Source: Cenococcum geophilum | Taxonomy: Eukaryota | Assembly: GCA_050273025.1 (NCBI GenBank) | Contig: CP158635.1 | Span: 12,586,001-12,650,000 of the forward strand | Direction of reading: 5' to 3' | DNA length: 64,000 bases | In this document: piece after piece, positions 1 to 64,000 of the stretch | How positions within the stretch are numbered: the stretch's first letter is position 1 | Layout: the number at the start of each line of letters is the position of its first letter | Program-made: the position numbers and the translations under genes | Notes under the pieces: model-generated | The model's database searches: none | What the model saw: the letters and a program-made list of their open reading frames with translations, nothing else | What the model was told of the DNA's origin: nothing

Positions 1-592
1 ATACGTAATGTACGTGTTGTACGTATTATACGTACGTTCCCTTTATACAGTTAGACGACAAAAGTCTGTATGCACACCCTAAAACCCCGCCAAAACTAGC
101 CAAAAGTTACCCTTTTTACCTTTAATTTTCTTTACTACTATACTATAATAAAATATATAAAATTTAATTTATATATAAAATAAAAATTTATAAAAGCTAG
201 AAGTTAAACTTTTAATAATTTTACTCTTTTGCCAAGAAATTTCTTAGCAAGACTAAAAAAATTAAAGTCTTTTAACTTCTAGCTTCTATAACTTTTTAAT
301 TTCTTAAAAAAAAAAAAAATTTATTTTTAATTATTATAGTGTAGTAGGAAAAAAAATTAAAAGGTAAAAAGGGTAACTTTTAGCTAATTTCGGTGGGGTT
401 TTAGGTGTGCACACAGACTTTTGGCTTAGATGTATACTACATACACTGCGTATAACGTTATATAACCTTAGTTACTATTCCTCATTATATAGCTCTATCG
501 GCTCCATTCTAGACCGTGCCTATATTAACTAACTAGCTTCTTCTAACTCTTCTCCAAGTAGTCGTAATATTATACTTAAAGCGTCTGTAATA
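1..592 (-). repeat. Partial LTR of gypsy family A (runs off the window start), interrupted by a MITE
   Basis: 470-592 matches the family-A LTR segment at 23370-23491 and 30958-31077 (ttactattcctc...aactagcttcttctaactcttct...acttaaagcgt..gtaata). Bases 1-47 resemble the reverse complement of the A2 LTR near 12565-12600. Confidence 0.8.
48..432. mobile_element. Fold-back MITE, probably Tc1/mariner-type (TA TSD)
   Basis: Nearly the whole element is an imperfect inverted repeat: caaaagtctgtatgcacaccctaaaaccccgcc...aaaagttaccctttttaccttt versus aaaggtaaaaagggtaacttt...ggtggggttttaggtgtgcacacagacttttg. The centre is aagaaatttctt (~234-245). TA flanks at 46-47 and 433-434. No ORF. Confidence 0.8.
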
Positions 593-1346
593 ATAAAGAC
601 CCCTTTAAGGTATAAAACGCCTATTTTAATTATAAAAGCCTAAATATAAAAATAACAGAGATCTTTTTGGCCTTTTAGACCTACTTTTTATATCTAGCTA
701 GCTAAGTCTAAATTCCCTATAAAGACCTAATACTAAACCTCTTTAATAAGCTTACCCTAAACCTATAGCGCGCTATACTACTAGTTTTTACTACTATATA
801 GACGCTAAAGGTACTTACGGACTACTACCTAGCTATTAATTAAGGCCTTTATTAAATTAAGGTATAAGCTAAGCGGTATAAATCTAGAAACTCTTTAAGT
901 TAAATTATAAGCACTTTAAAAACAGCCTATAGTGCCCTAGTATAATCTATAACTTTTATAGTACTAGGTATATAGCTTATTATTAATCTAGTAGCTAGCT
1001 ATATAGCTAGTCCTACTATAGGCCTAGTGTATACTTAGCCTATATATAGCGACCCCTATAAATAGACTCTTAGTAATTAAGGAGCTTGCTTTTTATATAG
1101 CTAAAAGGACTATTTTACTAAAGACTACTAGATAAAGGTAAAATTAGATAAGATTCTATTAATTTAAGAGGACGGCATAGAGTTAGAAAAAGAAAAACTT
1201 TAGAGAAAGACTCCTGTTTAGGATTAAAAGGGATTAATATATTATATATTAATCTAGGCTAGCTAATTAGTAAAAAAAGCTATACTATCCTTTATACTTT
1301 ATTCTATAATAAATACTAAGTTTTAACTTCTACTTTAGCTAACCCT
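593..1346 (+). pseudogene. gag: RIP-degraded gypsy gag fragment with CCHC zinc knuckle
   Basis: Restored reading DPFKVQNARFDYKSLNMK..FSAFQTRFLHLAG.., knuckle GACFSCGQKGHFAKDC at ~1081-1130, and an ESGKEEP*-like gag end at ~1180-1203. Many TAA/TAG stops. Confidence 0.7.
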
Positions 1347-1940
1347 TATTACGGACCTTATATTAGCAGTAGTATAACTACTAAGAAGATATAGTACAGA
1401 AGGCGCTAGAACTAATTAAGTTATAAAATAAGGGGTAGCTAAGTTATATAGCTAGTTATATTATAAGTTTAGAATATAAAAATATAGAAATATGGGAATA
1501 TAAAAATATAGGAATATGGGAATATAGAAATATAGGAATATGGAAATATAGAAATATAGAAATATAGGAATATAAAAATATAGGAATATGGGAATATAAA
1601 AATATAGGAATATGGAAATATAGAAATATAGGAATATAGGAATATAAAAATATAGGAATATGGGAATATAGAAATATAGGAATATGGGAATATAGAAATA
1701 TAGGATATACTAACATACAGCGTACTTAGTATATTTCGTAGACGTAGTATTAAATACTTAAAGGACTATAGTCCCTACCTAGATAGTTCTCTTCTTTATA
1801 GTAAATCTTAGAATATAATTAGAGTTACTCTATTAGATAACCTACTCTACTAGTTATATTTATATTGTTAACTATTATATACCTATATACCTAGCCTATT
1901 AATAAGTCTACCGTGGTATTTCCTATAAGGCTTTATTCTA
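1347..1940 (+). repeat. 5' LTR of A1 with divergent U3
   Basis: Starts tattacgg (RIP form of TGTTACGG). The 3' half (aaggactatagtccctacctagatagttc...cctataaggct) matches the A2 and A3 LTRs; the 5' half differs. Confidence 0.75.
1472..1706. repeat. 8-bp minisatellite (RRAATATR, e.g. GGAATATA) in the A1 LTR
   Basis: About 29 tandem units of ggaatata/gaaatata/ggaatatg. It produces the spurious ORF 1456..1716. Confidence 0.9.
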
Positions 1941-3645
1941 TATTTACTACTAAGGTTATAGTAAAGGAAGTTAAATAACATGCTGCCTAAAGCACTAGTT
2001 ATAACGCCATTTATAGTAGTAACTACTTTAGGATTTAGAGGAGATACTAGCATGCGGGACAATAACTTAGCAGTAGTTATAATAAATTAGCTTAGGAGTG
2101 TTATAGAGTAGAATAACGCTAATAATATAGTACTGCTATAGTAGCTCTAGGATAAAAAAAAAGAAAGGATTAAGATACTATTAATTAAAAGATTCTTAGG
2201 AGAAAAGTATAAGCTTAAGGAATTCCTTGCGTAAATAAAATTGAAGATTTAATATAAAGGAACTAAACTAGTAAAATTAGTAGACTAAGTAGCGTATATA
2301 GGACTATTCTTAATAGGTAGGGCATTAAAGTAGTTTTAACCCTATTTAATAGAGATATAAGCTAATAGACTAGCAACTACTAACCTAGAAGTATAGTATA
2401 TATTTATAAGCTAAGAAGTATTCACTAGTAGACTTATATAAATATATAGAGACCTAAAATTAATAGTAACAGCTAAAGGGAAGCTATATTAACTTATATA
2501 GAAGGGGGTTAGCAATAAGACTATATAACGCAGTTCTAAATACTAATAGCGTAAACTATGTAGAGCTAAGGAGCGCTAATAGTATAGTATAGATAAGGTC
2601 TAAAGGCTAAGGTCTAGGCTATAATAATACTAATATATAACCTAAGCAATATAAGAGAACTAATTAAGTAAGCGATTAAGGTTAATAACCGGCTATATTA
2701 AAGTAAGAAGTTAAGTAGAATATAGATAGGACCAGTGCATATAAAGAAGATATAATAGATGTTTAAACTATAGTATAGCGCAGAGTTAAAAGACCTAAGT
2801 AGTATTAGAGAAGTAAGATAATAAAATAAAAATCTATAAAAATCTAAAGAACAAAAATTAAATAATTAAAGGTTTAAGAAGTAAAGGCTAAACCAGGGAT
2901 TTTAGTAATAGAAGACGTTTAGGCGGACTCTATAGCAAGAAAAGTAGTATAAAAAGAAAGCTTATAAAAATTGCGGAAAATAAGGTTATTTCGCTAAAGA
3001 CTATAAAGGTGGTTAAAATAACCACATAGTAAAGGGAACTAGACTAGTAGACAATATATATATATATAAAGGGACGATAATATACTACAAGAAACAAAAG
3101 AGTATTTAATTAGAAGTTTTGCGTTTTAATACAATAACATATACTAAGTTTATAAAGACGCTAAGTATAGCGTAAGCTATTAGCTATAAAAGCCTAAGTT
3201 AAAAGGACTCTAAAGCATAAAAGAGTTAGATAAAGATTAATATTAACTCTATAAACTAAATTAGGACTAAGATGGTATATTTAGCTAGTAGTTAGCAGAG
3301 AAAGTTTTTATATACCAGTTTTACCAAGTAATATAATCTAAGGATTAAGACGATTAGACTATTAGTAGCGACGATTTAAAAAAAAGGTAACTTACTAGGA
3401 GTACGTAGATCTTAAGGACATAATAATAAAGGTAGAGGTTAAATCTACTATAGAGAAGGGATTTGCAATAGGCGTTAAAACTCTATTAGATACGGTATCT
3501 ATCGCTTTATAAGACGTAAGAAAAGTAGGATAGTAAGTTACTTTGGCATTTAATAAAGGTAAAAGGCCAAAACTCTAAGATTCTTAAGACGAGATAGCTT
3601 AAGAGCCTATAACGGACGATAACTAATAAAAAAGAGTACTAGCTT

Positions 3646-3846
3646 TGTTGGGAATAGGGCAAATTGCCGCCATGTAAGGCAAATTGCCGTCACGTAAGGC
3701 AAGTTGCCGTCACGTGTCGCCGCGGCACTACCGTAGCGAGGAACCTTAAGTTCCTCGACCCTTACCCCTATCTATAAAAATAAGAACAACAACCATCATA
3801 CTATCTACGAACCGTAGCTACGTGATATCCCCTTATAAGTCCAATA
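3646..3846 (+). repeat. 5' LTR of copia 1
   Basis: Near-identical to 9422-9622. Contains three copies of ggcaa(a/g)ttgccg.ca.gt. Confidence 0.95.
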
Positions 3847-4199
3847 CTAATTAGTGGTTAACTTTACAGTTATGCCACAGAACAGCTAGGTATTTACTAA
3901 GAAGAGACGAGCCACTGTACCAGTGCTACTTGTGCTAAGGGAAGCTGTTTTTTAAGGTCAGAACTGGTCCTAAACCTTAAATAGAACTCTTCTATAAATC
4001 CAAGGATCTAAAGGCTAGAACTAGTCCTAAGCCTTCCCTAGATTATAGATTCTTGCGTCTATCACGTAGAATAATACGCTTTACGAGTCTTCGCGATTTA
4101 AGGCTAGAACTGGTTTTAAGCCCTATAATCGCAAATATATATTACAAACGCGTACTAAACGACAATCCCTATACCACTAATATTCCCTTCCTCCGAAGA

Positions 4200-7100
4200 T
4201 ATAACTATGGCCACTCTAAACAACTAGAGAGACTCCTTATTACTAGGGGTAGCTATATACGCGAAACTTATTAATAAAGATTAGGACGCATTTACCTTTA
4301 ATATAATAACCTATACCGTAAAATAAGTTAATAGCTTTCTCCTATACCATATTTTATTCTACCAAGATAGCTACTACGCCAATTTATAGTTATGGGAATA
4401 CTCTAGGGAGGATTTTATAGGATAGACCGCCGACACCTAGGCACTTAGCAATATTAATATTATTTAGAATTTTTAAGACTCCCTCCAAAGGAATAGGGTG
4501 TATATTACTAAGGACGGTAACCTAATTACTAGTAATATTTACGCCGTTCTTACTAGTATAGAAGAACCAGTATAGACGGAAGCTAAGATTATATATTAAC
4601 TATAAAAACCTAAAACCAATCTATATTCTTTAGAAGGCAACTTTAATTCGGAACGAAACCCCTAGAATACTACTCTCCCACCTAGAGGTACTCTACCACC
4701 TAGAGGTACTTTTCCTCTATTTTTACTACCTTTAACTCCTCTATCCCAGCCAACCAATAAGCCTCTATTTTGAGAAGTTATAAATTTAATAAAGGTATAT
4801 TTAAACAAAGAGAAGAAGTTTAAAGGAGAATTGTATAATATGCTTAAAGCAAAACTATAGGTCTTTTATAACTGCTGTAACAAGGTCAGAATTTAACGCC
4901 ACTAGTTCTATTATACTTTCTCTATTATATTAAAGGGACGGGCGGCGACGTTCTATTACGACTATATTATAGGTAAAAACTATAGCTTTAATATAATGCT
5001 TTAGCTTACTAAAGCCCACTTTAAAACTAATAAGAACCGCTAACTCTATATATCCAAATAGCGGGAGACTATATTCTAGAAAGTTATCGCTTTTAACCCA
5101 ATAATAACTCGCCTAGAGTGCCTTTAACTACTCTTTAATAAACTCTAGAAAATCTAACGCGGACTTACCAAAACTTACCAAAATAAGAACAGCCTAAGGG
5201 ACTAGGTTATCTTAGCATGCCGTAGCGTTCCTAAGTGCAACTTAGCGCTATATAAACCTATAGACACGTTTAAAGGAGTATATACCAAGCTACGCTCCGC
5301 CGTAGGTACTGCAATGCGAACATAAGAATCTCAACAGCTCTATATTAAAAGCCCTACCCAACCAAGCGTTCCCAACTAATACGATTATAACTAGACTAAT
5401 TAAATATATGGCGGCCGTAGTAGGGAATACGGCAAAGGGTATAATTAATGTCGACTATAAGGTAATTATAGAGGTCCTTATAGAGGTTTATTTCGAAGTA
5501 ATTGCTAAAAGAAGTACTATATTTGTAAGAAGCTAAATTGCTAGTTAACTAGACACTCCCTTAATAAGCAAAAAGAGGCATATAACAAGTTCCGTTAAAG
5601 TATAAGAAATGTTAGAAATCGTAAGGTTACTACAGCCTACTTTTAAAGCTTCCTAGTTTAATACAAAGGCGTAGAAGACCTTAAGGGTAAGGTTAATAAG
5701 ACCGAACAGCTCCTTATAGATATAGAAATTGAGGACTACTTACCTAACCAATACTTTACTGAGTATAGTAAGGTAAATGGCACATAAACCGTTGCTGTTC
5801 TTAATAACTAATCTACGCTCTATTTTATTATAAAGTTAGATATCTTTAACGAGCTAAAGAAGAGCTCCGCGTTTTTCTTTAACAACAAATACTCGGCGAA
5901 TGTCTTCTATAGTATTATGCCGGATACTAGAGCCGCAGGAGTATCTATAGTAGGAGAACCTTAAGTTCAAGCCCTTTAGCAGCTTAATAGCTCTGTTTAG
6001 ATTAACTATTTAACGGCAGGCTAACACACGATTTGTTTTAGCAAAGGTACTATAATCTCTCTTAGCACAATTAGGGTTTAAACCCCTTTAGGGTATATTA
6101 CTTTTTACGTTGTTCCCACAAACACCCCATTTCTATTTTGCATTAGAGATATAAATAAACTGGGCGTTAAGCTTAATAACCTTAAGAATATACTCGTGCA
6201 GGGAGATAATTAGGTGCCTATTATACGTAAGTAGGGTTACCCTTAGCTGCTCCTTTAATAACCAGAAAAGAGTGTTGCTTAAAGCTATTTAACTAAGTTA
6301 GAGTTACGCCAACTACACCGTCGTTTTGGTCACCTATTAGTTTACCAATTACTTAGGGTTCTTTAGCGAGTAGGCTATAAAGTTAAGGTTAAGGCAATTA
6401 AGCATCTTATAAAATACTGCTACCACTACCAAATAAACCAGAGGTCCCCTAGCCGATTTAAGTTTACCCTTAAAGATAACTACGACTTTAACTTCTATAT
6501 TATCGTCGACGTTATATACCTTAGCGGCAAGCCAGTACTCTAAGTTGTTAACTTCTTAACCTCCTTCTAAGCCGCACGATTCTTAAAGGATATATCAGCT
6601 AGGAATACATGGGATACCCTTCAGTTATGCTAGATTAATATCTACCTAGGACCCCCTAATTAAATCATCCACAACATAGGAAAGAACTTCTTATCTATAG
6701 AGTTCCGACAATAAATAAAGGCAATAGCAATTAAGGTTAAGGAAGTCCCTATTAAGGCATATAATAGTATTAAAAAAGTAAAGCGATATCACACGCCATT
6801 ATGCCGCGCATATAAGATTATTTCTTTAAAACTAAAGGACGCTAGCGAAGAACTTACCTTGCAAATAGCTGTTAAAGCTATTAACAATTCCGCTAGCCCG
6901 GATGGACTTGTACCTACATTACTAGTCTTTAGCGCCTACCCACGAATAACTAACGATTCTCCACTATCTCCCTCTATTATATAACGAGCTAAGGCGATTC
7001 GTAAGGTAATAAAGGAGGTATAACGCCTCTATGCCACACGCCAGGTTAATAACGTACTAAGAATAAGAAATGGCCCAAATACCTTAACTGCGCTTAATCT

Positions 7101-9090
7101 ACCACTCTAGTCTAAAGTACGTGTATAACGTGAAAGGGGAGGATAGTTAGGCCCATATTAACTTATTACAATTAATAGTTAAACTTGCACTATTTAGATG
7201 CCTTACGGACCTACCTAATTCCGTTTAACTGTTATTAAGCCTTACTATAAAGATGACAATTCTAAGCCTTTACAGGATACCCTAGAAGATGCCTTAGAAG
7301 AGAACCACAACCAACATGCTCTAGAAGGCGACTATAATCCTAATACAATTATAGTAGATACGCCATAACTACGACGCGGTAGAGGTCGCCCGAAGGGATT
7401 ATAAAATCACTAATACCTTATTAATTTTAAAGAACAATTTATTGCCGCCATTAAGAATAAAGTTGAGTTATTAATAGCCTTTATAACAGCTAAAGAGAAG
7501 GCTAACTTTAAGCTCGCAAAACAGCTCCAAAAGGAAAGTCGTATTATAACCCTAAGAGCTCCTTTCTAAGCATCCGACAAGCAGGAGATCGACGGTCTTA
7601 TTATAAGAGGAGTCTTTAAATTCGAGAAGTATAACCCTACTAAGTTTAATAGAATTCGCATCTTTAAGTTAAGAATAGTTAACAAGATTAAGGGTAAAGC
7701 TACTAACGCCCCATTTAAGAAATCAAGGCTTGTCATCTAAGGTTATAACAATAATAGTAAGGAGGTAATTCTTACGCAATCTCCTACGATATAACGAGCT
7801 AGTTAGCGAGTTATTGTTGCACTAGCTTCCTCCTTAATGAAAAACAGAATGGTAGTTTATTTACGAGATATTACTTAGGCCTATACCCAATCAGAGATGC
7901 GCCTTTAGTGCTTGATACTAGCATACCTTCTAGAGTAAATTCGCCACTAATATCCCGAAGATACAATTATGGTTGTGCTTAAGCCACTATATAGAATTAC
8001 AAAAGCAGGAACTTATTGGTGGGCTACCTATAGCAAGCACCATAAAGAAAAGCTTTTAATAACTACTTCTACATTTAATCCCTACTTCCTTATTATAACT
8101 ATAGAAACTCCATTTAGAATTGTCGGCATACAAACTAACAATATAATTATCTTAGGAGACGACTAATTCTTAGCTCTTAAAGAAGACGAGCTAGTAAAAG
8201 CAAATCTTATAGCAAAGCTAAAGGAAAAGCTTAGTTTAACAACACTATTACTCTTTAATAGATGCATCCTCTCCCTAAACGAGGATTCTATTGCTCTACG
8301 CTAAAAGGGTTAAGGTAAGAAGATCGACGTTATTAACGCTAATTCTCTAAAGCAAGGATACGTAGAGCAACGCGCTTGCGGAGCTTATATTGCTTCTATC
8401 TATTAACCCAAGGCTTTATTTAATCTCTTTATTGCCGCCTAATACCAGGAACTAACTAAGGATAATATCCTTACCCTAAATAAGCGTCTTTTCTAGCAAA
8501 TAAACTATCTTAATTGGGGACTACTCTACGTGCCTATTAATCTTCCTACCGCTAAGCTCTTTATATTTGTTAATAGATCGTTTATAAATAATAAAGATTT
8601 TAGCTCCTAGTTAGGATATAAGATTATTATCACAAACGAATTTACTAGAGAGAATAACTTTATAATCCATAGCAATCTTATCTATTAGAGCTCAACTAAG
8701 AGTAAGCGCGTTACCCAAAGTGTTTTGGCATTAGAGATATATAGAATAGTTAGCGGAGTTAATATAGCAATTGCAATTGGAACTACCCTAAAGATAATTA
8801 CAGATTAACTCAAACTTTCCGTTATTCCTATAATCGTATACACTAACTTATATTCCCTCTACAAGTGTTTAGTTAAGCTTGGTACCACAAAAGAGAAGCG
8901 CCTTATAATTAATATTATAGCACTTCGGCAATCCTATAAGCGTTAAAAACTCTTTAAGATTTAATAGATTAATGGCTAAGATAACCCGGCAGATATAATA
9001 ATAAAGGCGAACCTAAATAAGGCACTAGAGACGTTTATTAATATAAATACTCTACGTGTATGAGTTAAAGGTTAGGTTAAAAGAGAGTCC
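4200..9090 (+). pseudogene. pol: Copia gag-pol pseudogene
   Basis: Restored motifs: CYICKKPNCWSTRH (~5515), IMPDTGAAGVS (~5915), LRQLHRRFGH (~6304, read directly), KSRLVI (~7720), LKPLY..AGT.WWATY (ORF 7969), QTDD, VDGSF and KLGTTKEKRL (RNase H). Start approximate. Confidence 0.88.
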
Positions 9091-9223
9091 CTAGAAATTT
9101 CTTAGTTATATAAGGTCTTGAGATGTCTAGGAACTTTAACTAGTGGTTAAAGTTGTCTGATTAGTTAGATTCTCTTACTAAGACTTTTTGGAGCATAATA
9201 TTCTGCAGACCCTAACTTAATCC

Positions 9224-9270
9224 AGCCAATCAGGATTTTCCATCCCCGGGATGGAAAATCGCCATTGGCT
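9224..9270. other. Strong palindrome/hairpin in the 3' UTR of copia 1
   Basis: agccaat-cag-gattttccatccc-c-gggatggaaaatc-gcc-attggct: 13-bp perfect arms plus 7-bp outer arms. Confidence 0.85.
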
Positions 9271-9421
9271 TGCTTACTGCTAGCGCCTTGGCGGCCTACC
9301 CGTTTTCGCTAACTGCTGCATTATCGCATAGTATTTGGTCTTATTATACACTATCTAGTATCGTTGCATCCTGTCTATTTATATATATATAAATAGTAAC
9401 CACAAAAAGAAGAGTTGCTAG

Positions 9422-9622
9422 TGTTGGGAATAGGGTAAATTACCGCTATATAAGGCAAATTGCCGTCACGTGAGGCAAGTTGCCGTCACGTATTGCCGCG
9501 GCACTACCGTAGCGAGGAACCTTAAGTTCCTCGACTCTTACCCCTATCTATGAAAATAAGAACAACAACCATCATACTATCTACGAACCGTAGCTACGTG
9601 ATATCCCCTTGTAAGTCCAATA
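9422..9622 (+). repeat. 3' LTR of copia 1
   Basis: Matches the 5' LTR. Preceded by purine tract aaaaagaagag. Confidence 0.95.
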
Positions 9623-11089
9623 AGCTTAGTTTAAAGACAAATAAATAAGTATAGGATAATAATTCCCCATACTAGAAGTATAAGAGAGACTTTTATAGAA
9701 AAGAGATAAGAACCTAAATTTAGAGTAGGTATTAATCCCTATAGAAATAGAGGATATAGCTAAAGGGCGAGGCCGCTGAGTAGATAGAAAGACTTAATAT
9801 TCTTAAAATAAGATAAGAGAAATATAAGATTCTATAGAAAGGATAAGGACGTAAATAAGCTATTTAAGAAGATAGATTAAAGCAGAAAATAAGAAAGATT
9901 TAAAATCTAATATAGGGATAGAAACTCCAGGAAAAGGTAAATAAAGTTTTTAGACTTAGGGTTAAGTAAGTAATACTAAAATTATAAAGTTTAAGGATCT
10001 AAAGAATTTGATAGCTAGATATAAACTAGAAAAAGACTAAATATAATTTAAGAATTAAATTAAAGCATGGCAAGAATAAAGGGGTTACTATAGATTAAAA
10101 ATGCTGAGTAGATTAAGGGACAAAACGCCTTTATATAAAATTATTAATAGGCCTAAGGCAGGCACGCTAAGAGTAAAGTGACTTAAAGAACTAGAATAAG
10201 AAGAGGACTTAGAGATTTTAACTAGATTGAAAAAACGGCATTTAAAGGGCTATTATAATATAGCAATAATAAGATACTTTCTTATAGATATATCGTATAC
10301 GCTTATAAAATTGTACTAAAAGTGATCTAGATAGCGATATAACAACAAATAGGAAGATTTCTATATATAGCTAAATAAAAAAGTTATCTAAGACTAAATA
10401 ATTGCTAAAAGACGCATAAGTTATATTAAAGGAGCATTAATTATAATGTTTAGAAATCCAGAAGAAAGATTATAGGACTAGAGAAGTAAAAGGTAAATTT
10501 TAGTGCTAGTAAATAAGGAACTAATATATAGATTAACTAGATAGAGGTTTAAACTTAAGAATAAAAATAAACTAAGAGTTAACCTAAAGCGTCTAGTATA
10601 TAATATATTGGCATAGATCGCATATATAGATAACTAGTATAGTATATACTAAGCACTAAAGATAAAGAATAAGAAGTACCCTATAAATATATATTAGGCG
10701 CTAAATAAACAATAATATAGGAATGCTAAGTATATATATAGCTAGCATCTAGTAGAAATCTAAGGGAAAGGAGAATTAACCCTTTAACTAGGAAGATTTC
10801 TTATAGAAGAATACTTAGGTGGATAATAGTAGTAGGAATGCCTAGAGAATACGTGTCTATAGTATATTAAGGAAAAGAAATAAACTAAGTATTAATTAAA
10901 AACGGACTAAATATAAATAGGATCTAGTAGCTAATAGTTAGGAAAATAAGAGGCCTATAGGACCTAAGGGAGCTAGTAGTAGAGCCTTAGACCCTTAAAG
11001 GAATTTAAAAACAATACCTAAATTTATAAGTTAAGTAGTAAGATTAATAGTTTAAAGTACTAATAGACAATAGAGCAATAAGGAACTAT

Positions 11090-12174
11090 CATTGGCAAAA
11101 TATTATCCTTTATTCATGGCCTTAATGGCCGGTCGTTAGCGCAATTGGCGCGTAGTTAAGGGCATTTAGCAACTCGACCGACTAGCCTATGTCGTGTTTT
11201 TTGACACGCAGCCTACGCGTAGCCTATGCGCAACCTACTGTTATAGAGTAAGTATAAGTAACAATAATATATAACGAGGTAGATATTATTAAGCTATATA
11301 CATAAACTATATAATAAGGTCAAGACGTTGCGTAAGGAAAAAAGGTAGGAAAACGGGAAGAAAGAATATACTACTTATTTATATCTACCTACCTATTAGC
11401 ATCTTTTTGCCTATCTATATTTGCTTACCAATCTATATTTGCTTACCAATCTATATTTACTTACCTATCTATATTTACTTACCTATCTATATTTACCTAT
11501 TTATCTATATTTGCCTACCTATCTATACTACCTTAATTTAATTAATTAATTAAATCGTTTATAGTATTTACTGGCTAGTTGTTATTGTCTAGCTCTAGCA
11601 ACGGTCGTCTAGTTCTAGTAATAGTCGTCTAGTTTTAGCGACGATTGTTTAGTTCTGGCAACGATTGTCTAGCGGTAGCGACAGTTATCTAGTTCTAGTA
11701 ATAGTCCTCTACTAGCTACCGTTTTAATACTTCCCTAAGCAAAAAGGATATAAAAAAGGAAGGGTAAAAAAGGGCAAAGGTATATATAGAGACTATTGGA
11801 AATATAGCGGGGACCTAATATAGAGCTTTATATAGAGCTTTATATAAGGCTTTATATAGAGCCTTTAAGTAACAAAACTATATAAGATTGTATAAGATTA
11901 TATATAACAGTTAAATATATTATAAGCTAGTATACTATAGGCTAAGAAAACAGTAAAAGTTAATTTAGGTAATTGGCATATAACTTAAAAATAATATATT
12001 ATATTACCTAAATTACATATTAAGGAATATATAGTTAACTTTTAAAGTTATTAAATTGGCTAACTACGTATTATTTAACCTTTAAATATATTAAGTTGGT
12101 TAATTGTGTATTAATACGCGAAACGCGCTAAATAAAGTCTACTTAAATCTTAGCCTGCGAATATTTCCCCAATA
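11090..12174. mobile_element. Non-autonomous TIR element (1085 bp) with internal minisatellites, inserted in the A1 protease
   Basis: Ends cattggcaaaatatt and aatatttccccaata form a 15-bp imperfect TIR. Removing the insert and one AT restores aactatatattattagcag, collinear with the uninterrupted copies near 16686 and 27430-27448. Confidence 0.75.
11410..11866. repeat. Three tandem arrays: 18-mer (ctatatttgcttaccaat) ~6x, 20-mer (ctagttctagcaacgattgt) ~6x, 12-mer (tatagagcttta) ~4x
   Basis: Read directly at ~11410-11526, ~11589-11705 and ~11818-11866. Confidence 0.85.
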
Positions 12175-12401
12175 ATATATTATTAGCAGTAGTTAAAAGG
12201 ATAGGACTACTATATAGGTAGAAAAGGCACCTATATCCGTTAGTTATAATTCTAGAAAATCTAATAGCCTATAGAGAAGGTATTATTAACCTTAAAATAG
12301 GACCTATTTAGATAACTATTAAAGGGAGACTAATTAAAATGTCTTTTAATATCCTACTATTAGGACGAGATAAGGCAGTACTAGAAATACTTTAGTTATA
12401 G

Positions 12402-12820
12402 TATTACGGACGCTTTAAGTACAATGTTATAACTACTAGGAGAGGAGTTAGAAGAAGCTAGTTGGTTAATATAGGTATAGTCTAGGATGGAACCGGTTAA
12501 GCTATATAACGAGGAATAGTAGCTAAGGTTATATAATATGCTATATATTAAACAAGAGGAACGGGAGGAACTTACGTACCTTATGTACCACGCGTATATT
12601 ATATATAAGGAGGATTTCTTAGAAGTACGGTTGTGTATTTAAAGGACTATAGTCCCTACTTAGATAGTTCTCTCCTTATAGTAAATCTTAAAATATAATT
12701 AGAGTTAATCTATTAGGCAACTACTCCACTAATTATTATTACGTTATTAACTTCTTATTTACCTATATACCCGGCCTATTAATAAGTCTACTATAGTTCC
12801 TACTACAAGGCTTCGTTATA
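12402..12820 (+). repeat. 5' LTR of A2
   Basis: tattacgg...cgttata termini. Matches the reverse complement of 30658-31077 except in the central U3 repeat zone. Confidence 0.88.
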
Positions 12821-13018
12821 TATTTACTACTAAGGTTACAGTATTAATAAAGTTAAATAATATGCCACTAAAAGTAGTAGCTACAATAGCGTTAACGGCA
12901 GCGACTACCTTAGGATTAGGTAATGATACTAGTATAGTAAACACTAACTCTTAGCTAGTTACCGTTAGATAGCTATAGGAAATAGTTAATTAATTAATAG
13001 ATAATAATAGGATATTTA

Positions 13019-13872
13019 TTATTATTGATTCTTATTTAAAGTCCGATGCGGTCCTCTTCTGAGTCCATGCAGACTATATATTGCCGTTGAGTTTTAGGTA
13101 CAAAAAACCTCCAAGGGAGACGTAAGAGGTAATACAGCATGAACCCCTCCAGGTAGCATGCCCGTACTACGTCAACGGGAGGAAAAATACCGTTAGGTCA
13201 CCGTTCTGGGACGTGGTCCCTAATTGCCTATCTTGCCCTGTCTACCTTTCGTACCATGCTTCCATTTAAGTTTATAAATACCGTAAAGTTAAGTTGTCCT
13301 ACCCTTGCTCCTTCTTACTGCCCTGTACGTGTATCTCGCCTATAGTCCTCCTGCTCCTCCTACCGCCCCATCCTTATATATCCCTTATTCCTTTCTATCT
13401 TCCTACTCTAGGCCTCTACCTAGCTTCCTAGTGGCTTCGTCCCTAGTTGGACGGGTTACATACCTTCTGCGGTTAAGGCCCAAAGATCGCTGGGTGGATT
13501 AAGGTGTAAAGGGGTAGAGGCGAGTGGAAGAGGCTCAGGCCTTCCGCCTGCGAGGTACGGTTTAGCTGCGTATAGGTGCCGTACGGTATGTATACTGTTA
13601 TACCGCATAAGAAAAAGAGGGTCGCTGCCGTATATAAATGCCGTGGTTCGAGTGTGCTCGACGTGTACGTGAAATCGTGGTAGTCGTGTTCGTAGCCCTC
13701 CGCTGGGGCTCACCCTCCCAGCAGGAAAAAAAATTTCGCACCACCACCACGACGTCGCAGCGCCGACGCTGCGCTGTCGTACGAACGTCTCTGCGTTGGC
13801 TCTGCTGAATCCGAAGACCAGCAGGTTCGTAGCCGTCACCTCGTACAGGTGCAGAGTCCGGTTTCAACGGCC
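13019..13872 (-). mobile_element. SINE-like non-autonomous retroposon with a 5' HDV-like ribozyme and a LINE-like 3' tail
   Basis: Perfect 15-bp TSD ataataggatattta at 13004-13018 and 13873-13887. (TAA)n tail on the minus strand. GC-rich island interrupting A2 gag. No credible ORF. Confidence 0.9.
13789..13872 (-). ncRNA. HDV-like (nested double pseudoknot) self-cleaving ribozyme
   Basis: Minus strand: GGCCGUU(P1) GAAACCGGA CUCUGC(P2) ACC(P3) UGUACGA(L3) GGU(P3') GACGGCU(P1') AC(P1.1') GAAC CUGCUGGUC UUCG GAUUCAGCAG(P4) AGCCAAC(J4/2) GCAGAG(P2'). G1-U wobble at the predicted cleavage site. Confidence 0.88.
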
Positions 13873-16800
13873 ATAATAGGATATTTAAAGAAAGAATTAA
13901 TGGGATTGGAGTAGCTAAGGTTAAGTTACCCTTAATTAAGCGATTCTTAGGGTAGAAGTTAAAACTTAAAGGATTCCTTATATAAATGCACTTTAAGGTT
14001 ATATAGGAAGAAGTTAAACTAGGAACGCCTATAGATTAAGTCGCTTATATAGGATTATTCTTAATAGGAAGAGTACTTAAGTGGTTTAAGCCTTACCTTA
14101 TAGAGGTATAGGAGTATAGTATAACAACCACTAACTAGGAGGTACGATATATATTCTTAAGTTAGAACGGGTTTATAAAATGCTTAACGCAGATAATTAG
14201 GGACCTAAAGGCAACTATAACGGTAGAATAAAAACTTTAAAACCTAGTATAAAGAACTTTAGCAATTAAATATATAATATAGTTTTAAATATTAGTAATA
14301 TAAGTTAAATGGAATAATAAGGCGCTTATAGCATAGTATAAATAGGGACTTATAGTAAAAGTCTAAGATATAATTATCCTAATAGAAGATACGGATACTC
14401 TTAAGGATTTAATTAATTAAGTAATTAAGATTAATAATAGGATCTACCAAAGAGAGTAGACTAAGAAGGGTTAGGATAGGGTTTTATAGTTATATAAGGC
14501 GCAAGGCATATAATAATAAAGTTAAAGTTAGAAACTATAGTATGGCGTAGAGCTAATAGACCTAAGTAGTATTAAAGAAAATAGAAAATGGAATAAACAA
14601 CTATAGAAACCTAGAGGATAAGAATTAAGTAATTAAAGGTCTAAGGAGCAGAGGCTAAATTAAGGATCTTAATAGTAGAAGACGTTTAGGCGGACTTTAT
14701 AGTAAGAAAAATGGTTTAAAGAAGGAGTTTATATAAATTACGGAAAATAGGGTTATTATATTAAAGACTATAGAAGTAGTTAGAGTTACTACGTAGTAAA
14801 AGGAATGAGACTAGTAGAAGATATATATATATAAAGGGATAATAGTATACTGCGAGGAACAAAAGAATGTTTAACTAAAAGCTTTACGTTTTGTTATAAT
14901 AACATATACTAAATTTATAAGGACGCTAAGTATGGCGTAAGCTATTAGCTATAGGAGCTAAAATTATTAAAGTTTAAAGGAACTAACAAACTAGTTTATA
15001 GATTGGATATTAAGGACGATAAGTAAAATATAAGTAAAATATTTAGTAATAATAAGGTAATAAAGGCAGCTTACTAGGAGTATATAGATTTTAGAGATAT
15101 TATATAAGAGGTAAAGAATAATTCTACTATAAAATAGGGAATATTAGTAGGGATTAAGACCCCACTAGATATAATATCTATCGCTTTATAAGACGTAAGA
15201 GAAGTAGGATAGCGAACTACTTTAGTACTTAATAAAGGCAAAAGGCTATAAGCTTAAGATTCTTAAGATAGGATATAGGACGCTTAAGGTTTCTAAGACG
15301 GGATAAGATAAGCTTAAGGACCTATAATAGACGATAACCAATAGAGCAAAGTAATAACTTAGTTTAGTAATATATAAATAAGCTTAGGACGAAGTTTCCT
15401 AAAGGTATAAGACTATTAAGACAAGATAAGTAAGATTTAAGACTCTTAAAACGAGATAAGAATACTAAAGAAGCCTAGTTAGACTAAGGCTAGAGCTAAG
15501 CTTAAGACAGAAGCAAGCTTAGGATTAAGAATTCTATAGGACTAAGATTTTTAGATATAAATAAAGACTATTAAATAAACTAAGATTAAGAAGTAAGAAG
15601 ACTTTAAGGATCTACTTATAAGGCGAAAACCAAAAGAAACTAAAGAGGAATTTAGATAGAGAATCCTTATATAGTAAGAACAAAAACTAGATTAAAGGAC
15701 TAGTATACTAGGTTGTATAAGGGATAGAGCACCTATATAAAGAATTACTAATAGGCCTAGGGCAGGTATGCTAAGAGCTAAGTGGCTTACTAAACTAGAA
15801 AATAAAGAGGATTTAGGAATTCTAACTAGGTTTAAGGAATAATATATAAAAGGCTATTATAATATAGTAATAAAAAGATACTTCCTTACGGATAAGCCGT
15901 ATATACTCTAATAGCTGTACTAAAAGTGATATAGGTAATAATATAACGATAAGTAAGAAGATTTCTATATATAGTTGGATGAAAGAGTTATCTAGGACTA
16001 CCCTATTATAGAGAAGGCTATAACTTATATTAAGAGAGCCTTAATTATAACATTAAAGGATCTAAAGGAATAATTAGAGGACTAAAGAAGTAAGAAATAT
16101 ATCTTAGTACTTATAAACAAAGTTATAACATTTAGATTAACACGGTAGAGGTTTAAACTTAAAGATAAAAATAAGTTAAGAGTTAACCTAAAGCACCTAG
16201 TATATTATATATTGGCATAGATTATATATAGATAATATATACAAAATATATAAAAACCTAAAAGAGAAAAATCGGAAGTACCCTATAAGGATATATTAGG
16301 CGCCAGATAAGTAATAGTATAAAAATATTAAGTATATGCATAGATGGCATCTAGTAGAAGTTTAGGAGTTAGGAGACTTAATACTTTAACTAAAAAGATT
16401 TCTTATAGAAGAATAGTTAGATAGATAATAGTAGTAGGAATACCTAGAGAATACGTGTCTATAGTATATAGAGGACAAAAAGCGAACTAGGTATTAGCTA
16501 AAGAGTAAGCTAAGTATATAAGGATTAAACAGCTAATAGTTAGGAAAAGTAAAGGCCTATGGGACTAAAGGGAACTAGTAGTAAAGCCTTAGACCTTTAA
16601 AGGAATTTAAGGACAATACCTAAATTTATAAGTTAATTAGTAAAATTAGCAGTTTAAAGTACTAATAGATAGTAAAGTAATGCGGAACTATATCTTACTA
16701 GTAGTAGTAAAAAAAATAAGATTACCTTATAGATAGAAGGAATAACCTTATTTATTAGTTATAATTTTAGGAGATCTAATAGCCTATAGAGGAGGTATTA

Positions 16801-18381
16801 TTAACCTTAAAATAGGACCTATTTAAATAACTATTAAAGGGAGACAAGTTAAGATGTCTTTTAATATCCTACAATTGGGATAGGATAAGGTAGTATTAGG
16901 CATACCTTGATTACAGGAATATAATTTAAAGATTAATTAAATTATAGGGTAGGTCGATATTAGAGATATATAATAACATAAAATATAATAATAGACTAAG
17001 TTAGTATAGTATTAAATCGGAGTAATATATAAAGAGACTAAGCGAGGCTTAAGTTATATACTAAAAAGATACTATAAGTGTGGCAAGAAACTATAGAGCC
17101 TAAAAAGTAAAAAGCTGGCAGATTATATAGTATAGGACTATAAAATAGAGTTAGAACTAGGAATAAGTCTAAAATTCTTTTTAACCTATAAGCTTACCTA
17201 AGAGGAGTTAAGAGCACTTAAAGAGATTACCTAAGAGAACTTATAAAAGGGATATATTAGACTATTATAGTTATTAGTAGGATATCTAGTATTGTTCGTA
17301 CTAAAGAAGAACGGAAAACTTAGGCTATATATTAACTATAGATAGTTAACATTACTTAAAAGAATAGGTATTCTTTACCCTTAATTAGCGAAATTTAGAA
17401 TTAGATAGATAATGCGTAAATCTTTATAAAGATAGATCTAAGATAGGCGTACTATTACATTAGAATTAAGAAAGGCAATAAATAGAAAGCAGCCTTTAGG
17501 TTAAAAGAAGGACTATATAAACTATTAGTAATGCAGTTTAGGTTAATAAATACACTAGTAACGTTTTAAAAACAAATTAATAGTGTATTAGGAGAACACC
17601 TTAATAAGTTTATTATAGTATACCTTAACGATATTATTATCTACTTAATAACTAAGGAAGAGTATAAAGAACACATTAAATAGGTCTTAAAGAGACTATA
17701 AAAAGAACAGATACTAGTAGTAATTAAAAAATATAAGTTCTTTATTAGGAAGACCGATTTTATTAAATTTATTATTAAACTAGGTTATATTAGTATAGAC
17801 CTAAAGAAGATTAAAGCTATAGTAAGTTAGTAAGAACTAGAGAATATAACGCAGTTAAGGTTATTTTTAGGGGGTTGCAACTACTATAGAAGGTTTATAG
17901 CATAGTAGTTAAAGAATATTAAACCATTTACTAGGCTTACTAAAAAGGAGGAACTATAGATATAGGGAAATAAATAAAAGAAGTTATTTAAGGAACTTAA
18001 GGAGTTATTTATCTAAGAACTAATTTTTAAAATCTATTAACTAATATTAGAAGCGGTTATAGAAACGGATATATTAGACTTTATATTAGGAGTATACTTA
18101 CTATAGAAATATTATAATATATAGCACCTAATAATATACTATAGTTAAAAGATAACACTACTAGAACTAAACTATAACATCTATAATAAGGAGGTATTAG
18201 GTATAATTATAGTATTTAAAGAATAGGAAAACTATTTATAATTAAGATAGATTATAAAAACCTAGTGGAGTTCCTAATAATAAAAGAACTTAATTATAGA
18301 TAGGTTAGATAGGTAGAGATACTTATAGAATACTATTTTATAATTTAGTATACTAAAGGAATAGAAAATATAAGGGTAAAC

Positions 18382-18623
18382 TGTTACGGAAGTAGGTATA
18401 AGCTAGAATACAATATACTAAACGGCGTAGTAATTAAAGAAGGCTATGTACGCGTAATTATATATAATTAATATAAAGACATTTAGATATAGAAACAGAA
18501 TAGGTTAGGTATAGGTATAAATAAGGATTATAAAAAAACGTGTATAGGTATTACGGGACGAATATAAGTATAGGTTAAATATTAAAACACATAGGGACGT
18601 AAGAACGGGCAAGTCCCGTAATA
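18382..18623 (-). repeat. 3' LTR of a minus-strand gypsy-type element; no partner LTR in the window
   Basis: tgttacgg...ccgtaata terminal inverted repeat, followed by a pyrimidine tract (PPT on the minus strand) at 18624-18642. Confidence 0.7.
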
Positions 18624-21600
18624 GTACTCTTTTTTTACTTCTAAGCTTTTATAAGGCGTGTCGTGTTGTATATATTAAAAAAAACCTATTATAGGATTTT
18701 TTTTTATTAGCCCTTCTTCTCCCTTTTATATTCTCTACTATATAGGCTTTGCTAGTTCGGTCCTTCTTGCTTAATTATTAGGCTACTAACTTGTTAGGCC
18801 TAAAGTATAGCTTAGCTTCTATCGCCAGCTATATTTCTATTCTTGCTGCTTAAAAACGCGTTACTAAAGCTTATATAGTCCCTTTCTTACTTCTAGTAGC
18901 TCTACGGTCTTTCTTTATATATTTATATATGGTCCCTTTTTACTAGGTCTTACCTTAAGGCTAATAGGGCCCCCCCTATTTTTTCCTTTCCCCCCCTTTA
19001 TAGGGGGTGTATCGTATAGCGTATATAGGGGTAGGTGGGAGGGAAAAACGGATATTGGATTACGGTATAGTGTTATATTGTCTTAGCAGGTTCTTATTAA
19101 TATAGTATAGTATTTATAATCGTAGGCAGGTACTTATTTATAGCAGTACAGTACTAGTGTAGGTTTTATAAGTATATCGGCATGGGATTTTATTACATTT
19201 GGATAGCAGTATAGTACTAGCAGCTAGGTTTAGCTATATACCCGTTAAATCCGCCGCTAACCTATACTTTAGCCTTGCGCGTTATCTATATAGTATATAT
19301 AGAATAGTATAAGTTATTAGTATAGGTTATTACTAGCGGGTTACTAGTAGGTTATAGACCCTAGTTAAATGGACCCCGGTTATAAATAGGCCTATTTTCT
19401 AATATATAAATAATCTACTTAGCTAGCATAGAGTAACAGATTAGGTCTAAAAAGGGTGCTTTTTAAATTAAGCTTTGTTGCTAATATACACTATAGCCTT
19501 ACCTATAAGTTGCCTATAAATTACTAGTATCGCTAGGTTGCGTTAGAGTATATCTTATATAGGATATTAATAAATTAAAACTTCACCCTATATATACACC
19601 GCAGTTCTTACAGCAATTATTACTTATTTTTTAATTCCTTAGGACGTCCTCTGCTCTACTTTAATATAGGTTATATTTTAATAGTGGCGCTTACTTTTCG
19701 CCTACGCTTTAACTATAAGGCTAGGGTGTTCCGCTTATAGTACTCGTTTAGTAATTATTAACAATTTTTAAGTTTTATCTCGTATTTCTATTTATTATAC
19801 TTATTTAGCTATCCTAGCAATTTAATAAGGTACTATAGTTGTTTAGCAGAATCCTAGTAGGCGATAATTACTTCTACTTCCTAGCTACCTTTCTTAAGCT
19901 CTTTTACTACTGGGGGTTAAAACCTAGGGCATAACCTATAAGGCTTTAGTAAGGAGATATAAAAGACTAGGTGGAGCCGTACTATAGTAAGTAGAAGCTC
20001 TAGCTTATATACTTACTACCCTACGCGCTTTAGGATCTAAAACGGTCTTATAAACTTACTATTAAGCTTCTTATAAGGACGTTTTATACGGATATTCTTA
20101 GAAAAGAGTAGGGCTCGTTTACTAACGGCGAAATACTTGGCCAGATGGTAACAATTATAGTATTTTACCTAAAGCTTTTAGGTATATATTATCGACGCCA
20201 CCACTACCTTATATATAAGGCGTAGGCGTTATAAATACATCTTTATAAGTTAGATATTCGTTAACTTAAACCCCTCCCTATCTTACTAGGCGTCTTAAAT
20301 GCTGTCTAGGACTCTATTTAGGATGTTTAGTAACTAGCTATAGGCGAGCTTAATAAGGGAACGCTTCGTTATAGTATAGACCTTAGAGTTATAGGTAAAG
20401 GCTGCTTCTTTAAGTAGGGAGGCCTAATTAGACTATTCCTAGTTTGTAAATATACATAGGTATACCTTAAGCTCCTAGTTTTAACACTCCGTCTAACTAT
20501 CTATCTATAAATGGAATATAGTGCTAAGTTTATATTAAATGCAGAGATAGTAGTATATAGTGCTCTAGTACTCGCTTATAAATACACTACCCCTATTAGA
20601 GATAATATTATATAGAGGCCCTATTTATATAAAGAATCTAAATAAGAGTTTTACGAGTTATATAGCATTAATTATCTTATACACTAGATAGTAGCGTACT
20701 AGCTTTATAAAATGGTCTATAAGGATAAGGACGGAGTTATACTCTACGTTATTAGGAGTCTTAGACTCTAGGAGATCCGTAATAAAGTTAAGTAAATAAT
20801 ACTATTAGGCTTAGGTAGGGACCTAGAGAGGCTGTAGCTTATTATAGGGTTTATAGCGACGTAATTTAAAGCGTTAGTAGGCATTATAATTATCTAGGTA
20901 TTTACAAAGGTCCTAGGTAAGGCCGTTCTAAGTATACTTTTAAGCAATTACCTTAAAAGTACGGTTAAAACCATAGTGGCCGCCTATGGGATCGTCATAA
21001 TTCCGCTTAAGGATCTCCTATTATAGTAGTATATAATTTGGCACCTAGACCTCATTATTTTACCTTAGAAGTCTTTAATTATTAAGGGTATAGTCCTTAT
21101 TACTAGTAGGAACTTATTTTTAGATTAACTAATTATATATAGAGCGTATAAAGGCGTCCCTTTTTTATACTCTATAAATAAAATTAATTAGTAACTTAGG
21201 GGGGTGTTCCGTAAACGCTATTTTAGCTAAGGTAGCTACTACTACCTCTTACTATAGTGTAAGACTTTACGTAAAGTTGGTGCTAGTAAAGTAATATATA
21301 ATATATAGGTAACTTACTAGGTTATTACGGGGGATTATAGCTTAGGCTAAGGGGTCTTCCCTAGGGTTAAGCGCTATTAGGCCGGTTAAAGTAGTTTTAA
21401 AGAGAATAGTAGGACGCTCTAGTCCACCAGCGCTAAGTTTATAAGGGTTACTTATATACTACACGTATATTACTTACTAGTATAGTGTAGTAATACTAGG
21501 GCCGCCCATAAGGCCTATAACCCGCAACTTTTGCTATAATATAAGCAGCATAGCATTAAAGAGTGTCCTTTTACTACTATCTTTAAAGCCTTTAGTATAA

Positions 21601-21880
21601 CCCAGGCGCTAAAATAGTGTATTAGCGGGATTTGCTTTACCTAACTTATATTTAATCTTAAAATTAAACTTAACTAGTTCTTTAGCGTACTAGGCCTAGC
21701 GAGTAGATAAGCTCTTAGTAGTTATAAAGTGCCTAAGATTATTATAATCGCAGAGTATACGTGTTATATACGCGGCGTATTTAAGGTAATAGCGCCATAT
21801 CTTAAAGTATTGCACTATAGCAAGCAGTTCTTTATTATGCGTATTATACTATACTTTTAGGCTAGTAAGCTTCTAACTAT

Positions 21881-22123
21881 TGTGGGAGGGTACGACCACT
21901 CTCAGATAGGAAAGTCACAGTGCTGTCTGTCTGTCTGTCGGTCGGTCGGTCGGTCGGTCGGTCGGTTGTCAGTCGTAATCAATCAGTAGGAAAGCAGTCA
22001 GTAAGAAGAAAGGAAAGAATGTATTCCGGTAGGTCGTGATGGAGAGAAGGAGAGAAGCCGAAGGCTCAATATATACAGGAAAATGCCAAGGCACTAAGTA
22101 GTGGCCCATTTTACCCCACCACA
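21881..22123. repeat. Solo LTR (243 bp), lightly RIP-affected, with (CTGT)n(CGGT)n microsatellite
   Basis: TGTGG...CCACA termini and 4-bp TSD CTAT (21877-21880, 22124-22127). Removal restores the RNase H PIAYYSRKL motif of element B. Confidence 0.88.
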
Positions 22124-23071
22124 CTATAATAAGTAATTAGGTCCTAGTAGAGTTAGTCTCCCTATCCTAAAGGCTGTAGAAGTATACCACTATATGCATA
22201 ATCAGAAGCGTTAGTAATTACTATTAAGGGTAAATTTAGGTTAAAGTGACGAAGTAGTAAAGCCTATATAAATGTAGCGCGTAGCTTATAAAACGCCTAC
22301 TAAGCATTATTAGGCCAGAACTGGGGTTAATACCATTTAGTAGGCCCTTTTAACTTGCGCTTTTACTCCTTCTCCCTATCTAACCTTAGGTTGCGATATA
22401 CCTATATAAGATATACGTATAGGGAGTATACAATATCCAAATAGTTCTAGATAAATCGCCTATAAAAGTTAACAAAGCTAAGGAAGACCTAGATGTCCCT
22501 ATAGGACTTAGGCTTGGCCATTCCTTAATAGTTTTTACGCGGTTAAGGTCTATTATAATACCCCTAGGGGTAATAATAAAGCTTAGGAACTTAATGTTCT
22601 TAATATAAAAGATGCATTTTAATAATTTAGTGTATAGGCCCTAAGCGCGGAGCTATTATAGTACCTACTTAACGTGCTTAACGTGCTTATCCTCGTTATT
22701 TAAGTAGATAAGAATATTATCTAGGTAAACTATATAGATAGTATCTACTAGGGGTTTTAAAGCTTTATAAATATAGCTCTAAAACGTTATAGGGGTATTA
22801 GTAAGACTAAAGGGCATTACTAGGTACTTAAAGTAACTATAGCGTATCTTAAATACGGTCTTCTATTTATCTCCCTTTTTAATATAAATTCTATTATATA
22901 CATTATAAAGATCTAGCTTTGTAAATATCTTTATATAGCTAAGCCTATTAAAGAGTTTGCTAACTAGTGGTAGGGGGTACTAGTTCTTAATCGTAATCTT
23001 ATTTAGGCGTCTATAGTTAATATATAGCCATATTATACCGTCTACTTTTAGTATAAAGAGGATAGGCGCTC

Positions 23072-23491
23072 TATAACGGAGCCTTGTAGTAGGAACTACG
23101 GTGGACTCGTTAATAGGCTAGGTATATAGGTATCGAATAAAGTTAATAACGTAATAATAACTGGTGGAGTGGTTGCCTAATAGATTAACTCCAATTGTAT
23201 TCTAAGAATTACTATAAGGAAGGAACTATCTAGGTAGGGACTAAAGGTCCTTAAATACACAACCGTACTCCTAAGAAAGTCGTTACTCTATCTGCTCTAT
23301 CTGCTCTATTCACTCTATTATAGATCTCGCAGATTATATAGATTATATAGATTATATCACGTGACCCTATTTACTATTCCTCGTTATATGGTTCTATAGG
23401 TTTCATCCTAGACCGTACTTATATTAACTAACTAGCTTCTTCTAACTCTTCTCTAAGTAGTCGTAATATTGTACTTAAAGCGTTCGTAACA
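23072..23491 (-). repeat. 3' LTR of A3
   Basis: Near-identical to 30658-31077 apart from mostly transition changes. Confidence 0.93.
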
Positions 23492-23584
23492 CTATCTCCC
23501 TCCTTTTTATCTTCGTCCTTAAAGATACCTAGCATCTCTAAGTTATTTACTAGAGGTATAATGTTTATCTAATTAATTTGGTTA

Positions 23585-24290
23585 ATATCGTTGCTTATAA
23601 TACCTAAAGTACCTTCTTTTTCTTTAACCCTTTGTTATACGCGTACAGTTTCTTCTATACTATCGCTTAGTGAAGTAATACTATCTCTATACTCTTATTA
23701 CGCGAAAGAGGGGTTAGTCTATATTACGTTAGTAAGTCCTTTATCTTAATAACCTTCTTTTTATTTAGAGTGCACTAAAGCAAATATTTAATTATCTTGT
23801 AATATTCGCTTAATTTCTAACGCTAAGTATACGCGTCCTATAACTCTTAATAGTCTTTAAGTTCCCTAAGTAATTTATTATAGGGTCTCGTGTTTAATTT
23901 ACTGCTATAAAGCTTAATAATAAACTATCCGTTGCCTTAGCGGAACTTTATTATTTACGTAATGCTAAGAAAGAGGCGGCTAATGCTTAATAACGGGTTC
24001 TTAATTCTCGTCTTGCTGCGTCCACTTAGTTAATTTATCTTAAGAGAGTTTATAAGAAGGTTTATTTTAAGGAGTAGAAACTTATAGAATAAGGTTTATA
24101 GGAACTTAGTAATAAAAGAACAGATTCTCTTCTAACAGAGAAGAAAACAACTCTAAGTAATTCGGCAGTCGCTCTTCTTAGGTCCCCCTTAGGTGACTTA
24201 TTCTTTAGCAATTCTTTATTAATATTACCTAACCTTTTCTCTTCTAATACTCCTGTACCTTTCCTATAGCGTTCTTTAGGTTCTCTAGTA
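23585..24290 (+). pseudogene. Antisense accessory gene of family A: Zn(II)2Cys6-like domain plus predicted coiled coil, one probable intron
   Basis: Restored PCSRCAKEGLVC-x13-CSECTKANVRSSC at ~23686-23800. Two Cys codons are intact and four read TAC/TAT. The same spacing occurs in copy A4 (~37670-37790, minus). Ends approximate. Confidence 0.6.
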
Positions 24291-27200
24291 GCTCCTAGGT
24301 AGTCTTGTTATAGCCTATCTACTTTACTTCGTACTATATTTTATCGTCTACGTCCTTATAGCTAATAATCTTTAAAACTTACTATTTGTCTTCCTCTTAT
24401 CCTCTATATATATCTGCTTTATAAACCAGTGGCTTAATATTCCTATATACTAGCTCTAGTATTACAATATACTATATAGGGTAGATCTTTATCCTAGCTA
24501 ATAGGTTTAACTTAAATATAACTAATAAAATTTTCTATATAATTTTAAAAGGTCCTAGTCTAACGTAGTCTAACTTCTTACTTAGTCGTTAACTCTTAAA
24601 ATTTTTGTATAATAGCTATACTTTATCTCCCTCCTTAAGATCTAGTCCCTTAGATCTCTTAGTATTATAATACCTTTTTATCTTTTGCTATACTACCTTA
24701 GCTGTTTCCGTAAGGTTTGCATAAAGATTTATTAAACTCTCTATTCTTTACTTAGCTATATTACTTATCTTCTTTACTTAACGTAGCAATAATAAGGTCC
24801 TTAGCTTATATCTATAATTCGCCTTAAATAGTAACGTGCCTATTCCTTCTTATAGTGTTGCATTGTATATAAACTATATAACTAGTAATAGCGATACCTA
24901 ATTATTTTATATATAATTAATATAATGCCTTAGATACTGCTCTAGTATCTAGTTTAATTTTTCCGTGTAACCATTTATCTATAAATAATATACGGTAAAA
25001 GTTACTGCTTAAACTCCTTACTCTGCTAAGAATACTTTCTAAAATGCTGCTATAAATCTTAGATCCCTATCTAATATAATCTTATTTAGTGCTCTATATC
25101 TTATAAATACTTCTTTAATATAGATTCTAGCGATATCTTTTACTAATATTTCTTTTATATATGCTATAAAGTATCCCCACTTTATAAGCTTATCTACTAT
25201 TACTAAAATCGCGTTATAATTTTATCCGGTAATAGGATCTCTTAACTTTAGTAACTTAATAATAAAGTCCCATAATATAACTTCCTATAGTCTCCCTAGT
25301 ATTTTAATAGGTTATAGCCCTTCGTATAGCTTATACCTTGTTAGTTTATTCCTTTAGTAATCTAGATATTCTTTTATAACTTATCTAGCTAGTCCCTAGA
25401 TTCTATTAATAATATACTCCTCTTAGAGTCTTAACACTAAGCCTATATCTCCGTTATGTCCTTAAGTTAGTCCCTTATAAAATGACTTAATAAACTCCTT
25501 TATAATAGTTCTTAGTACGTATATTGCTTTTTAATTCTTATACTACTCTAAGTCTAGATCCTCTACCTATACATTTTAGATCTTTTATATCTAATTACTC
25601 TCTAGTAAATTATAGATCTTTTCTTCTTATATTGCTGTAATTTTTAGATAATTATATCTAATTAATCCGTCTATATCTTTTCGCAATAAAGCCCCTAATG
25701 GCTTTTTATTATTCTATAGTTTAGTCTTTCTACTTAGAGCATCTGCTCGTGCATTTTCCGTACCCTTAGTATACTAAATCTTAAAATAGTATTCTATAAG
25801 CATCTCTACCTATCTAACCTATCTCTAATTAAGTTCTTTTATTATTAGGAACCCCGTTAGGTTTTTATAATCCATTTTAATTATAAATGGTTTTTCTATA
25901 CCTTATAAGAATAATTTCTATTTCTTTAATACTATAACTATACCTAATAACTCCTTATTATAGATATTATAGTTTAGTTCTAGTAGTGTTATTTTTTAAC
26001 TATAGTATGCCACTAGGTGCTATCCATTTTTATATTTTTATAAAAAGCACGCTCCTAGTATATAGTCTAATATATCCGTTTTAACTACTGTCTCTAACTA
26101 TAGTTAATAGATTTTAAGAACTAGCTCCTAGGTAAATAACTATTTAATCCTTTTAAATAGTTCCTTTTATTCCTCCCCCTATACCTATAGTTCTTCTTTC
26201 TTTATTAATCTTATAAGTGGCTTAATATCCTTTAACCATTAAGCTATAAACCTTCTATAGTAGTTACAGAACCCTAGAAATAACCTTAACTATATTACGT
26301 TTTCTAGTTCTTACTAATTTACTATAGCCTTAATCTTCTTTAGATCTATACTAAGTTAGCCTAGTTTAATAATAAATCTAACAAAATCTGTTTTCCTGGT
26401 AAAGAATTTGCATTTCTTAATTACTACTAGCATCTATTCTTCCTATAGTCCCTTTAAGACCCATTTAACGTGTTCTCTATATTCTTCCTTATTTATTAAG
26501 TAGATAATAATATTATTAAAATATACCATAACAAATTCATCCAAGTATTCTTTTAATATATTGTTAATACGCTTCTAAAACGTTACTAGTGCGTTTATAA
26601 GCCTAAATTATATAACTAGTGGTTTATATAGTCCTTCTTTTAACCTAAAGGCTGCCTTCTATTTATCGCCTTCCTTAATTCTAATCTAATAGTATACCTA
26701 TCTTAGATTTATCTTTATAAAGATTTGCGCATTACTAATCCTATTTTAGATTTTGCTAATTAAGGGTAAAGAATACCTATCCTTCCTAGTGATGTTGTTT
26801 AACTATCTATAGTTAATATATAGCCTAAGTTTTCCATTCTTCTTTAGTACGAATAGTACTAGATATCCCGCTAATAACTACAATAGTCTAATATATCCCT
26901 TTTAAAGATTTTTCTAAATAAACTCCTTAAGTGCCTATAACTCCTTTTCTATTAACTTATAGGTCAGGTAGAACCTTAGACTTATTTCTAGTTCTAATTT
27001 TATCTTATAGTCCTATACTATATATTCTAATAGCTTTTCACTTTCTAGTGACTATAACTTTTTGCCATATTTATAGTATTTCTTTAGTATATAACTTAAT
27101 CCTTAATTGGTCTCCTTATATATCGCTCTAACTTAGTACTATACTAACTTAGTTTGTTATTATATATCTCTAATATTGACTTAACCTATAACCTAATTAA

Positions 27201-30200
27201 TCTTTAGATTATATTTCTATAACTAAGGCATTCCTAATACTGCCTTATTATTCCCTAATAGTAATATATTAAAAGACATCTTAACTTATCTCCCTTTAAT
27301 GGTTATCTAAATTAGTTCTATTTTAAGATTAATAATACCTCCTCCGTAGGCTATTAGATCTCCTAAAATCGTTACTAATAAATAAGGGTGCTCTTTTTGC
27401 CTATATAGTAGCCCTATCCTTTTAACTACTGCTAGTAAAATATAGTTTCTTATTGCTTTACTGTCTACTAATGCTTTAAACTGTTAATCTTACCATTTAA
27501 CTCTTAGATTTAGGTGTTGTCCTTAAATTCCTTTAAGGGTTTAAGGCTCTACTATTGGCTCCCTCTAGTCCTATAGGCCTCTACTTTTCCTAACTATTAG
27601 CTGCTTAATCCTATTACACTTAGCTTATTCTTTAGCCAATACTTAATTTGCTTTTTATCTTTAATATACTATAGATAGGTATTTTCTAGATATTCCTACT
27701 ATTGTTATTTATCTAAGCATTCTTCTATAAGGAATCTTCCTAGTTAAAGTATTAAACCTCCTTCCTTTTAGACTTCTGCTAGATACCATCCGTGCATATA
27801 TTTGGCATTTTTGTACTATTGTTTATTTATTATCCAGTATATCCTTATAAGGTATTTCCAATTCTTTTCCTTCGGATTCTTGTGTATTTTGTATATATTA
27901 TCTACGCATATAATCTATAATAGCGTATAGTATGCCGGGTGCTTTAGGTTAACTTTTAACTCGTCTCTATCCTTAAGTTTAAACCTCTATCGCACTAATC
28001 TAAACGTTACGACTTTATTTATAGGTATTAAGACGCGTCTCTTACTTCTTTAGTCCTCTAATTGTTCCTCTAGATCCTTTAATATTATAATTAAGGCTCC
28101 CTTAATATAATTTATTGCTTTTTCCGTAATTAGGTAGTTTTAGATAACTTTTTTGTCTAACTATATATAGAAATCTTCCTATTTATTATTATGTCGTTGT
28201 CTATACCACTTTTAGTATAGCTATTAGAGTATATATAGTCTATCCATAAGGAAGTATCTTCTTATTACTATATTATAATAGCCTTTTATATATCGTTCTT
28301 TGAACCTAGTAGGAATCCTTAAATCCTCTTTATTTTTTAATTTAGTAAGCTACTTAGCTTTTAGTATGCCTATTCTCGGCCTATTAGTGATTTTTTATAC
28401 TAGCGCTCTATCCTTTATATGGCCTAGTGTACTAGATCTCGCGTCTAGTTTCTTTTCTTACTATAAGGTAATTCTTACTCTAAATTCCTCTATGGTTTCT
28501 TTCTTTTCGCGTCTTATAAGTAGATCCTTAAAGTCTTCTTACTTCTTAATCTTAGTATTAAACTCTTAATCTTTAGTTTAAATATCTTGTTTAACTAATA
28601 AGTCCTCTAGGTCTATGTATCTGTCTCCTAATCTAACTACTATTTATATTATAGATTCTCTAATCTATAGCGAAGCCGCTTACTTCTTACTTATAGGTGT
28701 TCTTATTTATACTTTAAACTCTTAACCCCTTAGATCCTTTAATCCTAAGCTTACTTCTTTCTTAAGCTACGCTCTAGCCTTAGTCTAACTAGGCTTTACT
28801 GGTGTTTTTATCTCGTCTTAAGAGTCTTAAATCTCACTTATCTTATCTTAAGAATCTTATGCCGTTGGGAATACTTATCCCGAGCTTATTTGTATATTTT
28901 TAAACTAAGCCGCTGCCCTACTCTATCGGTTTATGTCCGTTATAGGTCCTTAAGCATACCTTATCTCATTTTAAGAATCTTAGTCGTCTCTTATCTTATC
29001 TTAAAAATCTTAAGCCTTTGGCCTTTTGCCTTTATTAAGTGGTAAGCTAGCACTAGCAGTTACCTGCTTGCTTAATCGTCTCTAGATATTACTCCTTCCG
29101 TCTTATAAAGTGATAGATGCCATATTTAACGGTGTTATAATACCCGTTACTAAACCTTACTTTATGGCGGTCTTAGTCTCTACTTTTATTGCGTTATTAA
29201 GGTTTAGATACCCCTAGTTAGTTCCTTTACTATCCTTATCGCTGTTAATTAATAAGTACTTTAACTTTATTATTATTGTTGCTAATTATAATCTATATAT
29301 TGCTATAATATCTTAATCTAGCTTATAGAGTCGATCTTATTCTTTATTTAACTCTTTAGTTCCTTTAAATCCTTTTAACTCTAGCTCCTATAGCTAATAG
29401 CTTATACCGTACTTAGCGTCTTTATAAATTTAGTATATATTATTATAATAAAACGCAAAACTTTTAATTAAACATTCTTTTGTTCCTTATAGTATACTAT
29501 TATTCCTCTATACATATATGTTATATACTATTAGTCTAGTTTCCTTTACTATATAATAACTCTAACCACTTTTATAGTCTCTGGCGTAATAACCCTATTT
29601 TCCGTAATTTATGCGGGCTCTATTTTTAAACTATTACTTTTGCTATAGAGTCCGCTTAAACGTCTTTCGCTGTTAAGATCCTTAGTTTAGCCTATACTCC
29701 TTAGTCCTATAATTACTTAATTCTTAACTTTTAGGTTTTTATAGTTGCTTTCCCTATCTCTTATAGGTTTCTCTAGTATTACTTAGGTCTATTAGCTCTG
29801 CACCATACTATAGTTTTTAACTTAGCTTTGGTTATTGCGTACTCTACATCTTATATAACTATAGAACTCTATCCTAGCCTCTCTTAGCCTATTCCCTTTA
29901 GAAGATCCTATTGTTAATCTTAATCGCTTAATCTATTAATTCCCTTAGGGTATCCACATCTTCTATTAGAATAATTACGTCCTAGACTTTAGCCTTAAGT
30001 CCCTATTTATACTGTGCCATAAGCGCCTTATTATTCCATTTAACCTATATAGTAAGTATTTAAAACTACGTTATATACTTAATTACTAAAGTTCGCTATA
30101 TTAGGTCCTAAAGCTTTCTCTTTACTATAGTTATTACTTTTAGGTCCCCAAATATCTATATTAATTATTTTATAAATCCTACCTAGCTAGAAAACATAAA

Positions 30201-30617
30201 TCGTACCTCTTAATTGGTAGTAGTTATTCCGTTAGTCTATATTTCCATTAGGTAGGGTTTAAACCATTTAAGTGCCTAACCTGCTAAGAATAGTCCCGCA
30301 TAGGCTATCTGATCTATTATTGTGGCTAACTTGGCCCCTTCTTATATAACTTTAAAATGCATTTACGTTAGGAATCCTTTAAGCTTTAATCTCTCCCCTA
30401 AGAATTGTTTAATTAAAGGTAACTTAACCTTTACTGCTCCGATCCTATTAAGTCTTTCTTTAAGTATTTAGTTGTTCTCGTTTAACCTATTAACAATTTC
30501 CTATAACTACCCAACTGTAACTGGTTGTAAGTTAGTGTCTTATATACTTATATCTCTACTTAACCTTAAAGTGGTTGCTGCCGTTAACGGTATTATAGTG
30601 GCTGCTTTTAGTGGCAT
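24200..30617 (-). pseudogene. pol: gag-pol pseudogene of A3 (gag, PR, RT, RH, IN, chromodomain)
   Basis: Collinear with A2 and A4. Restored chromodomain WYEVKWTGYDETTWEPLENLKNA at ~24268-24340. Dense RIP stops. Confidence 0.88.
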
Positions 30618-30657
30618 ATTATTTGACTTATTAAAACCGTAACTGTGGTAGTAATTG

Positions 30658-31077
30658 TGTAACGGAGCCTTATAGTAGGAACTACGGTGGACTTATTAAT
30701 GGGCTAGGTATATAGGTATTAAATAAAGTTAATAACGTAATAATAACTGGTGGAGTGGTTGCCTAATAGATTAACTCTAATTGTATTCTGAGAATCACTA
30801 CAAGGAAGGAACTATCTAGGTAGGGACTAAGAGTCCTTAAATACACAACCGTACTCCTAAGAAAGTCGTTACTCTATCTACTCTGTCTACTCTATTCGCT
30901 CTATTATAGATCTCGCAGATCACACAGATTATATAGATTACATTACGTGACCCTACTTACTATTCCTCGTTATATGGTTCTACGGGTTCTATCCTAAACT
31001 ATACTTATATTAACTAACTAGCTTCTTCTAACTCTTCTCTAAGTAGTCGTAACATCGTACTTAAAGCGTTCGTAACA
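30658..31077 (-). repeat. 5' LTR of A3
   Basis: TGTAACGG...CGTAACA termini, adjacent to the gag leader. Confidence 0.93.
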
Positions 31078-33392
31078 CGCTCTAGTAGGTGACTTACTAG
31101 GCCTAATTTAGCCCTTTTTAAGAGCTCTATCTAAGTACTCTTATAAGATCTACAACTCTTTTTATAAGAGGTTATAGAGGGGCATTTATAGTAGCGTCTC
31201 GCCTTCTTCTAAGTCGATTATATAGTCGTACTTAGAGTTCTATAGTAGCATACTTACTAGCTTATTAGAGAAGATATTAATTTCCTCCTTATATATATCT
31301 AGTAGGCTAGGAGCTACAGAGGTTAAAGCGACTATTATATGGTAGTATGCTTCTAGGAGCTAGTAGAGAGAAGGGTGCAACTAATATGCGTTTTATAGGT
31401 ATACTCGCACTAAGAGTGCATATAGCTTTACTATAGTATACTTAATAATTTAGAGTTTCGATCACCTCCCCCTTATATATAGGTAATCTGCGCTAGCACT
31501 AGAGGGTCTCTACGGGTACTTACTATTAGTGACGGCAGGTCCTCTACTATATTTATAACCGATATCTCTATATCTAGAGAGTCTATATAGGTACTTACCG
31601 CCAGTAATAACAGGTCCTCTATTATGTTTATAACTAGCATAAAGAAAAAGTCTTCTAGCTATAGCAAATAGACTATTTTACTAGCCTTAATGTCTACTAG
31701 GAGAGGGTTAAGGGTAACTATTTAGAGGCGTTTAGGGTCTAAAGTACCCTAGATAAACTATCTAGAAGAGAAACTAATTAATAGATTTACTTCCGTAAGC
31801 TAATCCTATTTAAAAACTATATAATAACTATTAAATAAGCCGCCCTAAAAGGCCTGCGGGCTAATAGTGCGAGAGGTACCCTAGGAGTCGCTAGTAGTAA
31901 CCATTAGATTATAAATATTCCAAATTATTATCTAGTTGCTATTAAGGAAATATATAATAGGTTTACGTAAATATAGCGCGTAGTATATCGGTACGTTAAA
32001 CCTATAGACGATATCTTAATTAATAAGGTTAATTTGGCACTTATTATTATATAAAGTATATAGGCGGACTTTACCCTAGGGCATATCTATCGCAATATAT
32101 ACCATAATGCGTTTCTTCTCTCCCTCTATATTAGGCCCTAGTTATAGTTAAGAGAAATACACTACTAGGGCTTTAGGTTTTCTAAAGGCCAAGCTAACTT
32201 CTCTTTATTAGCCTACTTCTAGTATTCCTTATAGTAGCCGCCTATAGTCCTTTAACTCGCCTACGTAGCACTAGCGTTTAGGGGGTCCCCCTAAGCTATT
32301 TAGTTTTTAGGTAATCTCCCTAGGAGTTTACTTAAAAAAGCGTTGCCCTTTTTAGGTTCTATTCCCTAAACCTAAGTCTATAAAGCCTATACTATAACTA
32401 CGTTTTAAGCGCAAGGATTTACTATTGCCCCCTACGCGGTCTTCCGCAAGCTTTATAGTGTTAAGCAGTTACTCTATATAGCGGATTTTGGTAAAGAGGT
32501 CTTTAGCGGTTCTTACCCGTTTAATAAAGTTTTAGCGGAAAAGCTCTACTTATAGGTAGGCTAAGAGGCGTAAGAACTAAAAGTCTACCTATTACTTAGG
32601 ATTAATAAAAGGGGTATATAAGAAGCGGTCCTCTAAGCTATATATATAGGCTAAAAAGACGTTAAGCCTCTAGTTCTCCTTTATAATAGCTATATAGTAT
32701 ATAGTAGTATTATTAAAGCACATAACTATAGGGTTCCTAATCTAGTCTTAGACTATAGTCTTAAACTTATCCTATAATAAAGGACCTTTATCCTTAGTGC
32801 CTAGCCGTTAATACACTAGTTAAGTAATTATCTTTTTTTAATAAGACCTTTAATAGCCTAGTGCGTGTGTTGTTTATAGTTATAGTCGGCGTTATTAACC
32901 TTAAATCGGTTCTTAACTACGGCGATCCACTAGTTAAAATGCTGTTAAGTTATACCGCTAATATTAGGTAGTAACTTCTTAACTAGGGCGTTAAGATTTG
33001 CTCGGCGTATACGTTCGCTGCGTAACTTATACTCCTTACTAAAGAGTTAATAGGAGGGCTTTATTAAATTAATAATGCTCTATAAGTTAGCTATTTTCTT
33101 AGCTAGCTTATCTAGCTCCTTTAGATTAGTAGTATTTAGTAGAACGCTAGTAACCTTACTAAGCTCTTTTTAAGCCTAGGTATATAAGTTAAACTAGTCT
33201 CTAGCATTTATAGATATCTAATTATTTTAAGATTCCGGAGGTAGCTTAAATTCTACTAGTATGCTTCTAGCAGTTTCGTTTATACTAAATCCTAAGGCGT
33301 TCTGCGGTTATATCGCTAGCGTATTACCGTTAGGTATAGGCGTCGGTTTTCTTTTTAAAGGCACTATAGAAAAATTAAACCGGCTATCCTCT

Positions 33393-33608
33393 TAAGGGGA
33401 TTGGTAAGGATTTAAATATAAGGTAAGGATGTAGATAGAGAGTCTAATAATAGAATAATAGGGTATATTATACATACAGAGACAAATCCTTAAGGGAAAA
33501 GAAGGAGCCTGTGTGCGAGGTAGGAAGGGTTTTCCCTAGGTATATATAGTGCACGTGCCTCATAGGCGAGTTACTCCTAGGTTGCCCTGGGGTCGCCCGT
33601 ACCTTATA
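33393..33608 (-). repeat. Probable 5' LTR of element B
   Basis: gtaagg...ccttata terminal inverted repeat, TATA-like tatatata, lies about 25 bp upstream of the B gag start. No second copy found. Confidence 0.55.
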
Positions 33609-33632
33609 GCTATATAACTATCTACTTAGGTT

Positions 33633-36600
33633 TTACCTAATAAAAAGAAAAGAATTAGAAGTACCCAATAAGGATATATTAGGCGCTAGATAAGTAATAG
33701 TATAGAAATACAAAGTATATACACAGCTAGCATTTAGTAAAAGTTTAGGAGTTAAATAACTTAACGCTTTAACTAGGAAGATTCCTTATAGAAGAATACT
33801 TAAATAAATAATAATAGTAGGAGTGCCTAGAGAATACGTGTCTATAGTATATTAAGGATAAGAAATAAACTAGGTATTAGCTAAAGAGTAAGCTAAGTAT
33901 ATAAGGATCTAGCAGCTAATAATTAGGAAAAGTGAAGGCCTATAGAACTAAAGGGAGCTAGTAGTAGAGCCTTAAACCCTTAAAGGAATTTAAGGACAAC
34001 ACTTAAATTTACGAGTTAATTAGTAAAATTAACAGTTAAAAGTATTAATAGATAGTAGAGTAAAAAGGATGGGGCTACTATATAGGCAAAAGAAGTACCT
34101 TTATTTATTAGTTACGATTTTAGGAGATCTAATAGCCTATAGAGAAGGCATTATTAATCTTAAAACAGGACCTATTTAGATAACCATTAAAGGAAGATTA
34201 ATTAAGATATCTTTTAATATCCTACTATTAGGATGGGATGAGGTAGTATTATAAATACCTTAGTTATAGGAATATAATCTAAAAATCGACTAGGTTATAA
34301 TTTAGGTTAATATTAAGAATACTTAACAACGTAAAAGGCGTATAGCTACTAAGTTAGTATAGTACTAGGTTAGAGCAACCTATAAAGAAATTAAAAAGGG
34401 GTTAAGTTATATACTAAAGAGATACTATAAGTATGGCAAGAAACTATAAAGCCTAGAAAGTAAAAAGCTATTAAAGTATATAGCATAGGACTATAAAATA
34501 GAATTAGAACTAGGAATAAGTCTAAAGTTCTTTCTAATCTACAAGCTAACTAAAGAAGAGTTAAGAGCACTTAAGGAGTTTATCTAGGAAAACCTACGAA
34601 AAGGATATATTAAACTATTATAATTATTAATAGGTTATCCGGTACTATTTATACTAAAGAAAAATAGAAAGCTTAGATTATATATTACTATAGGTAGTTA
34701 AACAGCATTACTAGAAAGGATAGATATCTTTTACCCTTAATTAGTAAAATCTAAGATAGGATAGGTAATACGCAAATCTTTATAAAGATAGATCTAAGAT
34801 AGGCGTACTATTAAATTAGGATTAAGGAAGGCAATAAATAAAAAGCAGCCTTTAGGCTAAAGGAAGGACTATACAAACTATTAGTTATGCAATTTAAACT
34901 TATAAATGCATTAGTAATATTCTAAAAGCGAATTAATAATGTATTAGGAGAATACTTAGATAAATTTGTTATAGTATACCTTTATAGTATTATTATCTAC
35001 TTAATAAGTAAGAAAGAGCACGGAGAACATATTAAATAGGTTTTAAAGAGACTATAAGAAGAACAAATACTAGTAGTAATTGAGAAATACGAGTTCTTTA
35101 TAAAGAAGACTAATTTTATTAAATTTATTATTAAACTAGGTTATATTAATACAGACTTAAAGAAAATAGAAACTATAGTAAGTTGGTAAGAACTAGAGAA
35201 TATCATATAGTTAAGGTTATTTTTAGGGGTTTATAACTACTACAAAAGGTTTATAATATAGTGGTTAAAGAATATTAAGCCATTTACAAGGCTTACAAAG
35301 AAAGAGAAACTATAGGTATAGGGAAATAAGTAAAGGAAGCTATTTTAAGAACTTAAGGAGTTATTTACCTAGAAATTAATCCTTAAAATCTACTAACTAG
35401 GCTTAGAGACGGTTATAGAAATGGATATATTAGACTTTATACTAGGAGTATATTTGCTATAGAAGTATAAGAATGCATAGCACCTAGTAGCATACTATAA
35501 TTAGAAGATAATACTACCGGAACTAAACTATAACATATACAATAAGGAGTTATTAGGTGTGGTTATAGTATTTAGGAAATAGAGAGCATTTTTATAAGGT
35601 ATAAAGAAACTATTTATAGTTAAAATAGATTATAAGAACCTAATAGGGTTTTTAATAATAAAAGAACTTAACCGGAGATAAGTTAAATAGGCAGAGATGC
35701 TTATAGAATACTATTTTAAGATTTAGCATTTTAGAGGAATAGAGAATGCGAGAGCTAACGCGCTAAGTAGAAAAGCCAAACCACAGAATAATAAGAAGCT
35801 ATTAAGAGCAATGCTACGTAAAGATAAGGATATATTAATTAGATGTAATTACCTAAAGCTAGTAGCAACTTATAAATTACTAAAAAGTAATTAGACTAAA
35901 AGAATTTAAGAAGCGTAAAAAGAGAATATAGACTTAGAGTAGTATGAAAATAGAGAAGCAATATATATACTAAGAAGTATTATAAAAGAATTTATAAAGG
36001 AATTCTATTAGGGAATAATATAGGGATATAATAGAGCTACAGGCTTAATATTAAGACTTTAGGAGGATTATATTGTTAATAAAATCTAGGGCTTAGTAAG
36101 AGAAGTTATAAAGAAGTATCTAGATTGCTAAAGAAATAAACTAACGAGGTATAAACTATATAGAAAGCTATAGCCTATTAAAATACTGGAAAGACTATAG
36201 GAAGTTATATTATAGGACTTTTTTTATAAAGTTACTGAAATTAAAGGATCCTATTACCGGATAGGAATATAATATAATCCTTATAATAGTAAATAAGTTA
36301 ACTAAATAGGGCTACTTTATAGCATATATAGAAGAAATCTTAGTGGGGGATATCGCTAAAATCTATATAAAAGAAGTATTCGTAAGACATAGAGCACTAA
36401 GTGAGATTATATTAGACAAAGATTTAAGATTTATAGTAGTATTTTAGGAGGTATTTTTAGCGGAATAAGGGGCTCGCGTAGTAATATTAATAGTATATTA
36501 TCCATAAACGGATAGATAGATAGAAAGATTAAACTAGACACTAGAGCAGTATCTAAAGCAGTATGTTAATTATATATAGAATAATTAAGTATTTTTATTA

Positions 36601-37823
36601 TTAGTTATATAGTTTGTATATAATACGACACAATAAAAAGGTATAGAGATATTACTATTTTAGGCGAATTATGGGTATAAGCCTAGAATATCGCCGTTAC
36701 CGCAATAAGCGAAGAAATTAAGCAGTATAGCGAAGTAAAGAATAGAGATATTAATAAATCTTTATAAGGACCTCTATAGTATAGTAAAGTTAGTATAAAA
36801 AAAGATAAAAAAGTACTATAATACCAAAAGATCTAAGGGACTAGATCTAAAGGAGGGAGACAAAGTATAGCTACTATATAAAAAATTAGATTATGTTAGG
36901 CTAGGACTATTTAAAATTATAGCTAAGATTTTAGAAGTTATGTATAGACTTAACTTACTAACGAAAATAAAAATTTATCTAGTATAGTATATTATAATAC
37001 TAAAACTAGTATATAGAGACGTAAAGCTATTAGTCTATAAAGCAGATATATATAGAGGATAAGCAGAAGATAAATAGTAAGTTTTAAAAACTATTAGTTA
37101 TAAGGATATTAATAATAAAACGTAGTATAAAGTAAAGTGGATAGGCTATAATAAGACTACTTAAGAACTACTATAGAACCTAAAGAAAGCTATAGGAAAG
37201 GTATAGGAGTATTAAAAGAAAACGGGTTATATAATATTATAAAGGAGCTAAAGGTAAAAGGATTAGTTAAAGGCGATAGATAAGCCAGACTATTTAAGGG
37301 ATCTACTACTAACGTATAAGTTATTTCCGCCTCTTCTTAATTGGAATCCTTTTTAGCCTCCCTAGCTTTAAGTTCTACTAAATCTTATTTAGTAAAGTGC
37401 AACTCCTTTAAGCGTACTTTTTCATAACCCTTTTTAAGACGGAGTAATTAAGTACGCGTAGCTAGTTAAGCTTTAAATACTTTCTGCTCTTTAGCATAAA
37501 TCTACTTACTGTTATCTTGGAGCTTTTATACCTTAGCTAGGGCTATAGCCAACTTACCCTTAAGATAGGAGGCAGTAGATTAAATATAAGACCCTATAGC
37601 AAATTAAATAAGGTATATAATAATTATAGAGAATTATAAAACGCGTATACTTAGTATTAGATACGGATTAAATATTATAGAATAATTATATATTTGCTTA
37701 TATATACTTAGTATAAAAAGAAGGTTAGTAACTAGATAGAGCCGTAATTGTAATATATATTAACTTTTTCTCCGTATACTAGGAATAGGATGGTATAACT
37801 TTACTCTATTAAAAAAGAAAATA
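33633..37823 (+). mobile_element. Gypsy family A copy A4: internal fragment from late gag through pol, chromodomain and antisense gene
   Basis: Collinear with A2 (from ~16260) and with the reverse complement of A3. No LTRs. The 3' end is hit by the LINE. Confidence 0.85.
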
Positions 37824-39888
37824 ATAATTTATTGCTTAACGTCCGATTTAAATCCCTATTGGGCCCATGTGGACTACTCCTTAGGTATATATAAGGAGAA
37901 AACTCTATTTAAGAAAACCCCATAATCTATCTCCCCGCCTTTTAGGACTCGCCTATAAGGCGCCTACAAGTTACCTATAGTGCTCCTACTACCTTACTTT
38001 TTAACCTCTTTAGGAACTACTGCTACTGCAATAAGCCTACGGACGCGCTAGTATTATAAACTTTACTTTACTACTATAGAGTTATTAGGGGGCGCTCGTT
38101 GCTTACCCCCCCGCCCTTTATTACTATTTCCTTTATAACCCAGAACTAGTTTAGTATATTTTAGCTAATAAGCTACTAGGTAACCGCCTTAAGGCCTTTT
38201 TATATTATGAGTAGTGTCTTATAGTTCTCTATACCAGCTACTAAAAGTATTACTTCTTAGTTAGTGCGTAAGGGGCATAATAGTATTATATATTTTAGTG
38301 TCTGTCTTCGCCAGCTATATTTATATCTTAGGCTACCTACTAAAACACCTACCCAGTAGAGCTAGTCTTTTAGTCCTATTATTCCTGTTCTTAAGAGTGT
38401 TGCTATTATATTTTCTACCTTTATTAGGCCTTCTTAGAGCCCTAAAGTGTTTACGCCCTATAGCGTTAACTATGCTATAGCTTAGGTTCCTCTTACCTTA
38501 GTTAGCCTCTATACCTTTAACTCCTATATACCTTTTTAGCGTTAGTTTAGCTAGTATTATATTGCGGTAGATAGTTTCCCAGTGTTCTTTTATGCTCTAC
38601 TTTAGCTCCTTTCTCTCTCTTACTATTATCTTTACTAGCCTCTTATACGTCTCCCTTCCTCCTCTATATAGGCCTAGGCCCTAAAGCAGTACTATTTTTC
38701 TTCTGCTTTCTTTACCTATTTCTTTAATATATCTTCCCTACTTTAGGGTTATTAGTTTATTCTCCTATAAGGCGCCCTAGGGTCCCTCCATAGTTTATTT
38801 AGGCGTATCTTAATATACTTTATAACGTTAGAGTTACGTTTCTTTTACGCCCTTTATATTGCAGCGGCTTTAATATATAGTTATAGGGGGGGAATATTAG
38901 CTTCCTTCTTAAGCAGTACTGTGGCCGTTCGCTTATATCCGCCTATTATACTCTAAAGGCAGGCTATTTAGACCTTTTAAAGTGGTTTAAGGAGCGATTT
39001 AGGGGGGCCTTTCTTAGATTCTCTAATGGCCTAAATACTAGACTTATACGTTATAGTTGGCCGGACGACTGCTATATATAGTAGGCGTAACCTCTAAAAG
39101 CATAGACCCTATATAGGGTTAACGATCCTAGATAATATAATATATTATACTTAGCCCTTACGGGCCGCTTGTGTTATATATACACTCTACTAGAGCTTAC
39201 TGTCTACCTATACTCCTAATACTTTTAGGCCTTAAACTGGTTAACCCCTAAAGCCTTAGATATAAATTATATACTAAAGATCTACAGATTAGTTACGTTT
39301 TCTTATAAAATAGATTAGCTGGTATTTCTCTGGTAAGAATTAGACTCTATATTGTCTTATTTATTCTATATAGGTATTATAAGCTTTCTCTAGTGTTTTA
39401 CAATTCTCTACGGCTATTAGCCCGTATATAATTAGGTTTATATTATTAACAAAGCCTATTCCCTAAGTCGCCCCTTCCTTAAAGAAGTTAAGCAGGTTGC
39501 TTATAAAGAAAAGGAAAAGTATAGGTAAGAGGGGTGATCTCTATAGTATTCCTATTGTAACTATAATAGGGGGGCTTTAGTATCCGCTAAAGACTAATAT
39601 TTTTTTTTTTAACCTATAAACCTTTAAATAAATTATATAATCTATTCTTGTCAGAAATTGGCGTTAAGGGTGCTGACTAAGCTCTGTACGCGAACTCTGT
39701 ATACAATCTACATAGACATTAACCGCATCTACTGCATCACGAATCAATCAATATTCATCGTCTGCGTCATCTCTATCATCAATTAAACCCTCAAGAGACC
39801 TCCGCTATGACCTTATAACCTTATAATTCCAACAGGTTATAAGCCTGGGTAGCAACACCTCTCCTAACTCAAAAAATCGACGCTCCAA

Positions 39889-42800
39889 ATGACCTCCTCT
39901 ACCTCAACCTTAACGACACCTACGTACGATCACAAGGCAGGTAAAATCGTCATTTTCAATAGAGACAACTATGCAGACTGGGAGCGCACCTGCAAGGCAG
40001 CCCTAATCATGTCAAAAGGATGGGATTTCGTCACTAGTACAGAGGACCCAAATTAAGTTAATTCAGCTAACGGAAGAAGAAGACAAGGGGAGGCAAACAA
40101 GATCATCTACAATTCAATAGGAGACGACCGTTAGGAAGAGATGCGTGCGATAATAAAGGCGTACAATATTTAAGGAATGTGGGAAGGAATAAAGAAGTTC
40201 AATAAGGCCAACAACAAGGTCTATATCTCTAGACTTCGCAGGGAGTTCTACAGCACTACATTCGACCCTACAAAAATACGAATCATCAAGTTCCTTCGTA
40301 TACTCAATCGATTCAAGATCAATCTAGCCTCGACACCTCAAGCACTTACCAACGACAATATCAAAGAGCAGCTTCTCTTGGCCCTCTTAAGCGATATCAC
40401 ATAGCAGAATGCGAAGACCTAGTACCTACGAGACAAACAAGACCTTAAGAGCTGCATTACCCTTCTTCAGGAGTAAGAGACTGCTCTCCCTACACAAGTA
40501 CAAAATGCAGCACTTACATACGAGAGGAAAGACGAACCTAGGGGAAAAAGGGGAAACTAAGGTCGAGGTCGAACAAGGGCCAGAGGTCGTGCTAGTAGAT
40601 TCGATTATTCCTCATCGCGTCATCGCCATAGCTCGTCATCTCAAGTAAGTAAAGAGCCAAGACAACCAGAAAGAGATAAGTGCAGAGCATATTATCAGAA
40701 AGGTCACTACCAGAAAGACTATCCCCTACTCAACCAATTCCGATTTAATAACGCTAGAAAGACAGATTAAGGTGCTCCTAAGGCAGAGGAAGTAGGAAAT
40801 ATAGCAATAGCAGAAGACAAATTCAACAGCGATTCAATCTACCTTAACCCTAACCCTAAACATGCTATACTTACAACAACGTCTCTAGCTTAGGCTCTCA
40901 ACTTAGGTGCAACTAAGCACTTCACTAGTAACCAATTAGACCTAACACATTTAAAGAGATGGAATACGCCTTAATAGGTCCGTACTACAAATAGGATCGT
41001 TGTCCTTACTATAGGATATAGCCAAGCTTAAATTAGTACCCTAAAGCTAAAAGACATCTAGCTTATACCTTTGTTTAAGACAATTAAGCTAATCTCAGTA
41101 AGGACTCTCACTTAGGAAGGCTACTCGATTACCTTTAATATAGACAATTAAGCTACTAGCAAGCATAAATTAGGTGCGACATTTAAGGCTATTATAAAGA
41201 ACAACCTCTATATACTACAAGAGCATTAGAAAGCACTTAATGCGATAGCGGAAGCATACAATTTATAACCAAATCTTAACAAAACAGATACTAAGCTATA
41301 GCACCGCCAAACTAGACATACAAATTACAGCGACCTATTCAAGCTACAGCACTCCTCACTAGGCATAAAGCTTAAGAAGAGACCAGTACCAGTCGGCAAG
41401 AGCACATACAAAGCTTATCTAGCAGGGAAGATGCGAGAAATACTAAGTAAGAAGACAACCAGGCGCAAAAAGGTACCTAGTTAAGGACTATACCTAGATA
41501 CTACGGGACAAATTAGTATATTAACTAGAGGTTACAACTACTACCTTCTAGCCCTAGATAACGCCACACGCTATACTTAGGTCATCCCCCTTAAAACCCT
41601 CTAAACTAAAGAGGTACTACTATATATTAAAGAGATCATCGTAAGGGTAGAGAGATTTACTAGCAATAGAGCTGTCTGGATTCAAGCGGATAATAAAAAG
41701 GGGGAGTTCGGCCGCAGACTTTAAGACGAATTAATATCTCAGGGTATTAATTTTAAACCTTACCCGCCATACAAGCACTTATATAATGGCGTAATTAAGC
41801 GCGCAATCTACATAGTCAACTATAAAACAAAGTCACTGCTATTTCAAGGAAATATACCAGTAGAGCTCTAGTACTATATAGTCGAACATACTGTCTAGAT
41901 TAAGAATCAAATACCGACCTTAGCACTTCCATTTAACAACAAGCACAGTAGTGCTATTATACCCTACAAGGCATATACCTATTAAGTCCCTAACCTTAAG
42001 AATCTAGTTATTTTTAGGTGTTATACCAACCCAATTAATACACTTAAGAAACACCCTAGGAAGTACAATTTAAAGATAAAACCTAACTACACTTTCATAG
42101 GGTTAAAAGGGAGTAGTCAATTTAAGATAATAAACCTATATACGCAAGCAATTAAGCTCTTTAGAGATGCTAAAGTAAATAAGTATAGGTTCCCTTATAG
42201 AGCATATTAGGTGTATACTATAAGTCAAGCTATAAAACACGGTAACTAAGTAGGCCGCTCTAATTAAGTGGGAAGCCTAGGTTAAGATTAAGCGGGACGC
42301 TTAAATCACGCTATAAGCCAAGCTCTAAACCGACCTAGACCTCCCCCTACTACCTTAAACACGCCAATAGAGACTCCAGTTACAAAAACTAAGAGTAGGC
42401 CAGATGGTAACCAAGTAGGCCGCTCAAGCTAAGTAGGAAGCCCAGGTTAAGACCAAGTAGGCCGCTTAAATCAAATAGGAAGCCCAGGTTAAGATTAAGT
42501 GGGACGCTTAAATCTACAAGGTGATATAAAGGGTGGGACGCCCGTACGAAGTATATTAATACACATTCCTTATACGCAGAGAATAAGGTCTAGAAGGTTA
42601 CCGCAAATAAGGGTTTTTAATAATACGGTAGTTTAGTTAGTAATAGCTATAAAAGCTGTCCACCTAAAAGCTAAGAATACTACCTCTATAAGAGCACCTA
42701 TAGCACCTTTTAATACTATTAAGCTAGATTAGGCCTTAAGGGAGGACGCTCCTAGCTAGATAAAAGCTATCTTTAAAGAATTCCTCTTACTTAAGAGGAT

Positions 42801-44319
42801 GCACACCTATACTATTATAAGGGGGAGAGTACTAGAAGGAAGGTCATTACTTCTAAGTAAGCTAGTTCTAAAGCACAAGTATAACGTTAAAGGAGAAGTA
42901 ATTCGCAAGAAGGTAAGACTATGCATTTAGGGAGACAAGCAGACCCCCAACATTAACTATTTTAAAACATTTACGTCTATTGTATAATACGACACCTTTA
43001 GGTTTCTAATGGCAAAGGTAGCAGCTAAGGACCTTAAGCTTAACTATATCAACGTTAAGACTGCATTCTTAAACCCGCCGTTATAAGAACAGATTTATAT
43101 GCAGATTCCTAACCTATTAAGAGACTTCAAACCTAACCTTAAGGGGGTAAAAGACGTCTACTTAAAGCTAAATAAGTCACTTTACGGCCTAAAGCAGGCA
43201 CCGAGAGAATGGTTTTAGATAATTAAGAAGTTCTTTAAGAACATAGGTTTAAAAGCAGCTAAAGCTAACCCCAATCTCTTTATAGAAAATAAAGTATATA
43301 TCTTACTATTCGTTAACGATATACTAATCGCAGGAAAGCGCCGATACCTTAATATCATAAAGACAAGAATCTTAAGAGAATGGAGATGCAAAGACCTAGG
43401 TCCTATAAAAGTATTTATAGGCTTCCAAATTAATTAAGATCGTACAAACCAAACCCTTAAGCTACATCAGACAATATATACTAAGAAGCTACTCAAACGG
43501 CTAAAAATGGATAACTGTAATCCGGCTAAGCTACTAATACCAGCTAGTACTGTTCTAAAACCTAATATTAAAAGTCTCCTTAAGTACAATAACGCGACGG
43601 TATACCAATAGATCATTGGTTCTACAATCTACCTCTTAAACTACACGCGTCCTAATACCAGTTATACTATCAGTTAGCTAGCTAGGTTCATAGCAGCACT
43701 AGAAAAATCGCATTACCGTTTAAGCAAGCAGCTACTACAATATCTAAACGGCACTCTCAAAACTGGAATTACCTTCTTAAATTAAAAGATTCACCTTCCT
43801 CTATACAAGCTTACGTTAGCTAACCTACCTACTAACTACAGTATCTTTACCAACGCCACGTAGGGAACAGAACACGATCAGATATCATTCCAGGGTATAG
43901 CAGTTATACGCTATAGGGGAGCAGTAATCTAGATGGCTTAAAGACAGAAGTTAACGGCATTAAGTTCAATAGAAGCAGAGATTATAGCAGCGTCAGAAGG
44001 AGCAAGGTTAGCAGTATAGCTTAAGAAGCTAACAAGAGATCTAGGGAAGAAAGACAACAACAACAACAACAACCCTTTTGTCCCTACGCTGTATTGCGAC
44101 AATAAGGGTACAGTAGACCTTTCATACAACACAAAACACCACCAAAAAGCCAAGCATATCGAGACTCGATACCTCTTCGTACAAAATAACATGGTTTAGC
44201 AAGGTTAACTAGAAGTGGTATATATACCAGGTAAAGATCAACCTGGAGATATGCTTATAAAACAGCTACTAATTAACCAATTTACAAAGCACTGTGTAAC
44301 GCTAGGAATCGGTAGCTGA
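39889..44319 (+). pseudogene. pol: copia 2 gag-pol pseudogene
   Basis: ATG at 39889. Knuckle at ~40680-40725, restored WALDSGATKH (~40890) and WHRRTGH (~41300). KSLYGLKQAPREW (~43174), LYCDNKG and KAKHIETRY read directly; restored FVDD. Ends TGA at 44317-44319. Confidence 0.92.
42238..42545 (+). repeat. In-frame 18-bp tandem repeats in the IN-RT linker of copia 2
   Basis: Recurrent (c/t)aagt(g/a)gg(a/c)(c/a)gc units in two clusters (42240-42305, 42405-42512). Confidence 0.7.
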
Positions 44320-46529
44320 TAGAGCAAGTAACAGAGGTTTTTCGCCTACTATAGGTTTTCCCTCCGTACGTAGGCCAAATGGCGCTTACAAGGTATTTGG
44401 GAATAGCTTTATAATTGCCTATTTAGGACAGACGAGGAGAGCGTCGTCAGCATGGGGGAGTGTCAGAAATTGGCGTTAAGGGTGCTAACTAAGCTCTGTA
44501 CGCGAACTCTGCATACAATCTACATAGACATTAACCGCATCTACTGCATCACGAATCAATTAATATTCATCGTCTGCGTCATCTCTATCATCAATTAGAC
44601 CCTCAAGAGACCTCCGCTGTGACCTTATGACCTTGTAATTCCAACAATTCTAGGAAGCCTTTTGCCCTAAGGATGTATAGGAGACGCTTATAGGGTATAT
44701 TATTATAGGCGCCACTAATATCTAGGCTAAGTATTAATACTATAAAGTCCTTTCATATTGCCTATACAGATTTAATAGTGGTAGCGAGTAGCGTAAGTGC
44801 TGATAGTATTAAGCGGTTCTTTCTTGCCCCTATTTAGCTTTATAATAGTAGGGCGTATTCCTTAGCCATGTCTACTATATAGTCCGCTATTACCCTTTTT
44901 AAGATCTTACTAAGGGTATTCTCTAAGACAATAGGGCGGTAGCTCCCTAGAAATAAGTAGTTTACTTTACCTTCTTTACATAAAATAAACGTTGTTATAG
45001 CTCTTCCAAGTCTTAGGTAGTAGCCTATTACAAAGTATACTCTAGCTATATCCGCAAGCTAAGGTAGTATTATTAATCCGTAGGTATTTAGGGCTTTATT
45101 TAGGATCCTATCTAGTTTTAGTACTATATTATTTAAAAGGTAGCTAATAGTTCTGGCTATTTCTTTAGTTATTATATCGCTGTCGACCCTTAGGCGAGTT
45201 ACCAGTACTTCGCCTATAATATCGCTAAGGTCTACTAAAGCTAGTTAAGGGAAAAATCTTTCTATAAGGATCTTCGCCTTATTATTGTTGCTTATAGCCA
45301 GTGATTTACCTAGTCTTTATAGGGGCGGAAAGTGTGGGTCTTCTACTAGACATCCCGCCTTTTTCTTTACCTATTTTACTATCCTCTAGAGACCTTTATT
45401 GTAGGGGAGGCTTAGGTTAATAGTATGCTTATTTATAAACCGTCTCTAGCTATTCCTTACTTTTTTTTTAGGGTATTCTTTAGCTGGTTTCTTGTATCTT
45501 TATATTGTCTCTTATCTTTAGAATTATAGCTACTTATATATTTTCTTCTTACTCGTTATTAGCTAGTAATAAGAACTGCGTATTATGCGGACTATATATA
45601 TCGTATATAGGGGCCCGGTTTTAAGACCGGGTAGTACTTTTTTAGCCCATTTTTAATTGCTGCCTAAATCCTTTTTAGTCTTTAGTTGATTTCCTTAGGG
45701 GTAGCTAATAAGCCTCGCTTATTTAGTATTAGGTAGATTTCTTCTAGGTCTTAAAGTTATTATTTAACTGTATTAAGGAAGCTGTTTATCTTAAGCTTTC
45801 TTATTACGTATCTTTTACTATTTAGTTGCGCTTTAATATCTAGATCTAGCTATATCTAGATAGGGATATAGTCTAAAGTAAGTACCTATTCTTCTTTAGG
45901 GTTATACCTTTTAAGTCTCTAGTATAGGCCTTTGTCTATAAATATAAGGTTAATTATACTTCTAGCAGTACCTCGTTGCTATATAATTGCTCCTAGGGGG
46001 GTAGCTAGCTTAAGGCCCTAGGTGTCTATAGCTCTTAGTAGGCACTCTATCTGTCGTTTAGCAGTAATATAGATACCCCCCTACCGCAGGTGGTGGAGGT
46101 TTATATCTCCTAATAGGATAGACTTTATGCCTTTAGTTTTTAGTAAGCTTATTACTAATATAATGTTCTCTATTTATAGGACCCCTTTAACCCTAGGGTT
46201 ATATATATTAATAATCTATACTAGTCCCCTATATATCTGGATTATTATAACTATAATATCTAGGTTAACTGCCTGCTATAACTATAAGGATAGGCTAATA
46301 GCCTTACTAATTATAAAGTATACGTGTGTAGCTGCTTTTGGTTTATATAGGAGCTAAAATCCTTAGGGGTAGTATATTGATTATATGTAGGCATTATAAT
46401 ACGGCTCTTGTATAGCAAGGATATAGTGTTTCTTTAGGTCTAGGCTGTTTAGTAAGGGCCTTATAAGACAGTGGTTTGTATTACCGCAGTTATACTATAT
46501 AATGGATAGGTAGCGGACCCCTAGTAGGG

Positions 46530-48230
46530 GTCCTTTACCTCTTCTTCGTTCCTTACTTCTTCTGTTTCCATTTTCTCTAGGATATTTAGAACTTCTATCT
46601 CTTATATCCGCACCCTAGTTACTACTTATTTTATATAAAGCTTTCTATTCCTATATCTTATATTCCTACTAGCGCTTCTATATCTAAATCTGTTATTATC
46701 TCTAGTTCTTCCCCTATTCTTACTAGTTAGCTATATACCCTTTAAGAGTTGGCTATAAATATTATATTTGCCGCGTTAAGTCTAATTCTTAATTATCCTA
46801 GTCTTAAGCTTGCTGTAGCTGTCTATAAGGGTCTTTCTATAGGGCGTCCTCTTCCTTATGTCCTCTATAACCCTTATATCCCTATATAGTCTAGTAATAT
46901 TGCGCAGCGTTACTTCTAGCCTATTAAGGCTTAGGATAGCTAGCCTAGCCCCCTCATATTAAAGGTAGGAAACGCTAAAAAGGCACCTGCGCCCCCCTAG
47001 CTTATTACCTATTGTTTCTATTTATATAACCTAGCGTGCAGTTATTTCTATAGCTATTAAGCCCTTACCTTCCATCTCCTATATTTAATGCAGTTTACTC
47101 TCTCCTACGCCTTATATATACTTTAGTAGCAGTTTACGCATTTTATTTAGTCTTAATTTAAGTAGTGTCTTATATTATAGGGGCCTACATAGTGGCTGTA
47201 GCATACCTATACTGCGTATATAGATTAGGTGTGTCCCTATTATGTGTAGCGATAATATTATTCTAGGCGGAGTCTGTAGTTATAAAGCCTTACGTTGTAT
47301 ATAAGGCCATTTATAATAATATCTTTTTAAATAAGGAGTTTTTGCATTCCTAGTATATATATACTAACGATAAGGGAGCTATACATTTAACTAGCGTTTC
47401 CCTAGTAAGTCTCTGGCGACCCTTATATTCTTTTATTATTCTTATTATATACTTAGTTTACATTTTCCTATTAAAGCCATTAAATTTAGATAATCTTAAG
47501 TCCTAGTATAAGGCGTTCCGTTTATTTTACTATCTTATATATAGTTACTATATTATCCGCCTAATATCCCTTTTTTACCCTAAGGCTTAGGGGAACCGCT
47601 AGGACTTTGACTGGGTAATTTTTGCGGAGCACTTTTATACCAATATATTTTCCTAGCCTATCCCCTACCCTAACGGCTTATTCCTTTGCCTATTAGTCCT
47701 TTAGGGTAACTCTAATATCTCCGCTCCTAAGGTGTTGAATTATAACAGCGTTATAAACCTCTTTATAAATCTTTATAAGGACTTCTATTTCTAATTATTC
47801 CCTAAGCCCCTCTACTTTTTCTATATTTAGTTATATTATAATTATATACCCAGATATTATCTTTAGGGGGGTAGGTTCCCTATACTATAGATATATAGCT
47901 ACGGCGGCCTAGGTGCGGTTCGCCGGTAAGGAGGGATTTTATTTATTTTTAATTTTACTTAGCCGTTAGAGGATTTAATTAAGGGTTTACTAAAGGGGCG
48001 CCTAAGGTTTACTAGACTGGCGGAGCTATTCTACTAGCTATATTAGTTTATTATAGCTAACGGTTACTCCCCTATAACTATAGATACTAGACGCGTCTAA
48101 TAGGCTTTATATTTTATTAGATGCCTTCTTAATAGAGGTCTTTCCGCTTTATAGTGTGGTATTCGCCCGTTCTTATTATAGAGGGCTATTGCTAGGCGTA
48201 GTTCTGGTAGACGCGCGCGAGTATAAACCA
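46530..48230 (-). pseudogene. LINE ORF1 (gag-like) remnant
   Basis: Lies upstream of the APE domain. Cys/His knuckle-like remnants at ~47040-47240. Boundaries approximate. Confidence 0.6.
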
Positions 48231-48785
48231 CCGTCGTTTGACGTATACCTTCCCTACAATGTATTTATCTTAGGGGGATTCTCTAGGTGTTTTTCAGGGT
48301 TCTTTTAGTTGGTTTTAGTCTTTTTAGGCTAGGTGCAGCAAGAGCTCCTTTTTCCAGTTCTAAGCATAGTATTATTACTAAATCTTACTACTTAAAAAAG
48401 AAAATAGAGATTTAACTACCGGTTTTGGAGGGTTCTGTTACCGTTTTTAGAGGTTATATTATTAAAACTCCCCGCCGCCCTAAGCCTCTTGCTTGCCGGT
48501 CTAACGTTAAGCCTCTTACTTACCGCCCTATGCCCTTGCTTTTTAATAGGTAGACTATAATCCTTCTATATACCTAGCGCTAAGGCTATATATACTCTAT
48601 AGCTCCTACCTCTAATCCGTTTAATTTAGGCCCTATTTCTCTTATTCTCTACCCTCCTACCTCCTTAACCTACATTGCTCTTTAGATCCTTCCCGCTGTT
48701 ATTACCCTCTAGGTCCCTCCCACCATTACTACCCTCTAGGTCCCTTTTGCTATTACTACCCTAAGTTCTCTTCTAGCTCCTTAGA

Positions 48786-50956
48786 ATGCGGTACGCTCGA
48801 TTATTAGATTATAGCTTATTATCTAGTATTACTAATAATAAGTATATAGATATAGATAGCGACGGTAACAGCTACGGGATAGAACCGACCGTCTTTAATA
48901 GTAATGCTAATAGTAATGCTAATAGTAATGCTAATAGTAACGCCGACTGCGACGCCAATAGTAGCATTAACTATAACGCTAATAGTATTACTAAATCTAA
49001 CGATGCTTGCAAAGCGCCCGCTTAAGTATGGCTTTATAAGGATTAAGACTATCTACTAAAATACTATCTTAAACAGTTAGAAGAGTTTAAGGAATCCAAT
49101 TTTACGATATAGAACTACGCTAATAGTAGTACAAATCTCCTTAACCGTATTAAAGATTAATAGTATTAGTAAGTAATAACCTATTTTATGGCTTTCTTTT
49201 AGATTTAACCTAGAGCTAATAATTTCTAAATACTACACCTATATAAGGAAAGACCCTAAGAAAATATACTAAGTCCTCTTGCTTTAGCTGCTTTATAGCT
49301 TTTTTAACTAGCTCCTAAATTAAAAATAAGGGAAGGGGGGTAGGAAATAGTGCAGGATAAAGCTTTCTAGCTCGCTTAGTATATACTAAAAGTACTATCG
49401 CCTTATATATAAGAGAGCAACTAGTTAGAAAATTGCTAGTAAATTAACCTGCTAGATATATAAGGTAATTACGTTCCTAGTTAACCCTTTAGCCTAGTAA
49501 AGTAAGGCGGAGCTAAAATAACTTTTTTAGGTACTTTGGAAACTGGTAAAGAAACATAGCTTAAGTAATAAGAAGTAAGAAAAGCCCGTTATAGACGTAG
49601 AGGATCTCGCCCTAGTTCTTAAAACCAACTTAGTTATAATAAAAAAGAGATATATAGTTAGGCGACATTAGATATAAGTCTATTTCTTACTATAGCTAGG
49701 CCTTTATACAGTAAGCTAACCTAAAGCTCTTCTTAACCTATGCTACCAATATATAATAATTATACTTATTCGCGACCTAGAAGGCAGGCCTTATAAGATT
49801 ATACCTAAGTTTAGCATAAAAGAAGCGTATATTCCCTTTCTACCCTATTCCTTTCCTTATACTTATAGAGAACTAGTAATACTTATGCCCATATAGTCTC
49901 CATTATGGCGCAGGTAAGGCATTTAATAAAAATAGTAAGTTCTATTATATAGAGCTAGTTCTACTAAAACCTTTCTAACGTCTATACTACCTAGGTAATA
50001 TAAATAACGCCCTTTAGAACCTAATAATGTAGCACGCCGACGCTTAAACATTTTTAAAGCACTACCTTCCGTGGTGTATTGGCGTAGATATATAGGCAAT
50101 CGTTTAAGGCTTAAAGCCTTGGGAAAAGTTAATAAAAGCAGTATGCTAAATAAGCCAATTAATTAACCTGTGGCGGCTATAGCACTTAATAATAGAATAA
50201 TCCTAATCGGTAAACAAGAACCCGCGTATTTGTTCTTTAATTAAAGTTTAAAATAAGCTAAAGCTTAGCCTTAAGTATAAAACCGTAGGAAGTATAGAAT
50301 CCTAAGAGCTTAGCCGAGAAATTATGAATAAAAGGTAACGTTAGAGAAATGCGCTATTAGAAAATATTAAGAATTAGGACAATAAATAAGCTATAATTAA
50401 TATTAAGCAGTAACTTTCTGAGGTTATATTTAGTGAGGATATTAAAGCAACCTTAAAATGTAGCGATAACAAATCGGTCGAACATAAACGCCTTACTAAC
50501 GTAATTATAACGCTACTTAGCACGTTACTAGAAGATAAAATATATAGAGGCAATAATGCCATTAATGCGGTCGTAGATTACTATAATATTAAGGAAGGTA
50601 GAGCAAGTCATTACTTGAGATAGTTTAGAATAGGTATCGCCCTTAGCTAAGTTAAGATTAAAGAAGATGCTAAGATTTTAGAAGCGGCTAAAGCGCTAAA
50701 GAGGGCAAAGTCATCCTTATATAAGGAGAAAAGACCAAAAATATACTTTATCTACCTTGGGAATAAAAGGCTCGCAATTAGTAAGCGCATATATAGGTTT
50801 TATACTCCAACTACTCTTATAAAGTATTTCCGATAAGCGTATCTCTCTAAACTCCTAAAGTAGAGTAATATTAAATATAACGTTTATAAAGTAACCCTTA
50901 AGCACAAAATACATCTTTAAAACTATGCGCTTAGTATATATAGGACCTTTTCCTAG
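48786..50956 (+). pseudogene. DUF3435 tyrosine recombinase (Starship captain family) with C-terminal C2H2-type zinc finger; RIP-destroyed and internally deleted
   Basis: Restored motifs in order: acidic (DSDA)n N-terminus; DHPPEYYLEQLEEF..LLDRIEDQW; KPVMDVEDL..GRHRIQ..LQLGLYTASRPKALLNLCY..TLIRDPEGGP; PYSLRYGAGKAF; LQNLMMQHADARTFLKHYL; ACRMSRSIDP; RPKICFICLGN..KHF..H..C..C..HLQNHALSVHGT*. Intron-like GT..CTAAC..AG segments present. Confidence 0.85.
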
Positions 50957-51610
50957 TTATTACGCGCTTATCTTATTATTCTTTACCACTTTTTATTTTA
51001 TTTTAGTCTATTATTATCTAATCCTATTCTAGTATTTAGTAAAATAAATATAATGACTAGGATTTTGTAATTCGTTTAGGGGGGTAAAGAGTAATAAATA
51101 AGGTAGGGGTAAGGGTAAGGGTAAGAGTAAGGTAAAGGATAAGATAAAGGGTAAGGTAAGGGGTAAGGGGAGGGGAGGCTAATAGGAGATGGATAATATA
51201 GTTACTATATAATATCTAACGGATCGACTATAGACAAGATATATATTCAAATTTCTTAGATTAACCTAAACGGAAAAAGGAAGAGAAGTATTATATAATG
51301 ACTTCCTACCTAAGCCGATCTTTAAGCTATATATCTTTACTTATATATAACGCTTGTACTTTTTATAACAAAGTATATAAGGGTAATTAGGGTCGGACAG
51401 ATAACTACTATTCTTAATATAATATATAAACTCAGCTCTATAACCAATATTATAATAAGTTAATTACTTACCCAATTATCCCCTAGAATTTATTACTATT
51501 ACTTAGCTCGCATAATTTCCTAACCCGTATAATTACCTAGCTCGTAAAATTAGCAAATCGTTAGACTATTATATAAGCCGTATATAATCTTATATTCTCT
51601 AAATGAAATT

Positions 51611-51827
51611 TATAACGGCTCGAACCATTAAATAAATATCTTACTAAAGACTTAAACAAATATCTTACTAAAGACTTAAATAAATGCTTACAAGATTAAG
51701 CGAACAAATGCTGTATTACGAAGATATTAAGCGAAGGAGCAAGAGAAGGTGGTGAGGCTACGTCTATATATTTACGCCAAGTCTTAAGCAAACCCCTAAC
51801 TAGGTGACACGCTCTAGCGCCGTCACA
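51611..51827. repeat. Solo LTR (217 bp) related to the family D LTR
   Basis: tataacggc (RIP form of TGTGACGGC)...gccgtcaca, TSD AAATT on both sides, internal 24-bp duplication. The end ggtgacacgctctagcgccgt resembles 61588-61608. Confidence 0.8.
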
Positions 51828-54151
51828 AAATTAAGCAATTTAAGTAGCGTAATTTCTCTATATAAACTTAAATTATTTCCTTTACAGAAGCACTATAGCT
51901 GCTGTAAGCATTAGCAGAGCTTAGGACACTAATTTAACCATAAGGGGGGGAGGGACTAGTAGCCTAGTTAGCGTTATTAAGCTCCTAAATCTCTTTATCT
52001 AATTACTCTAAAGCTTCCTTTCTACCTTTTATAAACTGTATATCGCCAGAAAGGCAATTAGATATTATCGCTTCTCTATTATAATTAAGTGCCGTTATAG
52101 CTAATATGCCACTACAGTAGCCTAGTATGGCTAAAGATATTTTAATAATTATATTATATATAGTAACCGTAGCCTAGCGAACATTAGGTGGAATATATAA
52201 AATGCCAATAATTTTATAAAGCTTTAAGATTTTAGGGACCTGCTCGCTTATAATATAGGCAATTACTTACCTTTACTTTATATAATTTGCCTTTATTCTA
52301 TTTAATAAAGGTAATAACTCATTTTCTATCCTCCTTAAAAATCTTTTCCCCTAACTTTAAAACCTAATAGGCCGACCCTTAGCTTATATTAGATGTATCC
52401 ATCACAATAATAGGTACTTAAAAGTAGCGATTAGATTACTAAAGATATAAAAGGGGCGGGCTACGTGCTGCCTACTTTAGTAGGTAAGTTATCACCAGTC
52501 TTTAGAGGGTTTTAAAGGTCTTTAGAGGTCTTTAAAGGTCTTAAAGGTTTATTTATATATTAATTAGTAAAACCCTAGCAGAGGTAGTATATACGTATTA
52601 GTAAGGTTAAACTGCGTAGCAGTTCTTACTAGAGTAACAAGAAAGTGTATAGATTTAAGTTAGGCTGTAAATAGTATAGAATGCACGAAGGTAGGCCCAA
52701 ATGCGACTTACTAGATAGCATAAATATAAGAAGACGCCTATTTTAGCCTTACTATAGGTATAAAAAGATTAGTAAAGGATAAGACTAAGTATACTTATAG
52801 AATATAGGAGGCTGACCTATTATAAGTAGAGAAGCCTAGCTTGGCTAGCCGTGGGTATAATTATATAGCATAGGGGGAGGTATAAATTAGCACGCTATAA
52901 TTATATATAGAAATGCGAAAACGTTATATAATAGCCTTTGCTATGCTATTTATAGAAGGAATAGCTCTTGCTAGCGGAGAGACGTATTCTTCTTTAAATT
53001 AATCCCTAAAGCTTTAATACTGGCGACTATGTCCTCCCTATATACGTCCTTATACGTATCCCTATCTTTATCCCGGTCTATACTATATCTTATATTATAA
53101 TTTCTATTATCCTATATCTTGCGCTCTATCTATTATAGGATTTCTTTTTTACTATTTATTTTCTTAACTATACCTAAGAATATAAGAACTTTATGGTAAT
53201 TCCCTTAGTATTAGTAATGGGCTAAAGTATAGCAGACAGCCATTATATTAAGAATTTGTAAAGCTATTAGATTATATAAGAAAATTTATTCCTTAACTTT
53301 ACCTTAATTTTCTTAAGTTTATAACTATTGTAGTAGGTAAATAGAGCCTAGTTTATATCCTAAACGCGGATATAAGTATATTTATTTCTCTAAAACTAGG
53401 GGTCCTTTTAAGCTATCTTTATAGTAATATTAAGACTAGTTATTCTTATAAGGTTACTTAGATATAAAGATAATTATAGGTAGATAATAGTAAGGAAAGT
53501 TTAGGTTAATAGGAGGATAGAAGTAGGTCTTTATATAAAAATAGAAAAGATATCTTAATCTACGGCCTATAGCATAACCTCCTTACCAATAAATATTAAG
53601 GTAAGTAATAGTTAACTCTTATATATCGCCTAAACCTCCCAAACCAAGATATATTAGATATTTAGGCTTTATCGTTAACACATTATATAGGTCCTACCTA
53701 ACCGGAAATTAGCCCTACTGGGATTTTAGCCCCACTAAAAATCCAGCCCCAAATCGCCTTTATTATCTTTTACTAATAAAGTCCCTTAATTATAACTCCT
53801 TCTTAAACTCAATTATATTTACACTATAGATAGCCCCTAGCATTAATAGTAAAGATATAGATAATTTAAAAGCCTATTTAGTAATATAGAGCTAAGGGTA
53901 TTCTTTATAGATATTTAATATACCCTTCTTTACTTTACCCAATACTACCACAATAGATAAATATATTACTCTATACTTAGAGGTAAGTGCTAAATATAAG
54001 AATAGATTTAACGCTTTACTAATAATTATAACTAAATAGCCAGAGCTATCGCTACTATAATTCTAAACATAACCCCTAATGTAGGATCTCTTTAATAGTT
54101 ATATCTAATACTATATAATAACCTATAAAGCCCCCTTCCGTATATGCCCGC

Positions 54152-57100
54152 TATTACAGTACTGTAATAAAGTAGACTAAATAACTACGTTATAGTATAA
54201 AGAGGGGAAGAAGGTAAAAAGGGGGTATTGTATATAAATAGTAGGGCCGGCCGCTAAGTCGCTAGTAGTGGGCTAGCTAACAGTAGGAAATAGTACGAGA
54301 TAGTATAAAATAGTATACGTCAGGTCAGTGCCGTAATAATACTTCTCTCCCCTAAATGGTTTGGTCCCTAAACTAAATAGATAACTTAAAAATAGGTAGT
54401 ATATAGGGTTACCTATTTTTTACCGTAAAGATATTAGTTCCGCTTACCGCCCTTAACTAAGCTAATAGCGATTTCTTATACCGGGCATAGAAAATCCTAA
54501 TTGGTTAGTTTAGTAAGTAAGGTTAGTAGAACTCTATACCACTACCTAAATTAATCCATATGGCGTTTCTTGGCGAGAATTTAGCTAATTAGATAACTTT
54601 AACCGCTAGTTAAAGTTCTATAACATCTTAACCATCACAAATTTTAATACGGTGGTCGGCCGTAACCTTAGCGTAACTTTTCCTTATTTTATACCCAGTC
54701 TAAGGGTCCTAGCTTTTTAGGGTGTTGCTTATAAAAGCACTATGCAGCTTATTTATAACCCTTTAGGTCTTCCTTTAGCTGCTAGGTTATATCCTTATAA
54801 TATTTCTATTTAATTTTATAAGTTAGGCCCTAGGGGTCTTTATTATATATATTAAGGATTTTCTTAAACTCCTATTTGTCTTCTATATTGCCGTTATTAT
54901 TTCTCTCTACCACTTGTCCTTATATATTACGGCGCTCTATAGTATTAATATTTACTTAGCTAGGGATCTCTTTAGTAGCCTAGAGGCGGACCTTAGATAT
55001 ATAAAAGGATTTATTTACTTAGATATAGTCTAGGAGGTCTACTACGACTATCCCTTAATATACTGCGAGTACGGGGTATAGGCTGTCCTATTTATCGTTC
55101 TATTTCTTCTTAGGTTTATTTATCTTTATATTTTTTAAGCTAACTATAACTATATTGACTTCGTAGAATAACGCGCTCTTATCCCTACGGGTATTAGTAT
55201 TATCTTTATAGCGTTGCTATAAAATCCAGGCTAGGGCCTTAAGTTATATTAATATCCGCTTAAAGCGGTTGGCTATAGAGTTTGTATAGAAGAACTCCTT
55301 CTTTACTTATACTAATAGTGTTAGTAAGTAGGGGCCAGTAGGCTTAATTCTAAGGCGAGGGTTAAAGCTATAGTTTATAAAAAATAGAGAGATACCTATA
55401 CTCTTGTTAACTTAGTTATTTATAGTAAATTTAGTAAGCGGTAGGTAGTTAACCTAGTTGTCCTATATAAAGCTAACAAAAGTATAAAGGTATTTATTTA
55501 CGGCAGTGTTAATAATTTTAGTTTAGCCATCTATTTTTAAGTACTAGGCTAAGCTTAGTTATAAGGTTATCTTAAAGCGTTTACTTAGTTATTGCTAGAA
55601 GTCGCTAATAAATTATATGCTATAATTGGAGATAATTGTGCTTAGTATACCATAGAGCTTATATACGTTATTAATAAAGCTATTAACTAGCTCCTCTATT
55701 AAGAGTCCTATTACTAGAATAAGGTGTCATATTTTAGTTAGGCGGTCTATAATAATAAAAATATATTTATATACCTTACCGTAGCGTTAGCATACCAGTA
55801 GCGTTATAATATAGTTAATTAAGATATCGGTCTATAGGCAGGTAGGTAATTTTAGTAGCTTTAAAAAACCGGGCGGGGCAGAATAGGGGGTCTTAGTGCG
55901 AAAGTATAGGGCATAGTCTTTAATAAAGGTAGCTATAAACTGGGAGATTCCTAGCTACTAGTATATTTGGTTTAAGAGGTTAAAAGTCTTAACCCGGCTA
56001 GGGTAATTAGTAGGGCCGCTGCTATAAGAGTAATAGGTAACTTTTAGGTAAAGGTCTAGGGCGTTAGGGACAAAGAGATATTAGTAGAAGTAGATCTATC
56101 TGTTAACAATACTATATTCTAACTTATTGCAATAAAGTAATTTCCTAATCTTCTTTAACTAACGGTAAGCTTTCCGATTATATAGGGCTGCCACTATATT
56201 TCTTACGAGTTTGTTCTCCTAGTATTTTAACTAAATTAACTCGTCTAGTAACTTTTTAGCTATTTTTGGGTCTAAAGCGGCTATAAACTTTACGTTATTA
56301 GAGTTATAGGACTTATATAGTAATTCCTCTAAGATTATAGGGTTAACTTTTTAGGGCGGTATAATGACTTAGGCTTAGTAGCGGAGGTGTTTATTATTAG
56401 CGTCCTTAGGCCTTATTTTTAGTAGCTAGCTTAGGGCGTTAGGGAGCGTAGCTTTACTACTAGGTCTATATATAATTATAAAGTTAAACTATAAAAGGAA
56501 CTCTGCCTACTAGACTTAGCGCTAGTTTAGCTGCTTAGTAGTTATAAACATCTATAGGTTTTTATAGTTAGTAATAATTTTAAACGGCTCCTTAGTCCCT
56601 TATAGCTTAGGACGCTATTCCTTTAAAGCCTTAATAATAACTAAGAGTTCTTTATTATAGATCTTATAGTTATACTCTAGCGTAGAGTGCTTTACGGAGA
56701 AGAATGTGACTAGTCTTAATTTTCTATTATTATTATACTGGGAAAGGACTCCGCTGGAAGCCTAATTTAATACGTCTGTCTCTACTACTGTTTTCTTTAT
56801 ATAGTTATAGTATGCTAATACTCTTAAGGGCCTTAAATAATTTAGCTTATTTTGGTCCCTATAGCCATCTAATATCTTTCTTTAAGAGTTTTGTTATAGG
56901 TATAGCGATAGTAGAGTAGCCTTAGATAAATTGTTAGTAGAAGTTCGCGAAGCTAAGAAATTATTATAATTCTTTAATTAATATCGGGTCCTTTTATTCC
57001 TATAAGGCCTATACCTTCTTAGGGTCTATAGTTATACTATTAGTTAAAATAATTAAGCTAAGGTATTTTATTTTAGTAGAGTAGAACTTAGACTTATTAA

Positions 57101-60100
57101 TATTAATTTAAAGTCTAGCATTGCCGAGTCTTTAAATGACTTTATTTATATACTTAGTGTGCTTAGTACGTATTTTAGAAAAAATAAGGACGTTATTAAG
57201 GTAGGCAGTGTAATAGTTATTAAGGGCGTTATATAGAATATAGTTAATATAGTTCTAGAATATAGCGGGTGCGTTATAGAGGCTAAATAGTGTAACTAGT
57301 ATCTTATAGAGTCCAAACCGGGTAATAAATACTATAAGCTACTTATAGCCCTCCGCAATCTAGATCTAGTTAAACGCAGCAATTATATTAAGTTTAGTAA
57401 AGTACTTAGTACTATAAAGTGCGTTAAGTGTCTTACGGATTAGTAGCAGTAGGTATTAATTCTTAATAGTAACTATATTTAGGCCTTAGTAGTTATAGTA
57501 GATTTATATCCCGCTACCGGGCTTAGTAGTAAGAAGAAATAGTGCGGTAGCTAGTAAGGTTAATTTGCGGATAAAACCCTTATCTAGCATCTTATTAATC
57601 CACTTCTTTATACACCTAAGTTTAGCAGGTAAGAGTGGTTTATTTTTATAATATAGGGCCTAGTTTCTAGGGGTGATCTCAATTTTATGGTTCTATAGTT
57701 GGTAAGGGGGCAGCTTATCTACGTTTTTAGGGAAGAAGTGCTTAATATATTTACTAAACTCCTTTAATAGGCGTTATAGAATGTCTTTATAGGTTAATCC
57801 TAGTTTGCCTTTTAAGAATTTTTTAATATTAGTGTTAACTATCTTTTAACGTAAAAGCTCGGGTTTAGTTTTTAGATTTATCTTAAGGAAGTTATAGAAA
57901 TAGGGGGGGAGCACTTTACGGGCTTCCTTTATTGTATAGTTGCCTTCTATTAGCCGGCGGAAAGACCTTTTTAATAGGTTCGGTACTTCTATTAGGCCTA
58001 TAGGCAGCTCTTTAAGTAGCTGTCGGTACTTATCTTATTTAACTAGTTTTACTAGCTCTGCTATATAGATCCTTATTACCTTTATATCTTTTTGTTTATA
58101 GAACTAGGTAAAATTAATAGTATAAGTATATTTAATATTATCTAGGTTAGGGCGTATCTAGTTCTCTAGTGCTATGGCTAGGCTAGTACGGCTTAGTTAG
58201 CTTAAGGCGGCGGAAATAAGGCGGCGGCTCTATATGGTACGCGTGGGAGACGGGTATAAGGTTAGGCATTATGGTGGCGCGGTTTCTATTATTTAGGTTT
58301 TAGTAGTTCTATAGCCAGTCCTTACTATAATGCGAGCTATAGTGTGCGTATATAGTATATAGCTTAGTTTTAGGTATTAGGCTAGGCGACTAGGGTTTAA
58401 ATAGTGCCTAGGTTAGGGTTAGATTTTTAGTAATAGCGGCGCGAAGCGGACCTTCTTCCTTAGTCTTAGTAGGGCTAGCTAGCCTATTATTTTAGTCTTA
58501 AGTGCTAGGGTAGTCTAGTCTTTTACTATCTTATTTCTTTATAGCTATACGGGCTCCCCTTTATTAGGAATGTCTTCTACTATTAGGGCTTTATATATAG
58601 TCCTAGGCACTAGGCTTAGTAGTACTAAGTATCTATATAGGGCGCCCCTACTAACGTTAGTTATCCCCTATAGGAGGTAGTGCCTAAAGTAGTAGTCTAA
58701 GTTAAAGCGGATCTTAAGTTTTCCAAAGCTAGGATGGGGCTTATACTTCTAAAGCTAGGGTATACCTAGGATAATTAGGGTAGTGGGCGAGAGTTTAGTA
58801 ATAAAAAAGAGTATGGCTTTAGTATGGAGGCCGATTAATATTTAGGTGGTAAAGTAGTCCGTAATAAGCAAAGTTAGGATATTATCTGTAAGGTATAGTA
58901 GCCTAGGTGCTAGTAGCTTCTTAGTTATAATATTATACTTTTTTATAATAGACTTTGCGTTAGTAAATGCCATTATAGTACTACCGGAGTCTATTAGGCT
59001 TACTATATTAATATAAACTTAGGGGTATAGGTTACGTAATAAGGAGAGTTAGGTTTAAATAAGGATTAATTTCTTATTATTATTTGCTGATTTAAGATTA
59101 AGTGGCAGTTTACTAATAGAAAGGACTAATTAATCTAGTAATAGGGACCTAATCTTCTCGTCTTCCTCCTTATATAGTTTAGACCTTTAGACGTAACTTA
59201 GTCTAAGGGTTTACCTTTTAATGACTAAGGTACGGGGCTATCTTAGCGGGGTGGTCTAGTGTCCGTCTAGCTAGCGGTATTAGTTTTAGTTTTAGTTGGG
59301 GTATAGAAAGATAATACCTCGCTAATAACGTGGCCGTATTCGTATTTACTAGCGCGAAGTCGCTAATACTAGGCGTTATTAACGGGTTAGGCTTCTATAT
59401 AGGGTATAGTTTAGAGTAACTAAGCTATAGGGTTAAAGGGGGGGTTTGTCTACCGCGGCTATAATAGGCTCTATAGTTGCCGCGTTTATAATAAACTCTA
59501 TAGTCGCCACATCCGCGGTTATTAGTTCGCGTTATTTAATGGGGTAGTATTAGGACTAGGTTTACTATCTTAATAGGGTTATAGGTATCCTTCTAGTGGT
59601 TAGGTAGGCTATAAGCAAAGTATAGTCTATTATTAATACAGCGCTTATACTTTGTGTTTAAGATTCTATTAAGGTCTATAGGTTCTCTAGTTACTGTTAG
59701 GGTTAGGGTTAATATAGGGGCAGGGGCTTAGGTAGGTAGGCGGTAGTTAGCGTTCTTCTTAAGGTTGGCTTAGTGTATATAGTTTGCAAGGTTTTTAGCG
59801 AATATATCTATCTGCTTACTTTAACCTGTATAGTCGCTATTATTAATTTTATAGGTAAGTCTAAGTACCAGCTCTTTTATCTTTAGAGAGATAAACTTTT
59901 AGAGTAGGTTTACCTTCTATTTATCTATCTTCTTAGTGCAGGCTATTAGCTTATTAAGCTCTCCCTTCTAGAACTAGTAATTACGCTTACCCTAGGGGAA
60001 ATAGTTAAGCTTGTTCTTTGTAACCTAGGTTATATTAAGGACCTTATAGTAGGTAGTAAGGTCTTTAAGCATATTTTCCTTAGTAGGCCATTTCCACATA

Positions 60101-61045
60101 GATATGTTGTTTAGGTTCTTATATATAAGCTTTAGGCCCTACTTAATAAACTTATAGGCCTTATCCTCTAGTATATCTAAGATATAAAGGATCTGGGACT
60201 AAACTATATTAAAGTAGTCCTAGTCCCAGTTAAAGACTCCCTTAATCTTAATATACCAGGTCTTAAAATTAGCTTATTATTTTAGCGGGGTGCCTTTTCC
60301 GCTAAATATTGGCGGGTCTTTAGATCTCCGTTTTTTCTGCTAGGTTACTACCATTATTATAGGGGTTAATTATTTTAGAACGGTAATAGTCTTTACCTAG
60401 GAGTTAATAGTTCCTATCTAGAAAGCGATAAGGGTACTAAGGTTTTTATTAGCTTTCTTATTAGCGGTATTTGTGTTATATATACACTATAGTCCTACTT
60501 TAATGTTGTTAAGGAACTCGTTAGTATAGTTAATAAGGGTAAAGTAAGCTTTGCTAGGCTTAAAGGTCTTAAGGTATAGTAGGGAGCGGCAGATTGTCTA
60601 CGCAATATTAGGGTATATCTCTATAAAGAGGTCTATAAAAACGTTGCGGGGATTCTAAGTTTCGGCTATTTTGGCGTTATTAGTGTCGCCTATCTAGGCG
60701 CTAGGTAAAAACTGAGGATCGTTTTAGAACTATGCTAGGGACGTACCGGTTTTAGCAGAAGCGCGTATAGGTCGCAATTGCTCTAGGGTGGAGGTTAATT
60801 AGCTAGGGTATAGGGAATTAGTGATCGCGATAGGGCGCAAATTAAAGATACTACAAACTGTTATAGTGCTGTAATAAAGTAGACTAAATAACTACGTTGT
60901 AGTATAAAGAGGGGAAGAAGGTGGAAAGGGGGTATTATATATAAATAGTAGGGCCGGCCGCTAAGTCGCTAGTAGTGGGCTAGTTAACAGTAGGAAACAG
61001 TACAAGACAGTATAAAACAGTATGCGTTAGGTCAGTGCCGTAACA
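54152..61045 (-). mobile_element. Full-length gypsy chromovirus family C (6894 bp)
   Basis: 187-bp LTRs at 54152-54338 and 60859-61045, TSD cccgc/cccgt, PPT (cttctctcccc on plus). Restored RT AYLDDVL (~57186-57207), RNase H ETDAS (~56770) and chromodomain WEFEKIL..IKWK (~54720-54875). Confidence 0.9.
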
Positions 61046-61337
61046 CCCGTAAAGAATTTAGGAAAGGCTATAGTAATATTAGCTATTAAATTATTAGACT
61101 TAGGTAATAGATTGCTAAAGTTTAAAGTATTAAAGAACTACTAATCCTTTTAGCTCTAAAGTGGCGAGATATTAAGTGCCCTATACTATATACCTTAAAT
61201 CTTTAAAGGGAGTAGAGGTGGACTTACTTATATATTTATATAGGCCAAAATAGCTACTACCCTATAGCAGCCGTAATAGCGTTAGATTAATATATAAGAG
61301 ATACTATATTAAGAACGTTGGAGTATAATAAGCCTAG

Positions 61338-64000
61338 TGTGACGGCTTATATAAATGCCTCTAAACCAAAGCTTGTAGAATGCTATTTTATAAAGATACT
61401 AAGCTAAGGAGAAGGAAAGGGGGTCGCTAGGGCTAGTATAAATTAATTAATAGCGCGAGCCGCTAAGGCGCTAGTAGTAGGCGAGCTAATAGTAGAAAAT
61501 AGTACCAAACAGTACTAGATAGTACGCGATAGTATAAGATAGTATAATAGGTAGCAGAATATAGCAGAACTTAGGTAGAATTTAGCAGGTAACGCGCTCT
61601 AGCGCCGTTTTATTACCCCCCCCCCCCCCTTCTGAAAAAAGCCTGCCCTTAGGCGTTGTCTAAGCTCCCTATTGTTGTTTAAATCGTTATAGTTATCTAA
61701 CCCTTCTTCCTAGCATTTAATCTAGTTATCTAATTTACGTAGTAGTCCGGGGAGGTTAGGGTAGGCTATATAAAAGTCCTATAGCTTATAGGGAGAGTAC
61801 TTAAAATTAGATACGGGGTACCATTTTAGGCCTTTATCGTGGCCTACCTAGCTTATATAGTATTTTAAGACATTACGGTCCTTTTTAACTACTAGGATTT
61901 CTTTAACTTTCTATTTCTTATCCTCTATAATCTAGATTAGCGGTAGGGGGTTATTATACTGCCCAGGCAGTAGATTATCTATAGCCTTTTATAGTTAGTC
62001 TAGGGAGAAAACGGGGTAGATCCTTATTGACTCTGGTAGCTTAACCTTAAAAGAGTATCCTACCTTTTAAAGAATCTTATATGGGCCAGCCATTTGGTAG
62101 TTTAGCTTGCGGCTTAGCCTCTAGATTTTCTAGTTCTTTATTAACACCTATACTTTATCTCCTACTTAGAAGTTTACTTTATAATAATATTGGTTTATAT
62201 CGGACTCCTTCTTCTCTTACGCCTTTTTTATAATTATTTAAGCGGTCTCCTAGGCTCCGTGTATTCTCTTAGTAAATGCCTAGGCCTCTTTATAGCTAAG
62301 GCGGTCGCGGGCCGTAGTGGGTTTAGTAGGCCTATCCCAATTAAAGGACGTTTATAGTGTATATCTATAAAGCAGTTTAAATGGCGATATCCCTATACTA
62401 TTATGGGGGAGTATAAGCTACGCGTATTTTATTATAGGTAGTAGTTCTAACCAGTTGTCCTAATAGTAGTCTATAAAGGGACGTAGTCGCTAGTTAAGGT
62501 ACTGGTTTATAATCTCGGTTTAGCTATTAGTTTAAGGGTAGAATATAGTAGAGAGCTTAATCTTAATCCTAAGGATACGGCAGAATTTGTTCTAGAAATC
62601 TGATATAAACTAGGGATTATAGTTAGAGACAATTAATTCAGGGGCGCCGTAGAATTAATAGATGTTGTTAATATAGAGGTGGGCTATATCCTTCGCCGTT
62701 GTAGTCTTAAAATAAGGGAAGGAGACGGATTACTTATATAGTTAGTCGATTATAATAAAGGCCGCATTATAGCCGTAGGCGTCCTTTAGAAATAACTTAA
62801 AGTCTATTATAATATATTGCTAAGGGCGTTCTAGAACTAGTAGTAATTATAGCTATCCAGTTATTTAATTCCTAGGGGCATCTACGCGTCTATAGGCGTG
62901 GCAGTTTTTAATAAATTAATCTATATCTAATAAAAGCCCTCGCTAGTAGTAACGGGGCGTTAATAGTTAGTAGGTTTTGTCTTAACTAGGGTATACCGTA
63001 GAGACTTAACAGTGGGCTTTACGGATTAGCTCTATCCGTAGGTTGTTAATATCTAGAATTATAAGCCGTTCTTAGTATAGAAGTAGTCCTTCTTCTATTT
63101 CTAAATTGGGGTTACCTTTTATAGCTTGGTCGCGGAGGGCCTTTAGGGAGTTAGCTGTGCGGTTTACATTTAGGATACAATTAATTAGCCCTATTAGTTC
63201 GTCTAAGACTTTTTCTATAGGTGCTAAATTATTCTACTTAGAGTCTAGCTCCTTAAGGATCCGCAGGTTAAGCTATTTAGGGTAAAGAAGGGCGCGTGTC
63301 CAGTATTAGGCTTTTAGCTTATTCTAAGGTCCTATATCTTATTTCTTTTGGGTTAATATATTAGCCTAAGAGTTTTACTTACCAGAACGATATATAATTA
63401 TAAAAAAGAATTAGGAGAGTATTTTAGCCTAATAAGCTTATTTTTTAGTATGCTGCTTTATAGTTATAAAGTACTCTAGGGCTTTATAATCTATATATAT
63501 CTTAATCCGGAAGTTCGTACTTTTAAGCTCTATATACTATTAGGACAGCAATTAGATAATAGCTAGCATTTCTTTATTATATACCTTGTAGTTACACTTA
63601 ACCAGGTCTATTATTTTTAAAAAGGAGGTAATAGGGTACTATTTACCGTCTAGCTGTAACTGTAATAGGATTCCCGCTATAATTCTATTAAAAGCGTCCG
63701 TTTTTAGCATTAACTTAAGGTCCAGGTTATAGTAATAAAGAATTAAAGAGGAGATAAGCTAATCTTTTAACTCTTTAAAGGCTTTTATATAATTATTATT
63801 AAAGATAAAAGGCGTGTCTTTCCGGGTAAGTCGTATAAGAGGCCTTACTATAACTCTATAGTTATAGATAAACCAGTAATAGAAATTATAAAACCTAAGG
63901 AAGGACTAGATCCCTTTTACTATATAAGGGGGCTTCTAGTTACGGATTGCCTCCACCTTCTTAGGGTTAACTTTAATTCCTTTTATAGTTACAATAAACC
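61338..64000 (-). mobile_element. 3' part of gypsy chromovirus family D (3' LTR 61338-61612, chromodomain, IN, RNase H); continues past the window end
   Basis: TGTGACGGC...gccgtttta LTR, poly-C tract (PPT) at 61616-61629, restored chromodomain EWEVEEILAV..WVGHDEDPEWYPASDFK (~61800-61915), restored HPQTDGQTEI (~62515-62545). Confidence 0.85.

Follow-up and report, generated by a model that had tools for sequence, protein, structure and literature searches.

An 84-nt module resembling HDV-like self-cleaving ribozymes at the 5' end of a non-coding, non-autonomous fungal retroelement

Self-cleaving ribozymes of the HDV-like type are described at the head of R2, of L1Tc/NARTc and of other non-LTR retroelements (PMC6765202, PMC3185411, PMC5786205, PMC3414825), and in this 5' position they have so far been documented in animals and trypanosomatids. 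Six LINE clades are listed as having 5' ribozymes, namely R1, R2, R4, RTE and Ingi as well as LOA (PMC5786205), and a review describes metazoan LINEs and SINEs as using either hammerhead or HDV-like ribozymes (PMC6765202). As presented in PMC4908430, an HDV-like ribozyme is a nested double pseudoknot whose strands follow each other in the order P1-J1/2-P2-P3-L3-P3'-P1'-P1.1-P4-J4/2-P2', and cleavage takes place at the first nucleotide of P1. P3 is given as 3 bp and P1.1 as 1–2 bp in PMC3185411.

The stretch of fungal DNA analysed here, which we call the window, is 64,000 nt long. It contains an insertion of 854 nt on the minus strand, running from 13872 to 13019, which was compared with the systems described above. 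On the basis of sequence comparisons we consider it very likely (a probability of about 0.85) that the 84 nt at 13872–13789 are an HDV-like self-cleaving ribozyme, and that this ribozyme heads a non-coding, non-autonomous non-LTR retroelement. The features of the locus are collected in Table 1. Positions within the proposed ribozyme are numbered on the minus strand as idx = 13873 − position, so that the first base of the insertion, at 13872, is G1.

Table 1. Coordinates of the element, of the duplications that flank it and of the predicted parts of its ribozyme module
Feature	Position	Strand	Remarks
Target-site duplication, 5' side of element	13873..13887		TAAATATCCTATTAT on the minus-strand reading; the 15 letters fit either side of the joint
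HDV-like ribozyme module (predicted), 84 nt	13789..13872	-	All helices fit; G1 = 13872
P1 5' strand GGCCGUU, idx 1–7	13866..13872	-	idx 7 is C in most copies, which makes the pair C7-G36 and not U7-G36
J1/2, 9 nt, idx 8–16	13857..13865	-	idx 12 is U, A or C, depending on the subfamily
P2 5' strand CUCUGC, idx 17–22	13851..13856	-	Predicted to pair with idx 79–84
P3 ACC/GGU (idx 23–25/33–35) around 7-nt L3 UGUACGA (idx 26–32)	13838..13850	-	L3 positions 2–3 predicted to enter P1.1
P1 3' strand GACGGCU, idx 36–42	13831..13837	-	Predicted 7 bp with idx 1–7; G1-U42 at the base
P1.1 3' partners A43 and C44	13829..13830	-	Predicted pairs G27-C44 and U28-A43
P4 hairpin, idx 49–57 with 62–71, UUCG loop, bulged U65, 9 bp	13802..13824	-	Variable peripheral helix
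J4/2 AGCCAAC, idx 72–78	13795..13801	-	C74 (13799) is the candidate catalytic cytosine
P2 3' strand GCAGAG, idx 79–84	13789..13794	-	Predicted to pair with idx 17–22
Non-coding body of 'family 2' (the window's family)	13075..13788	-	No relation to the body of family 1, the larger family; T8 run at 13726–13733
3' region common with family 1, ~56 nt, short AAT-type tail at its end	13019..13074	-	Presumed recognition site of the partner reverse transcriptase
Target-site duplication, 3' side of element	13004..13018		Second copy of TAAATATCCTATTAT, 15 bp

The initial annotation had placed G1 directly against a target-site duplication and taken it as the exact 5' end of the element. This is borne out by the finding of the same 15-bp sequence on both sides of the insertion; if the duplication is counted as 15 bp, the 3' end of the element falls at 13019, giving the length of 854 nt. 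Contigs from one DNA run and from two runs labelled as RNA join 13003 to 13873 and skip 13004–13872, with the same 15 letters ambiguous, and the repeat that flanks the insertion has a diverged paralogue near 2100, which is uninterrupted at the corresponding site. From the two copies of the duplication, the 13003/13873 joint and the uninterrupted paralogue we therefore conclude that the element extends from 13872 to 13019. No second copy was found within the 64-kb window, either in a 42-mer search that allowed 3 mismatches, with a repeat finder or by sensitive blastn.

The insertion region has a G+C content of ~50%, compared with ~30% for the surrounding DNA. There are only two stop-free frames of at least 110 amino acids in the window, and both are artefacts of this GC-rich stretch. 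The element holds no meaningful reading frame, the longest being a spurious one of 127 amino acids, and ARAGORN identified no tRNA in it. We note that the surrounding 64 kb are gene-less and have a strong RIP-type dinucleotide bias (TpA/ApT 1.71; (CpA+TpG)/(ApC+GpT) 0.42), the second of these indices being 0.70 for the element itself. Copia-type fragments at 39868–40053 and 43219–43434 were the only Pfam matches among 41 stop-free frames of the window. A scan for bacterial-type promoters and terminators gave the same level as in shuffled sequences, and such signals are not relevant to a fungus.

In the window copy every pair in the proposed helices is standard or G-U, the strands follow the order expected for an HDV-like ribozyme, and all five pairings can form. 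The individual assignments made in the initial annotation, which comprised P1, P2, P3 with L3, P4, a P1.1 of GU/AC and J4/2, all fit on the minus strand. As in known HDV-like ribozymes, P3 consists of 3 bp, and P1.1, with 2 bp, lies within the described range; it is predicted to be weaker than two G-C pairs because it includes a U-A pair. Nested folding of the window copy recovers P2, P3 and P4, while P1 and P2 together are not drawable in a nested fold, and the nested minimum-free-energy fold uses alternative pairs. The two nested halves of the proposed structure have energies of −20.1 kcal/mol (P1+P3+P4) and −19.4 kcal/mol (P2+P3+P4).

The arrangement was also expressed as a structural descriptor, which consisted of a 7-bp P1 including the G-U pair, a P2 of at least 5 bp, a P3 of 3 bp, an L3 of the form U...CG., a 2-bp Watson–Crick P1.1, a P4 with 4 bp or more and a J4/2 containing CNAA. 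A descriptor search of this kind had been suggested in the initial annotation. On both strands of the window there is one start, at 13872 on the minus strand. When the element was shuffled 3000 times with its dinucleotides preserved (2,568,000 nt), no start appeared. A descriptor reduced to the helices gave 111 starts in the same shuffles, or ~4e-5 per base. These chance figures are nominal, because the descriptor was written with the candidate already seen; that the match falls on the insertion's first base does not depend on the descriptor. When both strands of 371,464 nt of related loci were searched with the full descriptor, it matched 97 family copies and nothing else, these being 97 of the 121 related loci among the matches listed.

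The related loci come from a metagenome scan with the 26-nt core at idx 17–42, one ambiguous letter being included in the pattern. At least 121 loci carry this core. Because the pattern required idx 17–42, copies truncated past these positions lie outside the sample. At least 30 nt of upstream sequence are present for 118 of the loci, which together with the window form a set of 119 sequences. Among the matches listed, the upstream 30-mers are different in all 119 sequences and homology starts at G1: no position from −1 to −8 exceeds 0.28 bit of information, and the values are 1.7–2.0 bit from +1 onwards, with G at +1 in 116 of the 119. At positions −15 to −10 these listed sequences have A or T almost exclusively, a signature of the duplication's outer boundary.

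Duplications were examined in the 50 loci that have at least 1100 nt of downstream sequence. Among the matches listed, 36 of these 50 have an exact duplication of 11–18 bp adjoining G1, mostly of 14 or 15 nt, and in those 36 loci the second copy lies 824–1032 nt downstream. In a control that used a word from 25 nt further upstream, no repeat was present in any of the 50. The elements end at the 3' side in short repeats of the TAC-, TAT-, TAA- or TC-type, again among the matches listed. Whole-element blastn detected no truncated copies in the flanks of the related loci, and one extra head fragment at the edge of one locus (L057). A degenerate pattern intended for distant relatives had no matches in genome contigs and none in viral contigs.

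Conservation of the fold was analysed in an alignment of the window and 118 loci, which has 89 distinct rows. Locus L007 was dropped from it for its truncated ribozyme, and L034 and L102 were dropped since a contig end cuts their 5' end. In this alignment 98.5% of the cells are paired among the matches listed, compared with 27–45% when the partners are slid by 1–3 columns. The initial annotation had named scattered 5' ends and unconserved helices as the observations that would speak against it; with this level of pairing and with all 119 of the listed sequences starting at G1, neither was found.

P4 is the part of the structure that varies most freely. Three of its pairs are changed on both sides (GC 34, AU 7 and GU 7; GC 40, AU 25 and GU 18; GC 47, GU 40 and AU 2), and among the matches listed there are 62 distinct P4 segments, 14–29 nt in length, all of which are CUG...CAG hairpins. 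There is no two-sided change in P1, P2, P3 or P1.1, where the one-sided changes are mostly C-to-U wobbles of the kind that RIP-type decay would yield anyway. The absence of covariation in the core arises in part from the search pattern, which fixed idx 17–42. Covariation supports P4 only, and the predicted core fold rests on its fit. RNAalifold, which considers nested pairs only, recovered P2 and P3 and paired the 3' strand of P1 with J4/2 and not with idx 1–7; there is no covariation for either pairing.

The core itself is strongly conserved. All alignment cells of P3 and P1.1 are paired (100%), the sole variation being two G-U cells, and G1-U42 is present in 86 of the 89 distinct rows. Among the matches listed, GGCCGTC forms the 5' strand of P1 in 104 of 120 copies, the last letter of L3 is U in 115 of 120 and A in the other 5, the window included, the 3' side of P1.1 is AC in 118 of 120 and AT in 2, and J4/2 reads AGCCAAC in 106 of 118 copies. 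In 44 family-1 copies, divergence from the consensus is 3.2% in the 5' strand of P1, 1.1% in the 3' side of P1.1 and 1.4% in J4/2 with the 3' strand of P2, figures that refer to the positions left free by the search pattern and whose contrast with the rest of the element may be somewhat inflated by the selection of intact cores. The same 44 copies diverge by 8.4% in P4, 6.1% in J1/2, 9.6% in the next 100 nt and 12.0% in the body.

Comparison with the Rfam models of HDV-like ribozymes, which had also been suggested in the initial annotation, gave a divided result. The window copy had no matches at E values up to 10 when searched as 4 kb and then as 131 nt, and there were no Rfam matches of any kind in window positions 12000–16000. 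Three relatives, taken as 131-nt stretches, match RF02682 (HDV-F-prausnitzii) with 13.8, 17.8 and 14.6 bits (E 1.5, 0.18 and 1.0). These matches cover the whole of the model (1–74 of 74), with G1 as their exact starting point. RF01787 (drz-agam-1) is matched as well by two of the three relatives, over model positions 1–82 of 82. In the alignments P1, P3/L3 and the 3' strand of P1 are in the same register, and the GCCAA of J4/2 falls on the GCUAA of the models. The scores of the relatives, at 12.6–17.8 bits, are far below the gathering scores of 44 (RF02682) and 37 (RF01787), and we therefore take the matches as support for a likeness to these families and not for membership.

These results bear on what the head does. 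The HDV-like elements are all present and in order, which chance would produce less than once in 2.57 Mb as judged with the full descriptor, and at ~4e-5 per base with the helices alone; the Rfam matches of the relatives to two HDV-like models are in register and start at G1; and P4 behaves as a peripheral helix does, being a hairpin of variable length. For these reasons it seems improbable that the head is instead an internal promoter or a protein-binding structure (one bound, for example, by proteins of the partner LINE), with G1 as the transcription start and a fold that has no catalytic meaning. Such a function would account equally well for the uniform 5' end and the conserved head, and the lack of covariation in P1, P2 and P3 and the alternative pairing of the 3' strand of P1 with J4/2 also speak for it. 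The two functions are not mutually exclusive, and in L1Tc/NARTc the first 77 nt are described as serving both as promoter and as ribozyme (PMC3185411; PMC3383444).

The related loci fall into two families. Family 1, of ~1.0 kb, accounts for most loci, and the family of the window, of 0.83–0.85 kb, consists of the window, L019 and L059 among the matches listed. In blastn, similarity between the two families is confined to nt 1–88/89 and the last ~56 nt. As judged from these alignments the head is a portable module, carried by at least two families with unrelated bodies. One locus (L014) has a head of the window type on a family-1 body, and another (L007) has an internal deletion that breaks P4. 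No convincing reading frame was found in any body examined. Runs of T5–T8 are present well upstream of the 3' ends in all 7 copies checked. Termination by pol III occurs at T runs, and these internal runs therefore argue against transcription by pol III.

The element had been called SINE-like in the initial annotation, and the term holds loosely. The elements are short and non-coding, have target-site duplications (36 of 50 loci, among the matches listed) and possess a ~56-nt 3' region common to both families. The head of a classical SINE, derived from tRNA, 7SL or 5S RNA and containing an internal pol III promoter, is absent, and the T5–T8 runs are present. A more apt description, we suggest, is that of a non-LTR element which is non-autonomous and of the SIDE or 'bipartite non-autonomous LINE' kind. 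As regards a partner LINE, no autonomous element with either end was found in the related loci or the window, and blastn with the tail gave the expected element ends only.

The elements are abundant and transcribed. At least half of the sampled words of the element occur in 20 public runs from 14 studies, and 10 of the 20 are recorded as RNA, mostly as 'fungus metagenome' metatranscriptomes. In the reads or contigs of four runs the depth over the head (13825–13861) exceeds that over the body by a factor of 10 to 100. Most copies in these four runs have C at idx 7 (13866 A>G) and U at idx 32, and P4 has insertions and deletions. The tables of two of the runs (X1 and X2) hardly differ, and the two may represent a single data set. 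RNA runs also contain contigs that are identical to the window copy.

Raw stranded RNA reads from one labelled organism (X23) have a head depth of ~1431 in the orientation expected for the sense strand, against 127. Molecules end at 13872 (25), 13865 (29) and 13860 (628 of a depth of 1292), and 126 reads continue past 13872 into varied sequence. This distribution is consistent with a discrete end at G1 or close to it, accompanied by some molecules that are uncleaved or genomic. The ends are ambiguous, because clipping at the private letters of the window copy (idx 7 and 12) may produce the accumulations at 13865 and 13860, and reads that come from other copies cannot extend into the flank of this locus.

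A further possibility is that the ribozyme was active in the parent LINE and in past master copies, and that the window copy or the non-autonomous families carry a decayed relic that does not cleave. The window copy has minority letters at three positions, idx 7 (U, where most have C), idx 12 and idx 32, and has no Rfam match, the dinucleotide index of 0.70 for the element hints at some RIP-type decay, and other copies have changes that are clearly disabling, such as A at idx 5 in 4 of the 89 distinct rows. Against this reading, the helices of the window copy all still pair, the U-G at idx 7 being a wobble, and the A at idx 32 is common to a whole subfamily (5 of 120 copies, among the matches listed), members of which lie at other sites, so that it was present in a copy that retrotransposed. 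With the RNA runs also containing contigs identical to the window copy, we regard decay to a relic as very unlikely. A chance likeness between a GC-rich stretch and the HDV-like fold is effectively refuted, since, easily as short helices form in GC-rich DNA (the helices alone matched 111 times in 2.57 Mb of shuffles), the full descriptor matched no shuffle, and the match coincides exactly with the insertion's first base, in a module that is kept in at least 121 loci and is common to two otherwise unrelated families.

If the head is indeed an HDV-like ribozyme, the life cycle of the element can be proposed as follows. Transcription of the element would occur either as part of larger transcripts or from a pol II start close by, as is suggested by the lack of a pol III-type head and by the internal T-runs. 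The head would then form the nested double pseudoknot, and the fold predicts that the RNA would be cut directly 5' of G1. The processed RNA, with G1 as its first nucleotide, would be recognised through the common ~56-nt 3' region by the reverse transcriptase of a putative LINE, and target-primed reverse transcription would proceed to the very 5' end. The outcome is in line with full copying: among the matches listed, the sampled copies start at G1, have duplications and display the A/T-only signature at −15 to −10. With the initial annotation, we infer that self-cleavage out of a read-through transcript preceded target-primed reverse transcription.

A broader proposal can be put forward tentatively, and we would rate its prospects as slightly below even. 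The ~88-nt head and the ~56-nt tail may constitute a portable cassette that mobilises at least two unrelated bodies in a RIP-active fungus. The outcome would be a class of 'ribozyme-headed' SINE-like elements, in which the ribozyme replaces the pol III head and the element rides on read-through transcription, and the partner may be a fungal LINE outside the six clades in which 5' ribozymes are known.

Should cleavage be true, the mechanism would extend to fungi. The module would then be a compact natural ribozyme of 84 nt, with an unusual P1.1 of one G-C and one U-A pair and with many natural variants of P4, and it would offer a clean case of a ribozyme that serves as an exchangeable 5' module in non-autonomous elements. 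In addition, the head can serve in annotation to mark where, on the 5' side, the members of an abundant repeat family truly begin in RIP-degraded regions.

A literature search returned no report of an HDV-like ribozyme in a fungal retroelement, the structure-based surveys (Webb 2009, Ruminski 2011, Webb and Luptak 2011) being outside its reach, and the element is apparently the first fungal case of a known type of ribozyme-headed retroelement. Among the known sequence families, RF02682 and RF01787 agree in register with the fungal relatives (P1 from G1, P3/L3, the 3' strand of P1 and the GC.AA of J4/2), a resemblance that falls short of membership. The SINEs of schistosomes, as reviewed in PMC6765202, are similar in being short, non-autonomous and self-cleaving, and differ in their ribozyme, which is a hammerhead, and in the host group.

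The logic of the head module is that of L1Tc and NARTc of Trypanosoma cruzi and the L1Tc/ingi clade. In these elements the first ~77 nt (Pr77-L1TcRz) are described as an HDV-like ribozyme that cleaves at +1 (PMC3185411; PMC4035085), and according to PMC3185411 this head is nearly unchanged between the autonomous LINE and its non-coding partner, whereas the sequence downstream differs, as it does between the two fungal families. The trypanosome elements differ in belonging to another host kingdom and in their poly-A tails, and their Pr77 is also an internal promoter (PMC3185411). The bipartite non-autonomous LINEs of Kojima (2018, PMC5786205) have retained both the precise 5' end of a LINE and its 3' end, and a 5' ribozyme is there offered as the reason; no fungal example is mentioned in the part of that paper drawn on here. 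In the fungal case the head and tail are known from two non-autonomous families alone, and not from a parent LINE.

The remaining comparison is with two kinds of Drosophila element, the R2 SIDEs and the R2/R1 hybrid SIDEs (Eickbush and Eickbush 2012, PMC3414825). As described there, these are likewise non-autonomous elements in which a 5' HDV-like ribozyme sets the 5' end and the 3' end is that used by a partner reverse transcriptase, and the target-site duplications of the hybrid SIDEs, at 14 bp, are close to the 13–15 bp of the fungal elements. The SIDEs are site-specific in rRNA genes, are cut from a 28S co-transcript and are rare, whereas the fungal elements are dispersed at A/T-rich sites and abundant. 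Unlike the SIDEs, the fungal elements also have an unrelated non-coding body of 0.7–0.9 kb between head and tail, and they end in short repeats of the TAC-, TAT- or TAA-type.

The 88 or so nucleotides of head that the window's family shares with the larger family 1 appear able to move as a unit. One of the related metagenome loci, L014, is over its whole length a mosaic, in which a head of the window type is joined to a family-1 body (76% identity). The head is recognized as window-type by an L3 ending in A and by a P4 of the CUGCUG type. The mosaic suggests, on sequence grounds, that the head module has been exchanged between the families. A second rearranged copy, L007:308-402, has a shortened P4 fused to body sequence from farther downstream, the internal deletion having removed J4/2 and the 3' strand of P2.

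In the raw stranded RNA run X23, 96 reads diverge from the window at 13860 (idx 13, counting from G1 along the minus strand), and their upstream continuation is one fairly uniform sequence (agreement 0.86). These reads could derive from a 5'-truncated copy lying in an expressed locus, or from a variant of the head whose P1 strand differs.

In both families a stable GC-rich hairpin directly follows the 3' end of the ribozyme (13756-13788 of the window, minus strand; nt 85-130 of family 1), and is itself followed by a GTGGTGG-rich stretch and, farther along, by a complementary CCAC-rich stretch. This arrangement may insulate the ribozyme fold against downstream sequence, or it may belong to a larger 5' structure. 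Within the ribozyme, RNAalifold analysis of A2, the alignment of the window with 118 related loci, identified a conserved capacity of the P1 3' strand (GGCU, columns 40-43) to pair with AGCC of J4/2 (columns 80-83). This alternative helix, if formed, would keep the ribozyme in an inactive fold.

At the far edge of the target-site duplication, positions -15 to -10 from G1 form a hexamer that is nearly all A/T in 119 sequences (the window and 118 loci among the matches listed); at -12, for instance, G or C occurs in only two. On sequence evidence, this hexamer suggests that the putative partner endonuclease is selective about where it nicks.

The surrounding DNA (1-64000) is gene-less, AT-rich and repetitive, with a strong RIP-type bias over the window (TpA/ApT 1.71; (CpA+TpG)/(ApC+GpT) 0.42), and no stop-free frame of at least 110 aa was found in the 64 kb outside the GC-rich insertion. 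Its other repeats are listed in the table. The repeat that hosts the insertion is separate from the long three-copy family, and has a paralogue at approximately 2100-3200.

Other repeats identified in the window
Feature	Position	Strand	Details
Copia-type LTR retrotransposon fragment, Retrotran_gag_3	39868-40053	+	Pfam E 0.0016, under cut-off
Copia-type LTR retrotransposon fragment, RVT_2	43219-43434	+	Pfam E 7.6e-6, under cut-off
Tandem array, period 8 nt	1416-1753		About 28 overlapping 114-nt registers (repeat finder, family D1)
One long repeat family, three diverged copies	10100-12470, 15700-17640, 33640-35000		Identity 67-86%

Follow-up and report, generated by a model that had tools for sequence, protein, structure and literature searches.

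A probable family of non-coding fungal retroposons with a predicted HDV-like ribozyme head and a LINE-related tail

The window analyzed here is a 64,000-nucleotide stretch of fungal DNA. It contains a short element whose RNA sense is the minus strand, embedded in AT-rich repeats degraded by RIP (Table 1). The element has a GC content of 0.508 (~51%), against 0.30 and 0.29 in its 2-kb flanks, where RIP indices are strong [TpA/ApT, 1.55 to 1.71; (CpA+TpG)/(ApC+GpT), 0.28 to 0.49]. The 854-bp length, 15-bp target-site duplication, and (TAA)n tail of the original prediction were all borne out. The tail is counted as (TAA)2-3 because the element end CAATAATAA runs straight into a duplication that starts with TAA. 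We confirm that 13019-13872 is a genuine insertion. Near 30461-30467, another copy of the host repeat, a diverged paralog, crosses the insertion site uninterrupted and has a single target copy, and one contig from a DNA run links 13003 directly to 13873, with 15 letters in common. Searches with blastn and with a RIP-degenerate motif recovered no further copies inside the window; a motif match at 9915 was, on inspection, a chance match.

Table 1. Coordinates of the element, its predicted ribozyme, its insertion site, and the candidate partner LINE in the window.
Feature	Position	Strand	Basis or remarks
Non-autonomous retroposon copy, whole	13019-13872	-	854 bp, ORF-less; between perfect 15-bp duplications
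Target-site duplication, 5′-side copy (element sense)	13873-13887	.	15-mer ATAATAGGATATTTA
Target-site duplication, 3′-side copy	13004-13018	.	15-mer ATAATAGGATATTTA; 15/15 identical to 13873-13887
Short (TAA)n tail	13019-13027	-	Minus-strand end ...CAATAATAA; merges into the initial TAA of the duplication
T8 run, sense RNA nt 140-147	13726-13733	-	A8 on plus strand
Predicted HDV-like self-cleaving ribozyme, RNA nt 1-84	13789-13872	-	Predicted cleavage site 5′ of G1 (13872); strict descriptor
P1 5′ strand GGCCGUU	13866-13872	-	Partner GACGGCU 13831-13837; G1-U42 wobble beside cleavage site
P2 5′ strand CUCUGC	13851-13856	-	Partner GCAGAG 13789-13794
P3 (ACC/GGU) around 7-nt loop L3	13838-13850	-	Sequence and descriptor
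P1.1: L3 positions 2 and 3 (G27, U28) with C44 and A43 (13829-13830)		-	Sequence and descriptor
P4 hairpin CUGCUGGUC-UUCG-GAUUCAGCAG	13802-13824	-	RNAfold, -9.6 kcal/mol
J4/2 AGCCAAC, candidate catalytic C75 at 13798	13795-13801	-	Three nt separate C75 from P2′
3′ module common to other subfamilies and LINE 3′ end	13031-13119	-	Alignments; predicted hairpin GUCUG 13070-13074 / CGGAC 13041-13045
Empty-site paralog: diverged host-repeat copy without insertion	30390-30540	-	Inverted repeats abut at 30461-30467; alignment
Candidate partner LINE, 5′ part, RIP-degraded	44647-48355	-	blastn to L024 and L042; common 5′ boundary 48353-48355
Same LINE copy, 3′ part	37830-39669	-	blastn; ends in shared 3′ module and (ATT)n-like tail

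The element has no coding remnant, as had been claimed for it: its longest ATG ORF is at most 56 aa, and its two stop-to-stop ORFs (135 and 145 aa) have no Pfam match at E ≤ 1. The copies show the features of retroposons made by target-primed reverse transcription (TPRT): variable-length duplications, a simple-repeat 3′ tail, many copies in unrelated flanks, and the lack of terminal repeats and of an ORF. The absence of a tRNA- or 5S-like head and of A and B boxes likewise held. ARAGORN found 0 tRNAs in the window, Rfam gave 0 matches at the gathering score in the window and only three irrelevant sub-threshold matches at E ≤ 10 across 12800-14100, and neither search showed similarity to tRNA, 5S, 7SL, or snRNA. 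Using A- and B-box consensus strings, we found no A-box with one mismatch or fewer on either strand of the element. Its sole B-box-like match, an 11-mer with one mismatch at 13824-13834, is antisense, and such matches occur across the window at chance level (4 found versus 2.94 expected). The small-RNA-gene head and internal Pol III promoter of a SINE in the strict sense were thus not detected in the element by these searches. The T8 run, which had been placed ~140 nt from the 5′ end, lies there; the length of this run differs among relatives (e.g., T4 in L017). Judged from its sequence, the element is apparently independent of Pol III. Our results support a TPRT-type retroposon that encodes no protein, has a 5′ module shaped like a ribozyme, and lacks a recognizable Pol III head.

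The beginning of the element RNA can be drawn by hand as a nested double pseudoknot (P1, P2, P3, P1.1, and P4). We liken its C75 to C75 of HDV and presume, by analogy, a catalytic role for C75 and for the G1-U42 pair. A strict descriptor of this fold demands a P1 of 7 bp, a P2 of at least 5 bp, a P3 of 3 Watson-Crick bp, a P4 of at least 4 bp, an L3 of 6 to 9 nt, two Watson-Crick P1.1 pairs (L3 positions 2 and 3), and a C four nt before P2′. It matches exactly at nt 1 (13872), while composition-matched shuffles of the element (n = 400) gave 0 matches in 317,600 positions. On both strands of the window there are 3 matches, compared with 0 to 6 in ten dinucleotide shuffles of the window; the other two, at 37710 and 7439, are AT-rich, their count is within shuffle expectation, and we rejected them. 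Calculated without pseudoknots, the minimum free energy of nt 1-88 does not stand out (z = -0.94; equally stable folds were obtained for 32 of 200 shuffles). Neither the window copy nor L017 matched the HDV-family models of Rfam at E ≤ 10. Because these models cannot encode pseudoknots, we treat an Rfam match as a convenience test, not a defining one.

Related heads, recognized by a 28-nt core pattern, occur in at least 122 metagenome stretches. Among the matches listed, the strict descriptor accepts only 84 of the 122 heads recognized by the pattern, and we provisionally attribute the failures to changes of the RIP type or to unusual forms of P4. When more divergent heads were sought among the loci, only 4 additional, RIP-mutated heads were found. 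Despite RIP, 96% of P1 cells and 98.5% of P2 cells are paired in 90 heads among the matches listed. In the same 90, the cleavage-site pair is G-U in 87 and A-U in 2. At position 7 of P1, U is present here and C in most relatives, so that C-G replaces U-G. P4 is far more variable: 88 parsed heads among the matches listed contain 55 distinct P4 sequences in ~6 architectures of 14 to 29 nt, of which 51 fold as hairpins. These changes include C-G to G-C swaps beyond the reach of RIP, and pairing is kept through the variation in length and sequence. The core helices (P1, P2, P3, and P1.1) show 0 double changes in 18 pairs, a count to be read knowing that half of the columns are fixed by the scan pattern, with P3, L3, and P1.1 invariant by construction, and that the copies are close relatives.

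We assign the head to the canonical HDV type because it has G-U at the cleavage site, a plain P4 hairpin, and no extra P2/P3 nucleotide. The variant fungal ribozymes described by Li and Breaker (2017; PMC5640933) have, in contrast, C-G at the site, an E-loop in P4, and an extra P2/P3 nucleotide. None of these variant features was found in the head, where C-G at the site and the E-loop are absent, P2 abuts P3, and the P4 loop is UUCG.

The heads mark the start of a repeated unit. Similarity begins exactly at G1 in 121 distinct junctions among the matches listed, across which the frequency of the top base is 0.32 to 0.47 at positions -5 to -1 versus 0.95 to 1.0 at positions +1 to +7. Conservation extends to about nt 135, past the 84-nt ribozyme. 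Among the matches listed, 37 copies have exact duplications of 11 to 19 bp (14 of 15 bp and 14 of 14 bp; 28 of the 37 start with TA), and the elements between them are 824 to 1032 bp long. Of 58 matches extending to the 3′ terminus of a reference copy, 51 start inside its first 100 nt. Tails in relatives are (TAC)n, (TTA)n, or (TAA)n. At least half of the sampled words of the element are present in 20 of the 24 public runs listed. This breadth, together with the 122 or more related heads, rules out the objection, raised alongside the original prediction, that the element might be single-copy. The element belongs to a dispersed, high-copy, and apparently recently active family in a RIP-competent fungus.

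The 3′ end of the element links it to an RT-encoding LINE of ~5.6 kb, with which it shares ~60 to 115 nt. By blastn, the last 59 nt of the window copy match the 3′ end of the LINE in L024 weakly (67.8% identity, E = 0.005), and relatives from sister subfamilies match it at up to 86.8% over 68 nt (E = 2e-15). A species-specific CGGAC/CAGAC correspondence between the tails of the LINE and the short element was considered; the 3′ alignment contradicts it. A degraded copy of the LINE spans 37830-48355 in the window, where tblastn places aa 2-212 of the RT read-through at 45274-44642 (73% identity) and aa 223-600 at 39609-38476 (69%); other copies are in L022 and L042. Read-through translations of the LINE (stops as X) contain the Pfam domain RVT_1 (E = 6.4e-13 in L011 and 2.4e-14 in L024), and no endonuclease or RNase H domain was matched by Pfam in these frames.

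Sequences recorded as RNA include the element. In run X1, error-free contigs tile 13098-13814, and the RIP-degraded flanks have a depth of 0 to 3.7, versus 7,000 to 770,000 in DNA run X6. One 598-nt contig of X1 comprises 510 nt of foreign upstream sequence followed by the head; the X1 data are contigs, in which RNA ends are not visible. Raw stranded RNA reads from a related organism (X23) show a strand bias of 454 versus 17 on the head. The X23 reads are 90 to 95% alike, their alignment stops at 13860, their upstream continuation is consistent (agreement 0.87), and none was seen to start at G1. Because they run on upstream into consistent sequence, the X23 RNAs appear not to have been cleaved, or else stem from a relative with a different architecture.

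We consider it probable that the element represents a large family of 0.8- to 1.0-kb non-coding, LINE-dependent, ribozyme-headed retroposons composed of three modules, for which we infer self-cleavage, read-through (Pol II) transcription, and mobilization by the partner LINE. The 5′ module would consist of the HDV-like ribozyme (nt 1-84) and ~50 further conserved nt, the body of a variable, subfamily-specific non-coding stretch, and the 3′ module of the ~60 to 115 nt, with a trinucleotide-repeat tail, that are homologous to the LINE 3′ end. When a copy is transcribed within a longer RNA, the ribozyme would cut just 5′ of G1, so that daughter RNAs would begin uniformly and no internal Pol III promoter would be needed. 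The LINE reverse transcriptase would then presumably recognize the 3′ module, and TPRT at AT-rich, mostly TA-initial sites would yield duplications of 13 to 15 bp. The original prediction had a ribozyme head releasing unit-length RNA from any transcript crossing the element. The ribozyme-shaped 5′ module stands, on the strength of the descriptor against shuffles, but a ribozyme would set the 5′ end only. The prediction was therefore half the story, because the 3′ end is a module common to an RT-encoding LINE.

More tentatively, we propose that a canonical HDV-like ribozyme, one that did not come from the ribozyme-less partner LINE, may have been fused, in a lineage of filamentous fungi, to the 3′ recognition module of that LINE, which would make it a third kind of SINE head, dispersed in hundreds of copies and needing no promoter of its own. 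Alternatively, the element could be an ordinary SIDE, or “bipartite non-autonomous LINE,” with head and tail both taken from one ribozyme-carrying autonomous LINE outside the DNA examined. Non-autonomous elements with ribozyme heads usually arise in this way, as described for R2 SIDEs (PMC3414825) and for RTE, Ingi, and R2 bipartite elements (PMC5786205). The search for LINEs and heads covered ~0.73 Mb (the window and 664 kb of loci), within which every LINE copy is RIP-degraded and more distant RT remnants exist (e.g., L013, 42% identity) whose 5′ ends lie beyond the loci. We nevertheless regard this origin as unlikely. The LINE that carries the shared 3′ module has a common boundary at its 5′ end, unlike the short-element head, in all three copies that reach it (L024, L042, and the window; all RIP-affected). 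This 5′ end shows no blastn similarity to the ribozyme head at E ≤ 0.05, fails the strict descriptor in the three copies, and has no Rfam match; a RIP-corrected consensus of the three also fails a relaxed descriptor for which the short-element head yields 14 solutions. A likeness seen by eye between the LINE 5′ UTR and nt 85-200 of the short element was not supported by blastn. Furthermore, 0 of 124 heads among the matches listed lead into LINE sequence or an RT ORF. Of the 22 ORFs of at least 200 aa in the loci, 17 were scanned with Pfam, and all are ordinary fungal genes or have no match; the other five are L074:2511-3422-, L014:3546-4319-, L014:9425-10057+, L014:527-1156+, and L019:1924-2550-. 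A separate listing, made without a Pfam scan, contains 18 ORFs of at least 150 aa downstream of heads. An autonomous LINE with the same ribozyme head, which the original prediction had suggested looking for, was thus not found in the ~0.73 Mb. Neither is the element a one-off internal deletion of a LINE, a possibility that the prediction had set against itself; the head recurs in at least 122 stretches, and the LINE sharing the tail has a different, ribozyme-free 5′ end (three copies). For a SIDE, both ends come from one or more autonomous LINEs, and the ribozyme is shared with a full-length LINE; here the tail is traceable, and the head was not found on the one LINE family with a readable 5′ end, in three RIP-affected copies. 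Because those copies of the tail-sharing LINE do not begin with a ribozyme, we read the element as a composite like the R2/R1 hybrid SIDEs rather than as a simple internal deletion.

Two further readings concern transcription. The common 5′ end could mark where transcription starts from an internal Pol II promoter, like that of I-factor/jockey-type elements or the Pr77 of L1Tc, with the HDV-like fold incidental or a back-up. Conservation well beyond the ribozyme, a partner LINE that evidently works without one, and the difficulty of sustaining well over 100 dispersed copies by read-through transcription alone are all in keeping with such a promoter, and in L1Tc the same 77 nt serve as both promoter and ribozyme (PMC3383444). 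We hold it to be improbable, however, given the full descriptor match at nt 1 against none in the shuffles, P1 and P2 pairing that persists despite RIP, P4 pairing that survives changes in length and sequence, and an RNA-library contig that includes 510 nt of sequence preceding the head. That the element is a genuine Pol III SINE with an unrecognized promoter is very improbable. Fungal SINEs of ~0.5 to 1.1 kb with A and B boxes exist, and the B-box-like 11-mer could be counted toward this reading, but that match is antisense and at chance frequency, no A-box or small-RNA similarity accompanies it, and Pol III would terminate early at the T8 run (in relatives, at runs of T4 to T5).

Classical SINEs, such as those of stringent-type LINE/SINE pairs, are composites of head, body, and LINE-derived tail, are mobilized through the 3′ end shared with the LINE, and have mostly full-length copies. 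The fungal family is likewise composite and mostly full-length, but classical SINEs have a small-RNA head transcribed by Pol III, whereas the fungal elements have a ribozyme head and a trinucleotide-repeat tail. In our best reading, the closest known elements are the R2/R1 hybrid SIDEs of Drosophila (Eickbush and Eickbush 2012; PMC3414825). As described there, these are non-coding, are not transcribed by Pol III, begin with an HDV-like ribozyme, and take their 3′ end from a LINE that did not donate the ribozyme, which is presumed to mobilize them by recognizing that end. Their duplications are 14 bp long, compared with mostly 14 to 15 bp in the fungal family. The same account places the hybrid SIDEs only at the R1 site of 28S rDNA, dependent on co-transcription by Pol I, whereas the fungal family occupies dispersed AT-rich sites in well over 100 copies. 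Furthermore, R2 donated the ribozyme of the hybrids, while no donor of the fungal head was found in the ~0.73 Mb examined, and cleavage was shown in vitro for the hybrids (PMC3414825), while the fungal ribozyme is predicted from sequence. The parallel with SIDEs originally drawn is apt. R2 SIDEs, NARTc/SIDER of the L1Tc/ingi clade, and RTE-type bipartite elements, as reported (PMC3414825, PMC5786205, PMC6765202, PMC3185411, and PMC4035085), are also short and ORF-less, join a ribozyme-bearing 5′ end to a LINE 3′ end, and use LINE machinery in trans. In those elements, both ends derive from one LINE by internal deletion, whereas the LINE sharing the fungal tail has an unrelated, ribozyme-free 5′ end (three copies).

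Fungal HDV ribozymes, canonical and variant, are already published (PMC5640933, which credits 11 canonical examples to Webb et al. 2009). Li and Breaker report many copies of HDV-class ribozymes in ascomycete genomes, with “widely variable gene associations,” and in vitro cleavage by two of them; that catalog did not settle what the ribozymes do. Words beginning “transpos” and the words “retrotransposon” and “repetitive” are absent from the main text of that paper (PMC5640933), and no paper on a fungal ribozyme-headed retroposon was found in the literature searched. Judged against that literature, only the link between fungal HDV ribozymes and retroposons appears to be new. If the fusion proposed above is real, many of the “orphan” fungal HDV ribozymes with variable gene associations may be retroposon heads. 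The finding would assign this class a role in defining the 5′ end of retroposon RNA. Ribozyme-terminated retroposons have so far come mainly from settings of guaranteed co-transcription, namely, fly rDNA and trypanosome polycistronic units. The fungal family raises the questions of how a promoter-less element is transcribed from random sites, including silent, RIP-degraded DNA, and of whether an element can pick up a stand-alone ribozyme to serve as its head. Together with its ~5.6-kb LINE, the ~1-kb element would form a compact natural pair for studying stringent 3′-end recognition. Because such elements have neither a protein nor a Pol III signature, others may be among unclassified repeats. 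One apparent “long element” of 3.9 kb (L056) is actually a ~1-kb copy carrying a 2.9-kb nested insert.

The element (window 13019-13872) differs sharply in composition from its surroundings, with a GC content of 0.508 compared with 0.30 and 0.29 in the adjoining 2 kb. On the minus strand it ends in ...CAATAATAA, followed directly by the duplication, whose own start is TAA; its polarity is therefore minus and its 5′ end lies at 13872. Near 30461-30467, a diverged paralog of the host repeat reads on without a break and has a single target copy, and one DNA-run contig links 13003 to 13873, with 15 letters common to both sides. Both the insertion and its target-site duplication are therefore genuine.

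The interior carries no recognizable coding or Pol III feature. Its longest ATG ORF is at most 56 aa, and neither stop-to-stop frame (135 and 145 aa) had a Pfam match at E ≤ 1. ARAGORN found no tRNA in the element, and Rfam had no match at gathering score and no relevant one at E ≤ 10. With A- and B-box consensus strings, we found no A-box with one mismatch or fewer in the element, and its sole B-box-like 11-mer is antisense, with a frequency at chance level. The T8 run occupies RNA nt 140-147. The sequence observation of the original prediction (an insertion with a 15-bp duplication, a TAA tail, no tRNA head, and a T8 run) is confirmed.

The 64 kb around the element are repeat debris with a strong RIP signature (TpA/ApT 1.55-1.71; (CpA+TpG)/(ApC+GpT) 0.28-0.49). 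Only two stop-to-stop ORFs of at least 110 aa occur in the whole window, both overlapping the element. The element's un-mutated state inside heavily RIP-degraded DNA suggests insertion after the last local RIP episode. The host of the insertion is a large repeat with at least three diverged copies, 73-89% identical, in direct and inverted orientation (10100-18400, 24200-30630, and 33640-37250). Tandem arrays also lie in AT-rich DNA at 1416-1753 and 11372-11547, with periods of 8 nt (28 registers listed) and 18 nt (7 registers).

Features of the element, its predicted ribozyme head, and the partner LINE (an RT-encoding element of which the window holds a degraded copy); L-numbers are metagenome contig loci
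Feature	Location	Strand	Detail
Target-site duplication	13004-13018 + 13873-13887		ATAATAGGATATTTA, both copies identical
P1	RNA 1-7 / 36-42		G1-U42 wobble at predicted cleavage site
J1/2	RNA 8-16		
P2	RNA 17-22 / 79-84		
P3	RNA 23-25 / 33-35		
L3	RNA 26-32		
P1.1	G27-C44, U28-A43		
P4	RNA 49-71		UUCG loop
J4/2	RNA 72-78		C75, three nucleotides between C75 and P2′
LINE RT matches	45274-44642 + 39609-38476	minus	tblastn
L037 vs L024 LINE 3′ end			86.8% identity, 68 nt, E = 2e-15, blastn
L017 vs L024 LINE 3′ end			74.8% identity, 115 nt, E = 3e-13, blastn
Window copy vs L024 LINE 3′ end			67.8% identity, 59 nt, E = 0.005, blastn

RNA nt 1-84, counted from 13872, are compatible with the nested double pseudoknot of the canonical HDV type. 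We coded the pairing rules of this predicted head as a strict descriptor, which matched the window (both strands) three times: once beginning exactly at 13872, and twice in AT-rich sequence. Dinucleotide shuffles of the window (n = 10) gave 0-6 matches each; the two AT-rich matches are therefore noise. Shuffles of the element (n = 400) gave none at 317,600 start positions, and the match at the insertion's very first base is therefore not chance. Three results call for caution: the Rfam HDV models did not match the head, as expected because these models cannot encode pseudoknots; the pseudoknot-free minimum free energy of the head is ordinary (z = -0.94); and the descriptor recovers only 84 of the 122 family heads among the matches listed. 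As judged by sequence, the head is of the canonical HDV type, not the variant fungal type.

Among the matches listed, 90 distinct heads have P1, P2, P3, and P1.1 cells that are 98% paired with no double changes, which says little because the search pattern fixed half of those columns. Single changes in these core helices are mostly tolerated across the same heads, and U7 here is C7 in most relatives, so that C-G replaces U-G. P4 was left unconstrained by the pattern, and its variation is informative on structure conservation. Of the 90 listed heads, 88 could be parsed, and their P4 comes in 55 distinct sequences with about six architectures, 14 to 29 nt long; 51 of these sequences fold into hairpins. 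Among CUGCUG/CAGCAG, CUGGGU/ACCCAG, CUGGAU/AUCCAG, and CUGAGU/ACUCAG, C-G is exchanged for G-C and G-C for A-U. RIP on both stem arms could mimic the G:C to A:U double changes; the transversion swaps it cannot mimic. Two head copies have internal deletions and are probably dead ribozymes: in L007:308-403 other sequence stands in place of P4 and what follows it, and in L048:11862-11942 the P1′-to-P4 stretch is deleted.

The element is single within the window but has relatives elsewhere: a core pattern of 28 nt (RNA nt 17-44) matched at least 122 head stretches in metagenome contigs. Many of these stretches sit in contigs tens of kb long that also bear ordinary fungal genes, such as PKS, ribonucleotide reductase, and NACHT/ankyrin. 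At least half of the element's sampled words are present in 20 of the 24 public runs listed, from 14 studies; the labels of these 20 name three coded organisms or read “fungus metagenome”. DNA run X6 yielded 2,719 contigs matching the element region, with many variants, and its summed depth is 76,000-90,000 over the head bins 13806-13883 compared with 190-1,200 over the interior 13299-13688. The head is therefore common to many more elements than the window body.

Copies among the matches listed all begin at the predicted cleavage site and have unrelated flanks: across 121 distinct junctions, the commonest-base frequency is 0.32-0.47 at -5 to -1 and 0.95-1.0 at +1 to +7. Exact duplications of 11-19 bp bound 37 of these listed copies (15 bp in 14 and 14 bp in 14), 28 of them beginning TA, and element lengths are 824-1032 bp. 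Copies are mostly full length, as 51 of the 58 matches reaching the reference copy's 3′ end start within its first 100 nt. Only 2 of the 124 heads among the matches listed (L020 and L060) have a body like the window's (81-83% identity). The remainder share with the window copy only the first 89-137 nt and the 3′ end; thus, subfamilies differ in the middle. One ~1-kb member (L056:4669-8587) is itself interrupted, between nt 203 and 230 of the element, by an AT-rich nested insertion of 2.9 kb.

L011 holds a head-less copy of the conserved 3′ motif, and ~2 kb upstream of it is a frame heavily damaged by RIP. When each stop is read as X, this frame matches Pfam RVT_1 (E = 6.4e-13; 49.3 bits, cutoff 29.6); the L024 read-through matches at E = 2.4e-14. 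With the L011 read-through, tblastn detected further copies in L024, L022, L042, and the window. In copy-to-copy blastn, the LINE is ~5.6 kb long and its copies share one 5′ boundary, which falls at sense position 480 in L024, near 7862 in L042, and at 48353-48355 in the window. The RIP-degraded copy in the window (37830-48355, minus) is interrupted by a ~5-kb insertion at 39670-44646. This ~5.0-kb insertion, taken as 39649-44646, is less AT-rich (GC 0.37-0.42) and looks like an LTR-type element, with 186-nt direct repeats, 96% identical, at 39649-39834 and 44461-44646. The window LINE copy shows a possible duplication of 13 nt (TTTTCTTTTTTAA), whose position 36 nt upstream of the common 5′ boundary points to 36 additional 5′ nucleotides, gained either by 5′ transduction or through untemplated addition. 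Another RT remnant, L013:437-1906 (plus), is more distant, with 42% identity to the partner-LINE RT over 490 aa, and its 5′ end lies past the contig start.

The last 60-115 nt are homologous between the LINE and the short elements, and this common stretch includes a predicted hairpin, GUCUG...C(A/G)GAC. The LINE 5′ end (GGAAAAAGGAGCUCUUGCUGCACCUGG...) is unlike the head: it has no blastn similarity to it, no strict-descriptor match, and no Rfam match. A relaxed descriptor, which gives 14 solutions on the short-element head and at least one in 12 of 300 shuffles, had no match on a RIP-corrected consensus of three LINE 5′ ends. LINE sequence was attached to none of the 124 heads among the matches listed. 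On sequence comparison (three RIP-affected LINE 5′ ends, ~0.73 Mb examined), this ribozyme-free, dissimilar 5′ end and the lack of any head on the LINE make the short elements probable composites of a ribozyme-type head and this LINE's tail.

The original interpretation, a SINE with a ribozyme in place of an internal promoter, is largely right but incomplete: the element is probably composite, with its tail from a LINE, and is better named a dispersed, composite SIDE-like retroposon than a SINE. Its closest precedent is the Drosophila R2/R1 hybrid SIDEs, in which an R2 ribozyme sits immediately before the 3′ end of R1; they rely on R1 machinery and make 14-bp duplications (PMC3414825). Those SIDEs, as described there, are restricted to rDNA, whereas the present family is dispersed. 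In R2 SIDEs, NARTc/SIDER, and RTE-type bipartite elements, both ends come from one LINE (PMC5786205 and PMC6765202). Published fungal HDV-class ribozymes comprise 230 of the variant and 11 of the canonical type; cleavage was shown for two of them, and that text draws no link to transposons (PMC5640933). A full-text literature search found no fungal ribozyme-headed retroposon; the element is undescribed only in the sense of not being found in the literature searched.

We propose that a transcript would enter from upstream, presumably by Pol II read-through, with an internal promoter as an alternative. The ribozyme would then cut 5′ of G1, as the fold and the universal 5′ end suggest, and homology points to the LINE reverse transcriptase as recognizing the common 3′ hairpin and tail. 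Target-primed reverse transcription at AT-rich sites starting TA would produce 13-15-bp duplications, products that are observed.

Run X1 is on record as metatranscriptomic RNA, and its contigs tile 13098-13814 with zero differences. The RIP-degraded flanks, with a depth of 0-3.7 in X1 compared with 7,000-770,000 in X6, serve as a silent internal control, and the family therefore appears to be transcribed. No contig of X1 or X2, both RNA-type runs, matched the last ~78 nt of the window copy (13019-13097); over this stretch, X6 depth is only subfamily-level, and other copies branch off at 13094-13098. One X1 contig of 598 nt has 510 nt of unrelated upstream sequence and then the head, as would a read-through precursor; contigs cannot reveal RNA ends. 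In run X23, raw stranded reads from a related organism (90-95% alike) are confined to the head and a 3′ module, and their strand bias is 454 to 17. These reads showed no cleaved end and run on upstream past the expected cleavage site into consistent sequence. Similarity stops at 13860, where 91 reads enter one consistent upstream sequence (agreement 0.87), with a diverged P1-like stretch and then further conserved sequence. In the related organism, the head may form part of a longer conserved transcript.
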